Origin: Geosiphon pyriformis uo1
Lineage: Eukaryota > Fungi > Glomeromycota
Direction: 5' to 3'
DNA: 64,000 bases
NCBI GenBank assembly: GCA_016748015.1
Contig: JAAOMT010000777.1
Coordinates: forward strand, 380,246 to 444,245
Part shown: positions 1-64,000 of the stretch, one piece after another
Numbering within the stretch: position 1 is the first letter of the stretch
Layout of the letters: each line of letters opens with the position of its first letter
Made by a program: the position numbers and the translations under genes
Notes under the pieces: model-generated
What the model was told of the DNA's origin: nothing
The model's database searches: none
Seen by the model: only the letters and a program-made list of their open reading frames with translations

Positions 1-691
1 TTGTTTGTGGATGGTAGGGCAAAGACAGAGGTCTTTTGACATTGAATCGTTCACAAATTTCTTGTATCAGGTTGTTCACAAAGTGTGTTCCCTGATTGGA
101 TAAAAGTTCAATTGGACATCCATGTCTACAAATGATGTCTTCGTAGATAAAATTTGCTACTGATTTTGCATCTGCTCATTGAATGGCTCTGGCTTCAGGC
201 CATTTAGTAAGATAGTCTACAGCTACTGCAATATAACGGTTTCCTTGAGTGGTGATAGATAATGGTCTGACTAAATCGATACCAACTCTGTCAAAAGGCT
301 GTCCAACTTTGATTGGATTTAAAGATTTTGTAGGGTGAGTTCCTCCTCTTTTTTGACAACTATCACAAGATTTGACATATTCGTGAATGTCTTTTCTCAT
401 TCGAGGCCAAAAGTAGTATTCTAGTGTTCTTTGGGTGGTGCTATCTTTTCCAAAGTGTGCTGATGAAGAATCCGAGTGCATGTTGTATAAAATGGTCTCT
501 TTTTCCTGTTTTTGTATTAATCTGAGTGGTTTGGTTGGGTTTTTGAAATTTCGATGATAGATAATGTTGTTGTGTAGAAAATATTGTTTGGCTTGTTGTT
601 GTAACTGATGTTTTTCGTCTGGGGACCAATCTGTTGGGATTGTTAATGTTTCCAAATATTGTTTGAGATTGTTGTAGTTTTCAGGGTTCAT
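1..691 (-). pseudogene. Integrase of element A (separate ORF, truncated by window edge)
   Basis: HHCC zinc finger (MHSD..AHFG..CDSC) and core GIDLV..YIAVAVDYLTKWPEA; own ATG at 691; premature TGA at 176-178. Confidence 0.92.
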
Positions 692-739
692 TGTTTGTTG
701 TTTTGATGCTGTTAATTCAATTGGGTGTTGGTTTTGTTT

Positions 740-3700
740 CTAATCTTGCCTCATTCTTGAGAGACAATCAACGTTGGTGTGGAATTTTCCTGGTTTGTGG
801 TGTATGATGTATTGGTAATTAGCTAAAAATCCTGTCCATTGGGTTTGTTTTGCATTCAGCTGGGTGTTTTTGTTTTGAAGCCATTTAAGTCCAATATTAT
901 CAGTAATAATATCAAATTCTTTGGGTCTGAGGTAAAGGTTGAAGTGATGTAGGGCCCAGATTACTGCTGCGGTTTCTAATTCTGTTGCGGGGTAGTTCTT
1001 TTCGGCTGGTTTTAATGTTCTACTAGCATAAGCAATTACTCGCTCATTTCCATTGTCATCTAACTGTGATAGGATGTCACCAAAAGCAGTATAAGAAGTG
1101 TTAATTGCTAACTGGAATCGGTTGCTGAAGTCTGGATAGGCAAGAATTGGGGCTGTTATGAGTTTTTTCTTGAGTATCTCGAAGACATTTTGGTGTTCTT
1201 TTGTCCATTTGTATTCGACATTTTTCATAGTGAGCTGGTTAAGGGGTTTTGCAATTTCTGAGAATTCTTTGATGAATTTTCGGTAATAAGATGCTAATCC
1301 AATAAATCCTCTTAATTCTGTGGTATTTTGTGGAGTCTTGAAATTTTTGACAGTACTGATTTTTCCGGGGTCTGGTTTAATTCCATCTTTGCTAACAATG
1401 TGACCAAGAAAAGCTAAACTTGTTTTTCTGAAGTAGCATTTTTCAATGTTCAGTTTTAATCCTGCTTTCCGTAATCGTTGAAAAACTTCTCGTAGGTGAA
1501 TTAAATGTAGCTCAAAAGACAGTGAATAAACATCAGTGTCATCAAGATAAACTACTACTGATTTCCAAAGGAGGCCTTTGTAAACAACATCCATAAGTCT
1601 TTGGAATGTTGCTAGTGCATTGCATAATCCAAAAGGCATTACATTGAACTCGTAATTTCTTTCTTGAGTGGTGAATGCTGTTTTGGGGCAGTCTTTGGAA
1701 TCCATAGCAACTTGCCAGTATCCATTCTCTAAATCTAGTGTTGAAAAGTATTTGGACTTTCCAAGGGCATCCAACATGTCATCAATTCGGGGAAGAGGAT
1801 AGGCATCCCCAATGGTAACACTGTTGAGTTGTCGGTAATTAACACAAAATCGTATCTTTCTATTTTTCTTTTTAACTAGAACCACAGGTGAGGTCCATGG
1901 GCTCATTGATGGTTGAATAAGCCCATTGTTAAGCATCCGTTGTACTTCTTTTCGGATAAATTGATGACTTTCTGGAACAACTCGGTAGGCTTGTTGTTGC
2001 CTGGGTTTGGCATCTCCTGTATAGATTTGGTGTTGAACCAAATCAGTTCTTCCTAAGTTATTGTTGTTTTTGGCGAAGATATCAGCAAATTCTGCAATTA
2101 GTTCTTTGAGCTGGGTTTGTTGTTGTAGTTCAAGTTGTCCCATGTTGATTCGAGATAGTTTTTCCATGACAACATGGTAGTTTTCAGAGCTAGGGTTTGG
2201 GTTGATTTTCAGTAGTGAATGTCCAATAATTTCAGGGAAATCAGGGACTGTTTGGGGTAATTCTTGTTGAAATATTTTACTGTGAATAACTCCAATTTCT
2301 AAATTATTTAATAAAATTATGGGGTAATTATTGGGGTTGTAAAAAGTAACTCGGACTTTCTTTGTTCCTTCTGAAATATAAATGTTTGGGATCAAAATAT
2401 TATGTTCCAAGCAGACTTGTTTATTGGACTCAAAAATTTGTTGTGTGGTTGTTGGCTTTGTACAAGTGTAAATTTCTGGATGTTCTCTAAAGAGTGAGAT
2501 GGTAATCAGTTGTGGAAGTCTGAGAATCTGGTGGGATTCGTTTTGTGTGTTAAGAGCTATATTAACTGGAACTGTGAATCGTCCAGTTGAACCAAAACCT
2601 TGGGTTCCTCTATCGCTTTTTCCTAATTATTCTCTTTGATTGACTAGTTGCAAACCCGAAATGTTGATTAAGGGTAGGTAAATAGCTTGGGCAATTTTTT
2701 CAGCATGTTCGATCTTGAATGGTTTGTCAGTCTCATTTTGAAGCATCACTGTTATGTCTCCAGTATATCCAGTATCGATTATTTCTCCTCTGATATTGAT
2801 TCCTTTGCTTGCCAGAGAGGACCAAGAGGCGATTTGAACCATTGCTTCTGGCGGGATTTTGAGTGCAATTTTGAGGTTGATTTTTGTGAGAGATTTGGGT
2901 TTGAGAACAAGAGTATCTTTGCCTGGATATCTTAAGTCATATCCAGCATCAATTTCGTGTGCTTTTTCAGGTTTTATTCCTTGTCCATTGTTGTTGAAGT
3001 ATTTAAGTTGTAAGGCAGACTGATTTTCGATAAGGTAGATGAGTGTTGTTTCAATTTCTTCCATTTTTTCAGGTTCTCCAAATTCAATTTCATTCTCATT
3101 ATTTTCGCTGGGCAAGGAGATACTAAGAGCATAGCATTCGGGACACCATTGTTCATCGCAAGGCATAATGCATTCTTCACATAGCCTAATGTTCATTTGC
3201 TCTAATCATTGAATTTGAGCTTCTTGGGTTGGGTAGGTGTGATTTGCAATTTGGTGATAGACTTCTACTTCATCTTTGTAATCAAATCCAGCTAATTCCA
3301 TAGTGTATTCAATGTATTCTGCTTTCTTCATTTGACAAACATCTTCTTTGGTAGCTCCATTAATTAATGCCATTGCTAAGTCGAAAATCATCTTGGCGTC
3401 ATAAGGGTAGTGATAAAGTTTGTTGAGAGCACTGTTGTATGCTGCATTAAAGGGTGTTCCTCTTTTTACTTTTTCTGAAATTGATAAGGCATATTGGCAG
3501 GTCTGATCGCAGATGCCTCCTCTCATTGCTACATCAATCCAATTGCATTCTTCCAGTAGCATATCTCCACAAGTCAAACAAGCAGTGTTGTCCCATTTTC
3601 CACTTCTTTTTATTAGGTGGCCTCATCGCTTTCTGTGGCAGGCCTTGCAGTAATAACAAGTATGATTCTCATATTCTTCTTCAGGTGAAATGCAGGCTCC

Positions 3701-6638
3701 CATTGACGATAGTTTCTTGTGGCAGTTCTTACATTTAAGGGGAATATAGGGGCGTTGTTTTCTTGGTTCGGGTTTGGAGTAAGATATATTCCATCCAGAG
3801 GTTTCGGGTTTAGTGTGTGTGGTAAAATGTTCTTGTTCTGTTTCATCGGCCCAGTTAAACGTTGATCCAAGAGCCATGAATGTTTCGATTATTGGTTTTT
3901 CTTCTTCTGGTTCAAATTCAAAAGCTGGGGCTTTTTCAGAGCATTTGTTGAATGTACCACAAATTGCAGGTACTCGGGCATGTTGTCCTTGGTAGGAGAT
4001 TGTTAACTCTTGTGTTTCCCAATTCAGATTAGCATTGGCTTTTTGAAGCCAATCATTTCTGACAAGAGCTTGGTACTGGGGTGCGTCCATTACAAGAACT
4101 TTGACTGAAATGGTGATTCCATCAAGAGTGAACAGAAANNNNNNNNNNNNNNNNNNNNATGTTTCGATTATTGGTTTTTCTTCTTCTGGTTCAAATTCAA
4201 AAGCTGGGGCTTTTTCAGAGCATTTGTTGAATGTACCACAAATTGCAGGTACTCGGGCATGTTGTCCTTGGTAGGAGATTGTTAACTCTTGTGTTTCCCA
4301 ATTCAGATTAGCATTGGCTTTTTGAAGCCAATCATTTCTGACAAGAGCTTGGTACTGGGGTGCGTCCATTACAAGAACTTTGACTGAAATGGTGATTCCA
4401 TCAAGAGTGAATGGAAAATTGTCAATTTCTTCTACTGGTGTCTTTTTCATGCCATCGGCAGTGACGATTACTGTTTGAGCTGGTCGGTCGACATTTCTTT
4501 TCAACTGTTGCATTAACTGGTAGGTAATAATGCTTTCGGTGGATCCACTGTCTAGGATCAAGCAAATTGGCTTTCCTTCTACTTTAGCTTCTGTGTACAT
4601 TGCAGTGATGGCTTTTTGCTCATTAGCCACTGCATTGCTAAGCAAGAATGGTAATTTATTTGCTTCAAATTCAAAAGGAAAGATATCAGAGAGATTGGCG
4701 TTTTCAGCAATTTGGGCTGGTGGAATAGTGGTGTGGTTATGAGAAGGGTTTTGTTGTTGTTGTGCTGCAGCTCTACCTTCTGAGAGTACAGTATGGTGAA
4801 AATCCTGTTCTTCTGACATTGTTAAATAACTAGGTTGAGTATGGTAATGGTTGGGTCTTAATTGAGTGGTATTTTGGGAAACCAATTGGTTGTTCGAACT
4901 GATTCTATTGTTGTTTACTTGGTATTGGTTTTGTGGTGTGAATTGATTTTGTGTAATCAGTCTTCGAGCAGGTACTTGATAATGTTGTGTGGGTGGTTGT
5001 TGGTATTGCTGTTGGATTGGTTGTAGGGCGGGCTGATAATAGTTATTTTGGTACTGGGATCTTGGTAGATAGTAAGCTGGTGGTGATGGTTGATAATAAG
5101 ATTGCTGTGGTGGAGAGTAACATTAATTACCCCTGTTTTGTTAGTCTCGCTGTAGCTTTCTGTAATCTCTTTTCCAGTGGCCAGAGATTCCACAATAATG
5201 GCAATTCTGGGGCTGGTTATTTGAAAGTGGTGCAAAGTTATTTTGATTTCATCTTTGGAGTGGTTGATATCTTTGGGGTTGTTGTTGTTGTTGGTTGGTA
5301 AAATAGTTTTCGACCTTCTTTGTGAGTTGGTCAATTTTTTCCTCAGCTGCTGAGCTGGTTTCTCCAATTGCCAAATTTACAAGTTTTGTATGATTGGCCT
5401 CTTCCATGGCCATTTCGTATCTTTTTGCATGCTGGATGGCAGAGTTTAAATCTTCTGGCGCGTGTGGGCGAACCTTTTTAATTAGTTTATCTTTTAGACC
5501 AGCAATAAATTGATCCAAGATTTGAGCATCGGAATAATAATCATTTGTCTTGAATTGGCGAATCCGTCTGAGAAGTTTGTTGAATTTCTCAATATAAGTC
5601 ATAATGAATTCAGAGGGTTTTTGTTTGATATTTCGAAAACAATTGCAAAGAGTGATAGAGGTATTATTGTTGGTGAACTGTTCAAGGAAGGCTGCTTTGA
5701 AAGCATTTCAATCATTGAATGGAGCGGCAAGGTTTTCAAACCATTCTTCTGCTGTGTCTTTGAGAAAGTAGGGAATTGTTCTTAACATTCTGGCAGCATT
5801 CCATCCATTTGCATCTTCAGCTTTAGTAACTTGGTCGAGCCATTCTTGGGGACTGGTCTCAATATCTTTTCTATTAAATTCAGGGATTTTTGCGATGTAT
5901 GTTGTCATTTCGTTTTCTTTGTTTTTACTGTCTATTGATTCTTTTTTGGTTATTTTAGAGTTGTTTTTTTTGTTTGCTGCTGTCTCAGAGTGTTCACTTT
6001 GATTTTCAGCTAGAAAATCAAGGAGATTGGAACTAGTTTGAAGGGGTTCTTGTTGTCTGGTGGGACTTCTGAGTGATGTAAAATCTTCTGGTCTTGCAAA
6101 TCGATTCAAGGATGAATTAGGTGTGTGCTTGTACAAGTAAGGCTGGAAAAGGTGTGATAGTAAGTAGAAGTTTTGAACTGGTTCTTTGTTCAGGTGTTTG
6201 TAAATGTTTAGCAGTTGTTTTCGGTAGTGTTGGAGTATTTGGGGTGGTTTTTGAATATTGCTTTAATTTGTTTTTGCCTTTGTTGCTTGTTTCTGTTTCT
6301 GATTTAAAATCAATAGTGTATTGAGACTGCACTGGATATGTTTCTTCACAGTATTTGATAATGTTATAATTAAGTTTGTGAAAGTAAGTGGCAAGTGTTT
6401 CACTATTAAGGTCTTCAGTTCCCAACTGTAAATAGTGTGCTAAATTATTGTAAAGGTTGCTTTTAACTTCTGAGATATTGTAATTTCCAAAAAGATAATT
6501 ATTGATGCAATTTTCAATGTATTGGTATACTGATTTCTTGACAACTTCAATTCCGTCTGGAATGTTGAATCTTTGCTTGCAGTGGGTGTAAATTGATTGG
6601 TAATATTCTAGAGTAGTTGCGTCTGGTGTGGTCACCAC
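740..6638 (-). pseudogene. Gag-PR-Cys-rich-dUTPase-RT-RNaseH polyprotein of element A
   Basis: ORF-track pieces 6136, 5602, 4885, 3577, 3196 and 2410 share one frame (one 2-bp deletion near 6125 and an N-gap). Motifs: Gag zinc knuckle CHYCGISGHWKRD(Y), protease LILDSGS, RT VVYLDD, RNase H ERVIAYASRTL..ELE..ITD; ends CLSRMRQD*. Confidence 0.92.
2582..3012 (-). other. dUTPase domain inside element A polyprotein
   Basis: All five trimeric dUTPase motifs: AGYDL, ASWSSLA (mutated RSS), IIDTGYTG, KIAQ, RGTQGFGSTG. Confidence 0.93.
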
Positions 6639-6668
6639 TTTGAATTTGTTTTTGCTGTGTTATTTTTA

Positions 6669-6683
6669 TGGGAGAGCACCAAA
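6669..6683 (-). promoter_or_regulatory. Primer binding site of element A
   Basis: Minus strand reads LTR-CA then TT-TGGTGCTCTCCCA, complementary to a tRNA 3' end ...GGGAGAGCACCA; same motif in B. Specific tRNA not identified. Confidence 0.75.
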
Positions 6684-7675
6684 TGTTACTGGAGGTTTTT
6701 GGTCTCTTTTCTGTAATGTTGTTGATACTTATTTGCTGCGAATTCACGTTTTCTGAATGTGGTTGAACCTCCAGTAACTGAATTTATTTTCAAATTATCT
6801 CCTATAATTTGAACTTGCTGGGCTTATGAATGGAATGGCCAATTCCGTGCCAGTTGCTTTATGTAGTTACGTTGTAGTAAACGTCAATTCTTTCCCAGGA
6901 ATTGCTTGTCTGAAAGCTCACTAAAAATGTGTAGTTACTTTGCTGTGAAAGTCAACTCTTCTACAGGAATCTTGTCTGTAGGCTACTCTAATGATTATAA
7001 TAAGAAAATAAAGAAAAATAAAAGAAGTGTAACAGAAATAGGATCTTATCAAGGGAAATGTTTTCTATCCAGGCCTGGAGTCACTAACAGTTTACTGAAA
7101 TTGGTAGCTAATCAATTTCGAAATGTTAGTTGGGTTTTGGGGATTTTCCAAGTACAATAATTAAAGAATTTGGTTTTTCAAATTATTTGATATTTATTTC
7201 TTTTTGTGTGTATAAGAACAATTTTTAAGAGATAAATCTAAGGTAAGATACATTTTCTCGAAAAGAGAAGCTCTTTTTTTATACAACTTGTTGTAACACT
7301 ATTCTATGAACTTGAACTTTGCTATTTTCTACAATTTTGCTGAACTAAAGATACATTTTGGCGAACTACAAGTTATTTTGGCGAACTATTAGATATTTTG
7401 GTGAACTATCAATTATTTCTACAAATTTCTACAAATTTCGGCGAACTTCTGAATGTTACATAGTTTGGGGTATTGCATGATTGATCATCACAATTAGGTT
7501 ACATTTGTGTTGTGTACAATTTGAGTTATTAATTAAATGATAATTTTGGACATTTTTTTTTTTTTTTTTTCTAATGTAATAAGTGATCATTTGGAACGAT
7601 AATATATGCTAATTAATGATAGGAATTATAAGATAATTTCATGCTAAATAATATCTCTAATTTTGTCTGGTAACA
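6684..7675 (-). repeat. LTR shared by A (5' LTR) and B (3' LTR)
   Basis: Ends TGTTACTGGA...TCTGGTAACA; aligns to 15547-16515; PBS on one side, PPT on the other; about 21-bp TTTTGGCGAACTA repeats at ~7335-7450 and a TATA-like motif near 7280. Confidence 0.92.
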
Positions 7676-8363
7676 TAATCTTCTCCTCAAAACTGAGCTC
7701 CATTGAAGTCCAAGTACTGTTTGTCATTTCCAGATAATAATCCAAAATTATTGAAGAAATTTGGTCTGAAAATTGTTGAAATTTCAGTTCTGTGAGCTTT
7801 CCAATGTATTGAATCTTCAAAGGTTGAAAAATCGGGTTTTGTAGTATGTTTTTACAGGTGTGAAATAGGTCATAAAGTCTAAGAGCAGCTCTGAGCTTGT
7901 AGTGACTGTTTGTTGGTCCAGCTGTTGTCTTGAATTCGTTGTGGAGTTGTTTCTAAATAGCTTCTTTTGTGAGGTTTGCTGTTGTAAGTTCCAGTTTCCA
8001 TTTGTAGAGTGTTTTTTCAATGTGAAAATATCTATAGATTGGAAGATATTTAGTGTTTTCCTTATTGAGACACAGTTGAAGTCTTTGTTAAATTGTAGCA
8101 TTTGGTGGAATACTAATCAGAGTGAGTATTAGGTTTTCTCTTAAAGCAAGCTTTAAAAGTTCTGGCAGGTGAATTTCAGAATAACTTCTTGTGTTCTTTT
8201 TATATGGGTGATATTTTCATGAATTTGGGGTTAATTTTGGAACTATTTCTGTTTGGATATAATTAATGTGGTTTTCAGTAACAGTAATGAATAATTCGGG
8301 TATTGTTTTTAAAGTTAACATTAGTTTTTGGAATAATTGTTGAATGTTTTGAGGAATAGTCAT
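7644..8363 (-). pseudogene. ORF3 of element B (env-position accessory ORF, unknown function, ~239 aa)
   Basis: Manual translation from ATG 8363: MTIPQNIQQLFQKL...GPTNSHYKLRAALRLYDLFHTCKNILQNP...IGKLTELKFQQFSDQI...; one frame with three stops explicable by C-to-T; homologous to the ORF at 51871-52499. Confidence 0.8.
7676..7692 (-). promoter_or_regulatory. Polypurine tract of element B
   Basis: Minus strand TTTTGAGGAGAAGATTA immediately before the LTR start TGTTACCAG. Confidence 0.7.
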
Positions 8364-8463
8364 TATAAGAGAATAAAAGAAAATTATTTTTGGTGTATGG
8401 GTTTTTATATTATTTTTGTTTTGATTATTTCTAAATTATAAGAGAATAACTAATAAAATTAAA

Positions 8464-9849
8464 TTAAGTGTTCAGGTTGGAAAGTTGTTTAATGACAACT
8501 ATTGGTTCTAAGTTTTGGGGAATATCTTTGGGATTGACTAAAGGGGAATGTATATCAATTTGTGGAATTAATGGTTCAGGATTGTTTCTGAAATGATAGT
8601 GTTTCAAATGATCTCCATGTGCAACTTTTGCTAGAATTTTGTCATCAAGTCTTAGCTTGTATGATCCATTGCCTAAAACTTCATGAATAAAGAATGGTCC
8701 ATCCCATTTATTTTCAAATTTTCTACTCTATTGTTTTTCAGCTTTAGTTCTGTGTAAGAAAACTTTGTGTCCAATTTTAAATTCATTGGTGACTGAAGGC
8801 AATTTGTCATCATGCCGTTCTTTTTGTTGAGCTTGAGAGTGTTCAATATGGGTAACTGCTATTCATTGTTTTCCTTCCAATGTGCTAAGCAGAGTGTAGA
8901 CTCTTCATTGAAGTGTTTCTTGAAAATTGTTTTCATCAATTGGTTGTGCTGGGTATGTTTCTACTGTGAAACTAATTGGTAACATTGCTGTCCTTCTGTA
9001 AGTTAAATTAAATGGTGTGTGTTTTGTGGTATTTTGTTTTAGTGTCCTATATGCTAATAACACTGATAAAATAAAGAGATCCCATTTTTGCTCAAAATCG
9101 GTTGAAACTTTGGCTAATGATTTACACAATGTTCTGTTGAACCATTCTACCAGTCCATTTGTTTGTGGATGGTAGGGTGAAGATAATGGTCTCTTGATAT
9201 TAAATTGTTCACAAATTTCCTGGATTAAATTGTTCACAAAATGTGTTCCTTGATCAGATAAAAGTTCTATTGGACATCTATGTCTACAAATAATGTCTTC
9301 ATAGATGAAGTTTGCTACTGATTTTGCATCTGCCTGTTGAATGGCTCTGGCTTCAGGCCATTTGGTGAGATAGTCTACGGCTACTGCAATGTAGTGGTTT
9401 CCTTGGTTTGTGATAGATAGTGGTCCGACTAAATCAATACCAACTCTGTCAAAAGGCTGTCCAACTTTGATTGGGTTTAAAAGTTCTGTAAGGTGAATTC
9501 CTCCTCTTCTTTGACAACTATCACAAGATTCAACATATTCGTGAATGTTTTTTCTCATTTGAGGCCAAAAATAGTATTCTAGTGTTCTTTGGGTGGTGCT
9601 GTCTTTTTCAAAGTGGGCTGATGAAGGATCTGAGTGCATGTTGTATAATATAGTCTTTTTTTTTTGTTCTTGTATTAATTTGAGTGGTTTGTTTGGGTTT
9701 TTGAAATTTCGGTAATAAATAATGTTGTTGTGTAAAAAATATTGTTTGGCTTGTTGTTGTAGTTGATGTTTTTCATCTGGAGACCAATCTGTTGGGATTG
9801 TTAATGTTTCCAAATATTGTTTGAGTTTGTTGTAGTTTTCTGAATTCAT
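8464..9849 (-). pseudogene. Integrase of element B (separate ORF)
   Basis: HHCC, DDE core (GIDLVGP, SDQGTHF, PQTNGLVE) and GPY/F-type tail KWDGPFFIHEVLGNGSYKL; no chromodomain seen. Confidence 0.93.
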
Positions 9850-9900
9850 TGTTTGTTGGCTCTTTTGGTTGGTTAAGTTAAATGTTGGTTTTTGTGTTTT

Positions 9901-12900
9901 CTAATCTTGTTTTATTCTGGAGAGACAGTCAACATTGGTATGGAGTTTTCCTGGTTTGTGATGTATTATGTATCGATAGTTTGCTAGAAATCCTGTCCAT
10001 CAGGTTTGTTTTGCATTCAACTGAGTATTTTTGTTTTGAAGCCATTTGAGTCCAATATTATCAGTAATAATATCGAATTCTTTAGGCCTGAAATAAAGAT
10101 TGAAGTAGTATAGGGCCCAAATTATGGCTGCTGTTTCTAGTTCTGTGACAGGGTAATTTTTCTCAGCTGGTTTTAATGTTCTGCTAGCATAAGCAATTAC
10201 TTGCTCATTTCCGTTGTCATCTAGTTGTAATAAAATAGCACCAAAGGCAGTATATGAAGCATCTGTAGCTAGTCGAAATTAGTTACTGAAATCCAGGTAG
10301 GCAAGAATTGGAGCTGTTGTCAGTTTTTTCTTGAGAATTTCAAAAGCTTTTTGGTGTTCAGTAGTCCATTTGTATTCCACATTTTTGGTGGTAAGCTGGT
10401 TGAAGGGTTTTGCAATTTCCGAAAATCCTTTGATAAATTTCCGATAGTAGGATGCTAATCTTATGAATCCTCTTAGTTTTGTAGTGTTTCGAGGAGTTTT
10501 GAAGTTTTTGACAATGCTGATTTTTCCAGAATCTGGTTTAATTCTATCTTTACTAATAATATGACTAAGGAAGACCAGGCTTGTTTTTCCAAAGTAGTAT
10601 TTTTCGATATTGAGTTTTAGTCCTGCTTTTTGTAATCATTGAAAAACTTCTCGCAGGTGTTTTAAGTGTAATTCAAATGATGGAGAATAAACATCAGTAT
10701 TGTCAAAATAAATGACTACTAATTTCCAAAGGAGGCCTTTGTAAACAACATCCATGAGTCTTTGGAATGTTGCTAGTGCATTGCATAATCTGAAAGGCAT
10801 TATATTGAACTCGTAATTTCTTCCTTGAGTGGTGAATGCTGTTTTGGGGCAGTCTTTGGGATCCATAGCAATTTGCCAGTATCCATTCTCTAAATCTAGT
10901 ATTGAAAAGTATTTGGATTTTCCAAGGGCATCTAACATGTCATCAATCCGGAGAAGGGGGTAGGTGTCTCCAATTGTAACACTATTGAGTTGTCAATAGT
11001 CAACACAAAATTGGATCTTTCCATTTTTCTTTTTAACTAACACTACAGGTGAAGCCCAAGGACTCATAAAGGGTTGGATAAGTCCATTGTTAAGCATTTA
11101 TTGTACTTCTTCTCAGATGAATTGGTGGCTTTCTGAAGCAACTCGATATGTTTGTTGTCTTCTTGGTTTGGCATCTCCTGTATAAATTTGGTGTTGGACC
11201 AAATTGGTTCTTCCTAAGTCATTGTTGTTTTCAGTAAAGATATTGGCAAATTCTGCAATTAGCTCTTTGAGCTGGGTTTGTTGTTGTGGTTCAAGTTGTC
11301 CCATGTTAATTCGAGATAGTTTTTTCATGACAACATGGTAGTTTTTGGAGCTGGGGTTTGGGTTGATTTTTGGTATTGAATGTCCAATAATTTTAGAGAA
11401 ATCGGGGACTGTTTGGGATAATTCTTGTTAAAATATTTTACTGTGAATAACTCCAATTTCTAAATTATTTAATAAAATTATGAGGTAATTATTGGGGTTG
11501 TAAAAAGTAACTCGGACTTTCTTTGTTCTTTCTGGAATATAAATGTTTGGAATCGAAATATTATGTTCCAAGCAGACTTGTTCATTGGACTCAAAAATTT
11601 GTTGTGTGGTTGTTGGCTTTGGGCAGGTGTAGATTTTTGGATGTTCTCCAAAGGGTGAAATAGTAATTGGTTGTGGAAGTCTAAGAATCTGGTGGGATTT
11701 GTTCCGTGTGTTAAGAGCTATGATAACTGGAACTGTGAATCGTCCAGTTGAACCAAAACCTTGGGTTCTTCTATCGCTTTTTCCTAATTGTTCTCTTTGA
11801 TTGACTAGTTGCAAACCTGAAATGTTGATTAAGGGTAGGTAAATAGCTTGGGCAATTTTTTCAGCATGTTCGATCTTGAATGGTTTGTCAGTTTTATTTT
11901 GAAACATCACTGTAATGTTTCCAGTATATCCAGCATCAATTATTTCTCCTCTGACATTGATTTTTTTGCTTGCCAGAGAGGACTAAGAGGTAATTTGAAT
12001 CATTGCTCCTGGCAGGATTTCGAGTGCAATTTTGAAGTTGATTTTTGTGAGAGATTTGGGTTTGAGAACAAGAGTATCTTTGCCTGGATATTTTAGGTCA
12101 TATCCAGCATCAATTTTGTGTGCTTTTTTGGGTTTTATTCCTTGTCCGTTGTTGTTGAAGTATTTAAGTTGTAAGACAGGCTGATTTTCGATAAGATAGA
12201 TAAGTGTTGTTTTAATTTCTTCCGTTGCTTCAGGTTCTCTAAATTCAATTTCATTCTCATTATTTTCACTGGGCAAGGGGATACTAAGAGTGTAGCATTC
12301 AGGACACCACTGTTCATCGCAAAGCATAATGCATTCTTCACATAGCCTAATGTTCATTTGCTCTAATTATTGAATTTAAGCTTTTTGAGTTGGGTAGGTG
12401 TAACTTGCAATTTGGTGGTAGACTTCTATTTTGTCTTCGTAATCAAATCCAGCTAATTCCATGGTGTATTTAATGTATTCTGCTTCCTTTATTTGGCAAA
12501 CATCTTCTTTGGTAGCTCTATTAATTAATGCCATTGCTAGGTCGAAAATCATCTCAATATTATAGGAGTAGTGATAAAGTTTGTTGAGAACACTGTTGTA
12601 TGCCGCATTAAAGAGTGTTCCTCTTTTTATTTTTTCTGAAATTGATAAAGCATATTGGCAGGTTTGATTGCAGACTCTTCCTTTCATGGCTACATCAATC
12701 TAATTGCATTCTTCTGGTAGCATATCTTCACAAGTTAAACAAGGGGTGTTGTCCTATTTTCTGCTTCTTTTTATTAGATGGCCCCATCATTCTTTGTGGC
12801 AAGCCTTGCAATAATAACAAGTATGATTTTCATATTCTTCTTCAGGTGAAATGCAGGCTCCCATTGACGATAGTTTTTTGTGGCAGTCCTTACATTTAAG

Positions 12901-15501
12901 GGGAATATAAGGGCGTTGTTTTCTTGGTTCAGGTTTTGAGTAAGGGATATTCCATCCAGAGGTTTCGGGTGAGATAAAATGTTCTTGTTCTGTTTCATTG
13001 GCCCAGTTGGACGTTGATCCAAGAGCCATGAATGTTTCAATGAGGGGTTTTTTCTCTTCCAGTTCGAATTCAAAAGCTGGGGCTTTTTCAGAGCATTTGT
13101 TGAATGTACCACAAGTGGCAGGTACTCAGGCATGTTGTCCTTGGTAGGAGATTGTTAACTCTTGTGTTTCTCAATTCAGATTAGCATTGGCTTTTTGAAG
13201 CCAATCATTTCCGACAAGAGCTTGGTACTGAGGTGCATCCATTATAAGAACTTTGACTGAAATGGTGATTCCATCAAGAGTAAATGGAAAATTGTTAATT
13301 TCTTCTACTGGGGTCTTTTTCATGCCATCAGCAGTGACAATTACTGTTTGAGCTGGTCGGTCAACATTTCTCTTCAACTGTTGCATTAACTGGTAGGTGA
13401 TAATGCTTCCAGTGGATCCACTGTTTAGGATCAAGCGAATTGTTTTTTCTTCAACTTCTGTTTTAGTGTACATAGCTGTGATTGCTTTTTGTTCATTGGC
13501 GGCTGCATTGCTAAGTAGAAATGGTAATTCATTGGCTTCGAACTCGAAAAGAAAAATATTAGTGAGATTGGCGTTTTTAGCAATTCAGACTGGTGGAATA
13601 GTGGTGTAATTATGAAAAGGGTTTTGTTGTTGTGCTGCAGCTCTACTTTCCGAGGGTGCAGTATGGTAAAACTCCTGTTCTTCTGGTATTGTTAAATAAC
13701 TGGGTTGAGTGTAGTAGTGGTTGAGTCTTGGTTGAGTGGAATTTCAGGGAACCAATTGGTTGTTCAAACCAATTCTATTGTTGTTTACTTGGTATCAGTT
13801 TTGTGGTATAAGTTGATTTTGTGTAATCAGTTTTCGAGTGGGTACTTGATAATGTTGTGTAGATGGTTGCTGGTATTGCTGTTGGATTGGCTGTGGAGCA
13901 GGCTAATAATAGTTATTTTGGTACTGAGGTCTTGGTGAATAGTAAGCTGGTGGTGATGGTTGATAATAAGATTGCTGTGGTGGAGGGTAACATTAATTAC
14001 TCCTATTTTGTTGGTCTCATTGCAGCTTTCTGCAATCTCTTTTCCAATGGCCAGAGATTCCACAGTAATGGCAATTCTGAGGTTAGTTATTGGAAAGTGG
14101 TGCAAAGTTATTTTAATGTCGTCTTTGGGGTGGTTGATATCTTTGGAGTTGCTGTTGTTGTTGATTGGTGAAATAGTTTTTAATCTTCTTTGTGAGTTGG
14201 TCAATTTTTTTCTCAGCTGCTAAGCTGGTTTCTCCAATTGCCAAATTTACAAGTTTGGTACGATTGGCCTCTTTTATGGCCATTTTGTATCTTTTCGCAT
14301 ACTGGATGGCAGAGTTTAAATCTTCTGGTGCGTGTGGGTAAACCTTTTAAATTAGTTTATCTTTTAGACCAGCAATAAATTGATCCAAGATTTGAGCATC
14401 AGAATAATAATTGTTTGTTTTGAGTTGGCAAATTTGTCTGAAAAGTTTGTTGAATTTCCCAATATAAGTCATAACAGATTCAGAGAGTTCTTGTTTGATA
14501 TTTCAAAAATGATTGTGAAGGGTGATAGAGGTATTATTGTCAGTGAACTGTTCAAGGAAGGCTGCTTTAAAGGCATTCCAATTATTGAATAGGGTGGCCA
14601 GATTTTCAAACCATTCTCCTGCCATTCCTTTGAGAAAGTATGAAATTGTTCTTAACATTCTGGCAGCATTCCATCCATTTGTATCTTCAGCTTTAATAAC
14701 TTGGTTGAGCCATTCTTGGGGACTGGTCTCAATGTCTTCTCCATTAAATTCAGGGATTTTTGCAATGTATGTTGTCATTTTGTCTTCTTCGTTTTTACTG
14801 TCTATTGATTCTTCTTCAGATATTTCAAGTTCGTTTTCTTCGTTCGCTGCTGTCTCAGAATGTTCACTTTGATTTTCAGCTAGAAAGTCAAGGAGATTGG
14901 AACTAGTTTGAAGGGGTTTTTGTTGTCTGGTGAGACTTCTGAGTGATGTAAAATTTTCTGGTCTTGCAAATCAATTCAAGGGTGAATTAGATGTTTGTGC
15001 TTGTGCAAGTGAAGCTGGAAAAGGTGTGATAGTAAGTGAAAGTTTTAAACTGGTTCCTTGTTCAGGTGTTTGTAAATGTTTGAATAATATTTTAGGAGTA
15101 TTGGGTGTTGTATGAACAGATTGGTTATCTCTTTGTCTTTTGTTGCTACTGGTTTCAGGTTCAGATTCGAGTTCAAAGACAAATTGTGCATTTGCAGGAT
15201 ATTTTTCTTCACAGAATCAAATGATATTATAATCGAGTTCCTCAAAATAAGTAGCACAAGCTTCAGCACTAATGTTTTCTGCTTTAGTGTTGGAATAGTG
15301 TAATATGTTCTCAAGAAGATTTCTTTTAACTGTTGTAATGTTATAGTTTCCAAAGAGGTAGTTGTTAATTCGATTTTTGATGTATTGAAAAAGTGTTTTC
15401 TTGAAAGCTATGATTCCATCGCGTATTTCAAATCGTTGTTTACAGTGTGTGTAAATCAATTGATAGTACTCTAGGGTTATGATGTCCGAGGTGGTTGCCA
15501 C
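9901..15501 (-). pseudogene. Gag-PR-Cys-rich-dUTPase-RT-RNaseH polyprotein of element B
   Basis: ORF-track fragments starting 15501, 14778, 13473, 13029, 12687, 12357, 11910, 11328 and 10938 are all in one frame, broken by point-mutation stops; ends CLSRIKQD* at 9901. Confidence 0.92.
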
Positions 15502-15546
15502 TTTGAATTTGTTGTTGCTGTGTTGTTTCCGTGGGAGAGCACCAAA

Positions 15547-16515
15547 TGTTACCAGAAGTTTTTGGTCTCTTCTTAGTTCTTGTATGTTTGTTGTAATGCT
15601 GTTAATTTACAATTTATGGGAAGTGTTTAAACCTCCGATAACTGAATTTATCTTCAAATTATCTTCTATACTTTGAACTGCAGGACTTATAAGTGGAATG
15701 GCCAATTCCTCACCAGTTACTTTATGTAGTTACATTGTAGTAAATGTCAACTCTTTCTCAGGAATTGCTCATCTGAAAGCTCACTAAAATGTGTAGTTAT
15801 TTTGCTGTGAAAGTCAACTCTTCTACAGGAATCTTGTTTGTAGGCTACCCTAATAATTATGATAATAAAAGAAAATAAAATAAAAGAAAAGGAAAGAAAA
15901 AAAAGAAATGAGGAATTGATTTGTTAAAGTCGTTTTGGATCCAGGCCTGGAAGTGCTTTAACAGTCTACTGAAATTGGTAGCTAATCAATTTCAAACTGT
16001 TAGTTGGGTTTTGGGGATTTTTCAAGTGTAATAATTAAAGAATTTGGTTTTTCAAATTATTTGATATTTATTTCTTTTGTGTGTGTAAAAATGGTTTTAA
16101 GTGATAAATCTAGAGTAAGATACATTTTCTCAAAAAAAAAAGCTCTTCTTTTATACAACTTGTCGTAACACTATTCTATGAACTTGAACTTTGCTATTTT
16201 CTACAATTTCACTGAACTAAAGATACATTTCGGTGAACTATTAGATTTTTCGGTGAACTATCAATTATTTCGGCAAATTTTTACAAATTTTGGTGAACTT
16301 TTTGAATGTTACATAGTTCAGGGTATTGCATGATTGATCATCACAATTAGGTTACATTTGTGTTGTATACAAATTGGGTTATTAATTAAATGATAATTTC
16401 AGATATTTTGCTAATGTAATAAGTGATAATTTGAAATGATAATATATGCTAATTAATGATAGGAATTATAAGATAATTTCATGCTAAATAATATCTCTAA
16501 TTTCATCTGGTAACA
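15547..16515 (-). repeat. 5' LTR of element B
   Basis: Perfect 10-bp terminal inverted repeat TGTTACCAGA...TCTGGTAACA; PBS TTTGGTGCTCTCCCAC at 15531-15546. Confidence 0.93.
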
Positions 16516-19500
16516 GCAGATTTGACCTTACCAGGTTCGAGAATCAAATCATTCTCAATTATTAGGTGGTCGAGCACCACCTTCTGAAACGAACACTCCA
16601 AGACATTCTTGATCATGCAACCCTTATCAGAACAAAAATTCTCCATGTGCTTGTCAATAGCCTTCCTAATAAGAGCAACCCTAGCAACCCTAGATTCAAA
16701 GTACTTAGACTTGTAATATTTTTTCCTGACCCCTAATAGGTGGTGCAGAATCACCTCAATATTGACACTATTGTCGACCATAACACAAACCTCAGCAGCA
16801 TCACTAACATTGATTTTGGACCAAGCATCAATAAGTTTGACTACACTAGAAACTTAATAAGAACCCAAGCTCCACATCAATTTAGCCACCAAAAGCTCCA
16901 GCTTGAAGAATTTTAAAGATTGCTTATTTCTCAAACACTTGAATTCACTGAACCAGAATCTCGAAAACACCTTATCAGCAGAGCTAATTACCACTTCCCT
17001 AATGATTTCCCACATAGCATCCAGATTACCACTAGTCTTAGCCTTATAGAATTCACCCAATCACTCCAGAAATCTAATTAAAAAGCAGTCTCAAAAACCC
17101 AACCACTTGTCAGCACCTACATCTTTGATTCTGAATTTCCACCTATTTTTATTAGCTTGCTTATGAATACTATTGAGATGAGCATTGAGAAGACCACCCA
17201 AACCAATTGAAACTGATACAGCTTTGTGGTCCATATCAAAAAAATCTTGAACAGAAGCAACTCCATGACCAGCAATCACAGCTGACAGACCTTCACTCAC
17301 AAAAATAAAATCAATAACCTTCTCAACACCCCTCGAGTTGTCTCAAGTAGGAGCCCCAACCAAAGAGTATCTCTCAAATGAATTAACCAAATCCAGATCA
17401 GAACAAAATTTAAAATTCGCACTCTTCCTAGAGCTGTCTTTATTAAAGTCACTACCAAGAACCACAAAAGTGCTGGAGTTTACAGCCTTAGCAATAAACA
17501 AATTGATTTCTGAAGCCTGACCAAACCTAGTACCAGCAAAAGCACTGGCATAAAGACCCAAAACTGAAACTGAAAGCTTGCCCTTGAAAAAAAGCTGTAC
17601 TGAAATAAAACAACCAGGAACTTCTTTGACTTTAGAAACATGATGAGCCAAAGAATTGTCCATAATAATAGCCACATCAGCACTAAGGAAACCCACATCC
17701 AACCCTGAAGAAAAAATTCTCACCCCATCAAACTTATCCGCAATCCATGGCCTAGTAGAAGACCTAAGCTTAGTTTCTGTAACTACTGAGATCAAATTAC
17801 CAGAATCAAAATGCCAACGTACAATATCCTCTTGCTTAGCAGAAATGTTGATACACGAACATTACATGTAGCCACCCTCCAAATTAGGTCACTCATTAGG
17901 GTGAAAAAAGTGTCTGTGAATCCAAGCTAATGCACAACTGATCTAACTTCTCCAAAATTGCACCAACAGAGGCATTAAGAGCCAACAACTTGGATTCCAA
18001 GGAACCCACCTTAGAGGTCAAAACCTTCGAACTACTTGAACCCAAATCCGAACCACTGAAAGGAAGTGGAGATGTCTCTACAAGAATATTCGAGATGTCA
18101 TTCAAAGCCATATCAAAACTGGCAGCTGCTGGTACAGCCAAAACAGAAGTAGAGAGAAAAAAAACTGACAGCACTAGATTCATGTCGTTGAGTTTGTGCA
18201 TAATACCAGAAACCTGGTCATTTAAGAGCTCCAATGAATGTTCCAAAGATGCCAAACAAACACTCAAAGACGAATTAACATTCGAAAGCAAAGGAGCACT
18301 ATCACTTAAACTAAAGATGCCATAAGAGAAGGCACCAGAACCAAAACCAGAGCTGGAAGAGGAGCCAACAGAAAAGGACGCAAGAGACACCACTTGGGTC
18401 CATAACTTGCTCCCAAAAGCAGCAGGATGAGAGATAGGAACATTTTTTTTTGCATAAAGCCTGGCCAGCTGAAAGTGGTTGGCAAAGAAAGCAGGCCTTT
18501 TAAACAAAGATGAGAGCTCAGGAGATGACATAATTGAAGCATCACATTCAAGAGCCGAGTAACCAAAATGCCCACATTTCCCATATTGAACCAAATCAAA
18601 TCTAGCCCACGAGAGTTGAACACCATCAAGGATAGACTCAGTAAGAAAAGCTAAATTCAAATCATTAACAGATTCAAAGCACACTACTGCACAACAAAAT
18701 CTATTGCCAGTTTCCAATGAGCAATTAATAACACAAGTCTTCTCACCAACTTTATCCAAAAGAGTACCAATATCATGTACAGTAGTTCCCACCGGCAAAG
18801 TAAACAAAAGCACCCTGAAGCAATTCCTTGACACCCAGATATTACAATCACCCACAGCTTTGGCTACACGCACTGAGTCTTTTCCAATTAGGAATGACCA
18901 CTTTGAGACCAACTGATCGGCTTGACCAGACTCGGCGAATTCCACTACAGCCTTTTGCCACATTCCAATTAACTGAATTTTAATTGATTTAATATTTTCA
19001 AACTCGGCTACTGTGGTAATGATCATTTTTTTAGATGTATTCATGGGAATTTCTTTGATCACCACAGCCCGATCTGAACACATTCCTTGTCTTTTGAAAT
19101 CAGTGTTTACAATGATGTTGTTATCTTTGGCCAATGAGATGGCCTTTTCCATGCTTGCTTCAGAAGTAAAAGTAGATATAATGATTCCTTTAAATTTTGA
19201 GGGAATAATGGCCCCCCCAAAATTACTGATTCCTGCAAATAATTTTCTTATGACCTGAGTTTTGGCTGTTGCTAATTTCCCTTCCACAGCTGAAAGATTG
19301 ATGTCCAAAGCAAAAAATTTTCTCACAGACACCTCAATCTGAGTTTTAACAATTTTAGAATCAATCCACTTTTTATCCAGAGGGATAGACACACGAGGAG
19401 GAAGCACAATTTTATCATCATCCATAGTAAAATCAGGAGAGCCAAGTGGAGAACCAAACATTATGCCAGTATCAACATGTTTTGCCTTGGGAGTGGTTGC

Positions 19501-19875
19501 AGCTGAACCCAGAAGAGACCCTTCATGTACATCTGTCATGCCAACATCCTCATCATTACCAGACAGACTATTTACATCAAAGTACACACTATCACCAGGC
19601 CCCAATTTACTCAAAGAGATATCTCTCTCATCATCAGAGTGTTTAACATTGCCAAAAACCACCCTTTTTTTCTGAGCAAAAAAACCACCAGCAGGACCAT
19701 GGAAAGCACCTTTGGGCACCTTCTTTTTTGACATATCACCGCTCGAAGCAGTCTTCAAATCCACGATAAAGAGATTATTGTTTAAGAAAATGTTAAAAGA
19801 AAACTAACAAAAAAAAAAAAAAAACTTCTTTATCAGAAAATGAAGATTTTTGGAGATAAGAGAAAAAGAAGTTTT
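16516..19875 (-). mobile_element. LINE (5' half: 5' UTR, ORF1, APE endonuclease region of ORF2), interrupted by Gypsy B
   Basis: Homologous to 32600-35975; ORF2 begins MSDLIWRVATCNVR, with APE motifs VTETKL, GSDFN, IDFIFV. Confidence 0.9.
17896..19764 (-). CDS. LINE ORF1 (RRM-like repeats, degenerate CCHC knuckle, coiled coil), still open
   Basis: 622-aa ORF; AVVIKEIP..QKAVVEFAE RRM-like segment; YGKCGHFGYSALEC knuckle; stop overlaps the ORF2 ATG. Confidence 0.82.
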   Translation of the reverse strand: MDLKTASSGDMSKKKVPKGAFHGPAGGFFAQKKRVVFGNVKHSDDERDISLSKLGPGDSVYFDVNSLSGNDEDVGMTDVHEGSLLGSAATTPKAKHVDTGIMFGSPLGSPDFTMDDDKIVLPPRVSIPLDKKWIDSKIVKTQIEVSVRKFFALDINLSAVEGKLATAKTQVIRKLFAGISNFGGAIIPSKFKGIIISTFTSEASMEKAISLAKDNNIIVNTDFKRQGMCSDRAVVIKEIPMNTSKKMIITTVAEFENIKSIKIQLIGMWQKAVVEFAESGQADQLVSKWSFLIGKDSVRVAKAVGDCNIWVSRNCFRVLLFTLPVGTTVHDIGTLLDKVGEKTCVINCSLETGNRFCCAVVCFESVNDLNLAFLTESILDGVQLSWARFDLVQYGKCGHFGYSALECDASIMSSPELSSLFKRPAFFANHFQLARLYAKKNVPISHPAAFGSKLWTQVVSLASFSVGSSSSSGFGSGAFSYGIFSLSDSAPLLSNVNSSLSVCLASLEHSLELLNDQVSGIMHKLNDMNLVLSVFFLSTSVLAVPAAASFDMALNDISNILVETSPLPFSGSDLGSSSSKVLTSKVGSLESKLLALNASVGAILEKLDQLCISLDSQTLFSP

Positions 19876-20418
19876 TTTTTTTTAAATATTAAAACTATTA
19901 TAATAATATTATTATTATAATTTTTAAAACCAATTTTAATAAAAATAATTTTTACAAATTTTTAAGTTAAAATTATAAAAATTTATTTAATAAATAATAT
20001 AATAATTTTTAATTTTTAATTTATATTTTTAAATTGTTGTAATTTTGTTATAATTTAAATTAATTTAATAAATATTTGTTTAAAAAAATTAAGATATTTG
20101 TTAATAATTTTATTAAAAATTTAAATTTATTTATAATTATTATAAATATATTATATTATTTTTATATTTAAAAATGTAATATAAATATTAAAATTTATAA
20201 TATTATGTTATTTATTTTAGTATATTTTGATAATAAGTAATAATATTATTTATATAAATAATCAAATATTATTAAATATTTAAAAAATAAAATTTGACTT
20301 GTTTAAACCTAATTTTTTAAAATAAATATCAAATTAAAAAATAGTATATTTAAAATTTAATTAGTAAAAAAAAAATTAATGTTAAATAAGTTTTTTATTT
20401 ATTGTTATTATTAATACA

Positions 20419-20480
<62 letters not shown>
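20419..20480. repeat. (TTA)n microsatellite
   Basis: Direct reading; further (TAA)n at ~20720-20760 and (AAC)n/(AAT)n at ~37073-37148. Confidence 0.9.
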
Positions 20481-20482
<2 letters not shown>

Positions 20483-20718
20483 CAGTTTTTATTACAATTT
20501 TTAACCAAAAAATATTTTGATTTTAATTTAAAAGTATAATTTTTTAATGTAAAGAAACATTGTAACAATAATAGTAATAATAGTAATAATAAAACAACTA
20601 TGTTTCATATTTACCGAAACTACTTTTAAGAAAGGTTCTCAATAGTTACATAATATTCCATTGGTGAAACGATAAACAAAGAAAGTAGCAAAAATTTTTT
20701 TTTAAAGGGCATTTTGAA

Positions 20719-20760
<42 letters not shown>

Positions 20761-21332
20761 TTAATATTTTTTCAAAAAAGATTATTCTTTTAAATTTAAT
20801 TTTAGGAAGATAGGGAAATAATTTCTTTGAACATAATTCTCGTTAAAAAATACAGATAATTTTCTTGCAATCACTACTTATTTATCGCATAGGCCTTTTG
20901 GTGTGTTTAAACAAATTTTTATTCTTTATTAAGTAGTGTACATACCTGTTTCAAAATTGTTCTCATTCTAATTTAAAAAAAATTGTGTTAGGGAAAACTA
21001 ATAAATAACTATATTACCATTAATGACCATCAGTAGTTTAATTTATATCACAATAATAAATTGACAATAATTTAATCAAGACACGTGAAAACATTTAAAA
21101 TTTTTCTTTGGAAAAGAAGTATATTATCATTATCATTATCATTATTTAAAATGAGGAAATATCTTAACAATATTAAATAATTTATATCATGTACAAATTA
21201 TTTAATTCCCATGTGGATTCAAAAAATTTTGAATCGTTCTTTAACACGATATATGACCAAATATGTTGAGGAATTTAAATATTGTTCGTGATATCTTTTA
21301 ATATTAGTAAATTTTCCTCATTTTTAAATAAT

Positions 21333-22004
21333 TTAGAATAAGTAGAAACTCAATGCAGCTAGGAAACCGCCAAAAGCAATCGATATCGGATGATTAATCA
21401 GAATCGAATTGGCACCAGCAGTTGATCCAGTCGAGTTTGTTGTAGTAGCGGTTGTTGCTGTTGTTGTTGCTGCTGTTGTTGTTGTTGTTGTTGTTGTTTT
21501 TGAAGTATCTTGGTTAGTAACCTTTTGAATCGAACCGTTACTATTAGTGATGGTAGTTGGTTGGGCTGATTTACTTGCGATTTTATTAGCAGCACTTTCA
21601 ATGGATGATGATGATGCGATCAAGCTTGATGTAAGTTGTGATAAGTTACTATTGATATAATGGAGAAAAAAGTTAAAAAAGAAAATGAATTTGAAAATTT
21701 AACGAAATTTCATATCAATTAAAGAAAAAACATACGGAGGAATAGAGCCACTCAATGAAGATATTATTGCAATGGCTTCAGGAGGAAGATTTGGGGGAAG
21801 GCTTGATGGAATACCATTACTTAAAAAACTACTGATTACATCTGGTGGAAGATTAGAAAAACTACTGATTAAACTAGGTGGAATATTAGGTGGAATAGTT
21901 GGTGTACCACCACCACCAATGGGAGCTTGTCCATTGATGATATCATCATTAACAGCCAAAATGGTTAAAGCAGCAGCAAGAAGAGTTGTTGAAGAGAATT
22001 TCAT
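21333..22004 (-). CDS. Secreted, probably GPI-anchored Pro/Ser/Thr-rich cell-surface protein (~194 aa, 2 exons)
   Basis: Signal peptide MKFSSTTLLAAALTILAV; GT-AG intron 21649-21735 joins the two ORFs in frame; poly-Thr stalk; small residues STAGANS then hydrophobic C-terminus; TATATAAA near 22150. Confidence 0.85.
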
Positions 22005-22472
22005 TTTTTTTTTTTTTATCTAAAGTTCAAAGAAGAAGAAAACTTATTTTAGTTTACGACGAGTTTTAATAATAATTTTATAATTTGTGAGAGAAATTGA
22101 AATTGAAATTGAAATTGAAATTAAAATTCATCTCGAATAGACATCGTATTTATATAAAAGGTGTGAATTAAAATCCGAAGGTTTTTGAATAAATTAGTAT
22201 TACCCATACAAAATTTCTCCTTTGTTTATGTGTATCACTATCTGCATACTATTTCAGGTTTAGATGAAAATATAGCTATATTAATATATATACATATTTC
22301 ATGGGCGGTGTTGAGAAAATTGAGAAAATTAGAAAAATGAAAATTCCCCGATATATAAACTATCATGATAGGAAAAAAATTTTTTTATACCCAGAGATTA
22401 GATAATGCCAAGGGGGGACACAGCCAAGTCTTCTTTCCCTGCATTATCATTGTGTGACTAATAGAAATCAAT

Positions 22473-22511
<39 letters not shown>

Positions 22512-24659
22512 CACTTGCCAACCATTATAAAATAAATAAATAAAAATTCACGAATAATATCAAAGCTTTTTTTTTTGGAAGCTTGACAATAGTCACAGAA
22601 CTAGGGTATTTATAATGACGTCACATTTTTATAATAGTCTGATCTCCAAAATATTTATAAATATATATATATATATATATAATACGTATAAGATCATTGA
22701 TTTTTTTTTTTTTTCATAGTTATTTCTCATTTGAGCTAAGTTAATTCTTCATTGACAGCTTCATTGAGATGTAATTTTTTTTTTTGTGTACTATTTAGGA
22801 CAAGAAATTAGGCGTTTGAATAATAGTTGCAGATACGTAAAAAAAAAAAAAAAAAATTTATTTTAAACTTGGCTTTACTATTTTACTATTTATCATTTTA
22901 AACTTTATTATTTAAGTTTATAAAATATTTTATTTTTTAATAAAGAATTGAATACTTTAGGGAATTCATAAATAAGAAATTTTTTTTTTAAATAATACAA
23001 TCACACTTTAACATTTTTCTCCTTTGTTCATCTACTTTTAATTATTAACCTACGATAAAAGAATTTTATTATCTTTAAAGGTTTTTTCTCCTTTGAAATT
23101 CAAATTATTATTAAATTTATAATGGAAAATAAATAAATAAATAAGTCAATATATATATATATATATATATTGACTTATTACTTTTTATGTAAATACAATC
23201 CTGGCACACCATTAGGAAAATTTATTGCATTACCAATCTCTTTACAGAAAAGGTTGATGCATGAATATCATTTTTGGTTACCCTTTATAACATAAAACCT
23301 CCATTTAACATAATGATCAGCCGAAATTAAAATTCATCCAGGATTTGAAGCCGGTAAATAAATGTCCTGGAAAAGTTTTCAAATTGGCATTACTGCCAAG
23401 CATGTGCATGATGATTTCAAAGCAAATACCTTCATGTAGTATTCTGCCATGGCAAATATTGAGAATATTTGGGGATAGTGTGAGGGAAAAAAAGTAAAAA
23501 AAAAAAAAAATTGGTGGTAAAAAAAAAATCCATTGTCTCAATAGAGGTACTTACTAATATTCGTAACATTTTTGCCTTGTATAAATAGAGAAGGAGGCCC
23601 ATACTACATATTAAAAAAATTTCTGAGATTGTGTTTAAAAGTTGTTCCGCCATTACTATATATATATATGTATATGCATGAAAAAGGTTAGAACCTTTTA
23701 CAAGTGTCGATTTATTTTCAAGTAAATATTTTTATGGCCAAGAAAGTTTTTCGTTGAATTTTTTTATTTGGATAATGTAATTAAATCTTTAATTTAAAAT
23801 TATAATAATAATAATGATAATAATAATAATAATAATAATAGTGTAGAAAGATCACATGATAAATTGTCTTGGAGGTTATGTTTTAGAGTTAGGCAGCATT
23901 AGCATTGTTTGGTGGTTGAGTTGAGTATATTTGTAAAATCTAAATGACAAAGTAGATAAAGAAATTCAAAATATTGAATTTTTATTTTACCTTGAGGGTA
24001 TACCGTCATGGTTGCGTACTCTTTGCCCATTTGATTAAAAGTCCGAATCTTTTTCCCACAAAATAAATATCAAATTACTCAAAAATAAAATAATGGCAAA
24101 ACTTTCTACCATCCAGTGCCCCATAAGTTCAATTCAGTAATTTCACTTTTAATTTGAATCACGTCTTCCCCAATGGTGTCTAATTATTTTATGGGAAAAA
24201 TATTAAGTTTTCCCTTCCCAATAAAGGTCAAACGGTCACGAGCTAATGTAAAATAAAAATTTAAAAACTGCCATTGTCTGCAAATCGTCGACTGATATAA
24301 TTTTGGAACTAAGAACACCCTCTTTTAACACGGTTTTCATTATGTTAACATTGATATTAAAATCAGTTATTTATCTATGGAAAAAGAAGGAATTTCTGTT
24401 TATATGACACAACAAAGATTTCAAAATTACTGTTATTTAAATCTATTAATAACAATCTTATACATTTTACATGTCTGCACTTTTTTGTTTGTTCATGTCC
24501 ATGTTCATAATTTTTATATTCTTAACTAGCTTATAAAACTACTTTAAAATACACAGATATATGCAGAAATCAATTCTAAACAACTTTGATTAATAGTTTA
24601 AAGCAGGTTGTCATAATAAATTTTTACAATACTTGATATCAAGCCTGGTTACACAATGT

Positions 24660-26804
24660 CCGCACTTCCGAGTAATTCCTAATTGTCCAATCTTCCTAAT
24701 TTCTTCGCAATTTTTGCCTCTGAGTATCGGGAAAATCCTTCTTTTCTTTCTATGCGCGATCAAACCATCCCGGGTTGAATCAACACATAACTATATTCAA
24801 ACATTATTGCAGTCATCAGTTCAATATGAGCTTTCAATGGAAATAAGGATAAATGTGAAAATACTCACAGCCCATTTAATTACCGCTTCGTACAAGAACA
24901 CAAATTGGGTATGTCAACCCAATCTCTTGGCAAGCAGAAGCTGTCAACCTCAAACAATCTGTGTGTGCCTAAAATTGAATATGTCAACTCCTAACGTAGT
25001 CAGCATTTTGAATGCATATTTCACATATTGCATACTGGAGAAATCAATCATTGTAAGCGAGACTTCAGTCTTGAAAGCCATCAAATCGTATACCCTCAAA
25101 TCCGTGAAAAGGTGTCGGTGGGCGTTCGCTTCTGAAATAACAACTTGATTGTAGAGCGCTGCCATATTAGTCGCATTCTTTACGTCATCATCAACGTTTT
25201 TCTGTTGTAATGCCCCTGGTCTCTCCCCTTCGCCACAGACAATAGGGTAATTCACCACGTCATTGAGGAATCCCACGCCGTCAGCTCGCAGTTAAGTTTT
25301 GAGGCCTAGAGGTATTTCACCACTAGAAAAGTGCAAAAATTTAATCATCGATATAATTTACATTATCCAAGTAAAACGAAGTCCAAAGACAATTACTATA
25401 TGTAGTTCACTTTGGCGAATATCCACAGTGCCGAGTCAATCACGGGATGTATAAACTGATTGAGATGTACTTTTTCAAGAGTTGTGATATCTCTCAAGGG
25501 ATTGAAAGCCGTAAGCGAAAATGCTTTAAAACTGAAAGAAAATGATGAGAATTTGTCAGTCAATTGTGCTACATCTCATCCTTTTCTTACTATTTTGGTA
25601 AATTTTCCATTATCAATTTCTTGGTTTTGGCTAACAATTCAGAATCGCAATCAGTGCTGATGATATTGTCCACAGCATCACTCCATCCTTGGAAACCATG
25701 ATCTTCATTAAAAAACGCTGTAAGGTACTCGTGGATTTCGCTGGTGATATAATCGTCGATGTGATTAAAGACTTCGCGCAACAGTTCTTCCTGAAGAACT
25801 GAGTCCAGAATTAGCGAGAACTCGGACTTTGGTCTTAAATTCATTATCATCGTTCCAGGAAAATACTTAAAGAAAATATTGGCAACCGCTTCTTCGGCAG
25901 GTGATGCTGCCATCGAATCTTCGAGAATATTCTTGACAAGTATCCTCTATGAGCAAAATAACAAATCAGCATCCTTCTCCAAGAATCCCAAGACATTGGT
26001 AGAAAATACCCTCTCTTCGGCCGTGCTTCCTTCTGGCATGTCTTCAATGTGCTTTTCTTGATTTTCTTTTCGTTCTTCCCACCAACGCCCGCTATTAGTT
26101 TTTGTTGCCACATCGGAAACCCATAGGTTCATCCTTGCCTTCTCACCTTTCTCATTCTCGGTGCCGTTGTGTTCGCCCCGCGCACCAGAATCCTCGAGAT
26201 CATGGCCTTCTCACCTCTCTCATTCTCGGTGCCGTTGTGTTCGCCCCGCTCATCAGAATCCTCAAGATTACGGTCGCCTTTCACCAACTGCGAAGCGCGT
26301 CAATGAACATGCCAGGTAAGTTCATTCCAAATGAGATAGCCAAACAATACTTACTGCTGCGAATTGCTCACTGCTCATATCCACAATAGTTGTTTTGTCA
26401 TTAACAACGCTTAATTCGACCTTTGTCCTGTACCGATTCTACCGTTGGATTTAGATACATTTAATAACAAGAACATTTTATGAAAACCTACAAAGACCAG
26501 ACTTGTGAATAACCTGAGAAAGCTTCAAATCCTGATTTTCTAGAAAACGTTTTATCACAATATCGCGTTCCATGGTTGTTTCCAGCTTATCACAGATTTT
26601 AGTTGCTTTTCTTTTCGCTGCTGAGAGTGTATTACTTTCCTCCGCAATATTTCCCAACTCTTCCTTGAATGCATGACAGATGTCCTTGAAACTTCCACTT
26701 GTATATTCAATATTCATAGCCAAGTACTCTAAAACTCCAAGCATGCTCCATTTTGTATAGCTACTAGACCGCAAGTACTTTAAAATATATTTGTTGAACC
26801 TCAT
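24660..26804 (-). pseudogene. Multi-exon hypothetical protein with a putative PD-(D/E)XK REase-like (Crinkler-type) C-terminal domain, disrupted
   Basis: Exon-like ORFs with splice signals (e.g. intron 26439-26513); motif LRADGVG..PIVCGEGERPGA..KNVDDDVK; in-frame TAA just before LRADG. Family call is pattern-based; 3' boundary approximate. Confidence 0.5.
26138..26285. repeat. ~68-bp tandem duplication inside the pseudogene
   Basis: CCTTCTCACCT(T/C)TCTCATTCTCGGTGCCGTTGTGTTCGCCCCGC occurs twice. Confidence 0.85.
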
Positions 26805-26999
26805 CTGCAAAAAAAATTGAAGAACAAGTTAATCAGAATATATAGACCTTCTGTCAATTTAGTTTGGGACTGCTTACTTTGATCCTTTATTGTTGGAGTC
26901 AAAATCTAAAATGGAGGAAGTGAAAGCAATAATTAAGATAGACAACATAGAGAGAGAGAGAGAGAAAACTGGCTTGACAAATGATTTCTGGTAAGAGAT

Positions 27000-27300
27000 G
27001 AAGGAGTATGCTACAATGACAGTGTCTGTCCAATAGAACAAACAGACCAAAGAGGGTATCCTTGCATCTCCCCACCAAACATCGGCCGCAGGGGTTACTA
27101 AGCATAAGTGCTTTAGCTTGGCCATACGGAGGTAGGAAATCATTACGTCTAATATGCTAGAGACAAGACGAAGGAGTAGGCTACAATGGCAGTGTCTGTC
27201 TAATAGAACAAACAGACCAAAGAGGGTATCCTTGCATTCTTGCTCTAAACGACAGTCGCGGGGGTTGCAAAGGACTAAGTGCTCAGCTCGGCCATACGGG
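27000..27300. repeat. ~170-bp-period direct repeat
   Basis: GAAGGAGTA(T/G)GCTACAATG..AATAGAACAAACAGACCAAAGAGGGTATCCTTGCAT..GGCCATACGG at ~27000 and ~27170. Confidence 0.85.
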
Positions 27301-29130
27301 ATGTCGGATATTATGGGTCGCCAGATCAAAAATTATTTAATTCTGCTCAACTTTGATGATCAAAGGGTTGAGCATAGCGAGAGCAAAAATCGACAGGGCA
27401 CGCATTAACACTTACGGAATTGTGTTAATGATGGACGCGTTCGTGATGACGCCATCCTATTGTCAAACAGCATGCCCCACAAATATTTTTATAGTAAATT
27501 AGCCAATCAAATATTAGAGTTAAGAAGATAATATAATACAAAGATTCTAAGAATGCTAAAAATTCCAGAAATATTAAAGGAATAATTAAAACTTTTATAT
27601 TATTAAGAATAAGTATATATAATTGTAGTAATAAAAAAACAGTTCTAATTTTAATTATTTAACTATTTAAGAATATAGTTGAAAATTAACTATTTAATAT
27701 TTTAAATAAAAATTATTGTTTTATAAAAAAAACTTTATAAAATACACTATTGTTAATACTTATTTCATTTAAAATTTTTTTTAAAAAATATTAAATACTA
27801 AAATATAATAAATATTTATATTTTGAATTAATAACTCTTAATTATAACTATTAATAAAATAACTTTATTATTATTATTATTATTATTATTTATTCTATTG
27901 TAATTTGTTTTATTATTGTATTAATTATTTAAAAAAATAAATATTAAGATTATAATATTAAGAATTATTTAATAAAAAATAAAAAATTAATTTATAAAAA
28001 GTTAAAAAACTTATTAAAAAAAATAAAACCATCAGAATAAACTAATTATTATGTTAAAAAAATAAAATATTAAGATTTATCTAAAGTAATTTTGATATAA
28101 TCTTTGTTTTTTTTTAAAAATTACAAAGTTTTTAATAAAAAATTAATAACTAAGTTATTTATTATATTATATTATATTATATTTTAAATAATTAAAAAAG
28201 TTAAATTGGCCAAAAACTATTTTTTAAATTTTTATTATATTTAATAACAACTTTTTTAAAGTATTAAAAGATTTTTTTGAAGGTTTTTGGTATTAATTCT
28301 AATGTTTTAAGCTAGTTCTTTTTTTATAAAAAATAAAGCTTAGATTTTTTTGTTTCTTTTTGGCATTTTTACTAGTTTTATATTATTTATATTAATAATA
28401 TTTAATTTTTTTATAATTATTAATAAAAAAAATTTTTATTTTAAATAATAACAATAAAAACATATTAATTAATTATAAAATAAATTAGTTTTTAATTATA
28501 TGATCTAATATATTAATTTTTAATCAATTATTATTGGTTTTAAAAACAAATTAAATTATATTTTATATATAATTTTATTTAATTAATTTATTGAATTATC
28601 TAATTTTAAAAATTAAACTGATTAAATAAAATAAAAATTATCTTTTTTTTGTTTTTTTAATAATATTGTTTTTAATAATACTTAAAAAACAATTGTTAAT
28701 TATCAAAAAAATTTTGAATAAATAATTTTTATTCTAATATTTAATGTTTTTAAAATCTACTTTGCTTATATTAAGTTTTTATATGATTTTATTAGTATAA
28801 AATCTGGTTTAAAAACAACAATAAGTTATTTTGTGTTAAATTTACATTTTAAATATTTTTAAATACTATTATTTAAGTTTAATTTATTGATTTTTTGTTC
28901 TTTATTATTTTAAAAATTGCAAAATTTTTTATAATGTTTTTGTTTTTGTTATTGCTTTGTATAATATTTTTATTAATAATATTAAAATATTTTAAATATT
29001 TTTGATAAGATTTTTAAAATTAATTTAAAGTTTGTTAATTAATAATAATATATTATTGTGTATTTTAACAGTTTTAAAATTGTTAAAGTAATTTTTGCTT
29101 ATTAATTAATAAAAAATAGCATTAAAATTC

Positions 29131-32100
29131 TTTTTTTTTATTTTATTTTTTTATTAAGCTTTTAATGAGTAAAGCCCAACCATTATCTAGTATACAAAAT
29201 CAGACTAAATAATCAAAACTAGATGTGATTCATGCATTTTCGACATGTGGCTAGCCATTCAGGCCAGACAAGGCAATACTATACACTTAAAACAACACAA
29301 AAGTTACAATCTAAACTGGTGAAAAAGTGACATAACTGCCACCAGTCAAAATTAACCATGAAAGACTCAATAATACCAAGCATTCTAACTACTTTTTCTA
29401 ACAGCAAAAACTCAACACAATGTGACAAATCCAATACCACTCCGTCATCACCTACCAAGTCTGTTCTTTCCATCTTCACCCTATGTTTACATCTTACTAG
29501 CCAAATTTTAAAATGATACAACTCAGCAAACTGCCGAACAAACCCAAAAATCATGTGGAAAGCCTCCTTTTTCCCATCAAAAACATTAACAGCTTCTTTA
29601 TACTAGTTTCTAAGCACAAACCTTTTGCATAAAACTGAATACAAGCCAACATCCAAAGAGCACCAACTAAGATCCTGCAAAACAGCAGAAGAAGCCAGGC
29701 TAACAACACCCAACAAAGAAGTCCAAGATATAAAGGCTTTAGCCAAAACCTCTTCTCGAACTCCAGCATCTGATACACATGTAAAAACATGATTAGACAT
29801 CTTCACCTCACCACATGATAAACACAATACACCAGAGTACCTCTTATTATACAACCTTTTCCTAACTGCAACAGGCAGCCATCGGTGCACAGCTTTTATC
29901 AGATATATACACAAACCAGAAAATTTCTGACTAGTAAAACTGACAAGCATATGAGAATCAGGATGCCATATCTTAGCTGTGACATCCCAGTCCACACACC
30001 CAACCAGATTACTTGGAACAACATCTTGGCCAGGACCAGCTTCCCAATGAGCACAACAAATAGACTGAAACACATTCCTAATAAAATAGTGGACATTGCC
30101 AGACACGGCTGTATTTTCTGCCACCAAAAAATGTTCACACACTCCAACAGACAAAAAAAACTTAGAACATGTAGCATAACCAGTAGCAGCATCTGCCTTT
30201 ATATTATCTATGACTCCAGAATGGCCCTTGATCTTTATCCAACTTATGACAAGATCTTTATCTCTAACTAAATTAAAAATGTAATGTCTTTCTATTCAGC
30301 ATGGAACACGAAAGTCAGACACAGCCAGAGACATTTCAGATACACACACATCAATGGCAGCCTGGCTGTCAAGATACAATACCACAGCACAAGAGGATGG
30401 GACACACTCCAATGCCAAAGCAACCACCTGCAATTCAGATAGAGTGGAAGACAATAAACCACAAACCCTAACACCAACATTCAGATTCACAGAAAAAAAA
30501 TATGCAGCTGTACCGCCAACAACATCAGCAGTCCCAGCATCTTTTAACAAACCATCCGTGTAGACATCAAACAAACTAGACCAAATTTCATGCAACTCAC
30601 TCTGTATATCAGAGAACTCCAAAGAATTCAGAACATCTGTTTCAGGTAGAAGATCAGTCCCAGCAGAAACAACCAACAAAGAGTCCATATCCAACAAAAA
30701 TTTTGTAACAGTCACAAATCATAAAGGAACAGAGCCCCTTGGATCCAGTCTCTTTCAACAATGGAAGGTCTTCCACTCTATCACCCGACCATTTTTATTC
30801 AACAGCCTATTATCAAAAGCAACACCAAAATGTTTCAATAAACAAACTGAGCTAAAGTAAAGACTATTTCCCAATACAGAAGATACAGGAAACACACCAG
30901 GACTGCAGAAAGCATTTGGCAAATTGTTAGCTAAAGACAGTTTATTACCCAAGAAAATCTTGACCACACCAGCCAAAAAATTGTCCACAGAACTAACACA
31001 CAACTTAACAGGAAACTGCAAGGGGTTCATCGGAGCCCAACTCAGAATCTGCAAATCCAAAAATTTATAATTGAACAAATGCCCAAGAATACCAGAAGCA
31101 TTGGCAAATAAAACCACGGCAGCTAATTTACACTCTAACTGCAATTGCTCAAATGACTTCAAGCCATATAATGAAGGGTAATGTACTGCTTCTACTGGAA
31201 AATCACGTGGCAAGTATGTCTTAGACTTAAGACTCTTTTGAATTATAGCATCCCATTTGTGGCAAACTTTCAATGAAACAAAACTAAACTGGGTTCTGTA
31301 GTTAACAATGGACTGCAAAATGGCTGAAACCAAATAAGAGAACTGCTTGTCAGTAATAACTTTCTTTAGTACCATATTGACAAAAAAGTGCACATTAGAA
31401 TAAGCTTTGGTCACACTTGGCTTAGATAACTCTTTGGTAGACAGAAAAATACCCAAGTATTTATGAGCTTCACCCTTTCTGGCTATTGAAATTAGCTAAC
31501 CACTTATGCTTAAAGAAGCCGACTTAACACCCTAATTAATAAGAATGGCCACAGTTTTTTCATTGTTAATAGAAATGTTATTAATCACAAAAAACTCACT
31601 AGTGATATTCAGAGTATACTGCATTGATGTTTGACAATCACTAACCCAAATTGTATCATCCACAAATACACCAGCAGCAAAGAAAAAGAATAACCTGCTA
31701 TTAGTCTCAATTCTATCAGTTCTTGCAATCAACTTAGTGTCAATCTGATAACTACACAAATGTTCATGTCTCTTGACTTCGCACAGAAGAGAATCATAGA
31801 AAATCTTCCAAAGAAGAGGCAAAAAAACCTCATCTTGATCCAATCTGTCACACACTCTGTATCCATCAGTAAGACTGAAATCATTCATAACTCTATTAAT
31901 TCTATCATTATGTATGCTGCCAAAGAATCTGATAAACCTATTACACATTTTGATTTGACACAAACTAGCCTCCAAGTGATGCCAACCCACAGAATCATAG
32001 GCCTTGTGCATGTCCTAAAGAACCAACCAAAGTTCACAATTTTTTTCAAAAGCATCTTTGACAACTGAACCAACTGCAAACACAGAAAATTGGGTAGACA

Positions 32101-35100
32101 TACCCTTTAAAATGGAAAAGTTGTCACCATGTAAAACACCAAACTTGCTGTATATAAAAAAAAATCCTATTAGAAAAAATCTTGAAAAAAATCTTCCTGG
32201 CAGTTTCAATCAAAGCTATAGGCTGTGTATTCATAAGAATCCCATCCCAATCATAAGGTTTGGAAATCATTGAGACCCAAGCCCTCCTTCAAAAAACAGA
32301 AACACCACCAACTACCAAACATGCATTCAGCAATCTCAAAAGAAATCCCAACACTTCAATGCCACTATGTTTCCAGAGTTTATTAGGAATGCTGGACAAA
32401 CCAGCAGCTTTACCATCAGGCAGACCATTGATAACCAAGAGCAGCTCACTCAGACTGACAGCATCTATTATGCCAGAAAAAGCACAATTCTGCACATAAT
32501 TCAACGGAGCATATTGATGGGCCCAGAAGTCAGGTATTACCAAAGACACTGCTCGTTTCCTAGTCCAACCCTCCATGATCTTGTCTACATTGAGCTTTAT
32601 TTTCTCAGGTTCCAAAATTAATTCATTATCTACTATTAAGTAATCTAGAACTACTTTGTGAAAAAGCCAATCCAAAATACTCCTGATCATGCTACCTTTG
32701 TCAAAGCAGAAATTTTCCATGCATTTTGAGATTGCCAACCTAATAGAAGCTTCTTCAGCCACTCTTGACTTATGCAACTTTGATTTTCTGTATTTTTTAC
32801 AGACCAATAACAAATGCCCAAGAACCACCTCAGACTTCTCACCCAAGCTAACCAAGTCAGTGAAAGCATGAGCCTTGACACTATTTAATATCAACTATGT
32901 CTTCACAAGACAATGAACACTATACAAGTTGCCTAAACCAAACTTTTTAACAATTTTGGCAATCAACAATTCCAAACCAAAGAACTTAAAGGAAAGTTTG
33001 TTCCTAGAACAATGAAATTCACTAAACCAATGTCTTGAAAATGTCTTGTTGGCCAACTTTACCATTATCTTCTCCAAAACTGCCCACATAGTATCCACAT
33101 CACCATGAGTTTCAGCACCAAGAAATTTATCAGCAACTGCCAAAAGTTTGGCAAAAAGGCACTCTCTAAATCCAGTCCACTTGGGGCCATCAGCGTCTTT
33201 GATTTTGAACTTCCAATGATCTTTATTAGCCTGTTTGCACAAGCTATTTAACTAAACATTTAGGAGTCCACCCAAGCCAATCAAAACCAAAACAGCCTCA
33301 TGATCCATATCAAAAAATTCAGATACAGAGCATATCCGGTGTCCAGCAATGGCAGAAGAAAAATTACTGCCAATAAAAATAAAATTGATTGTCTTTTTAA
33401 TTCCCCACGAGTTGTACTATGTGGGGCTCTTTGCCAAATAATGATTGGTAAACAAATTAACCAAACCCAGATTCAAACAAAACTTGAATGTTACATTTCT
33501 CTTAGATCCATTCTCATTAAAATTTCCACCCAAGACCATGAAAGTGCTAGAGTTAATAGCTTCTGCAATTATAGAGTTCACCTTCAAAGCTTGAGCGAAT
33601 CTGGTTTCAGAAGAGACACCAGCATATAAATCCAGAATTGTGACTGAAAGCTTGCCTTTAAACGAAAGTTGAACTGAAATAACCTGGCCAGGAATCTCTT
33701 TGACCTTAGACACATGACAAGCCAATGAATTGTTCATAATTACAGTGACCCCAGCACCCAAAAAATCTTTATCCAAGCCAAACATGAAAACACACACACT
33801 CTCAAACTTATTAGCAATCCAAGACTTGCTACTGGACCTCAATTTTGTTTCTGTAATGATAGAAACCATATTTCCAAACTCTTTATGCCAACAAACAATG
33901 TCTTTCTGCTTAGCAGAAACATTGAAACCTCAAACATTACACATAGCCACTTTCCACACCAAACCACTTATTGAGATGAAAGGGGAGCTGAAGAACCTGC
34001 ACCAGAACACAGATGATTTAACCTTTCCAAAACCAAACTAATTGAGATCTCAAAAGCTACTATTTTCAATTCCAATCTGCCTACCTTGGAGGTCAAAACC
34101 TTGGAAAAACTCAAGCCAGAATCATGGACCACATCATTAGCAGTTGAGAGATAAGGAGCAGAAGCCAATGTCTTATCCTCCAAAACCATATCCACATCCA
34201 AAAATGGCACCAAAGAGGTAGGAGTGGTCAAAGAAAAAACACCAGAAGAAGTTGCCTTTAGTATCAGTTCCATGTCACCTAACTTTTTTAATATACCAGA
34301 CACCTGATTTGTTAAGAGCTCTAAGGAGCATTCCAAAGTGGCCAGATGGGCATTCAAAGAAGAATCATTGGCTGAAGTGAGAGGAAAACCACTGTCTGAA
34401 TCTGAGACACCAGAAAGAGGGGCACTAGAGCTGGAACCAGAACTAAAACGAAGACCACCAAAAGAACTAGCAAGTGAGACTACCTGGGTCTAAGATTTGC
34501 CACCAAAGGCAGTAGAGTGAGATATCGAAACACTTTTCTTTTCATACAACTTTGCCAACTGAAGACAACATCCATCAGAAGCAATTTTTTTAAATATTCT
34601 CAAAGATTTGGATGGGAATACAATGGGTGCATCATATTCTATAGCAAAATGACCAAATTTTCCACATTTTTTACACCAAACCAGATTCATCCTTGTCCAA
34701 GAAAGTTTAACACCACCAAGAATTGGCTCTGTGTGAAAAGCAGATTCCAGATCATCATCAGATTCAAAACCAATGACAGCACAATAAATCCTATTACCAG
34801 TTTCCAGATATCTGTTTATGACACAAGTTTTCCCACCAGTCCTATCAAGAAGAGTTCTAAGATTATGTGCCATTGTTCCTACTGGCAAAGTAAATAAAAG
34901 CACCCTGAACTGATCCTTTGATGCCCAAGTCTCACAATTTTCCATTGCTTTGGCTACTTACACAGAATCCTTATCAATCAGGAATAACTACTTAGAGGCT
35001 AATAAATTAGCTTGGCCCAATTCAGCAAACTCCACCACAGCTTTTTGCCACATTCCAATTAGTTGAATTTTGACTGACTTAATTTCCCCAAACTCAGATA

Positions 35101-35975
35101 TTGCGGCAACAATCATATCTTTAGGAGTATTCATGGGAATTTTTTTGATCACCACAGCCCAATCTGACCTCATTTCTTGTCTTTTAAGATTACTGTTTAC
35201 ATCAATTCCTTTTTCTCTAGCCAATAATACGGCCACTTCCATGCTTTTTTCTAAAGTAAACATTGATTGAATGATCTCTTCAAATTTTAAGAGGGTAGTG
35301 GCCCCCCCAAAACCATTGACTATTGAAAAAATTTTCCTAATTAACTGAGTTTTTGCCATTGCAGATTTTTTTTTTACAGCTGAAAGATTAATATCTAAAG
35401 CAAATAATCTCTTAACTGACACTTTTACAGAAGTCTTAATAATCTTTGGATCAATCCACTTTTTTTTTAGAAAGATAAACAAGTGAGAGGAAAGCACAAT
35501 TTCATCATCATCCATAGTGAAGTCAGAAGAGCCAAGCGGAAAACCAAACATTGTATCAGTATTAACACATTTTACCTTGGGAGTGGTTGCAGCCGAATCC
35601 AGAAAAGATCCTCTATTTACACCTATCATGCCAACATTCTCATCATCACTAGACAAACTATCCACATCAGAGTACACACTATCATCAGGCCCAGATTTAC
35701 TCAAAGAAATATCCTTCTCATCACCAGAGTGTTTAATATTGCCAAGAACCAACTTTTTTTTCTGAGTGAAAAAACCATCAGCAGGACCATGGAAAGCATT
35801 TTTGGGCACCTTTTTTTTTAACATATTACCACCCAAAACAGTTTTCAAATTCATGACAAAGGGGTTATTATTTAAAAAAATGTTGAAAAAAACTAACAAG
35901 AAAAAATAAAAAACTTTTTTTTCAGAAAATGTGCTTTTTGAAGATTTTTGGAGGTAAGAGAGAAAGAAGTTTTTT
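29131..35975 (-). mobile_element. Full-length LINE (ORF1; ORF2 = APE-RT-RNase H-zinc finger), degenerate
   Basis: ORF1 ~35854-33968; APE IITETKL/GGNFN; RT QDMHKAYDSVGW and FVDD; RNase H VYTDG..SELQ..LDSQAAI..IKGHSG; CLSCGE..HVFTC; 3' UTR and A-rich tail near 29131-29160. Confidence 0.93.
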
Positions 35976-37117
35976 GGGTAGATATTTTTTTTTTTAATTA
36001 AAAAAAGTTATTGTTTTTTGTAATATGTTTAAGATTAAGTTAATAATTTTTTTTTGGTCATACTGCTTTTAAAATTAGTAAATTAATTTTTTGAATTTGT
36101 AATTATACTTGTTTTATTTTTTAGGATTTTAATTTTTTTTAACAATTAAGATATATAATTATTATATTTAGTTTTTAAATTAATTTAAATATTATTATTA
36201 ATAAAACTAATATATTAAAAAAAATCATATTTAATAAAAAACTCTTAAATATTAATATTGTTTTAAATATTAAAATTTAAACTATTTAATTTTGAATTAT
36301 AAAGTATTTTTAATTTTTTTTAAAGTTTGTATTTAAATTTATAGTTAGTTTTAAAATTTTTGGATTTATTTTATTAATTTAAAATTTTATATTAAAACTA
36401 TTAATTTTTTGGTTTTTTTGTTATTATTGCTATTGTTTTTAATTTTGTAATTAATTTTAAGTTGATTTTTCAAAAATTTGAACTGGTTAAATTAATTTTG
36501 TTAATTAAGTTTATTATTAAATTTATTAATATTTCGAATTTTTTTAATTATAAAGTTAGTTAATGCTTTTTTTTTAAAGATTAAAATTAAAAAAATTATT
36601 TAATTGATAAAAATATTGTATTTTTGGAAAAATTATTAAGAATATAAATAAAAATATTATTAATTTCAAAATAAAATATAATATAAATAGTTTTCTTAAT
36701 AATAATATAATTAATAATAATTTTAGATTTTTTATTAATAAAAATACTTTTGCTAAAATAATAGTAATTTGAAAACTGTAAACTTCTAATATTAAATTTA
36801 ATATAAATAAAACTGCTGTATAAATATTTAATTTAATTTTTAATAATAATAATAATTTAATTATAATTTTACATAAGCTAATTGTTTTAAATAAGTTTGT
36901 TTTTGTAAATTTACTTAGTTTAATTTAAACTGGTTTAGATAATTAATTATATATAAAAAATACATAAATTATATTTAATTTAAAATACTTAAATATTGTA
37001 TTATATTAGATAATTATTAAATTATATTTTATTAAAACATAAAAAAAATACTTGTTTAAAATATATTAAATAAACAATAACAATAATAACAATAACAACA
37101 ACAACAACAACAACAAC

Positions 37118-37151
<34 letters not shown>

Positions 37152-37596
37152 TTCTTGATTTTTTAATCAATAAATTTAATTAAAACAAAATTTTTTTATA
37201 TAAATTTAATTATATTGTAAATTATTATAAATTAAGTTATTTTTTTAAAATGCTTTCTTAAATGTAGTTTAAAAATTATTTATTAATATATAACATAACT
37301 ATTTTTTATATTAAATACAATTTATGCATTTTTTTTACACATAATTAGTCACTTGTAAATTATTAATAATGAAAAATCCTATAAGGCAAACTTTGCTTGA
37401 TCAATTGGCTACAACAAAAAAAGCGGTCGGTCATGTGCTAACTATCTCCGATTGTAAATAGTGTGGTCGTCAGTATGAGTAAATATATCATTTTTTATTA
37501 AAACGTTCGGGTACATTACAAAAAACCACTCAAAAAGTGGTTAGGGTACTTTTGCCTTGGGGATCTTTTAAACGGCTTTTTTCTCCCTACATTCTA

Positions 37597-38221
37597 ATGT
37601 CCGAAAAACTGGCAAGAAAAGCAGTTGAAGATCTCTTGAAATATCGAACATCGATTCGGACTTTGCTTCCTATTTCTACTGAGGACACCCGTCAAAAAGT
37701 TTCTTCGAGTTCAAATGAAAACATCCAAAGTTTACATAAAACTTCTAAAACCATTAATAAGAATACTAAACTCCCACCAACTAAAACTGGACTCAAAAAG
37801 ATAAAGGATAAAAAACGAAGAGAGGCAATGCTCGCCGCTATTGAACACCGTAAAGAGGAAAAGGGACGTGTTAACCCTTTAGGTTTAAAATTTTTTATTA
37901 GAAATTCATTTTTTTCGCTGGTAATGAAACTGATCATTAAAATCTATTTAGAACAAATCCGGAAAGAAAAGGAAACTCGAAAGTTCAACTTAAAACACAA
38001 CTTGAACTATTTTAAATCCTCACAACTTGAATCCATCAAAGAAAAAGAATTGAAGAAAAAGGCATGTTTTTTCATTCATCTAATTTATTACAATATTTGG
38101 CTAATCGGTTATTTTTTAACAGATATTAGAGTTGCAATTGAAGGAAGAAAAATCCTTCGAGGCAACTTTTGAAAAGACATTAATGCCCAAGAAATCAAAA
38201 TTGATTGATATTACTTTTTAA
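37597..38221 (+). CDS. Basic, Lys-rich hypothetical protein (~164 aa, 3 exons); possibly nucleolar
   Basis: ATG 37597; GT-AG intron 37883-37951; GC-AG intron 38062-38122 gives in-frame last exon ILELQLKEEK..DITF*. Function not established. Confidence 0.65.
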
Positions 38222-39573
38222 GATCAACTTTTTTAATTGCTTCCAAAACTTGAGAATGTATTTTTGGATGCGAGGCAACAATTCCAGTATTCAATTTTAA
38301 CTTTCGACCAAGCGAGAAATCCAATGATTTGCCGTGAATGTCGGATAATATTCCACCCGCTTCTTGCACAAGGATGGCTCCTGAAGCGTGATCCTATAAA
38401 GATGAGCATGAAGCGTTTAGGAATCATTCAAAAAAATCCTTTTATTCCAAATTTATGATGTTATACAATAGTTTACATTACCCATATATTCTCTTCGTAA
38501 TCTACCCGCGTGGGTAAACGTAAATACACGTTCGCATCACCTCGGGATATTCCACAGTATTTGCATTGACTGTCCATACGAAGTGGTGGTTTTGTAATAC
38601 CAAGCAAGCTAGCAATTTGTGCAGCATTTTCATGTGATGAATGCTCAACTTCTACAGGCTCGCAAAATATAGCATCTGAAACAGAACTAATATCCGCAAA
38701 ATTAATTGGCGATTCATCTGGAGATGATAGGCTTCGCTATCAAGTATCGGAGAAAATGAATTAAATACATGAAACAATTAGAAAAAGAGATTCCATTTTC
38801 TTACCTGAAAAGCTCCTTGGTTGTTGACCGCCACAAACAAGCATCCCTTTTCACCCTCAGGATTTTTAAAGTCGATCGGAAAATTGGGACAGCCCATTAC
38901 CCCTAGTTCAACTCGCCCATTTATAATTAGCGCTAGACATATAGCAAATTGCTGTCCGCGAAGAAACCCTTTAGTCCCGTCAATTGGATCCACCGTCCAC
39001 ATGCCTATAAATATCTTGAATTTGACTAATTATCTTTCATGTTTAGGAACGAGAGGCTTTCTGAAACATACGTCCTTTGACTCCTCCAGGATGATTTCCT
39101 CGATCAATTGTTTGCAGCAACTGATGATTAAGAAAGTTTCCGTGAAAGATTTTTTTTATAGTTTGATTTAACGTGACACATATATACTGACTTTCTCTTC
39201 ATCTAAAGGCGAATCCAATACAGAATTGGTTAATTCAAGAACTTTCTGTCGAAGGGTCGTGGCTGAGTCACTTCGCAAATCTTCAGAATCTTCTTCCCCC
39301 ACGATCAGATCATCAGGAAAAGATTCTTGTAAAACTGTATTCACCACAGCTTGTGCGCTAAAGTCAGCAACTAAGATTATAGGGGCAGGATATAAGATCA
39401 AAATTCTTTACCCTTAACTCATTTCATTAGCTATTATTACTTGTAACTGGAGATTTGTCTTTTTTGGTAATTTTCTCAGCTGTCACCAATTGACGAAAAA
39501 CGCTCTGGCACACTTTGCTTGCTTGAAGAACGGCATGAATTGCAACAGAACGTTCCGCAAGAAAAGCTGTCAT
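38211..39573 (-). CDS. MET22: 3'(2'),5'-bisphosphate nucleotidase (HAL2/MET22 family), multi-exon
   Basis: KKDKSPVT-ADFSAQA, VGEEDS, WTVDPIDGTKGFLRGQQFA, MDSQCKY, EENIW-DHASG..EAGG motifs with canonical introns. Confidence 0.95.
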
Positions 39574-39731
39574 GATAGAAGAATGCGAATTTTTTTCGTG
39601 ATCGTCGTATGACGTATTAGTTAAATTATTATCTAACTATTGTCGATCTCAGCCTCTATATAATATACCTGTTGAAAGAACGCGACAAAATTTTTTTTAT
39701 GAGAACCAAAAAATATTAACTATTAGTTTTC
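39574..39731. promoter_or_regulatory. 158-bp bidirectional promoter between MET22 and CENP-A
   Basis: Divergent ATGs at 39573 and 39732; SCB-like TTTCGTG 39594-39600; MCB-like ACGCGA 39680-39685. Confidence 0.6.
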
Positions 39732-40631
39732 ATGGCACGACCTCCATCTCAATCTTCTCCAACACGAGCGTCTAGCTCAAGGGCAGCTGGAGCTTCTCCC
39801 GCATTGAGCTCCACCCCAGGGTCACCAGCTTTCGCAACCACAAGGGCAACGAGGCGGAAATCTGCAATTAAAAAGTTACCCCCTCGAATGACAACTCCAT
39901 CACCAAAAACGCGACGTAAGTATTTACTTTCCTGCTTTATAAAAACGGCTCTAAACAGATAAATATAAAAGAGACCAGTTCGTTTTGCAACCAATCTTTA
40001 ACTCTTATTTTTGGACCTGCTTAATAGGTACTTCAAGTACTTCAAGTGGAACACCCAAAAAGCGTCGTTACAGACCAGGCACCGTGGCCCTAAGAGAAAT
40101 AAGAATATTTCAGAAAAGCACTCACCTGTTAATACGAAAATTGCCTTTTGCAAGAGTAGTAAGTAAATTTATCGTTATTAGTTCACCGGTACTATTTAAT
40201 GGCTTTTAAAAATGGAACGCGTCAGGCGTGTTGGATGGGATATTTAGATTAATAAAATATCATAAAATTGTATACCACAAAGATTCCGATCCGATTTCCC
40301 TTCAACACAATTAACTCAAAATTATCCCTACTCTTAATTTAGGTGCGGGAGATAGCTCAAGAATTTGTCACCGAAAGTCTGGAGTTGCGATGGCAAAGTG
40401 CTGCTATAATGGCGTTGCAAGAAGCAACGGAAGCTTATCTTGTACATTTATTTGAAGACGCGTAAGTACTATGCATTCAAACATATTATAGATTCATAGT
40501 TAACGAGTCTTCACACAACCGGGTCATTTTCTAGCAATCTTTGTGCCATACATGCCAAACGTGTGACCATTATGCAGAAAGATCTTCAGCTTGCTAGACG
40601 AATTCGTGGCCTCTGGGGCGGTCTCGGTTAG
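39732..40631 (+). CDS. CSE4: Centromeric histone H3 variant CENP-A/Cse4 (4 exons)
   Basis: Exons 39732-39915, 40028-40158, 40343-40461, 40535-40631 splice in frame; non-H3 N-tail, [13 protein letters not shown], longer loop 1 with LRWQS, ends [14 protein letters not shown]. Confidence 0.92.
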
Positions 40632-42024
40632 AGATTATCAGTGCGGTTACATTTGTTAAAATTCCTTTCTATTCATTCGAAATCGGCATAATTATTACGT
40701 CGAAAATTCCTCGATTTTTATTTGTCTTCCCAGATTCGGAGCGTTTTCAAAAAAATGACATGGACTTCTTGCTGGTATGAGAGAAACCTTTTATGGTTTA
40801 CTCTTAGAATGACTTAAGGATTTCTTTTATTCTTTTAGCAAAAATTTCTTGTAATTATGAAATTTTTGCTCTTTCAAACCCCTCATAGATGATTTCTATT
40901 TCCATAATTGTAAATATTTCACTAGCTTAATATAATAAACAAAGTTTGAACCTCAGCCAGTTTTCCAGTCTCTCAAATTGATTTCTTTAACTGACAGAAT
41001 TGGTTTGATATCTTACCAATTACAATCAACTGAAATAAGTCCAAAAATGAGCTGTTGATCAAGCTTCTATTAGTAACATTTTTTCTTGAAATTCGGTCGA
41101 TATACTCAACTAGTGTAAACCTTATTTAGTTGCAAAAATAGGTACCGCATTCTTTCAGCAAATTGTACCCCGGGCCTCGCATTCTCAGTGGCTAAAAATT
41201 GATCAGATGAAAGGATAATTTAAAATGGGGAGTTCGTGTAAGGGGGTCTAGTCAATTTATTAGCAAAAATAATATTGTGCCAATATTTTGTTGTCAATTT
41301 TGTTTGCCTTATCGTTGTTTTTGCCAATTTAACTTAGAAATTTAAGGTCCAGAAATCCTAATTTCCAAAGGCAATATTGCGCTCAGCTCTTACAATTTTT
41401 CCCTGATTAGTCCTAGGGTACAAATCATGGGGACTTTATTAAGGGGCACAGAAACTTTTTTGTGATCTTATGACCAAACCTTCAATTGGAACAGATCGGA
41501 GGTTCGCAATTATCATCCCTCGAATTGTCTTTTTTGTACAAATTTGAGAAGCTTCTACACTACGGCATCTTCCGAAATAATTGGTTTCTAGAATTTGTTG
41601 TGTTACTATACAGGTTTAAAAAGTTATGATTGGCAGGAAATCAAGATTCTCATCTAGATTGTTTTTAGTAAGCTCAGTAACCCAATATTTTTAATTTTGA
41701 ATTCACCAACTTTTAATTGCAATCATAAATGCCAAATTAGAATATTGGCGTTAAGTGCTTTGGAATATGATTAACGTTTAAATGTTGAAAATATTTGGCT
41801 TCAGCCTATTAAGAGAATAGTCGATTCTGCTGAATCAAGTGCATTGTCCCCTTGAAATTAATAATTTATAATTTATTACGACTTAAAAGGATTACAATTC
41901 ATCATCTTTGTGGCCTGTTAATTGCTTTTTTGTCATACCAAGAAATCTCTTAAGACTACAGTCACGGACGCGTTTTATGTTCAAGAAATACACTTTTAAC
42001 TGAACATCTTTTCTAAAACTCATA

Positions 42025-45000
42025 ATGGCGGCTACCGAACAAGGGGGTATCGTTTCTGGACACAACCCCGCCGAAGTGAATGCGAAAAATCCTCTTTTAT
42101 TATTTATTATACAGGTAACTAAAGTCGATATAAAACACGTCTCTAAATTTTACGTGCATTTGCCTCAGGGTAATTGAGTTGTTTCCACAACAATTCCACT
42201 TCCCTCTTTTTAATTCTTTCAGACAGTCATTATAATATGCGTTACGCGTGGATTAAATCTTGCCCTCTCCCGTTTTCGTCAACCGCGAGTAATTTCTGAG
42301 GTTTTGGGAGGAATTATTCTCGGCCCTTCAGTCTTCGGACAGATCCCTCATTTTATGGACAATATTTTTCCCGCGGCTTCACTTACATATTTAAATCTAG
42401 TAGCAAATTTGGGATTGGTTCTCTACCTCTTTTTGGTTGGGGTGGAATTGGATTTGAAATTATTGACGAAAAGAATTAGAGTCTCCTTAACCATCTCAAT
42501 TGCTGGAATGGTTTTGCCCTTTGCTCTTGGTGCTGCTGTTAGTTATGGCTTGTATAATGTCAATAACTTGCCAAATGTTACTTATGGCAATTTCTTGCTG
42601 TTCATGGGAGTCGCAATGGCTATTACGGTAAGTAAAATGAATTTAATTGAGCCGGATCACAAATTGTTATTTTAGACCATTCCTCATAACTTTTTTAAAA
42701 AATAGGCCTTCCCCGTGCTTGCGCGTATCATTACTGAACTTAACCTTCTTAAGACAAAGGTTGGTCTTACCGCCTTATGTGCTGCAGTAGGCGATGACGT
42801 CGCTGCTTGGATTTTGCTTGCCTTGACTGTCTCCATAATAAATTCAAGCAATAGCCTCACCGCCTTATATGTCTTTATGCTTGCGATTGGGTGGACTGTG
42901 GTTGTATTTGTTATTATCAGACCCATATTCCTAAAACTCATTGTGGCGACTAACAGTAATAATACTGGTCCCTCTTTGACAATGATGGCATTAACTTTGT
43001 TATTAGTGCTAACATCAGCATTTGTAACTGAAGCGATTGGAATACATTTTATATTTGGCGGATTTATGGTTGGTGTTATAATTCCGCATGATGGTCGTTT
43101 CGCGTTAGGAGTTACCGAAAAGCTTGAGGATTTAATCAGTATTCTATTCTTGCCAATTGTAAGTACATTTCAAAAACCCTAGGTCCTGTCGAAAATTTTA
43201 TCATTCTATCTAATAACTTGCAAAATCCCTCCAGTACTTTGCACTTTCTGGGCTTAAAACTAAAATTGGACTTTTGAATGATGCTACTGCTTGGGGTTAC
43301 GTTTTTCTTGTGATATTTGTTGCTATGACTGGTAAAATAACTGGTGTCACCACTGTTGCCAGACTTAACAAGATGTCGTGGAGAGAATCCTTCACTATTG
43401 GAATCTTCATGAGTTGCAAAGGGTATGAATTTATTAATCCCATAAGCTATATTATGATATTCTAAATTTTTCTAAACCAATTTCATTTTATAATATATAG
43501 TTTGGTTGAGCTGATTGTACTGAACATTGGTCTTGAGGCCAAAGTCATCAGCGAAAAGGTATTTGCCATTATGGTCGTTATGTAAGTAAAAAATACCGAA
43601 TGATTTAAAATTATCAGTCAGAACCACAAGTTAATTTGGTACCCTTCCTTTTGGTATAGGGCTATTGTGACAACATGCCTTACAAGCCCCCTTGCACTAT
43701 GGGTATATCCTAAGAAATACCACAAAGCTGAAGGGCTTACTCATCTCGATGAAGAAAAGAGTGGAAAGACTTTAGCCGTTGATTCTCGAACTTCAGAAAC
43801 TACAGTACAAGAAAAACCCAGACTCCGCAAGTTATTAGTAGTCTTGAATCAAATTGAATATCTCCCGGCCATGATGACATTAATTCAACTTTTGAGACCC
43901 TCGCGAACAACGACGAAACCTATACCGCAACAAAACGGCGAAAAGGGAGAAAACTTAAAAGCTGATACTATCTTTACTTCAGCAAGCCCAGAAGCCATTA
44001 CAATTAATGCTTTGAGACTCATTGAACTTACTCAACGTACCACTTCTATCATGCAATTATATGAAACGGAAGAAACGGTTCTTCTTGATCCTATAATGAA
44101 TGTTTTCCGTACATTTGGGCAATTAAGTTTCATCAATGTAAAAGCAAACCTCGCCGTCTTGAGACTTGATGAATTTTCAGAGCAAGTGGCCCAAAGTGCT
44201 GAAGATACCTCCTCAGACATGATTATCATACCATGGGCTGGTGCTGGTACTATCATCCAAGATCCTTCCAATACACACGATATTATTTTAGGGTCACGTG
44301 AAGAAAAAAACACGAGTCCACAGGTCGCGAATTTCATCCAAGGTGTTTTCAGTCATGCTCCAACAAACGTAGGAATATTCGTTGATCGAGGGTTAGGTTT
44401 ACTCCCGAAAGTAATAGACAAATTAGATGAAAATTCATCCTCCCTTAACATCAAAGTCTTTTTACCATTCTTTGGTGGGGCTGACGATCGAGAGGCTTTA
44501 TCATTTGTTGTTCGATTACTCGACAATTCCAATGTCACAGCCGCTATATTAAGAATTCGAAAATCTGCAGAGCCAACAGAAAATGATACAATTCTATCTA
44601 ATACTCAATTAATAGAACATGATTCAGAAATCCCATTGCAGAAACCTACACTCTCGCATCAAATCTCCGCGGCTACTATACGTTCGACCCCTGATTTGAC
44701 TGCCAAAAAGAAGGCTTCCGAAGAAGCCGACCAGGCCCTTCTGACACAATACTTTGCAAATGGAAGGGGAAGTATAATATACAAATCGAGATTGACATAC
44801 CGTGAAATTGTTTCCGCAACTCCTTTACAGACAGCAATTCAACAAGCAAAGGACATTGTAAGTCGAAAAGATTTGGTTGTTGTTGGTCGGGGACGTGTTG
44901 ATTCTCTTATAAATCATCGCGAGGAATGGAGTGAAGTGATAAGAAAAATTGGGATGATGGGTTACGGAAGCGATAATCTAACGAGAAAATCACTTGGAGA

Positions 45001-45085
45001 TTTAGCAGAGGGTTTACTGGTGGGTGGTGTGCCCGCAAGTGTTCTCATCATACAAAGCTCAGGTTTTGACTTTGTAAAAAAATAA
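42025..45085 (+). CDS. KHA1: K+/H+ antiporter (CPA2 family), multi-exon
   Basis: RQPRVISEVLGGIILGPS, ITAFPVLARI, AAVGDDVAAW, MSCKGLVELIVLNIG and C-terminal PFFGGADDREAL; GT-AG introns. Confidence 0.93.
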
Positions 45086-47298
45086 TTTGAGCATTCTTAT
45101 TAAAGCAGGTTTAGAGAAACCATTCTCCCTTAATCACCTTGGTAATTTAGAATTTTTTATCTTGAACGAATTTTAATGTTTGTCCCGATTTTTATTTGTT
45201 TTTGTTTCATTTTATTGTACAAAACTTTAAATTCTTTTTTGTGCCACTTTTTCCTTACTATTCTCTTTGTATTTTTAATTTGTCTTTCGACCAAAAAAAA
45301 ATTTAGAACTTGGTTTCTAAAAAATCAAGCATTTTTTGGTAAAAAACTAAATCAAAAACAATCAAAAATTTTTTAAACTTTATATATTAAAATATATTAA
45401 TAAATATTTTTTTTAAAAAAATTTATTGTTAAAATTGTTTTTATATTTTAATGATGATTTTTTTAATTATAAAATATTTAAATTTTTATTAAATTAAACC
45501 TTTTTGTTTTTAATTATAACTTTTATGTTTATAACAATAATAATAAAAATTATTATTTTTGTTAATTTAATTAAGAAACAACAATTAAAAAGTTTTTTTA
45601 ACAATAAAAATAGATTTTTAAATATTATAAATTATACATTTTTTTTAAATATTGTTTATTAAAAAGCAAACCACATTATGTTTTAAATTTTATCTAATTA
45701 AAAAAATTAATAAAAACTAAAAAAAACTTTATCTTATTAATTTTTAAATTATAAAAAATACTTTTTCTATCTAGTATTTTTTTAAGCTATTTTTTTAATA
45801 AATTTTTATTTGCAAATTAGTATTTTTACCAAAAACATAGCCAAAAAAAGATAACAAAGAAGTTTATTTTGATGTAAAAAAATATTATTAAATAAAAATT
45901 TAGTAAATTAAATAAAAAGATTAGAAAGTTTAATATTAAAATATTATTATTAAAAAAGTTAAAATAAAATTAATTAGAAAAAATTTATAATATATTTAAA
46001 AAAATCTGTATTTTAAAATAATAAAGTAAATAATTTTTATTAGTAAAAAGTTTAATATTTAAAAACTTCTAATTAAGAAAACAAATTATATTTTAATTTA
46101 TTATTAGAGTTTAATGAGCAAGACCCAACCATTATCTAATATAATATGACTACATAGGGTCTTAAATTAGACGTAGTTCACGCATTTTCTACATGTAACC
46201 AGCTACTCAAGCCAGTTCAGGCTATACTATGTTGATGCATCAGAAGAAAACTTACCCAAAAATGACATCTTTTGAATAACAAAAAACAGAGTCGCACTAC
46301 AAGAAACCAATCCAACCAGCCATTTAGCTGTTTTTAAGGCATTAGCTTTAACATTAATAAGCTTATGTTTCCAAAGAAACAACAAGTTAGAAAACACCTC
46401 ATTATCCAAACCAATTAGATGCTCTGAATTACCAGACATATTAATATCCTCTATGCAGCATTCTTTTTTTAAAGAAACCACTTTTTTCTCCAACTTACCA
46501 ACAATCTTAATAAAAGAACCCATATGTACCATAACCTCATTGACCTTAAGGCCAAGTTTACTGCTTGAGACCAAATCTCCATTAATAAATTGCTCAAACA
46601 ATTTGACCAAGAAACCAACTGGTTTAACAATAGACTCAACCAAAGTAGAAAGCTTGACCAAATCAGATTCCAAAAAAGCCAACCGGGAAGACACTAAGGA
46701 ATCACCAACAACCATAAAAGAGGAAGTAAAAGCCACCAAGAGAGAAAACTCAGAAGAATCCAGAAAAGCAGAAGCTTTTGCATAAAAAACACCACCCACA
46801 AAACAAGACTTGAAAACCTTGGGAATCTTGGGAGTAGGAGGTGGGAAAATCTTGCAATCCACAACCAGATGGCCTATTTCTTGACACCTAAAGCAGCACC
46901 AGCAGCCAGGAGTTTCCCACCAGATACGGCATTTTTTTAGAGTATCAGTCTTGACTACAGCAGAATTCAAATCACCTTGAGAGACAAATGTAAACAAAGC
47001 AAACTGGGAATGATGACCAGAATCAGGAAAACAAGGGATAAAACATGTTTGACCACCAATCTGAGAAATCATATTACTGATCTCAAAGGCAGTACAGCCA
47101 GGGGGAAGATTGACCAATTTGGCCTTAAACTTATTACAAGACAAAATAGTCTCATTTTGATTCACCAAAGGAAGAATTCTAACACTATCCTTGTTCATTA
47201 AGACTGACCAATGCTTCAAGACAGACACAGCAGAGTCCAACTTTTCAAAATAAACCACCACATACTGCCAAATGCCAGCAGGTTTCAATACAACATGA

Positions 47299-48222
47299 TG
47301 TTACTCATAGAAATATAGGAAATATATTAGCATGATTATTAGCCAATCAGAAATAGGCGTAGTAAAATGTGGAATTCCAGGATTCCTCTCAGGAATTGCA
47401 GGATTCCAGGAATTCCAGGATTCTTTTCAGGAATTGCAGGATTCCAAGAATTTCAGGATTCCCCAATGAGGAATTGCAGGATTCCAGAATTCCAGAATTC
47501 CTCGCATAGGAATTGCAGGATTCTAGGAATTCCAGGATTCCTGTTGTGAAGAATTGAGGAATTAAGAAATCTCAATTATGTATATATAGCAGTAGAGTTA
47601 GAAACAGAAAAAACAGAATTGATATGACAGAATCCTTAACTTAGAAACACAATCATCAAATAAATAATTATTTTATATTGCAATCCACTCCTCCCTATCA
47701 ACACTTCATGTTGATAGTAATTAATACTTAACCATGCTGGAACAATAGCTCTTGATCACGGTTATTGATGAGATACTAATATACCAAATTGCCTTAGCTT
47801 CTTTTCTCTATTTCTCTTTATTTTATTTTCTTTATTTTATTTTCTTTATTTTATTTTCTTTCTTCTTTGATTTTATTGTGGTATACTAATTGATTAAAAG
47901 ATTAAGCACTGAGTTATTGACATCAAGGATAGCCTGGTAAAAGACCCAGAAATAAGGGTAGAATTTTATATATTATCAGATAGCTTATCAGAAAAACACG
48001 ACTGCTAGACTAAATCGGCTACCACACTGAGAAAGAAATTAGGAAAACTCTTGGAAAAATACATCTACTATCAACACTATTGAATCTCTGTCCATTATAC
48101 AAAGGACTCCAGCAAAACCTTCAAATACAACATTTACAGAACATTATCAATAGAAGTAGCTTTTGAGCACCAAGTTATGAGTTTGTTATTCGATTTAACC
48201 ACAGCAAAAATCACCTGTAACA
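47299..48222 (+). mobile_element. Solo LTR (924 bp) with 4-bp TSD
   Basis: TGTTAC...GTAACA ends; flanks ATGA/ACGA; removing the LTR plus one TSD restores the ORF (DNVTR-VVLKPAGIWQ); CCAAT ~47343 and TATATATA ~47581 suggest plus orientation. Confidence 0.9.
47370..47560. repeat. Tandem array of 8-9-bp GGAATT(C/G)CA / GGATTCCA units in the solo LTR
   Basis: Direct reading; units contain the palindrome GGAATTCC. Confidence 0.88.
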
Positions 48223-49624
48223 ACGAGTGACATTATCAAACACACTGAGAGCCAACTTAATGTCAGCAGCAAACACACCCAAAAGTACATTATGCAGCAC
48301 AACAGCAGCAGGAGAGAAGCCAGATTCAGAAATCACCAAAGACTTGGCAATTTTGAGAGTGGTCAAATGAATAGAGCTTGTAAGCTTAACTAGAAATGCA
48401 GCTTTCAAAGACAGTTGAAAAGCAAACTCCACACAGAAAAACTTCATATTGTTTTTTAAAACAGATTTAGCACCCAAGAAACCATGCACAGACTGAAAAA
48501 CAGTCTTAACATAAGCCAATTTAATCTTAAAAGTAGCACCAGACATCAGAGTGGAGGCCACCTACTCAGCAAACCTTTGACAACTAGTAATAGTTTCCCA
48601 AGCACCACCAGAAGTAGCACCAGAAACTAGAGGAGGAGATGAATCAGTTTTCATTTGATCAGCCCAGTTCTCAAAAACAGGTGACCCAACAGGAGGAGAT
48701 TGTTTTGTTTCTAAAACTGGCAATAATCTGCCAAAAGACACCACATTTGGCAACACAGCTAGTGGTTGATCTTGGCCCATCTTAGATGACATGCCAAATG
48801 ATGCTATGGAGATCTCATCTAAGATCTTATTGGGAACTACAAAGGGGTTCGGTGTAACAATAGCAAAAGCAAGCAACTGCCCCCACTTTTCTGAACTTTT
48901 GGTCTTTTTGATCATTTTTTTTGAAGAAAAAGTGCTAGCAGCACCAAATGTTGAAGCTATAGAGGGAAATACCAGCTTATTTACTGGTCTATTATTAAAA
49001 ACTTTTGGGCTCTTGGTTGAGATGAAGGCAACACTGGGACTAATCCAGGTGTGTCTCTTTGAGAGAACTTTGACTGGTGAGAAACCAGCCAAAGATGAGG
49101 AAGTTGCTTCAGTGGCTACCAAAAGCAGCTTATCACTATTACTGGGTAAGAAGAAGGCTTCTAAAATGTTTTGCCTAGTTGCTTTTACAACAGAGAGAGC
49201 TTCTCTGGTTGAAATTTTATTAGATATCTCAGGACAGATATCAGGTGCAGCTTTTTTACTCTTTGCTCTGGTCATGGTCATAAAATTAAGAAGACAAAGA
49301 GTTTTTTTTTTTTGGTATATTTTAAGCAAAAATAAAAAATAAAAAATTGTTAAACAGTTCAAAAAATTTGACTTTTAAAAACAATAAAATTAGCTTTATA
49401 TTATTAAAAACCAATATTATTATAAATAAAAAATTATTTAATTATTTTTATTAATAGTTAAAGTTTTTGAATTTTTTAAATTTTAAAAAATTATTGAATT
49501 TTTTATTTATATTTAAATTAAATCTAATTAAAAGAAAAACAATAATTGTTTAAAATAATATTATTCTAAATAAAAATCTTAAATATATAAATATTTATAT
49601 AAATTAAAAATAATTATAAAAAAA

Positions 49625-51595
49625 CTTTTTTATTTATTTATTTAATAAATATAGTCTAACTATTATTTAGTACAAAAAACAAACTAAATAATTTTAATTA
49701 AATATAACTTATATACTTACTATATATGATTAATTACTCAAACCAATTAAGACAACACTACAACTTATATAAATTTTTATATTATTATTAATATCCAAAA
49801 AAAAACAAGCCTTATATAATCCAAAATTAATAACAATAAACTTTATAATACCCAATAATCTAATCATTTCAACTAACAAAAAACTAAACAGATTGCAAAA
49901 AACATTAAATAACATTTTTTTATTATTCATTAAACCACTTTTTTTTATGTTTACTTTAAACTTTAACTTAAATATTCACAATTTACAGTAATATTTTTTA
50001 GCTAAATAACAAATAAAATCAATTATTACTAATACAATTTTCTTTTTATTATCAAAAATTAATACTGTTTTATTAATTTAATTTTTAAAATAAAGTTTTT
50101 ACATAAAATTGTGTAAATACTAATATTCAAAGTTCTTTAAAAAAAGTATACAGTACTAAAGACAACAAAAGTATACAGATTTCAACCAAAGATTTTTACA
50201 ATTTAACATAATTAAGCAAAATTTTAAATTATACAGAAATATTTTTTGAATAGATAAATACATAATTAAACAGTTTAATATTATTACATAACAAACACAA
50301 AATACTCAAATAATTTTTGTTATAAAGTCTTTTTTTAATCACAACAAACAATTTTTTATAAACAGCTTTTATTAAATATGTTCAAAAAACAGCCAAAAAT
50401 TTGTTAATAAATTCAAAATACATATAAAAATTCAGATGCCAAACCAAAACAGTACAAGTCCAATCTATGTTTTAAATAAGTAAGCTATTTACAATTTTTG
50501 CATTAAAATTTGCTTTTCATAGAACATAACAAATTGTTTGATAAATATTGTATACAAAATAATAAGCATTGTTTAACATAACTAAATTATTAGCCAAAAT
50601 AAATTTCTTACAAACTTTAATAAAAAAAGCCAAATAAAACTACATTACAACATATATAAAAGTATTTTCTTAATTATTGTTAATATTATTTAAATGGCTT
50701 TTGACTTTTACTTACTTTACAAAAATATTTTTTGACCTAATCAAATTAACTATATAATAATTTTCTACTTAATACTTGTTTTAAAAGTCAGATTAATTAA
50801 GCTTGAATTCTAAAAAATATATATTAATTACAGTTTAACAGTTTATATGCAAAATTATTAAACAAAAAAAAACACATTCTAATACCAAATCAATTACTTG
50901 TAATTTTGTTATTATTAAAGACAGTAATTCATGCATTTTAACACTTATATTTATTTTAATTTCAAAAAAGTAAGTCATAGCCCCACTAACTATTATTGTA
51001 ATATCCAAGTTTGTTAATAAACTATTGAAATAAATGTTTATTGCTTCTGTTTACAACTTGTATAAATGCTTCCAAATGTTCAAAATTTTCTTGAACTGAA
51101 AAAATTCAAGCAATCAAAGCTAAAAATAGCTTTATCAAATCTAACAAAAAAATTGTTTATGTAAACCAAAGCTTTTTTAAATCACAATACAACACAATTT
51201 TTTCTAATAAATAAAAATTTTTTTAATTCATAATTTGTTTATATTTGTTTAATTACTTGTTTTTAAACATAATATTTTAGTGTTTCAAAAAGCAAATTAT
51301 ACCAAAATAATAAAAATTTCTTAATATTCTGAATATTAAAAAGCAGTTAGTACTATAAAATACACTAAATAAATTATTAACCAAAAAAATTTTGTTATTT
51401 AAAAATGTTTTTACAACATTTGCCAAAAAATTATTTATAAAGCTAATTCTTAATTTAATCAAATATTACAATGAGTTTAAAAGCATCCAATATAAAATCT
51501 GCAAATTTAAAAAATAATATTTAAACAAAGCTTAAAAATTTCTGCTAAATTAGAGAATTTGAATATTAAAGCTATTTTGAATTCTGTTTATACTT
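49625..51595 (-). mobile_element. Heavily decayed LINE 3' half (continues 61367-~61617 beyond Gypsy C)
   Basis: Decayed 3' tail at ~49641-49765; residual ORF2 peptides (RLLGIIKFIVINFG; KLRISFINNFLANVVKTFL) match the intact LINE; homology resumes after 61366. Confidence 0.8.
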
Positions 51596-51870
51596 TGTTA
51601 CGGGATGGTTTTCTTGTTATATTTAATTGCTGATATCCCGCTTTAATTGCAATCAGTCTTTCGTGAGTTCCTCAATTCTATTTGTGTGATAATGTCACTG
51701 TTATACTGAAGGCTTTCTTTTTACTGTTGTGATGNNNNNNNNNNNNNNNNNNNNNNNNNNNNNNNNNNNNNNNNNNNNNNNNNNNNNNNNNNNNNNNNNN
51801 NNNNNNNNNNNNNNNNNNNNNNNNNNNNNNNNNNNNNNNNNNNNNNNNNNNNNNNNNNNNNNNNNNNNNN

Positions 51871-52499
51871 TCATTAAATTCTAAGTTACTATAGTGGTTC
51901 AATACTGTGTTATTAATTTGTTGTTGTAATTCTTGAAATTGCGAGTTGGTAAGTCGTCCAATACTGTTGGTTGTTATTATGTTCATGGTTGGATCCAACA
52001 ATAATTTGTGACAGTTTTCAAATGCTTTGAAAATTCTGTAAACTGTTTTTGAATGGAATGTAGTGTTGGTTTTTCCAATGAAAGGTTTTAATAGTTGGAT
52101 AGTTGTTTTGTCAAACACTCTAGTTGAGTTTTTTGAGTATAATGTTTGTATGTTCAAGTGCTTTCCTAGTTGATAATAACAGTAATTAATTGGAAATTTC
52201 GTTTTCAAGTTGCTAAATGTGTCTGGTGTTAATTCACTTATTTCTATTTCTTCCATTATTAATGTATTGCCCAATGCTATTTCTAATTTTTCAATAACTT
52301 TGCTAATAAATTTGTTGTTATATTTGGCAATATTATATGGTTCGAAATTATGTTCTTTTCTTGTTTTTGGATTTTCTATTGTTCTTTTTATGTATGTTAT
52401 TTTGGAGCTATTAACTGTGATTTCTAGATCGGATTTTAATTGTTGTAAGCTTTCAACTAATTGTTGAGTTATATTGTTGATGTTTTCTGAAATAAGTAT
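51871..52499 (-). pseudogene. ORF3 of element C (env position)
   Basis: Open frame ILISENINNITQQL...IGRLTNSQFQELQQQINNTVLNHY up to the N-gap; start ATA probably a G-to-A mutated ATG; aligns with ORF3 of B. Confidence 0.78.
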
Positions 52500-52586
52500 T
52501 ATTGTTTTAATTTTGACTGTTATTTTGGAATCTTTTGCATGCGTTTTTATGGTTGTTAAATCATTTTTGCTGTGATCTAAGATTAA

Positions 52587-53715
52587 TTATCTTTTCGAAT
52601 AATGTTCAATTAAAACTATTGGTTCTAAATCTCGTGGAATTTGTTCTGGTAGAATTAAAGGTAATTGTGTTCCAATTCTGGGTGTTTTTGTTGTTATTAC
52701 TGGTTTACTGTAATAGAATTTCAGCCGGTTACCATGTGCTGCTTTTCTTAATATTTTATCATCTAGTCTTAGCTTGTATGCTCCATTTCCAAGTATTTCG
52801 TGAATATAAAATGGTCCATCCCACTTGTGATCAAATTTTCCACTCCACTGTTTTTCCATTTTNNNNNNNNNNNNNNNNNNNNGTGAATTGTGTAGTATCT
52901 TGTTTTACTGTTCTATATGCTAGTAGTACTGCTGGTATGAACAAATCTTATTCTTTTTCATGTTCGTTACTAATTTTCACCAGTGATTCACATAATGTGT
53001 GATTAAATCTTTCAACTAATCTATTTGTTTGAGGGTGGTATGGTGATGACAGTGGTCACTTGATTCCAAATTTTTGGCTAAGTTCTTTTAAGGTGCTGTT
53101 TACGAAGTGTGTGCCTTGATCTGATAGCAATTCTTGTGGACATCTATGTCAGCAAATTAAGTCTTCATGTATGAATTGAGCTACAGAAATAATATCAGCT
53201 GTTTTAATAGCTCTAGCTTTTGGCCATTTGGTGAGATAGTCTATGGCTACTGCAATATAATAGTTGTTTCTTGTTGTTATTGGTAAGGGTCCAACTAAAT
53301 CAATTCCGATTCTGTTAAATAACTGTCCAACTTTTATTGGTCTTAATAATTCCGTTGTTTTTGCTCCTCCTCTTCGTTGGCATGGGTCACAATTTCTTAT
53401 GTATTGGATTATGTCTGAACTCATTTTTGGCCAATAGTAACGGCTAGTTGCATGTTGGATGGTTGCTGTTTTTCCAAAGTGGCCTGAATAAATATCTGAG
53501 TGCATGTTAAATAAGATAGTTTCTTTTTCATCCGTGGTTATAACTCTTAATGGATTATCTGGATTTTGTTGATTCTGGTAATAAAGTATGTGATTTTGGA
53601 TGAAATAGTGTTTTGCTAATTTTTGGAGCTTAATTAGCTCTTTTACTGGCATTTCTTCATCTATTTGTAGTGTTTCCAAGTATTGGCTGAGGTTTTTGTA
53701 AATGTAGTTGTTCAT
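52587..53715 (-). pseudogene. Integrase of element C (separate ORF; partly duplicated at 54126-55126)
   Basis: ATG 53715 MNNYIYKNL; HHCC, GIDLVGP, KWDGPFYIHEILGNGAYKL. Confidence 0.88.
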
Positions 53716-53744
53716 TGTTGTTGTGGTGGGTGGATTGGTGATTT

Positions 53745-56700
53745 TTATGTGTGTCTCATTCTTGACAAACAGTTGGCATTAGCATTTTTGGTACCTTCTT
53801 TGTATTTGATAATATAATCATATGGTACTAACATTTGTGACCATCTGGCGTATTTTCTTTTTAGCGCTTTCTTGTTATTTAACCAGACCAGACCTCTATG
53901 ATCTGTCATAATCTCAAAGGGTTGGTACCGTAAATATGTGTCAAAGTGAACACAACTCCAGACTACTGCTAAGCATTCAAGTTCATGTGCTGCGTAGTTT
54001 TGTTCTGCCGTACTGAGACTTCTGCTGGCATAAGCGATTACACGTTCTCTTCCATTATCATTTTTTTGTGACAGAATGGCTCCAAGTCCAGTTCCAGAGG
54101 CATCTNNNNNNNNNNNNNNNNNNNNATACTTTATCTCCAATTTTGTAGCTAATTATATTATCTGGTAACTGGTTATCATGTCTCACTTTTTGTTGTTCTT
54201 GTGATTGTTCAATATTTTGTGCTGCTTTTCTTCTTTTGTTTTCTAAAGTTCCCATTAATTCGTATGTTCTTCTAAGTAGTGTTTCCTGGAATGTTGCTTC
54301 CATGATAGTGTCACTTGGATAAGTTGGGATAGTAAGTTCAACGGGTAATGTGGCTTTTCTTCCATAAACTAGTTCAAACGATGTGAATTGTGTAGTATCT
54401 TGTTTTACTGTTCTATATGCTAGTAGTACTGCTGGTATGAACAAATCTTATTCTTTTTCATGTTCGTTACTAATTTTCACCAGTGATTCACATAATGTGT
54501 GATTAAATCTTTCAACTAATCTATTTGTTTGAGGGTGGTATGGTGATGACAGTGGTCACTTGATTCCAAATTTTTGGCTAAGTTCTTTTAAGGTGCTGTT
54601 TACGAAGTGTGTGCCTTGATCTGATAGCAATTCTTGTGGACATCTATGTCAGCAAATTAAGTCTTCATGTACGAATTGAGCTACAGAAATAGCATCAGCT
54701 GTTTTAATAGCTCTAGCTTCTGGCCATTTGGTGAGATAGTCCATGGCTACTGCAATATAATGGTTGTTTCTTGTTGTTATTGGTAAGGGTCCAACTAAAT
54801 CAATTCCGATTCTGTCAAATGACTGTCCAACTTTTATTGGTCTTAATAATTCCGTTGTTTTTGCTCCTCCTTTTCGTTGGCATGGGTCACAATTTCTTAT
54901 GTATTGGATTATGTCTGAGCTCATTTTTGGCCAATAGTAACGGCTAGTTGCATGTTGGATGGTTGCTGTTTTTCCAAAGTGGCCTGAATGAATATCTGAG
55001 TGCATGTTAAATAAGATAGTTTCTTTTTCATCCGTGGTTATAACTCTTAATGGATTATCTGGATTTTGTTGATTCTGGTAATAAAGTATGTGATTTTGGA
55101 TGAAGTAGTGTTTTGCTAATTTTTGGNNNNNNNNNNNNNNNNNNNNAGTGAACACAACTCCAGACTACTGCTAAGCATTCAAGTTCATGTGCTGCGTAGT
55201 TTTGTTCTGCCGTACTGAGACTTCTGCTGGCATAAGCGATTACACGTTCTCTTCCATTATCATTTTTTTGTGACAGAATGGCTCCAAGTCCAGTTCCAGA
55301 GGCATCTGTGGCCAAAATGAATTTCTTGTTGAAATTCAGATAGATCATTATTGGTGATTCAATGAGCTTTTGTCTAAGGTACTCAAAAGCTTTTTGTTGT
55401 GCTTCAGTCCATTCAAACTTCACATTTTTAGATAGTAGGTAATTAAGGAGTTTGGCGANNNNNNNNNNNNNNNNNNNNAAAAACTTGTTGTAAATGTTGG
55501 AGATGATCTGTGAATTTTGACGAGAAAACATTTGTATCATCCAAGTAGACAACAACGGATTGCCACAGGATTCCAGAGTAAATTACATCTATTAGTCTTT
55601 GGAATGTCATGGGAGCATTTGTTAATCCAAATGGCATTACATTGAACTCATAATTGCTATTTTGTGTTGTGAATGCTGTTTTATGCCTGTCCTTTGGGTC
55701 CATTTCCACTTGCCAGTACCCACTGGTCAAGTCCAGTGTAGAAAACCATTTTGCTCCTCCAAAAACGTCGAAAATTTTGTCAATTAACAGTATTGGGTAT
55801 GAGTCTTTGGTTGTTTTCCTGTTTAGTTTGCGATAGTCAACGCAAAATCTAATTTTTCCGTTCTTTTTCTTTACTAAAACAACTGGTGAGGACCATGGAC
55901 TCATTGATGGTTGTATTATTCCTTTTTCCAACATGCTTTGGACTTCTTCTCTGATAAAATTATGCTCCATTGGTGGGACACAGTAAGTGCATTGTTTTTC
56001 AGGTCTGGCGTCTCCAGTAGAGATTTGGTGTTAAACCAAGTTGGTTCTTCCAAATTTGCCATTTCTTGAAAATATATCAGAGTATTTTAAAATTAATGCT
56101 TTTAATTGTTGCTGTTGGTCAGGATCCATTGTTCCAATGTTTAATTTGGCCAATTCTTCTGGCGTAAATTGATAGCATTCTACCGGTTGTTGCCAATTTA
56201 TTGAAGTGAGTTCACAGTAGAGGGTGATTTCTGGGAAATTTAGAATTTCTTGTGGTGTTAACGCGTTTTCTAGCTCCGTTCCGAGGTATCCAATGATGGT
56301 ATCTTCCGGAATGTAGACAGGTTCTTCTGTGGTGTTTGCAATAGGAATTTTTATCTATTGAGCTTTATCAGCTGGAATAAAAAGATTAGTAAGTCTTATG
56401 AGAAACTGTTGGCAAGTTTCTGGGTAGGACTCAAATATTAGGTCTTTTTCTTTAATTGTCCTTTTTATTCTTATTTCTGATTTTCCATATGGTAGGAGCA
56501 TAATGGACTACTCATTTTTAATTACTTCACCTTTTTCCTCTATTATTTCAGCGAAATTCACTTCAATTCCTTTTCCTGTTGATCTGAAACCAAAAGTTCC
56601 TCTCATTGTTTGTAACAATTCCTCACGATTTTCCACTGGCACAAATTTCCCAATTTTTACCAATGGTAGGAAAATTGTTTGTGCAATCTTTTCCTTAGAT

Positions 56701-59700
56701 TCAATGATATAAGGCTTTTCTGAATTGTTCTGTAGCAAAACCATCAAATTTCCAGTGTATCCGGAGTTAATTACTCCTCCTTGAATGCTTATTCCTTTTT
56801 TTGCAAGGCTTGATCACGATGCCATTTGAATCATTATTCCTGGCGGAATTTCAACCACTATTTTTAGGTCGATTTTGGTGATGCTCCTGGGTGGTAACAT
56901 TGTGGATTGGTCTTCCGAATAACATAGATCGAATCTGGCATCAGTTGGATGGGCTCTTTTAGGTATTATTCCTAAGTGCCTGTTGTCGAAGTATCAGATG
57001 TCGGTCACCTGTTCTAGGTTGGTATAGGCTACAAATTTTTCTGACTCAGAACCATCAGGTGAGTCTTGTTGATTTATTGATTGATTTTGAGACTGCTGAT
57101 TCTCAATTTCCATTTTTCTTTCTAAGTCCCTTTCATCTTGACACTCTTCACAGCACTGATTTTGGCATGGGATGAGACAGTTTTCGCAGAGGTAAGTGTT
57201 GATTTGGGCGAGGTATTGTTCTTGCTCTTGTCGAGTGAGGCATAGTTGTTGGTAGTAGTCCTGGAATTCATCCACTGGGTCGAACATGTTGTAGCTGGTG
57301 ACTTCGTTGGCTACTTCGGCTGACTCTTTCCAACGTCGTATTTCTTCGGCAGTTCCTCCTCTTACTTTGGCTTGTGCAGTGTTGTACAACTCGTCCTCGT
57401 CGTGTGGGTAGTGTTGTAGTCTTTTTAACGCTCTGTTGAATGCTGCTTTGAACGGCGTTCCTCTTCTTACCCAGTCACAGATGAGGATCGTGTATTGGCA
57501 AGTTGCATCACACGTTCCTCCTCTGTCTGGTAAGTCATTCCAGTTGCACCCTCTTGGTAATAGTTCTCCACAAGCGAGGCATGGTTCCTCGTCCCATTTT
57601 CCGTGTCTTTCTGGGTAACCGTATTTTTCTTTGTTACAACGGTTACAATAGTAGTGGGTGGGGTTTCTTGGGTCTTTGTCTGGTGTGCTGCATGCAGTCA
57701 TAGACGAGAGTTTCTTCTTGCAAACCAAGCATTCTAGCTTTGGTCTGCGTCGCTGGTGGTTTCTTTGTGAACTTACCTGGTTCCATTTGGATCTTTCTTT
57801 GCTGGTCCACGTTGGTACAGCTGGTAGTCCTGTTCTTTGGTCATCAGCTCAAGAGAGCTGATAGGTTTCGATGGCTGGTAGTGCTGGATTTTCCTCAAAT
57901 TCGAAGGTAGGTCTTTGGTTGGTGCTGGGTTTTTGGAAGTGGCCACAGGTGGCTGGAATTTTGGCCTGGTGGCCATTATAATTGATCAGAAGCTTTTGGG
58001 TGGTCCAGTCTAGGGTGGCATTGGCTTTTGTTAGCCAGTCATTCCCTACTAACGCTTGATATTGTGTAGCATCCATTACTAATACTTTTGTAGGTATTAC
58101 TATGCCATTAATTTCGAAAGGAAATGAGTCAATTTCGCCATAAGGCAGCTTTGTACTTCCATCGGCTGTTATGATTTGGGACGTCGCAGCACGATCAACT
58201 TTGAAACCCAGTTGGTTTACTAGTTGAAGTGTTACGATGCTTCCAGCGGATCCGCTGTTTAAGATAAGTTTGATTGAGGTATTGTTTACAGTGGCTTCTG
58301 TATACATAGCAGTGATTGGGCGTTTTTCATCCAATGCTGCTCCACTGAACATAGCCTCATTTTCCTCTAATTCAAAAGGAAAAATAGCTGCGAGGCTGCT
58401 ATCTTCGGTGGCAACTGCTGGTGGTATTGTCTGGCTCAATTTGGAGGAATTCTTGGTTCTGTTTATGTTTCTACCATCATTGTTTCCAATGATCAGGTTT
58501 TCCAGTATATTAAGGTAAGTTTGTTGATAATTTTGGTAGTTTGGATTGGTTTGCTGATTGGTTCCGGCACAGTTTGGATTCCTCTGGACCAATGCGTTCT
58601 GGTTCTATATGGGCTGATTTCGGGCCTCAGGATGCCAATTCGGATTGGCTATCATGGGCTGTTGCTGGTAAGCTTCTTGATTTTGATACGTGGTGGGATA
58701 TTGGCGTGGTATTGGCATGTACGGGTTTCTGGGCATTTGGGGTGGCGCGTAGTAATTATTTTCGCGTGCTTCCTGCATCATTCGCGTTCGACATTGACTA
58801 ATCAAATGTTCTACATGTTTGCAAAAATGGCAGGCGCGTGTTTTTGTTCTGAATTCCTGGCACGACGAGTGATTATTTCGACTGTCGCTGACTTCCTGGC
58901 TGCATCTTTGGGGTGGTTGGTATGTATTTTTTCTCGGATCCGGGATGAGGTAACTTTCTATTTTCTTAGAGAGTTCCTCCCCTAATCGCATTACTCTTTT
59001 CTCTAATGTTTCTGTCTTATTTTCCTCCATTACCATGTTAACCATTTGACTATGGTTAGCTTCTTTCTTAGCTGATTCAAGGGCTCTGGCAAGCGTAACA
59101 GCTTCTGGTAAGGAATTAGGGTGGGCAGGGCGTACTCTTCCTAAAATGCTGCTTTTTAATCCTCTAATAAACTGATTTAAAACCTGAGGATCAGTGTAGT
59201 ATCCTTGTTTAATTGCTTCAATCTGACGGCGAATTCGATTGAATCGAGCAAAGTATTGGGTGACAGTTTCACTGGTATTTTGCTTGATAGTATTGAATTC
59301 GTTCTGTAGTTGGATTATGGCGTTTGGGTCGCTAAAATACTCCAGGAGTGCATTTTTAAATTTGGCGAAGCTTGTGGGTTTTGTTTCCAGGCTTTGATAC
59401 CACGAGTCAGCTGTGCCTTTCAGGAAGAAAGATAATGTTTGAATTGCTCTTTGGTCGTTCCAGTTATTTGCCTAGATGACTTTTTGTGCTTTTTTGAGCC
59501 ATGTGTGCACGTCCGTTTCTTCTTCCTCTTCTGAGAAATCTGTTAGTCTTGCAATGTATGGTGTGGTCATTTCGTTGCCATTTTCTGCTGGTGGATTTAT
59601 TGGTCTAAGAGGAGGTGGAATGATATTTCTTTGAACATTCCTAAAGGTGGCTTCCTTTATATCCAGTTCTTTCTCTTGATCATGAATTTCTTGGTTTCTG

Positions 59701-60449
59701 GACTGGCTGCTTGTTTCAGTGACTGGTTTTGTGATTGTTTTTTCACTGGTCTCTTTTTCGGATTCCGATTCAGACTTCTCTTCATGGTTTTCAAATCCCG
59801 TTCTAAATTTTGGCTGAAAAAGAGGGTTTTGGAATAGTGATGAATATCCTCCTGTAATTGGTATGTCTCCCCAGTTACGTTGTTTAATTTTATCAATATA
59901 ACTAGGAGTTTTTGGCATTTGTGAAGTTGATGTTGATGATGATGCAGCTCCTAATGGAATTTGTATCTTATTTTCTGGTGAAAAATGGTATGATTTATCT
60001 TCTAGTGAATAAATACATTGTTTCTTTATTGATTGAGTGACAGTTTTCTTTGGCGTTTGAGCTGGTGTTCCTAGTTTTTGCTGGTTACTTTCCTGATTAG
60101 TTTCTAAATTTTTTTTGGTTTTGTTGGCGCATTCCCTAGTGTTTTCTGTGGATATTGGAAAATTTTCGTTGGCGTATTGCTCAATTTCTCGATGGATTTT
60201 GACAATAGTTGCGGCTATTACTGCTACTTCTTTTGTAGTGTATTGTGATAATTCTCTATACAATCCAAGTTTTGCATCGTGTGGTTCTTCTTCCTTTCCT
60301 ATATGATAATTTATTCTGGTGTTGATATAATAAGTGAGGGCAGATTCTGCTGAACAACACCCTTCTGGTAATCCAAGATCACTTTGATTTTGTGTGTAAA
60401 TAGCACAGCAGAATTCAAGAACAGTAAGATTAGGGGTTTTTGTCGCCAC
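53745..60449 (-). pseudogene. Gag-PR-Cys-rich-dUTPase-RT-RNaseH polyprotein of element C
   Basis: Fragments 60449, 59045, 58592, 57728, 56747 and 55970 share one frame; CHFCKHVEHLISQC knuckle; dUTPase ~56575-56995; VVYLDD; ends CLSRMRHT*. Segment 54100-55480 is scrambled by gaps. Confidence 0.88.
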
Positions 60450-60531
60450 TTTTGTCTTTTCCTTTTTAGCAATGAATTATTGCTAATTATTATTTCCTTT
60501 TTGATTTTCTTTCCTCGTAAGATTCACCAAA

Positions 60532-61366
60532 TGTTACGGGATGATTTTCTTGTTATATTTAATTGCTGATATCCCGCTTTAATTGCAATCAGTCTTTTGT
60601 GAGTTCCTCAATTCTATTTGTGTAATAATGTCACTGTTACACTGAAGGCTTTCTTTTTACTGTTGTGATGTAAGTTATTCTTTAATTCTTGATTGTTGTG
60701 TGTGTTTATGTACTCCTTCTCAGAGGCTGAACTGAAATCTACCCACTGNNNNNNNNNNNNNNNNNNNNTCTAGAAACACAGAATGTTAATGGTCTTTAGC
60801 ACTTTTCTAATTCTCACAATAAAGCTTTTATCAATTAGTAACAACATGAATAATCTTGATCAAGAATTATTCTTCCAAGGGATTCAGTTGATGAATGATA
60901 GTTTCATTCAATAAATAATACAAGTAAGTTTCTTAATACTTTGGGTTGTGATAGTTCCGTTTTAAATATTCTTTTTCATTTCTTTTTGATTTTTAAAGGT
61001 TTTTTGAGATATTTAATTTGAAAGTATGATTTAAAGTGGAGTTTGTTGGATAAAATTGGATCTGTTGCTTGATAAGTTATGATTTTTATTACTTGATTGA
61101 TTATTTCCCAATATTAAAACTATTGTATATATACATGTTTGTAGTTCTATGAGAAAATACTTTCTTTTTGATATTTCAACCTGGTGTTTGCTGCTATCAC
61201 CAGTTGGTGTTGGCTGCTATTGTGAACTGGTGCTTGCCACTATCGCAAGATGGTGTTTACTACTATGTTAATCATTACCTTTCTAAGATTATTACTGTGC
61301 TATATTATGATTGAATAGTTTGTATTATTTTTATGATTCTTTTTGCTAAATTCTTAAACTGTAACA
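60532..61366 (-). repeat. 5' LTR of element C
   Basis: Matches 51596-51734 (3' LTR, cut by gap); TGTTAC...GTAACA ends. Confidence 0.9.
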
Positions 61367-61617
61367 ACTTGTTTAAAAAAAACCAATTTATGCAGAAATA
61401 AATAGTGCAAAGTCTTATTAAAAAAGTTTTTTGGCAAATTAGTCTTATATTTAAGTTTTTTTTTATTAAAACATTTTATTTTCAATATGTAATCTTAAAA
61501 ATAAAGCTAAATTGTATACAGTAATTAATTATAGATTGTAAAATCACTAAAACTAAATAAAAAAATTGTTTGTTTAACAAAGTTTTTTTAAGAACCATTT
61601 TTGAAAAAAACTTAATA

Positions 61618-63790
61618 CAGTGAACTTTCTCTATAGTCCCTTTGGTTATAGTTACTATCTTCTTATAATCATATTTTTTTAAAAACCAAAACCATTTATA
61701 TATAATATTATCTTCTTATAGTCATTTTTACTATATATATCTCCTTATAGTCCCTATTTCCACAAATATGATAGCAAAATATAAGTAATTTTTACTCTCT
61801 ATAGTCACATTATAATCATATAATATTAGATATGAACATTAGATGTTATCTCATATTTAATCAGACATATACAGTCAGAAAAATTTCCCAATTTGTCAAT
61901 AGAAATTATTTTTTTTATGATAGTAAAAAAAATTAGAAAAGTTTCTAAAAATAATTGTAGAACACTAAACAAAATTTCTGAAATATTACAACATTCAATT
62001 ACTTTTCTTTATAAGCTGTCACTGCCATCAGAAGACAATGACAGAACTATTATATTTGGCTTGTTGTTTGTAAGTATTATGAAAGTTTTAATAATAGTTG
62101 ACATATGATACAGTACTGCTGCTCTTGGTGCTTTGGAGACTGGTGATACTTCAGAAGCTGGTAGTGCTTTGGAGGCTGTTGCTGCAGGTATCGATGAAGT
62201 TACTCTGGATTAAACTTTGACTAACAAGATTACTTTTTCTCTGTATTAGAAGAAGGAATTAACAGACCTACAAACAAGAATAATGGCCCAATGGGATCTT
62301 CTAGGAACAAGTTTGTTAATGGGACATTGTTCAAGCAAATTAACTGGAAATGAAGTTCAAATTTACCTTTTCTTAGGAAAAAAAATGTGACCAGTAATAA
62401 AACTCAGAGCATGAGGATTCCAATATATACCCAATAAATACATTTTCACACCAACTTTGGCATTTACAATTAAAAAAGGGCTCCATACTAGCAATCATAT
62501 TCATTATTCAACCAATATTTAGTATTAGTGAGCAAAAGTTTGATTGATAATTTTAAAGATGTATTAAAAATCAACTTTTTTGGGGCAAATAAATCTGTGT
62601 TAAATGCTTTTTATAATCCAAACATAATCACACAGAATAGAGATTCGGACCTAGACTCAACATATTATGTTTTAAAAATGCCAATTATAAATAGTAATAT
62701 ATCCAATCCAAGATAAACAAAACTGTATACAATACAATATATTTCTAATTTCTTGAAGGATATTTATTAGGCTGTTACATAATTAACTTGATAAGCTTTG
62801 AAAACATGATCACTTAAAAGAGGTATTAGAGAGTTAATAATAGGTAATAGTTGTGATTTTATTAACAGATTTATATTTTTTAATAATCTGCTTTTTCACT
62901 TGTTACTGGAATTAGTTTCCAAGTACCTAACAATGTTTTCTTAATTCGCCTTGCTTTAAAAAAATCTATTCTTTTCATCCATGTAATTTTACTGAATTTT
63001 TTCATTTCTTTACTTAATATCCATTCATGGCCAATATCATAAAAAACATAATTAAAGACATTTGGATTTACAAACTGTGTCTTTCTTATCTGAATTCGAA
63101 ATCAATTTGATTTAGCAATAAAACTAAGACATGTATAAGACCTATATATTTTACTTTTAAAATATCCAATAACATTAAAGAGATTAGTATGCAATCTCTC
63201 AAATTTGATACAGTTATGCATTGCAATTTTCCAATGCTGTTGTGAAGGTGTAGAAAAAATTAACGATTTGAGTGTTTTGTTAATTTCTTCAAGTATTGCA
63301 TCATGGCCTTGATATTGATTTGAAAGTTTAGATTGAGAAATTACAATTCTTTTTTGAATCAGCTTGCAAACTTCAGGCTTTAATTATAACTATTATTCTT
63401 CATCAGCAATTTCAATTAATTGGTAAATAGAATGGCACTGAGCAAACCAAATTGGTGCAAACATTTGTTTAGCCACAAGTCTTAATGAAGACTTATTGAA
63501 ACAAACTCCAGTGTGAAAGTTAATAATTGCTTGTAAATAAAAAAAAACTTGTTCATATTTTAACCTGAATGTGGGATCTGTTTCATTTTGGGCCCATTCT
63601 AAGTAACTTTTAACAAATGAATTTTTCTTAAAAACAACATATGGTCACATTAATTCAGAAGCCATTGCATGTCTATATATATTACATATCAAATTCTATG
63701 ACTTATGATGATCAGAACATTTTTTAAAAAACTACAGTTGACTTTTACTCCAATATCCCTAACATTGTGCAAAGTATTTTATATTGATAT
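61618..63790 (-). mobile_element. Putative DNA transposon relic (terminus plus degenerate transposase-like frame)
   Basis: TA|CAGTGAACTTTCTCTATAGTCCC end with five CTATAGTC-like subterminal repeats (61628-61808); stop-riddled frame ~63190-63790 (..FKKCSDHHKS..APIWFAQCHSIYQLIE..QGHDAILEEINK..). Superfamily not assigned. Confidence 0.5.
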
Positions 63791-63804
63791 TCTAATTAAT
63801 ATAG

Positions 63805-63960
63805 GTGTTGCTGTGTTTGGAGAGCTTAACAACATGACATTGTGCTATCTTCTATGCAATTATGCAAGTATGCGAAGAATCAAATTGACAGCTTTTATTA
63901 TTGATCATCAGTTGGGAGTAAGAGGCAAAAAGTGTCACAGATGTATTATCAAAATTAGGG
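63805..63960 (+). pseudogene. Mutated exon of a TilS-like (tRNA(Ile)-lysidine synthase) PP-loop ATPase
   Basis: After an AG acceptor: VAVFGELNNMTLCYLL..LTAFIIDHQL, then frameshifted EAKSVTDVLSKLG; matches VAVSGGxDSMxL..VDHxLR after reversing transitions. Confidence 0.65.
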
Positions 63961-64000
63961 TTTTTTTTACTGAGAATTTGTCATTTGTATTTAGAATCCT

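Follow-up and report, generated by a model that had tools for sequence, protein, structure and literature searches.

In a group of LTR retrotransposons represented by three decayed Ty3/Gypsy-type elements (A, B and C) of Geosiphon pyriformis, the integrase is encoded outside the Pol polyprotein by an ATG-started open reading frame (ORF) that follows a stop codon at the end of RNase H, and in B and C a third ORF (ORF3) follows the integrase. Comparison with related sequences supports the stop before the integrase and the third ORF as selected features of a large element group. The integrase, and with it ORF3, may be translated from the same RNA as Pol by ribosomes that stop and restart, a reading to which a probability of about 0.5 can be given.

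The three elements lie in the window, which is the whole analysed stretch of 64,000 nucleotides, and have the following features:

1..6638, minus strand, internal part of element A (GTG at 6638, RNase H stop at 742-740, integrase ATG at 691), truncated by the window edge
6684..7675, minus strand, LTR common to B (3') and A (5')
7644..8363, minus strand, ORF3 of B, a divergent representative of a family of helical proteins, crossing the polypurine tract into the LTR
7679..7688, minus strand, polypurine tract of B
8464..9849, minus strand, stand-alone integrase ORF of B (zinc domain, core, SH3), with internal stops and a stop at 8466-8464
9850..9903, minus strand, conserved stop codon and 51-nt A/C-rich spacer of B, without AUG
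9901..15501, minus strand, ORF1 of B, GTG at 15501 to TAG at 9903-9901 (1866 codons, 27 internal stops read as X)
9976..10368, minus strand, RNase H (Pfam; codons 1712-1842)
10558..11037, minus strand, reverse transcriptase core (Pfam; codons 1489-1648)
11743..12132, minus strand, dUTPase domain (Pfam; codons 1124-1253)
12260..12927 (approximate limits), minus strand, multi-CxxC domain, family unassigned
13144..13500, minus strand, aspartic protease (Pfam; codons 668-786)
14026..14076, minus strand, CCHC zinc knuckle (Pfam; codons 476-492)
14272..14781, minus strand, capsid domain (Pfam PF19259, PF03732; codons 241-410)
15154..15501, minus strand, N-terminal domain encoded before the first in-frame ATG and kept in A, B and C
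15533..15544, minus strand, PBS-like sequence of B, identical in A and different in C
15547..16515, minus strand, 5' LTR of B (TG...CA); the host sequence at the insertion is a LINE-like element
51596..60768, minus strand, element C, of a second family (GTG at 60449, stop at 53747-53745, integrase at 53715-52587 in another frame, ORF3 up to a gap at 51870), partly mis-assembled

As the initial annotation had proposed, A, B and C share one layout: Gag, protease (PR), CxxC domain, dUTPase, reverse transcriptase (RT) and RNase H (RH), a stop, and then the integrase (IN), with its ATG at 9849 in B, 691 in A and 53715 in C behind spacers of 51, 48 and 29 nt, respectively. The two LTRs of B (16515-15547 and 7675-6684 of an element spanning 16515-6684, minus strand) are 90% identical, and the PBS shared by A and B is unlike that of C, in agreement with the earlier claim that those of the two families differ; neither a PBS-matching tRNA nor a target-site duplication was identified for the elements. 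Not one of the copies is intact: a frameshift and an assembly duplication affect A, assembly duplications flank the gap of C, 664 of the 828 differences between A and B are transitions, and all three are full of C-to-T stops.

Paired LTRs with TG...CA ends, a PBS, a polypurine tract, a Gag with capsid and CCHC, and the PR-RT-RH-IN order (by Pfam) are shared with the canonical Ty3/Gypsy elements Ty3, Tj1 and DGLT-A, whereas here the integrase lies outside the Pol ORF (A, B, C and 18 other loci all have a stop and then an ATG) and is followed by a conserved ORF3. Because the integrase is outside the Pol polyprotein, A, B and C are classed not as canonical members but as a variant with the Ty3/Gypsy way of working. 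A Gypsy-type integrase is also a stand-alone ORF in the Ginger/GIN DNA transposons, which have terminal inverted repeats and no RT; A, B and C instead have LTRs with Gag and RT-RH upstream, and are retrotransposons. Where canonical Ty3/Gypsy elements have separate ORFs, the available portions of the reports describe a division between gag and pol and not one between RNase H and integrase (PMC5911963, PMC2582038). No chromodomain family was matched in the scanned integrase stretches of B (up to its last 34 codons) and C, and none is listed for 120 integrase homologues.

The single frame of about 1870 codons attributed to ORF1 of B stands for the most part: it has 1866 codons from a likely GTG start (the first in-frame ATG comes only at codon 242) to a terminal TAG shared with A, and 25 of its 27 internal stops are sense codons in A. 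The other two are at 12369, where each copy has a different stop codon, and at 13995, where C is open across the region and a TAA common to A and B is a caveat on the single-frame reading. The N-terminal helical domain (58% identical between A and B, 23% between B and C) has no Pfam match. The catalytic Asp of the protease is present in A and lost in B and C; the RT motif YLDD is kept in A and C and altered in B. The CxxC domains of B and C share 38% identity (E 1e-47); for this domain the ESM Atlas matches are all under 0.9, and the model, built from 3 sequences, has a pLDDT of 47.5. A second, degenerate dUTPase downstream of the first was rejected (profile match E 0.097, not significant), and no extra RNase H was seen in the three elements.

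The separate integrase was found in 15 of 15 metagenome loci with at least 38.9% integrase identity and a visible RNase H, and in 3 more distant loci; in 13 of these 18 split loci the matched RT-RH and integrase stretches are free of stops. Among the best 120 integrase homologues, 119 begin with Met and 94 with M-D/E, stand-alone homologues being labelled Rhizophagus, Entrophospora and Paraglomus; this search was blind to fused forms of >748 aa, which the locus survey covered instead. At the stop or ATG of B, alternative letters were all below 8% of depth in run X1 (360 contigs). The junction of the split loci occurs in all three frames and with all three stop codons, ruling out a single readthrough or frameshift event common to all of them. 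The literature search met no account of an integrase in an ORF of its own; subscription journals, Repbase, GyDB, REXdb, Dfam and supplements were beyond the scope of the search and may hold one.

The initial annotation had taken the whole layout to be selected and perhaps to define an undescribed Metaviridae lineage. Selection is upheld for the stop before the integrase and for ORF3, which extend more widely than had been claimed. The dUTPase, CxxC and N-terminal helical domains had no match in any of 82 loci, among them 7 split loci reaching from protease to RT, and the full layout therefore does not define the lineage; the split integrase and ORF3 would do so. Several relatives have Gag and Pol in separate frames. 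From these comparisons the dUTPase and the CxxC domain are evidently local additions, the former confined to the Geosiphon branch. Other Gypsy elements have a dUTPase in the same position, between protease and RT, namely PosPlaTy3-5 of Postia, Tmt1 of Tuber, Burro of planarians and Juno, Vesta and TelKA of bdelloids (PMC2864245, PMC6431247, PMC5408684); a separate integrase is not among the features given in the available parts of these papers. The ORF3s of the bdelloid elements differ from ORF3 here in being Env, GDSL, DEDDy or membrane proteins.

In RT-RH trees of the survey loci, built without named references, 15 of 16 split loci group at 80/83 under a mixture model and the split loci are ungrouped under LG+G4; AU tests do not reject a single split branch either there (p 0.45) or on the integrase tree (p 0.23). 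The integrase tree places the split integrases with Athila-type integrases in one supported group (95/90), internally unresolved, and the RT-RH trees differ by model on grouping with Athila/Tat. The related integrase loci, which we take from their motifs to be of the plant Athila/Tat type, share a helical N-terminal extension with the split integrases, but their integrase is fused to RNase H and none has an ORF3.

ORF3 of C (~52499-51871) is 26% identical to that of B (E 2e-13), and the family comprises 382 clusters of soluble, helical proteins with several invariant Arg/Tyr residues. The family is restricted to split loci: 12 of 16 close loci have it downstream of the integrase, versus 0 of 31 distant loci. 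It is absent from the other 4 close loci and from all 3 distant split loci, so the split can do without it. The ORF3 model is all-helical (pLDDT 92.7), and 18 sequences have a highest 19-residue hydropathy of 0.34-1.34, 0-4 Cys and no membrane segment. ORF3 thus does not fit the Env glycoprotein, with signal peptide and membrane anchor, expected of an errantivirus or retrovirus-like element; it is not Env, and the earlier term "retrovirus-like" was an overstatement. ORF3 has no Pfam family, no convincing match among PHROGs or PDB sequences, and no Foldseek match of its model in the PDB or among viral models. Candidate folds from VIA (best Z 5.0 over 69-81 residues) were within background, and resemblances in the ESM Atlas to a closterovirus coat (0.94) or a phage RegA-like protein (0.92) amounted to only 139-150 shared features, without support from fold searches. 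Five R. irregularis gene models fuse integrase and ORF3, with joins that are probably predicted introns; a genuine fusion was rejected because a sixth model connects the two in another way and a further record of that family ends at the very residue where they are joined.

By the proposed stop-restart route, a fraction of the ribosomes that end Pol would resume at the next AUG, either overlapping the stop or behind an AUG-free spacer, and would repeat this for ORF3, so that integrase output would track Pol output. Five of 20 junctions overlap or almost touch (-11, -8, -1, +2 and +5 nt), and that of locus L012 is a UAAUG overlap. The 14 spacers of 29-190 nt contain 1 AUG versus 12.1 expected (as low in 0 of 5000 shuffles, four long spacers of 278-727 nt having been left out after they were inspected), and 11 integrase-ORF3 spacers contain 2 versus 8.6 expected (P 0.006). 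Of 20 integrase starts, 16 have G at +4 and 16 have a purine at -3. Calicivirus TURBS, hypovirus and victorivirus UAAUG, ORF2 of LINE-1 and SART1, and caulimovirus TAV are stop-restart systems that likewise have a downstream AUG overlapping or near the upstream stop; in the present elements, by contrast, the proposed restart would set the integrase apart from Pol, and spacers reach 727 nt. Ribosomes that have read an ORF of 5.6 kb generally restart poorly unless a dedicated signal is present, and A, B and C offer only a short A/C-rich spacer.

Stop/start overlaps, AUG-free spacers and strong start contexts are the reasons for favouring restart over a separate subgenomic RNA for integrase and ORF3, a tentative but serious possibility in which that RNA would come from a promoter within the element or be spliced from the 5' LTR. 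The strong start contexts suit such an RNA as well, a subgenomic mRNA also predicts AUG-free leaders, and the four long spacers, with 30 AUGs and AUG-free only over their last 60-151 nt, fit an internal promoter or splice better than restart. Foamy viruses make Pol from a separate RNA. Spliced ORF3 messages are described as typical of LTR elements in the available part of one report (PMC5408684). A subgenomic RNA does not, however, predict overlapping stop/start pairs, has no consistent acceptor (YAG is missing in 9 of 17 positive spacers, and also in A and C), and could account for two consecutive AUG-poor junctions only with a second RNA or some further device. Ribosomes might instead be recruited, independently of Pol translation, by structured RNA upstream of the integrase AUG, where 10 loci have a covarying 6-bp hairpin with fixed loop letters 6-18 nt before the ATG (98% of cells in the alignment pair, and 5 of the 6 pairs vary on both sides; no Rfam match); this is improbable, as the hairpin is absent from A, B, C and the other split loci and so cannot be the general route, and it might equally aid restart or be a packaging signal. 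The abundant C-to-T stops of A, B and C, the mis-assembly of C, four distant loci with RNase H/integrase junction stops that were judged to be decay, and the limit on fused forms in the homologue search would all suit an ordinary fused Pol that decay or mis-assembly has split, with an incidental ORF3. Such an origin is most improbable, since intact relatives have the same junction with variable spacer length and frame, the stop and ATG are invariant across family copies, and the initial Met and the ORF3 clusters recur so widely; the locus survey and the family copies already contradict it.

If stop-restart translation is correct, free integrase without a Gag tether would have to be carried into the particle, and ORF3, judging from its position and conserved residues, might most likely be a nucleic-acid-binding helper in integrase packaging or integration; these two steps are less certain than restart. 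The Geosiphon branch evidently gained the dUTPase, which would limit uracil in cDNA, a probable zinc-binding domain and the GUG-started N-terminal extension. A more ambitious scheme, which seems unlikely as a whole, would posit one undescribed lineage across arbuscular-mycorrhizal fungi, with Pol, integrase and ORF3 on one polycistronic message read by stop and restart, a new-fold ORF3 that packages free integrase or activates restart in trans like caulimovirus TAV, and a detachable integrase that is sister to, or the source of, the plant Athila-type integrase.

Integrase is normally cut from Gag-Pol, an arrangement that fixes its dose and also delivers it to the particle. A large natural group without this link must solve dose and packaging otherwise, and the intact natural copies L012 and L016 make both questions testable. 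In mycorrhizal genomes, stand-alone ORFs of this kind are wrongly listed as host genes or transposases, and LTR elements make up 41% of the G. pyriformis genome according to the accessible part of one report (PMC11952901). The split elements would provide many independent examples of coupled translation in eukaryotic nucleus-encoded RNA, ORF3 adds a new family of accessory proteins whose confident model has no fold match, and the elements are a candidate intermediate for the swapping of integrases between elements.

Three decayed Ty3/Gypsy-type LTR elements, A and B of one family and C of a second, lie on the minus strand of the window from Geosiphon pyriformis, a Glomeromycotina fungus in which LTR elements constitute 41% of the genome (PMC11952901):

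16515-6684, minus strand, element B, an LTR element with its LTRs
about 60768-51596, minus strand, element C, of the second family

Element A, a sister copy of B, uses the 3' LTR of B as its own 5' LTR. The first frame of B (ORF1, 1866 codons with stops read as X) encodes capsid, CCHC, protease, dUTPase, reverse transcriptase (RT) and RNase H, a domain set also found in A and C, and is terminated by TAG at 9903-9901. Integrase has its own ATG 51 nt (B), 48 nt (A) or 29 nt (C) after the stop, and in C its frame differs from that of the preceding ORF. The copies are dead; transitions make up 664 of the 828 differences between A and B, CpG is depleted, and 25 of the 27 internal stops of B are sense codons in A, with the stop at 13995 (TAA in both A and B) a caveat on the single frame. 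ORF1 apparently starts with GTG in A, B and C (6638, 15501 and 60449, same AAAGTGG context), and the first in-frame ATG (codon 242 in B and codon 178 in C) comes only after a conserved coding domain, which suggests that long and short forms of Gag may be made. Near-identical duplications flanking 20-N gaps (52883-55478 and 3880-4417) are probably scaffolding artefacts. The window also contains a host cation/H+ antiporter gene (42214-45085, plus strand) and two LINE-like elements, both decayed and 70% alike, of which the first (16516-19877) is interrupted by the 5' LTR of B and the second (29279-36007) has RT and RNase H.

In 360 contigs of run X1, neither the stop nor the integrase ATG has another letter at 8% or more of depth, and six places near the junction do vary; since X1 may be the source sample, this invariance bears on the family, not on other organisms. 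An integrase protein search gave 1189 matches among 2812 candidates of 234-748 amino acids; the best 120 are 392-453 amino acids long, with Met first in 119 and Met-Asp/Glu in 94. Because this search is blind to forms fused within Pol, DNA was fetched for 82 loci: two viral ones and, of 533 confirmed metagenome loci, the best 80. An upstream RNase H match is absent from 47 of these 82; the remaining 35 comprise 18 split loci (integrase ORF separate, after the RNase H stop), 13 fused and 4 decayed fused, the last relabelled from split (stops in RT-RNase H or integrase, no homologous Met). The initial annotation's order of a stop, an ATG-started integrase and a third ORF (ORF3) holds, the split being found in all 15 loci with visible RNase H and integrase identity of at least 38.9%; no fused locus exceeds 36.8%. 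The genera named in the homologue clusters are Rhizophagus, Entrophospora and Paraglomus, and most loci have no host.

In the RT-RNase H tree, 15 of 16 split rows are grouped under a mixture model (support 80/83), with L043 apart; under LG+G4 they are ungrouped, but the AU test does not reject their forming a single clade (p 0.45). The integrase tree, which retained 37 of 47 rows after ten near-relatives were dropped, places the split rows in one group (95/90), without inner order, with five fused rows of plant type that we take from their motifs to be Athila-type; the single-clade test gave AU p 0.23. A full-text search of open texts, with repeat databases and subscription journals outside its scope, found no description of a separate integrase ORF; where the accessible parts of published accounts describe separate ORFs, these relate to gag/pol, to env or to an additional RNase H (PMC2864245, PMC6431247, 10.1101/2021.03.30.436303, PMC5408684, PMC10508981, PMC7947760, PMC11952901, PMC4427930, PMC5911963, PMC2582038, PMC2774666).

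The full layout, which had been proposed to define a lineage, does not do so: none of the 82 loci, seven split loci spanning protease to RT among them, matches the dUTPase, the multi-CxxC domain between protease and dUTPase, or the N-terminal helical domain. All three are kept between B and C at the protein level with third-position excess, and were therefore functional in the Geosiphon branch; the dUTPase and CxxC domain are add-ons of one branch. The best solved-structure matches of the dUTPase (2222-2989) are the lentiviral entries 1f7d, 1duc and 1dut, whose margin over other dUTPases is only about 5 bits, so that the origin of the domain is not readable from the match. A dUTPase lies at this position in Gypsy elements of fungi, planarians and rotifers as well (PMC2864245, PMC6431247, PMC5408684).

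A single Gag-Pol frame is not general among the relatives. Between protease and RT, an in-frame TGA-CTA, the usual readthrough context, is present at L001:870, L016:3358 and L025:1585 (in L025 another in-frame TGA follows the zinc knuckle), and L008, L012 and L022 have a frame change in its place. Where integrase would be fused, RNase H is followed by a long acidic stretch that carries a Cys/His motif and matches no Pfam family (L005:3497-4438, L016:4945-6702, L002, L010, L030, L031). An N-terminal Gag domain with CxxC and a W/F motif, common to several relatives (L004:3157, L005:6801, L016:460, L012:460, L002:3000), is absent from the window elements, and in L022:1-1500 the Gag N-terminus is a series of numerous Cys-rich repeats that match no Pfam family. 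A second gag is reached from ORF3 in L004, L005 and L019, resembling the tandem A-B pair.

ORF3 of the relatives (120-230 amino acids) follows integrase and ends near the polypurine tract. It is present in 12 of 16 close loci having at least 600 nt downstream and in none of 31 distant loci, among them three split loci; those 12 were part of the ORF3 profile, and a second profile (120 other representatives) recovers all 12 and one more. The family numbers 382 clusters at 50% identity, Diversispora being among its named members. The ORF3s of B and C (26% identical) are divergent members: they rank top among 1062 six-frame window pieces (E 0.001-0.003), profile-profile comparison of window ORF3 with the family gives E 2.4e-5, and an intact Geosiphon copy covers the full profile (E 5e-5). 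All ten protein matches of C ORF3 are labelled G. pyriformis. The predicted L004 ORF3 structure is confidently all-helical (pLDDT 92.7), and a membrane segment is absent from all 18 ORF3s examined, which rules out an envelope protein and makes the label "retrovirus-like" inapplicable. The pI is above 8 in 12 of the 18, and Tyr, Gly and Arg positions are conserved; ORF3 may be a nucleic-acid-binding helper. In L012, a complete element whose terminal repeats are 100% identical, an additional coiled-coil ORF lies between integrase and ORF3 (L012:7404-8255), giving four or five ORFs in all.

The junctions of 20 loci, the 18 split ones together with L002 and L010 (RNase H beyond the contig), represent all three frames and all stop codons, ruling out readthrough or frameshift as a shared route. 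Caliciviruses, hypoviruses, LINE-1, caulimoviruses and foamy viruses are comparison systems for how integrase could be produced. We give a probability of about one half to stop-restart translation, in which ribosomes would stop after the upstream ORF and restart at the integrase AUG. Stop and start overlap or nearly touch in 5 of the 20 junctions; G is at +4 in 16 and a purine at -3 in 16; 14 short spacers (A, B and C included) contain 1 AUG versus 12.1 expected, and 11 integrase-ORF3 spacers, counted without two overlapping junctions and L012, contain 2 versus 8.6. Four long spacers, set aside after inspection and outside the short-spacer test, count against stop-restart: they contain 30 AUGs, with AUG-free sequence confined to the final 60-151 nt, and bring the total to 31 versus 42 expected. 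A subgenomic RNA is a somewhat less probable source of integrase, and internal ribosome entry before its AUG is improbable. A hairpin conserved 6-18 nt 5' of the integrase ATG in 10 loci (L002:597-619, L005:4475-4497, L006, L007, L010, L018, L028, L030, L031, L032), with compensatory changes in five of six pairs, no Rfam match and no counterpart in the window, could serve any of these three routes alike.

What stands out is that integrase forms an ORF of its own with ORF3 as its companion, an arrangement spread well beyond the Geosiphon genome.

Follow-up and report, generated by a model that had tools for sequence, protein, structure and literature searches.

A conserved accessory open reading frame between integrase and the 3' LTR in Ty3/Gypsy retrotransposons of Geosiphon pyriformis

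Introduction

Fungal Ty3/Gypsy elements are commonly depicted as containing just gag and pol. Extra ORFs have already been described in LTR elements of animals and plants. In foamy viruses, a frame located after the structural genes and extending into the 3' LTR encodes a soluble DNA-binding transactivator, Tas/Bel1, which acts on the LTR and on an internal promoter.

As set out in the available part of their description (PMC5408684), the bdelloid elements Vesta, Juno and TelKA have a sense-strand third ORF after pol, a dUTPase between protease and RT and a C-terminal integrase module, all of which are shared with the Geosiphon elements examined here. Among bdelloid ORF3s, env-like, transmembrane, GDSL esterase and DEDDy exonuclease types are described (PMC5408684), whereas the Geosiphon ORF3 matches none of those Pfam families and lacks a membrane segment. 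Plant Retand elements also have a conserved extra gene between pol and the 3' LTR with no similarity outside transposable elements; its product, TRP28, is a proposed DNA-binding regulator with family-specific tandem repeats nearby (PMC11963269, available part). However, TRP28 ORFs are antisense within a spacer of 3 to 6.5 kb, while the Geosiphon ORF3 is sense, fills a gap of 0.8 to 1 kb and, in element B and in the metagenomic contig L001, overlaps the polypurine tract (PPT) and LTR; homology to TRP28 was judged through Pfam scans. A functional analogy is offered by the VANC proteins of VANDAL transposons, which the accessible text of PMC6719617 presents as family-specific anti-silencers dependent on short repeated motifs: both are accessory proteins encoded by an element with family-specific short repeated motifs in a methylating host. 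VANDALs are, however, plant DNA transposons, no sequence match between VANC and ORF3 was found, and anti-silencing is only a candidate function of ORF3.

A comparable ORF is not mentioned in the available portions of a fungal LTR survey (PMC3248453) or of a family survey of early-diverging fungi (PMC8778642), and a description of this family was not found in the literature searched, the coverage of which was incomplete and excluded supplements. LTR sequence is given as 41.2% of the G. pyriformis genome in the part of PMC11952901 available.

Results

The window, a 64,000-nucleotide stretch of G. pyriformis DNA, holds three Ty3/Gypsy elements (A, B and C), all on the minus strand. Each class feature is present: gag followed by PR-RT-RH-IN, between LTR pairs and with a PPT, and Pfam matches across the three comprise Retrotrans_gag/Ty3_capsid, RVP_2, RVT_1, RT_RNaseH, Integrase_H2C2 and rve. 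Elements A (~7675 to beyond base 1) and B (16515 to ~7070) stand in tandem with the middle LTR common to both, and their internal regions are 85-88% identical; the 3' end of A falls outside the window. Element C extends over ~60750-51596. Coordinates are given in Table 1.

Table 1. Positions of ORF3 and neighbouring features in elements B and C.
Feature	Position	Strand	Remarks
ORF3 of B	7644..8363	-	ATG at 8363, 239 codons, stop 7646-7644
PPT	7679..7688	-	Within ORF3 coding frame; junction sequence shared with L001
Spacer, pol stop to ORF3 ATG, B	8364..8463	-	100 nt, AT-rich
Integrase of B	8464..9900	-	H2C2, rve, C-terminal SH3_Tf2-1-like; broken by stops
3' LTR of B = 5' LTR of A	7068..7675	-	91% identity to 5' LTR over 561 columns; 3' end approximate
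Five copies of 13-nt motif in B LTR	7334..7447	-	Spacing 21, 20, 20, 40 nt
5' LTR of B	15900..16515	-	3' end approximate
ORF3 of C	51873..52502	-	Open frame; 3' end lost in N gap
Integrase region of C	52587..55126	-	Some duplication across assembly gaps; ORF3 lies 84 nt after the pol stop
3' LTR of C, visible part	51596..51734	-	97% to 60532-60670

The initial annotation had described a conserved soluble ORF3 in the env position of B and C, hidden by stops. The frame in B is interrupted at codons 49 (TGA, 8219), 92 (TAA, 8090) and 137 (TAG, 7955), and it was missed by the ORF track, as had been claimed, because the stop-to-stop list gives the last 102 residues alone (7644-7952). The hiding applies to this copy only, since GenBank contains intact copies annotated as hypothetical host genes, their identity as retrotransposon ORF3 having gone unnoticed. 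The density of stops in ORF3 (3 in 239 codons) is close to that in pol (11 in 1,170 codons), indicating that the whole B copy is decaying; its LTRs are 91% identical and 410 of the 472 pol differences between A and B are transitions. As B is decayed throughout, the stops represent damage to one copy and not a feature of the gene. ORF3 of B does read through the PPT into the LTR, which begins with TG at 7675 and contains the last 10 codons and the stop. The spacer that precedes ORF3 contains a pyrimidine run followed by AG at 8432-8431, which may serve as a splice acceptor.

In C an open frame spans 52586-51678, with ORF3 occupying 52502/52499-51873 and followed by an N gap (51735-51870) that covers the junction with the LTR, so that read-through is assessable in B and not in C. 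The codon that matches the Met of sister copies is not ATG in this copy. The B and C proteins align over ~210 residues with a local BLOSUM62 score of 168, against a mean of 40.6 (sd 7.1, maximum 74) for 3,000 shuffles, and tblastn gives 26% identity over 215 columns (E 6.5e-11). The alignment contains the motifs listed in the initial annotation, and nucleotide similarity is as low as was stated there: the best blastn match is 18 nt (E 0.016) and none exceeds 26 nt. B and C carry, in the env position, a conserved, soluble, non-env accessory ORF. When the window's six frames were searched with the family profile, only B and C scored, and the gag regions showed no similarity.

At E <= 0.001, a profile of B and C matched 210 of 1,724 candidate proteins, and all 120 of these that were listed are G. 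pyriformis proteins named hypothetical protein. Thus, with more than 200 hypothetical proteins of G. pyriformis in public databases matching, part of the orphan gene set of this fungus is retrotransposon ORF3. Among the matches listed, the closest relatives are 85% identical to B and 96% to C; full-length relatives of the B protein are 74-85% identical. A second search revealed a third ORF3 family (53 matches, all G. pyriformis). When 1.84 billion representatives were searched by profile, 85 matches at E <= 0.001 emerged, of which 19 were looked up: 13 are from G. pyriformis and six are environmental proteins, one of these being spurious. Full-length B or B2 copies account for 28 of 242 fetched proteins, while 33 are gene models, from five subfamilies, that combine ORF3 with an integrase tail, the tail preceding ORF3 in 31. 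We read these models as prediction artefacts that record adjacency and not as true fusions. In a tree of 23 rows, Geosiphon subfamilies B, B2, C, D, E and F are resolved alongside several lineages from the environment; the branches are long and the deep nodes poorly supported. ORF3 occurs in several diverged Ty3/Gypsy families of G. pyriformis and in an environmental relative, and the C-terminus of one environmental protein (P0194) is the same PPT-coded peptide. ORF3 thus forms a genuine, uncatalogued protein family within an established class of element.

The single metagenomic contig retrieved (L001; one confirmed of 597 pattern matches) runs from RT through RNase H, integrase with an SH3 tail, a 316-nt spacer and an intact ORF3 of 230 aa to the PPT junction and an LTR-like stretch, so that ORF3 sits between integrase and 3' LTR as in B and C. 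As in B, it overlaps the PPT and LTR, and the PPT junction is the sole significant blastn match to B (36 nt, 92%, E 1e-10). Pol blocks of L001 are 45-65% identical to those of B and C (long blocks ~60%), and ORF3 is 25-29% identical. Across the three pairs among B, C and L001, codon-position identity of ORF3 is 54-58% at second, 41-43% at first and 32-44% at third positions (31-34% expected), with pS of 0.65-0.77 and pN of 0.48-0.52 in a protein-guided alignment with saturated synonymous sites. This pattern would fit long purifying selection on ORF3.

ORF3 occupies the position of retroviral and errantiviral Env, after pol on the sense strand, and was considered as an Env protein. That candidate was rejected: there is no transmembrane anchor or hydrophobic fusion peptide, no furin site in the members inspected and no conserved cysteine set. 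The highest 19-residue Kyte-Doolittle mean is 1.15 in B and 1.05 in C, none of 37 long members reaches 1.6 over 19 residues (maximum 1.5), no R-X-K/R-R site was present in nine members inspected, and cysteines number 0-5, one being conserved in 6 of 11 ORF3 groups. The initial statement that no transmembrane stretch is visible and that this is not a classical envelope protein is borne out, while its companion claim, the lack of a signal peptide, was judged from hydropathy alone. Pfam scans (nothing at Pfam cut-offs), searches of PDB by sequence and fold searches yielded no significant match to an established env or host protein family. Membership of DUF1016_N (PF17761) was also rejected, P0007 scoring 12.9 bits (E 0.12) against a gathering cut-off of 32.8 bits and 2 of 45 members matching at E <= 1.

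The fold is confidently predicted as an N-terminal helix and beta-hairpin, a disordered linker and a core of seven to eight helices, with conserved exposed basic residues on one helix; no fold match and no solved relative was significant. Below significance, the matches covering the whole core are ParB-type DNA-binding domains. With ParB/Spo0J/KorB, DUF1016_N, DUF3102 (PF11300) and Raf1_HTH (PF18579), ORF3 may share a helix aromatic-x-IG-x-x-L followed by a helix-turn-helix R-L-Y-x-x-F and a weak structural overlap across the whole core, every score being below significance. It differs from this group in having no CTPase or nuclease domain, in an additional N-terminal helix-hairpin module and in its eukaryotic retrotransposon context. 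The hhalign scores against ParB/KorB-type families (10.4-19.4) have little power, as the bacterial families score 10.8-20.1 among themselves. These weak structural and profile leads, none significant, may favour a DNA-binding, helix-turn-helix-like core.

The 13-nt motif of the B LTR recurs in four copies in the 5' LTR (16206-16299), and may form a protein-binding array. L001 has a different motif: three copies, phased at 21 nt, precede ORF3 within the spacer (2236-2286), and the LTR has at least four, two of them 21 nt apart; the spacer copies are arranged as would be expected if an internal promoter used sites in common with the LTR. No array was seen in the visible part of the C LTR. Shuffle counts for these motifs are not tests because the patterns were chosen from the same sequences. 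CpG is depleted (o/e 0.19-0.53), which suggests a methylating host; in Rhizophagus irregularis, CG methylation and small RNAs are found at transposable elements, according to the available part of PMC8647823.

Discussion

We tentatively propose, with less than even confidence, that ORF3 is an accessory gene of ancient origin that has been inherited vertically within a lineage of fungal Ty3/Gypsy elements, and that its soluble product would bind DNA and act on the element's own LTR to sustain transcription. The protein would be made from spliced or internally initiated RNA, enter the nucleus, bind family-specific phased LTR motifs via the predicted ParB/KorB-like helix-turn-helix core, and then either activate the cognate LTR, like Tas, or shield it from methylation, like VANC. 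The location, conservation and solubility of ORF3 are established, its fold is a prediction, and the binding to DNA, its target and its effect are proposals. The likeness to Tas/Bel1 is an analogy only, a viral fold library having given no match at E <= 0.001 and the fungal element having no env. The initial annotation had proposed a silencing suppressor, targeting factor or transactivator. The accessory ORF stands; as to role, the leads, none of them significant, lean towards transactivation, anti-silencing or targeting over a generic suppressor of RNA silencing. An unlikely extension of our proposal is that, since before the divergence of its subfamilies and of the host species, the lineage has encoded a sequence-specific factor of its own for transcription or anti-silencing, with a prokaryote-type ParB/DUF1016_N helix-turn-helix; in each subfamily the protein would recognise that subfamily's phased LTR motif.

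Other roles must be weighed. ORF3 may instead bind RNA, exporting or protecting genomic RNA as Rev does or blunting small-RNA silencing; this is improbable, as Pfam scans matched no RNA-binding family and the whole-core fold matches are to DNA-binding domains. Tethering of the integration complex to chromatin or to a DNA motif, as by the chromodomain of other fungal Ty3 elements, would also suit a helix-turn-helix-like core, and it gains from the integrase tail, which scores an SH3-like Pfam model only with no chromodomain found, and from the tandem placement of B and its sister. However, ORF3 is a separate frame 84-316 nt past the pol stop and not part of integrase, and we consider tethering rather doubtful. 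Similarly doubtful is a particle-associated or self-limiting factor (an assembly cofactor or copy-number control) with no nucleic-acid specificity. The divergence of ORF3 (25-29%) is nearer to that of one block of the gag N-terminal extension (24% between B and C) than to pol, and the lack of a significant fold match is consistent with such a factor, whereas the absence of profile similarity to the window's gag regions and the conserved basic residues on one helix argue against it. The view that ORF3 is a decayed env or membrane-fusion protein, or else a captured fragment that lacks function, is largely refuted and very improbable: the env position is occupied and the window copies are broken (three stops in B, an altered start in C), but hydropathy, furin-site and cysteine counts are against Env, the stops in B match the decay of its pol, and 28 full-length relatives and the intact L001 ORF3 exist.

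If the unlikely extension to a factor specific to each subfamily is true, these fungal retrotransposons would possess a Tas- or VANC-like switch, which might contribute to explaining LTR expansion in Geosiphon. If ORF3 is a cognate LTR regulator, the protein, being small and soluble, and its short candidate motif would allow study of the escape of LTR elements from methylation in Glomeromycota.

Other features of the window

Pol of element A (743-5122, minus strand; counterparts in B and C) encodes an RVP_2 aspartic protease (E 1e-9), a long Cys-rich insert, a dUTPase (E 4e-17) and a second protease-like stretch (Spuma_A9PTase, E 6e-6) immediately before RT; the available part of PMC5408684 gives retrotransposon dUTPase for basidiomycetes and bdelloids only. 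The gag regions (~5700-6660 in A, 59475-60476 in C) have a long N-terminal extension before the capsid with no credible Pfam match. A perfect 12-bp palindrome at 7068-7079, and at the equivalent place in the B 5' LTR, marks the end of resemblance between LTR copies; no obvious tRNA-type primer site follows it in B, and in C a stretch starting with TGG comes directly after the LTR end at 60532. Near-identical duplications flanking 20-N gaps (3880-4417 and 52883-55307) are probably assembly artefacts. A second repeated element (16906-19877 and 32980-35975) is 70% identical over 3 kb and has long ORFs, one of which (17896-19803) matches RRM_1 weakly (E 2e-5). Two further ORFs encode 493 aa (43604-45085, plus strand) with a weak CHX17_2nd match only and 357 aa (46227-47300, minus strand) with a weak zinc knuckle.
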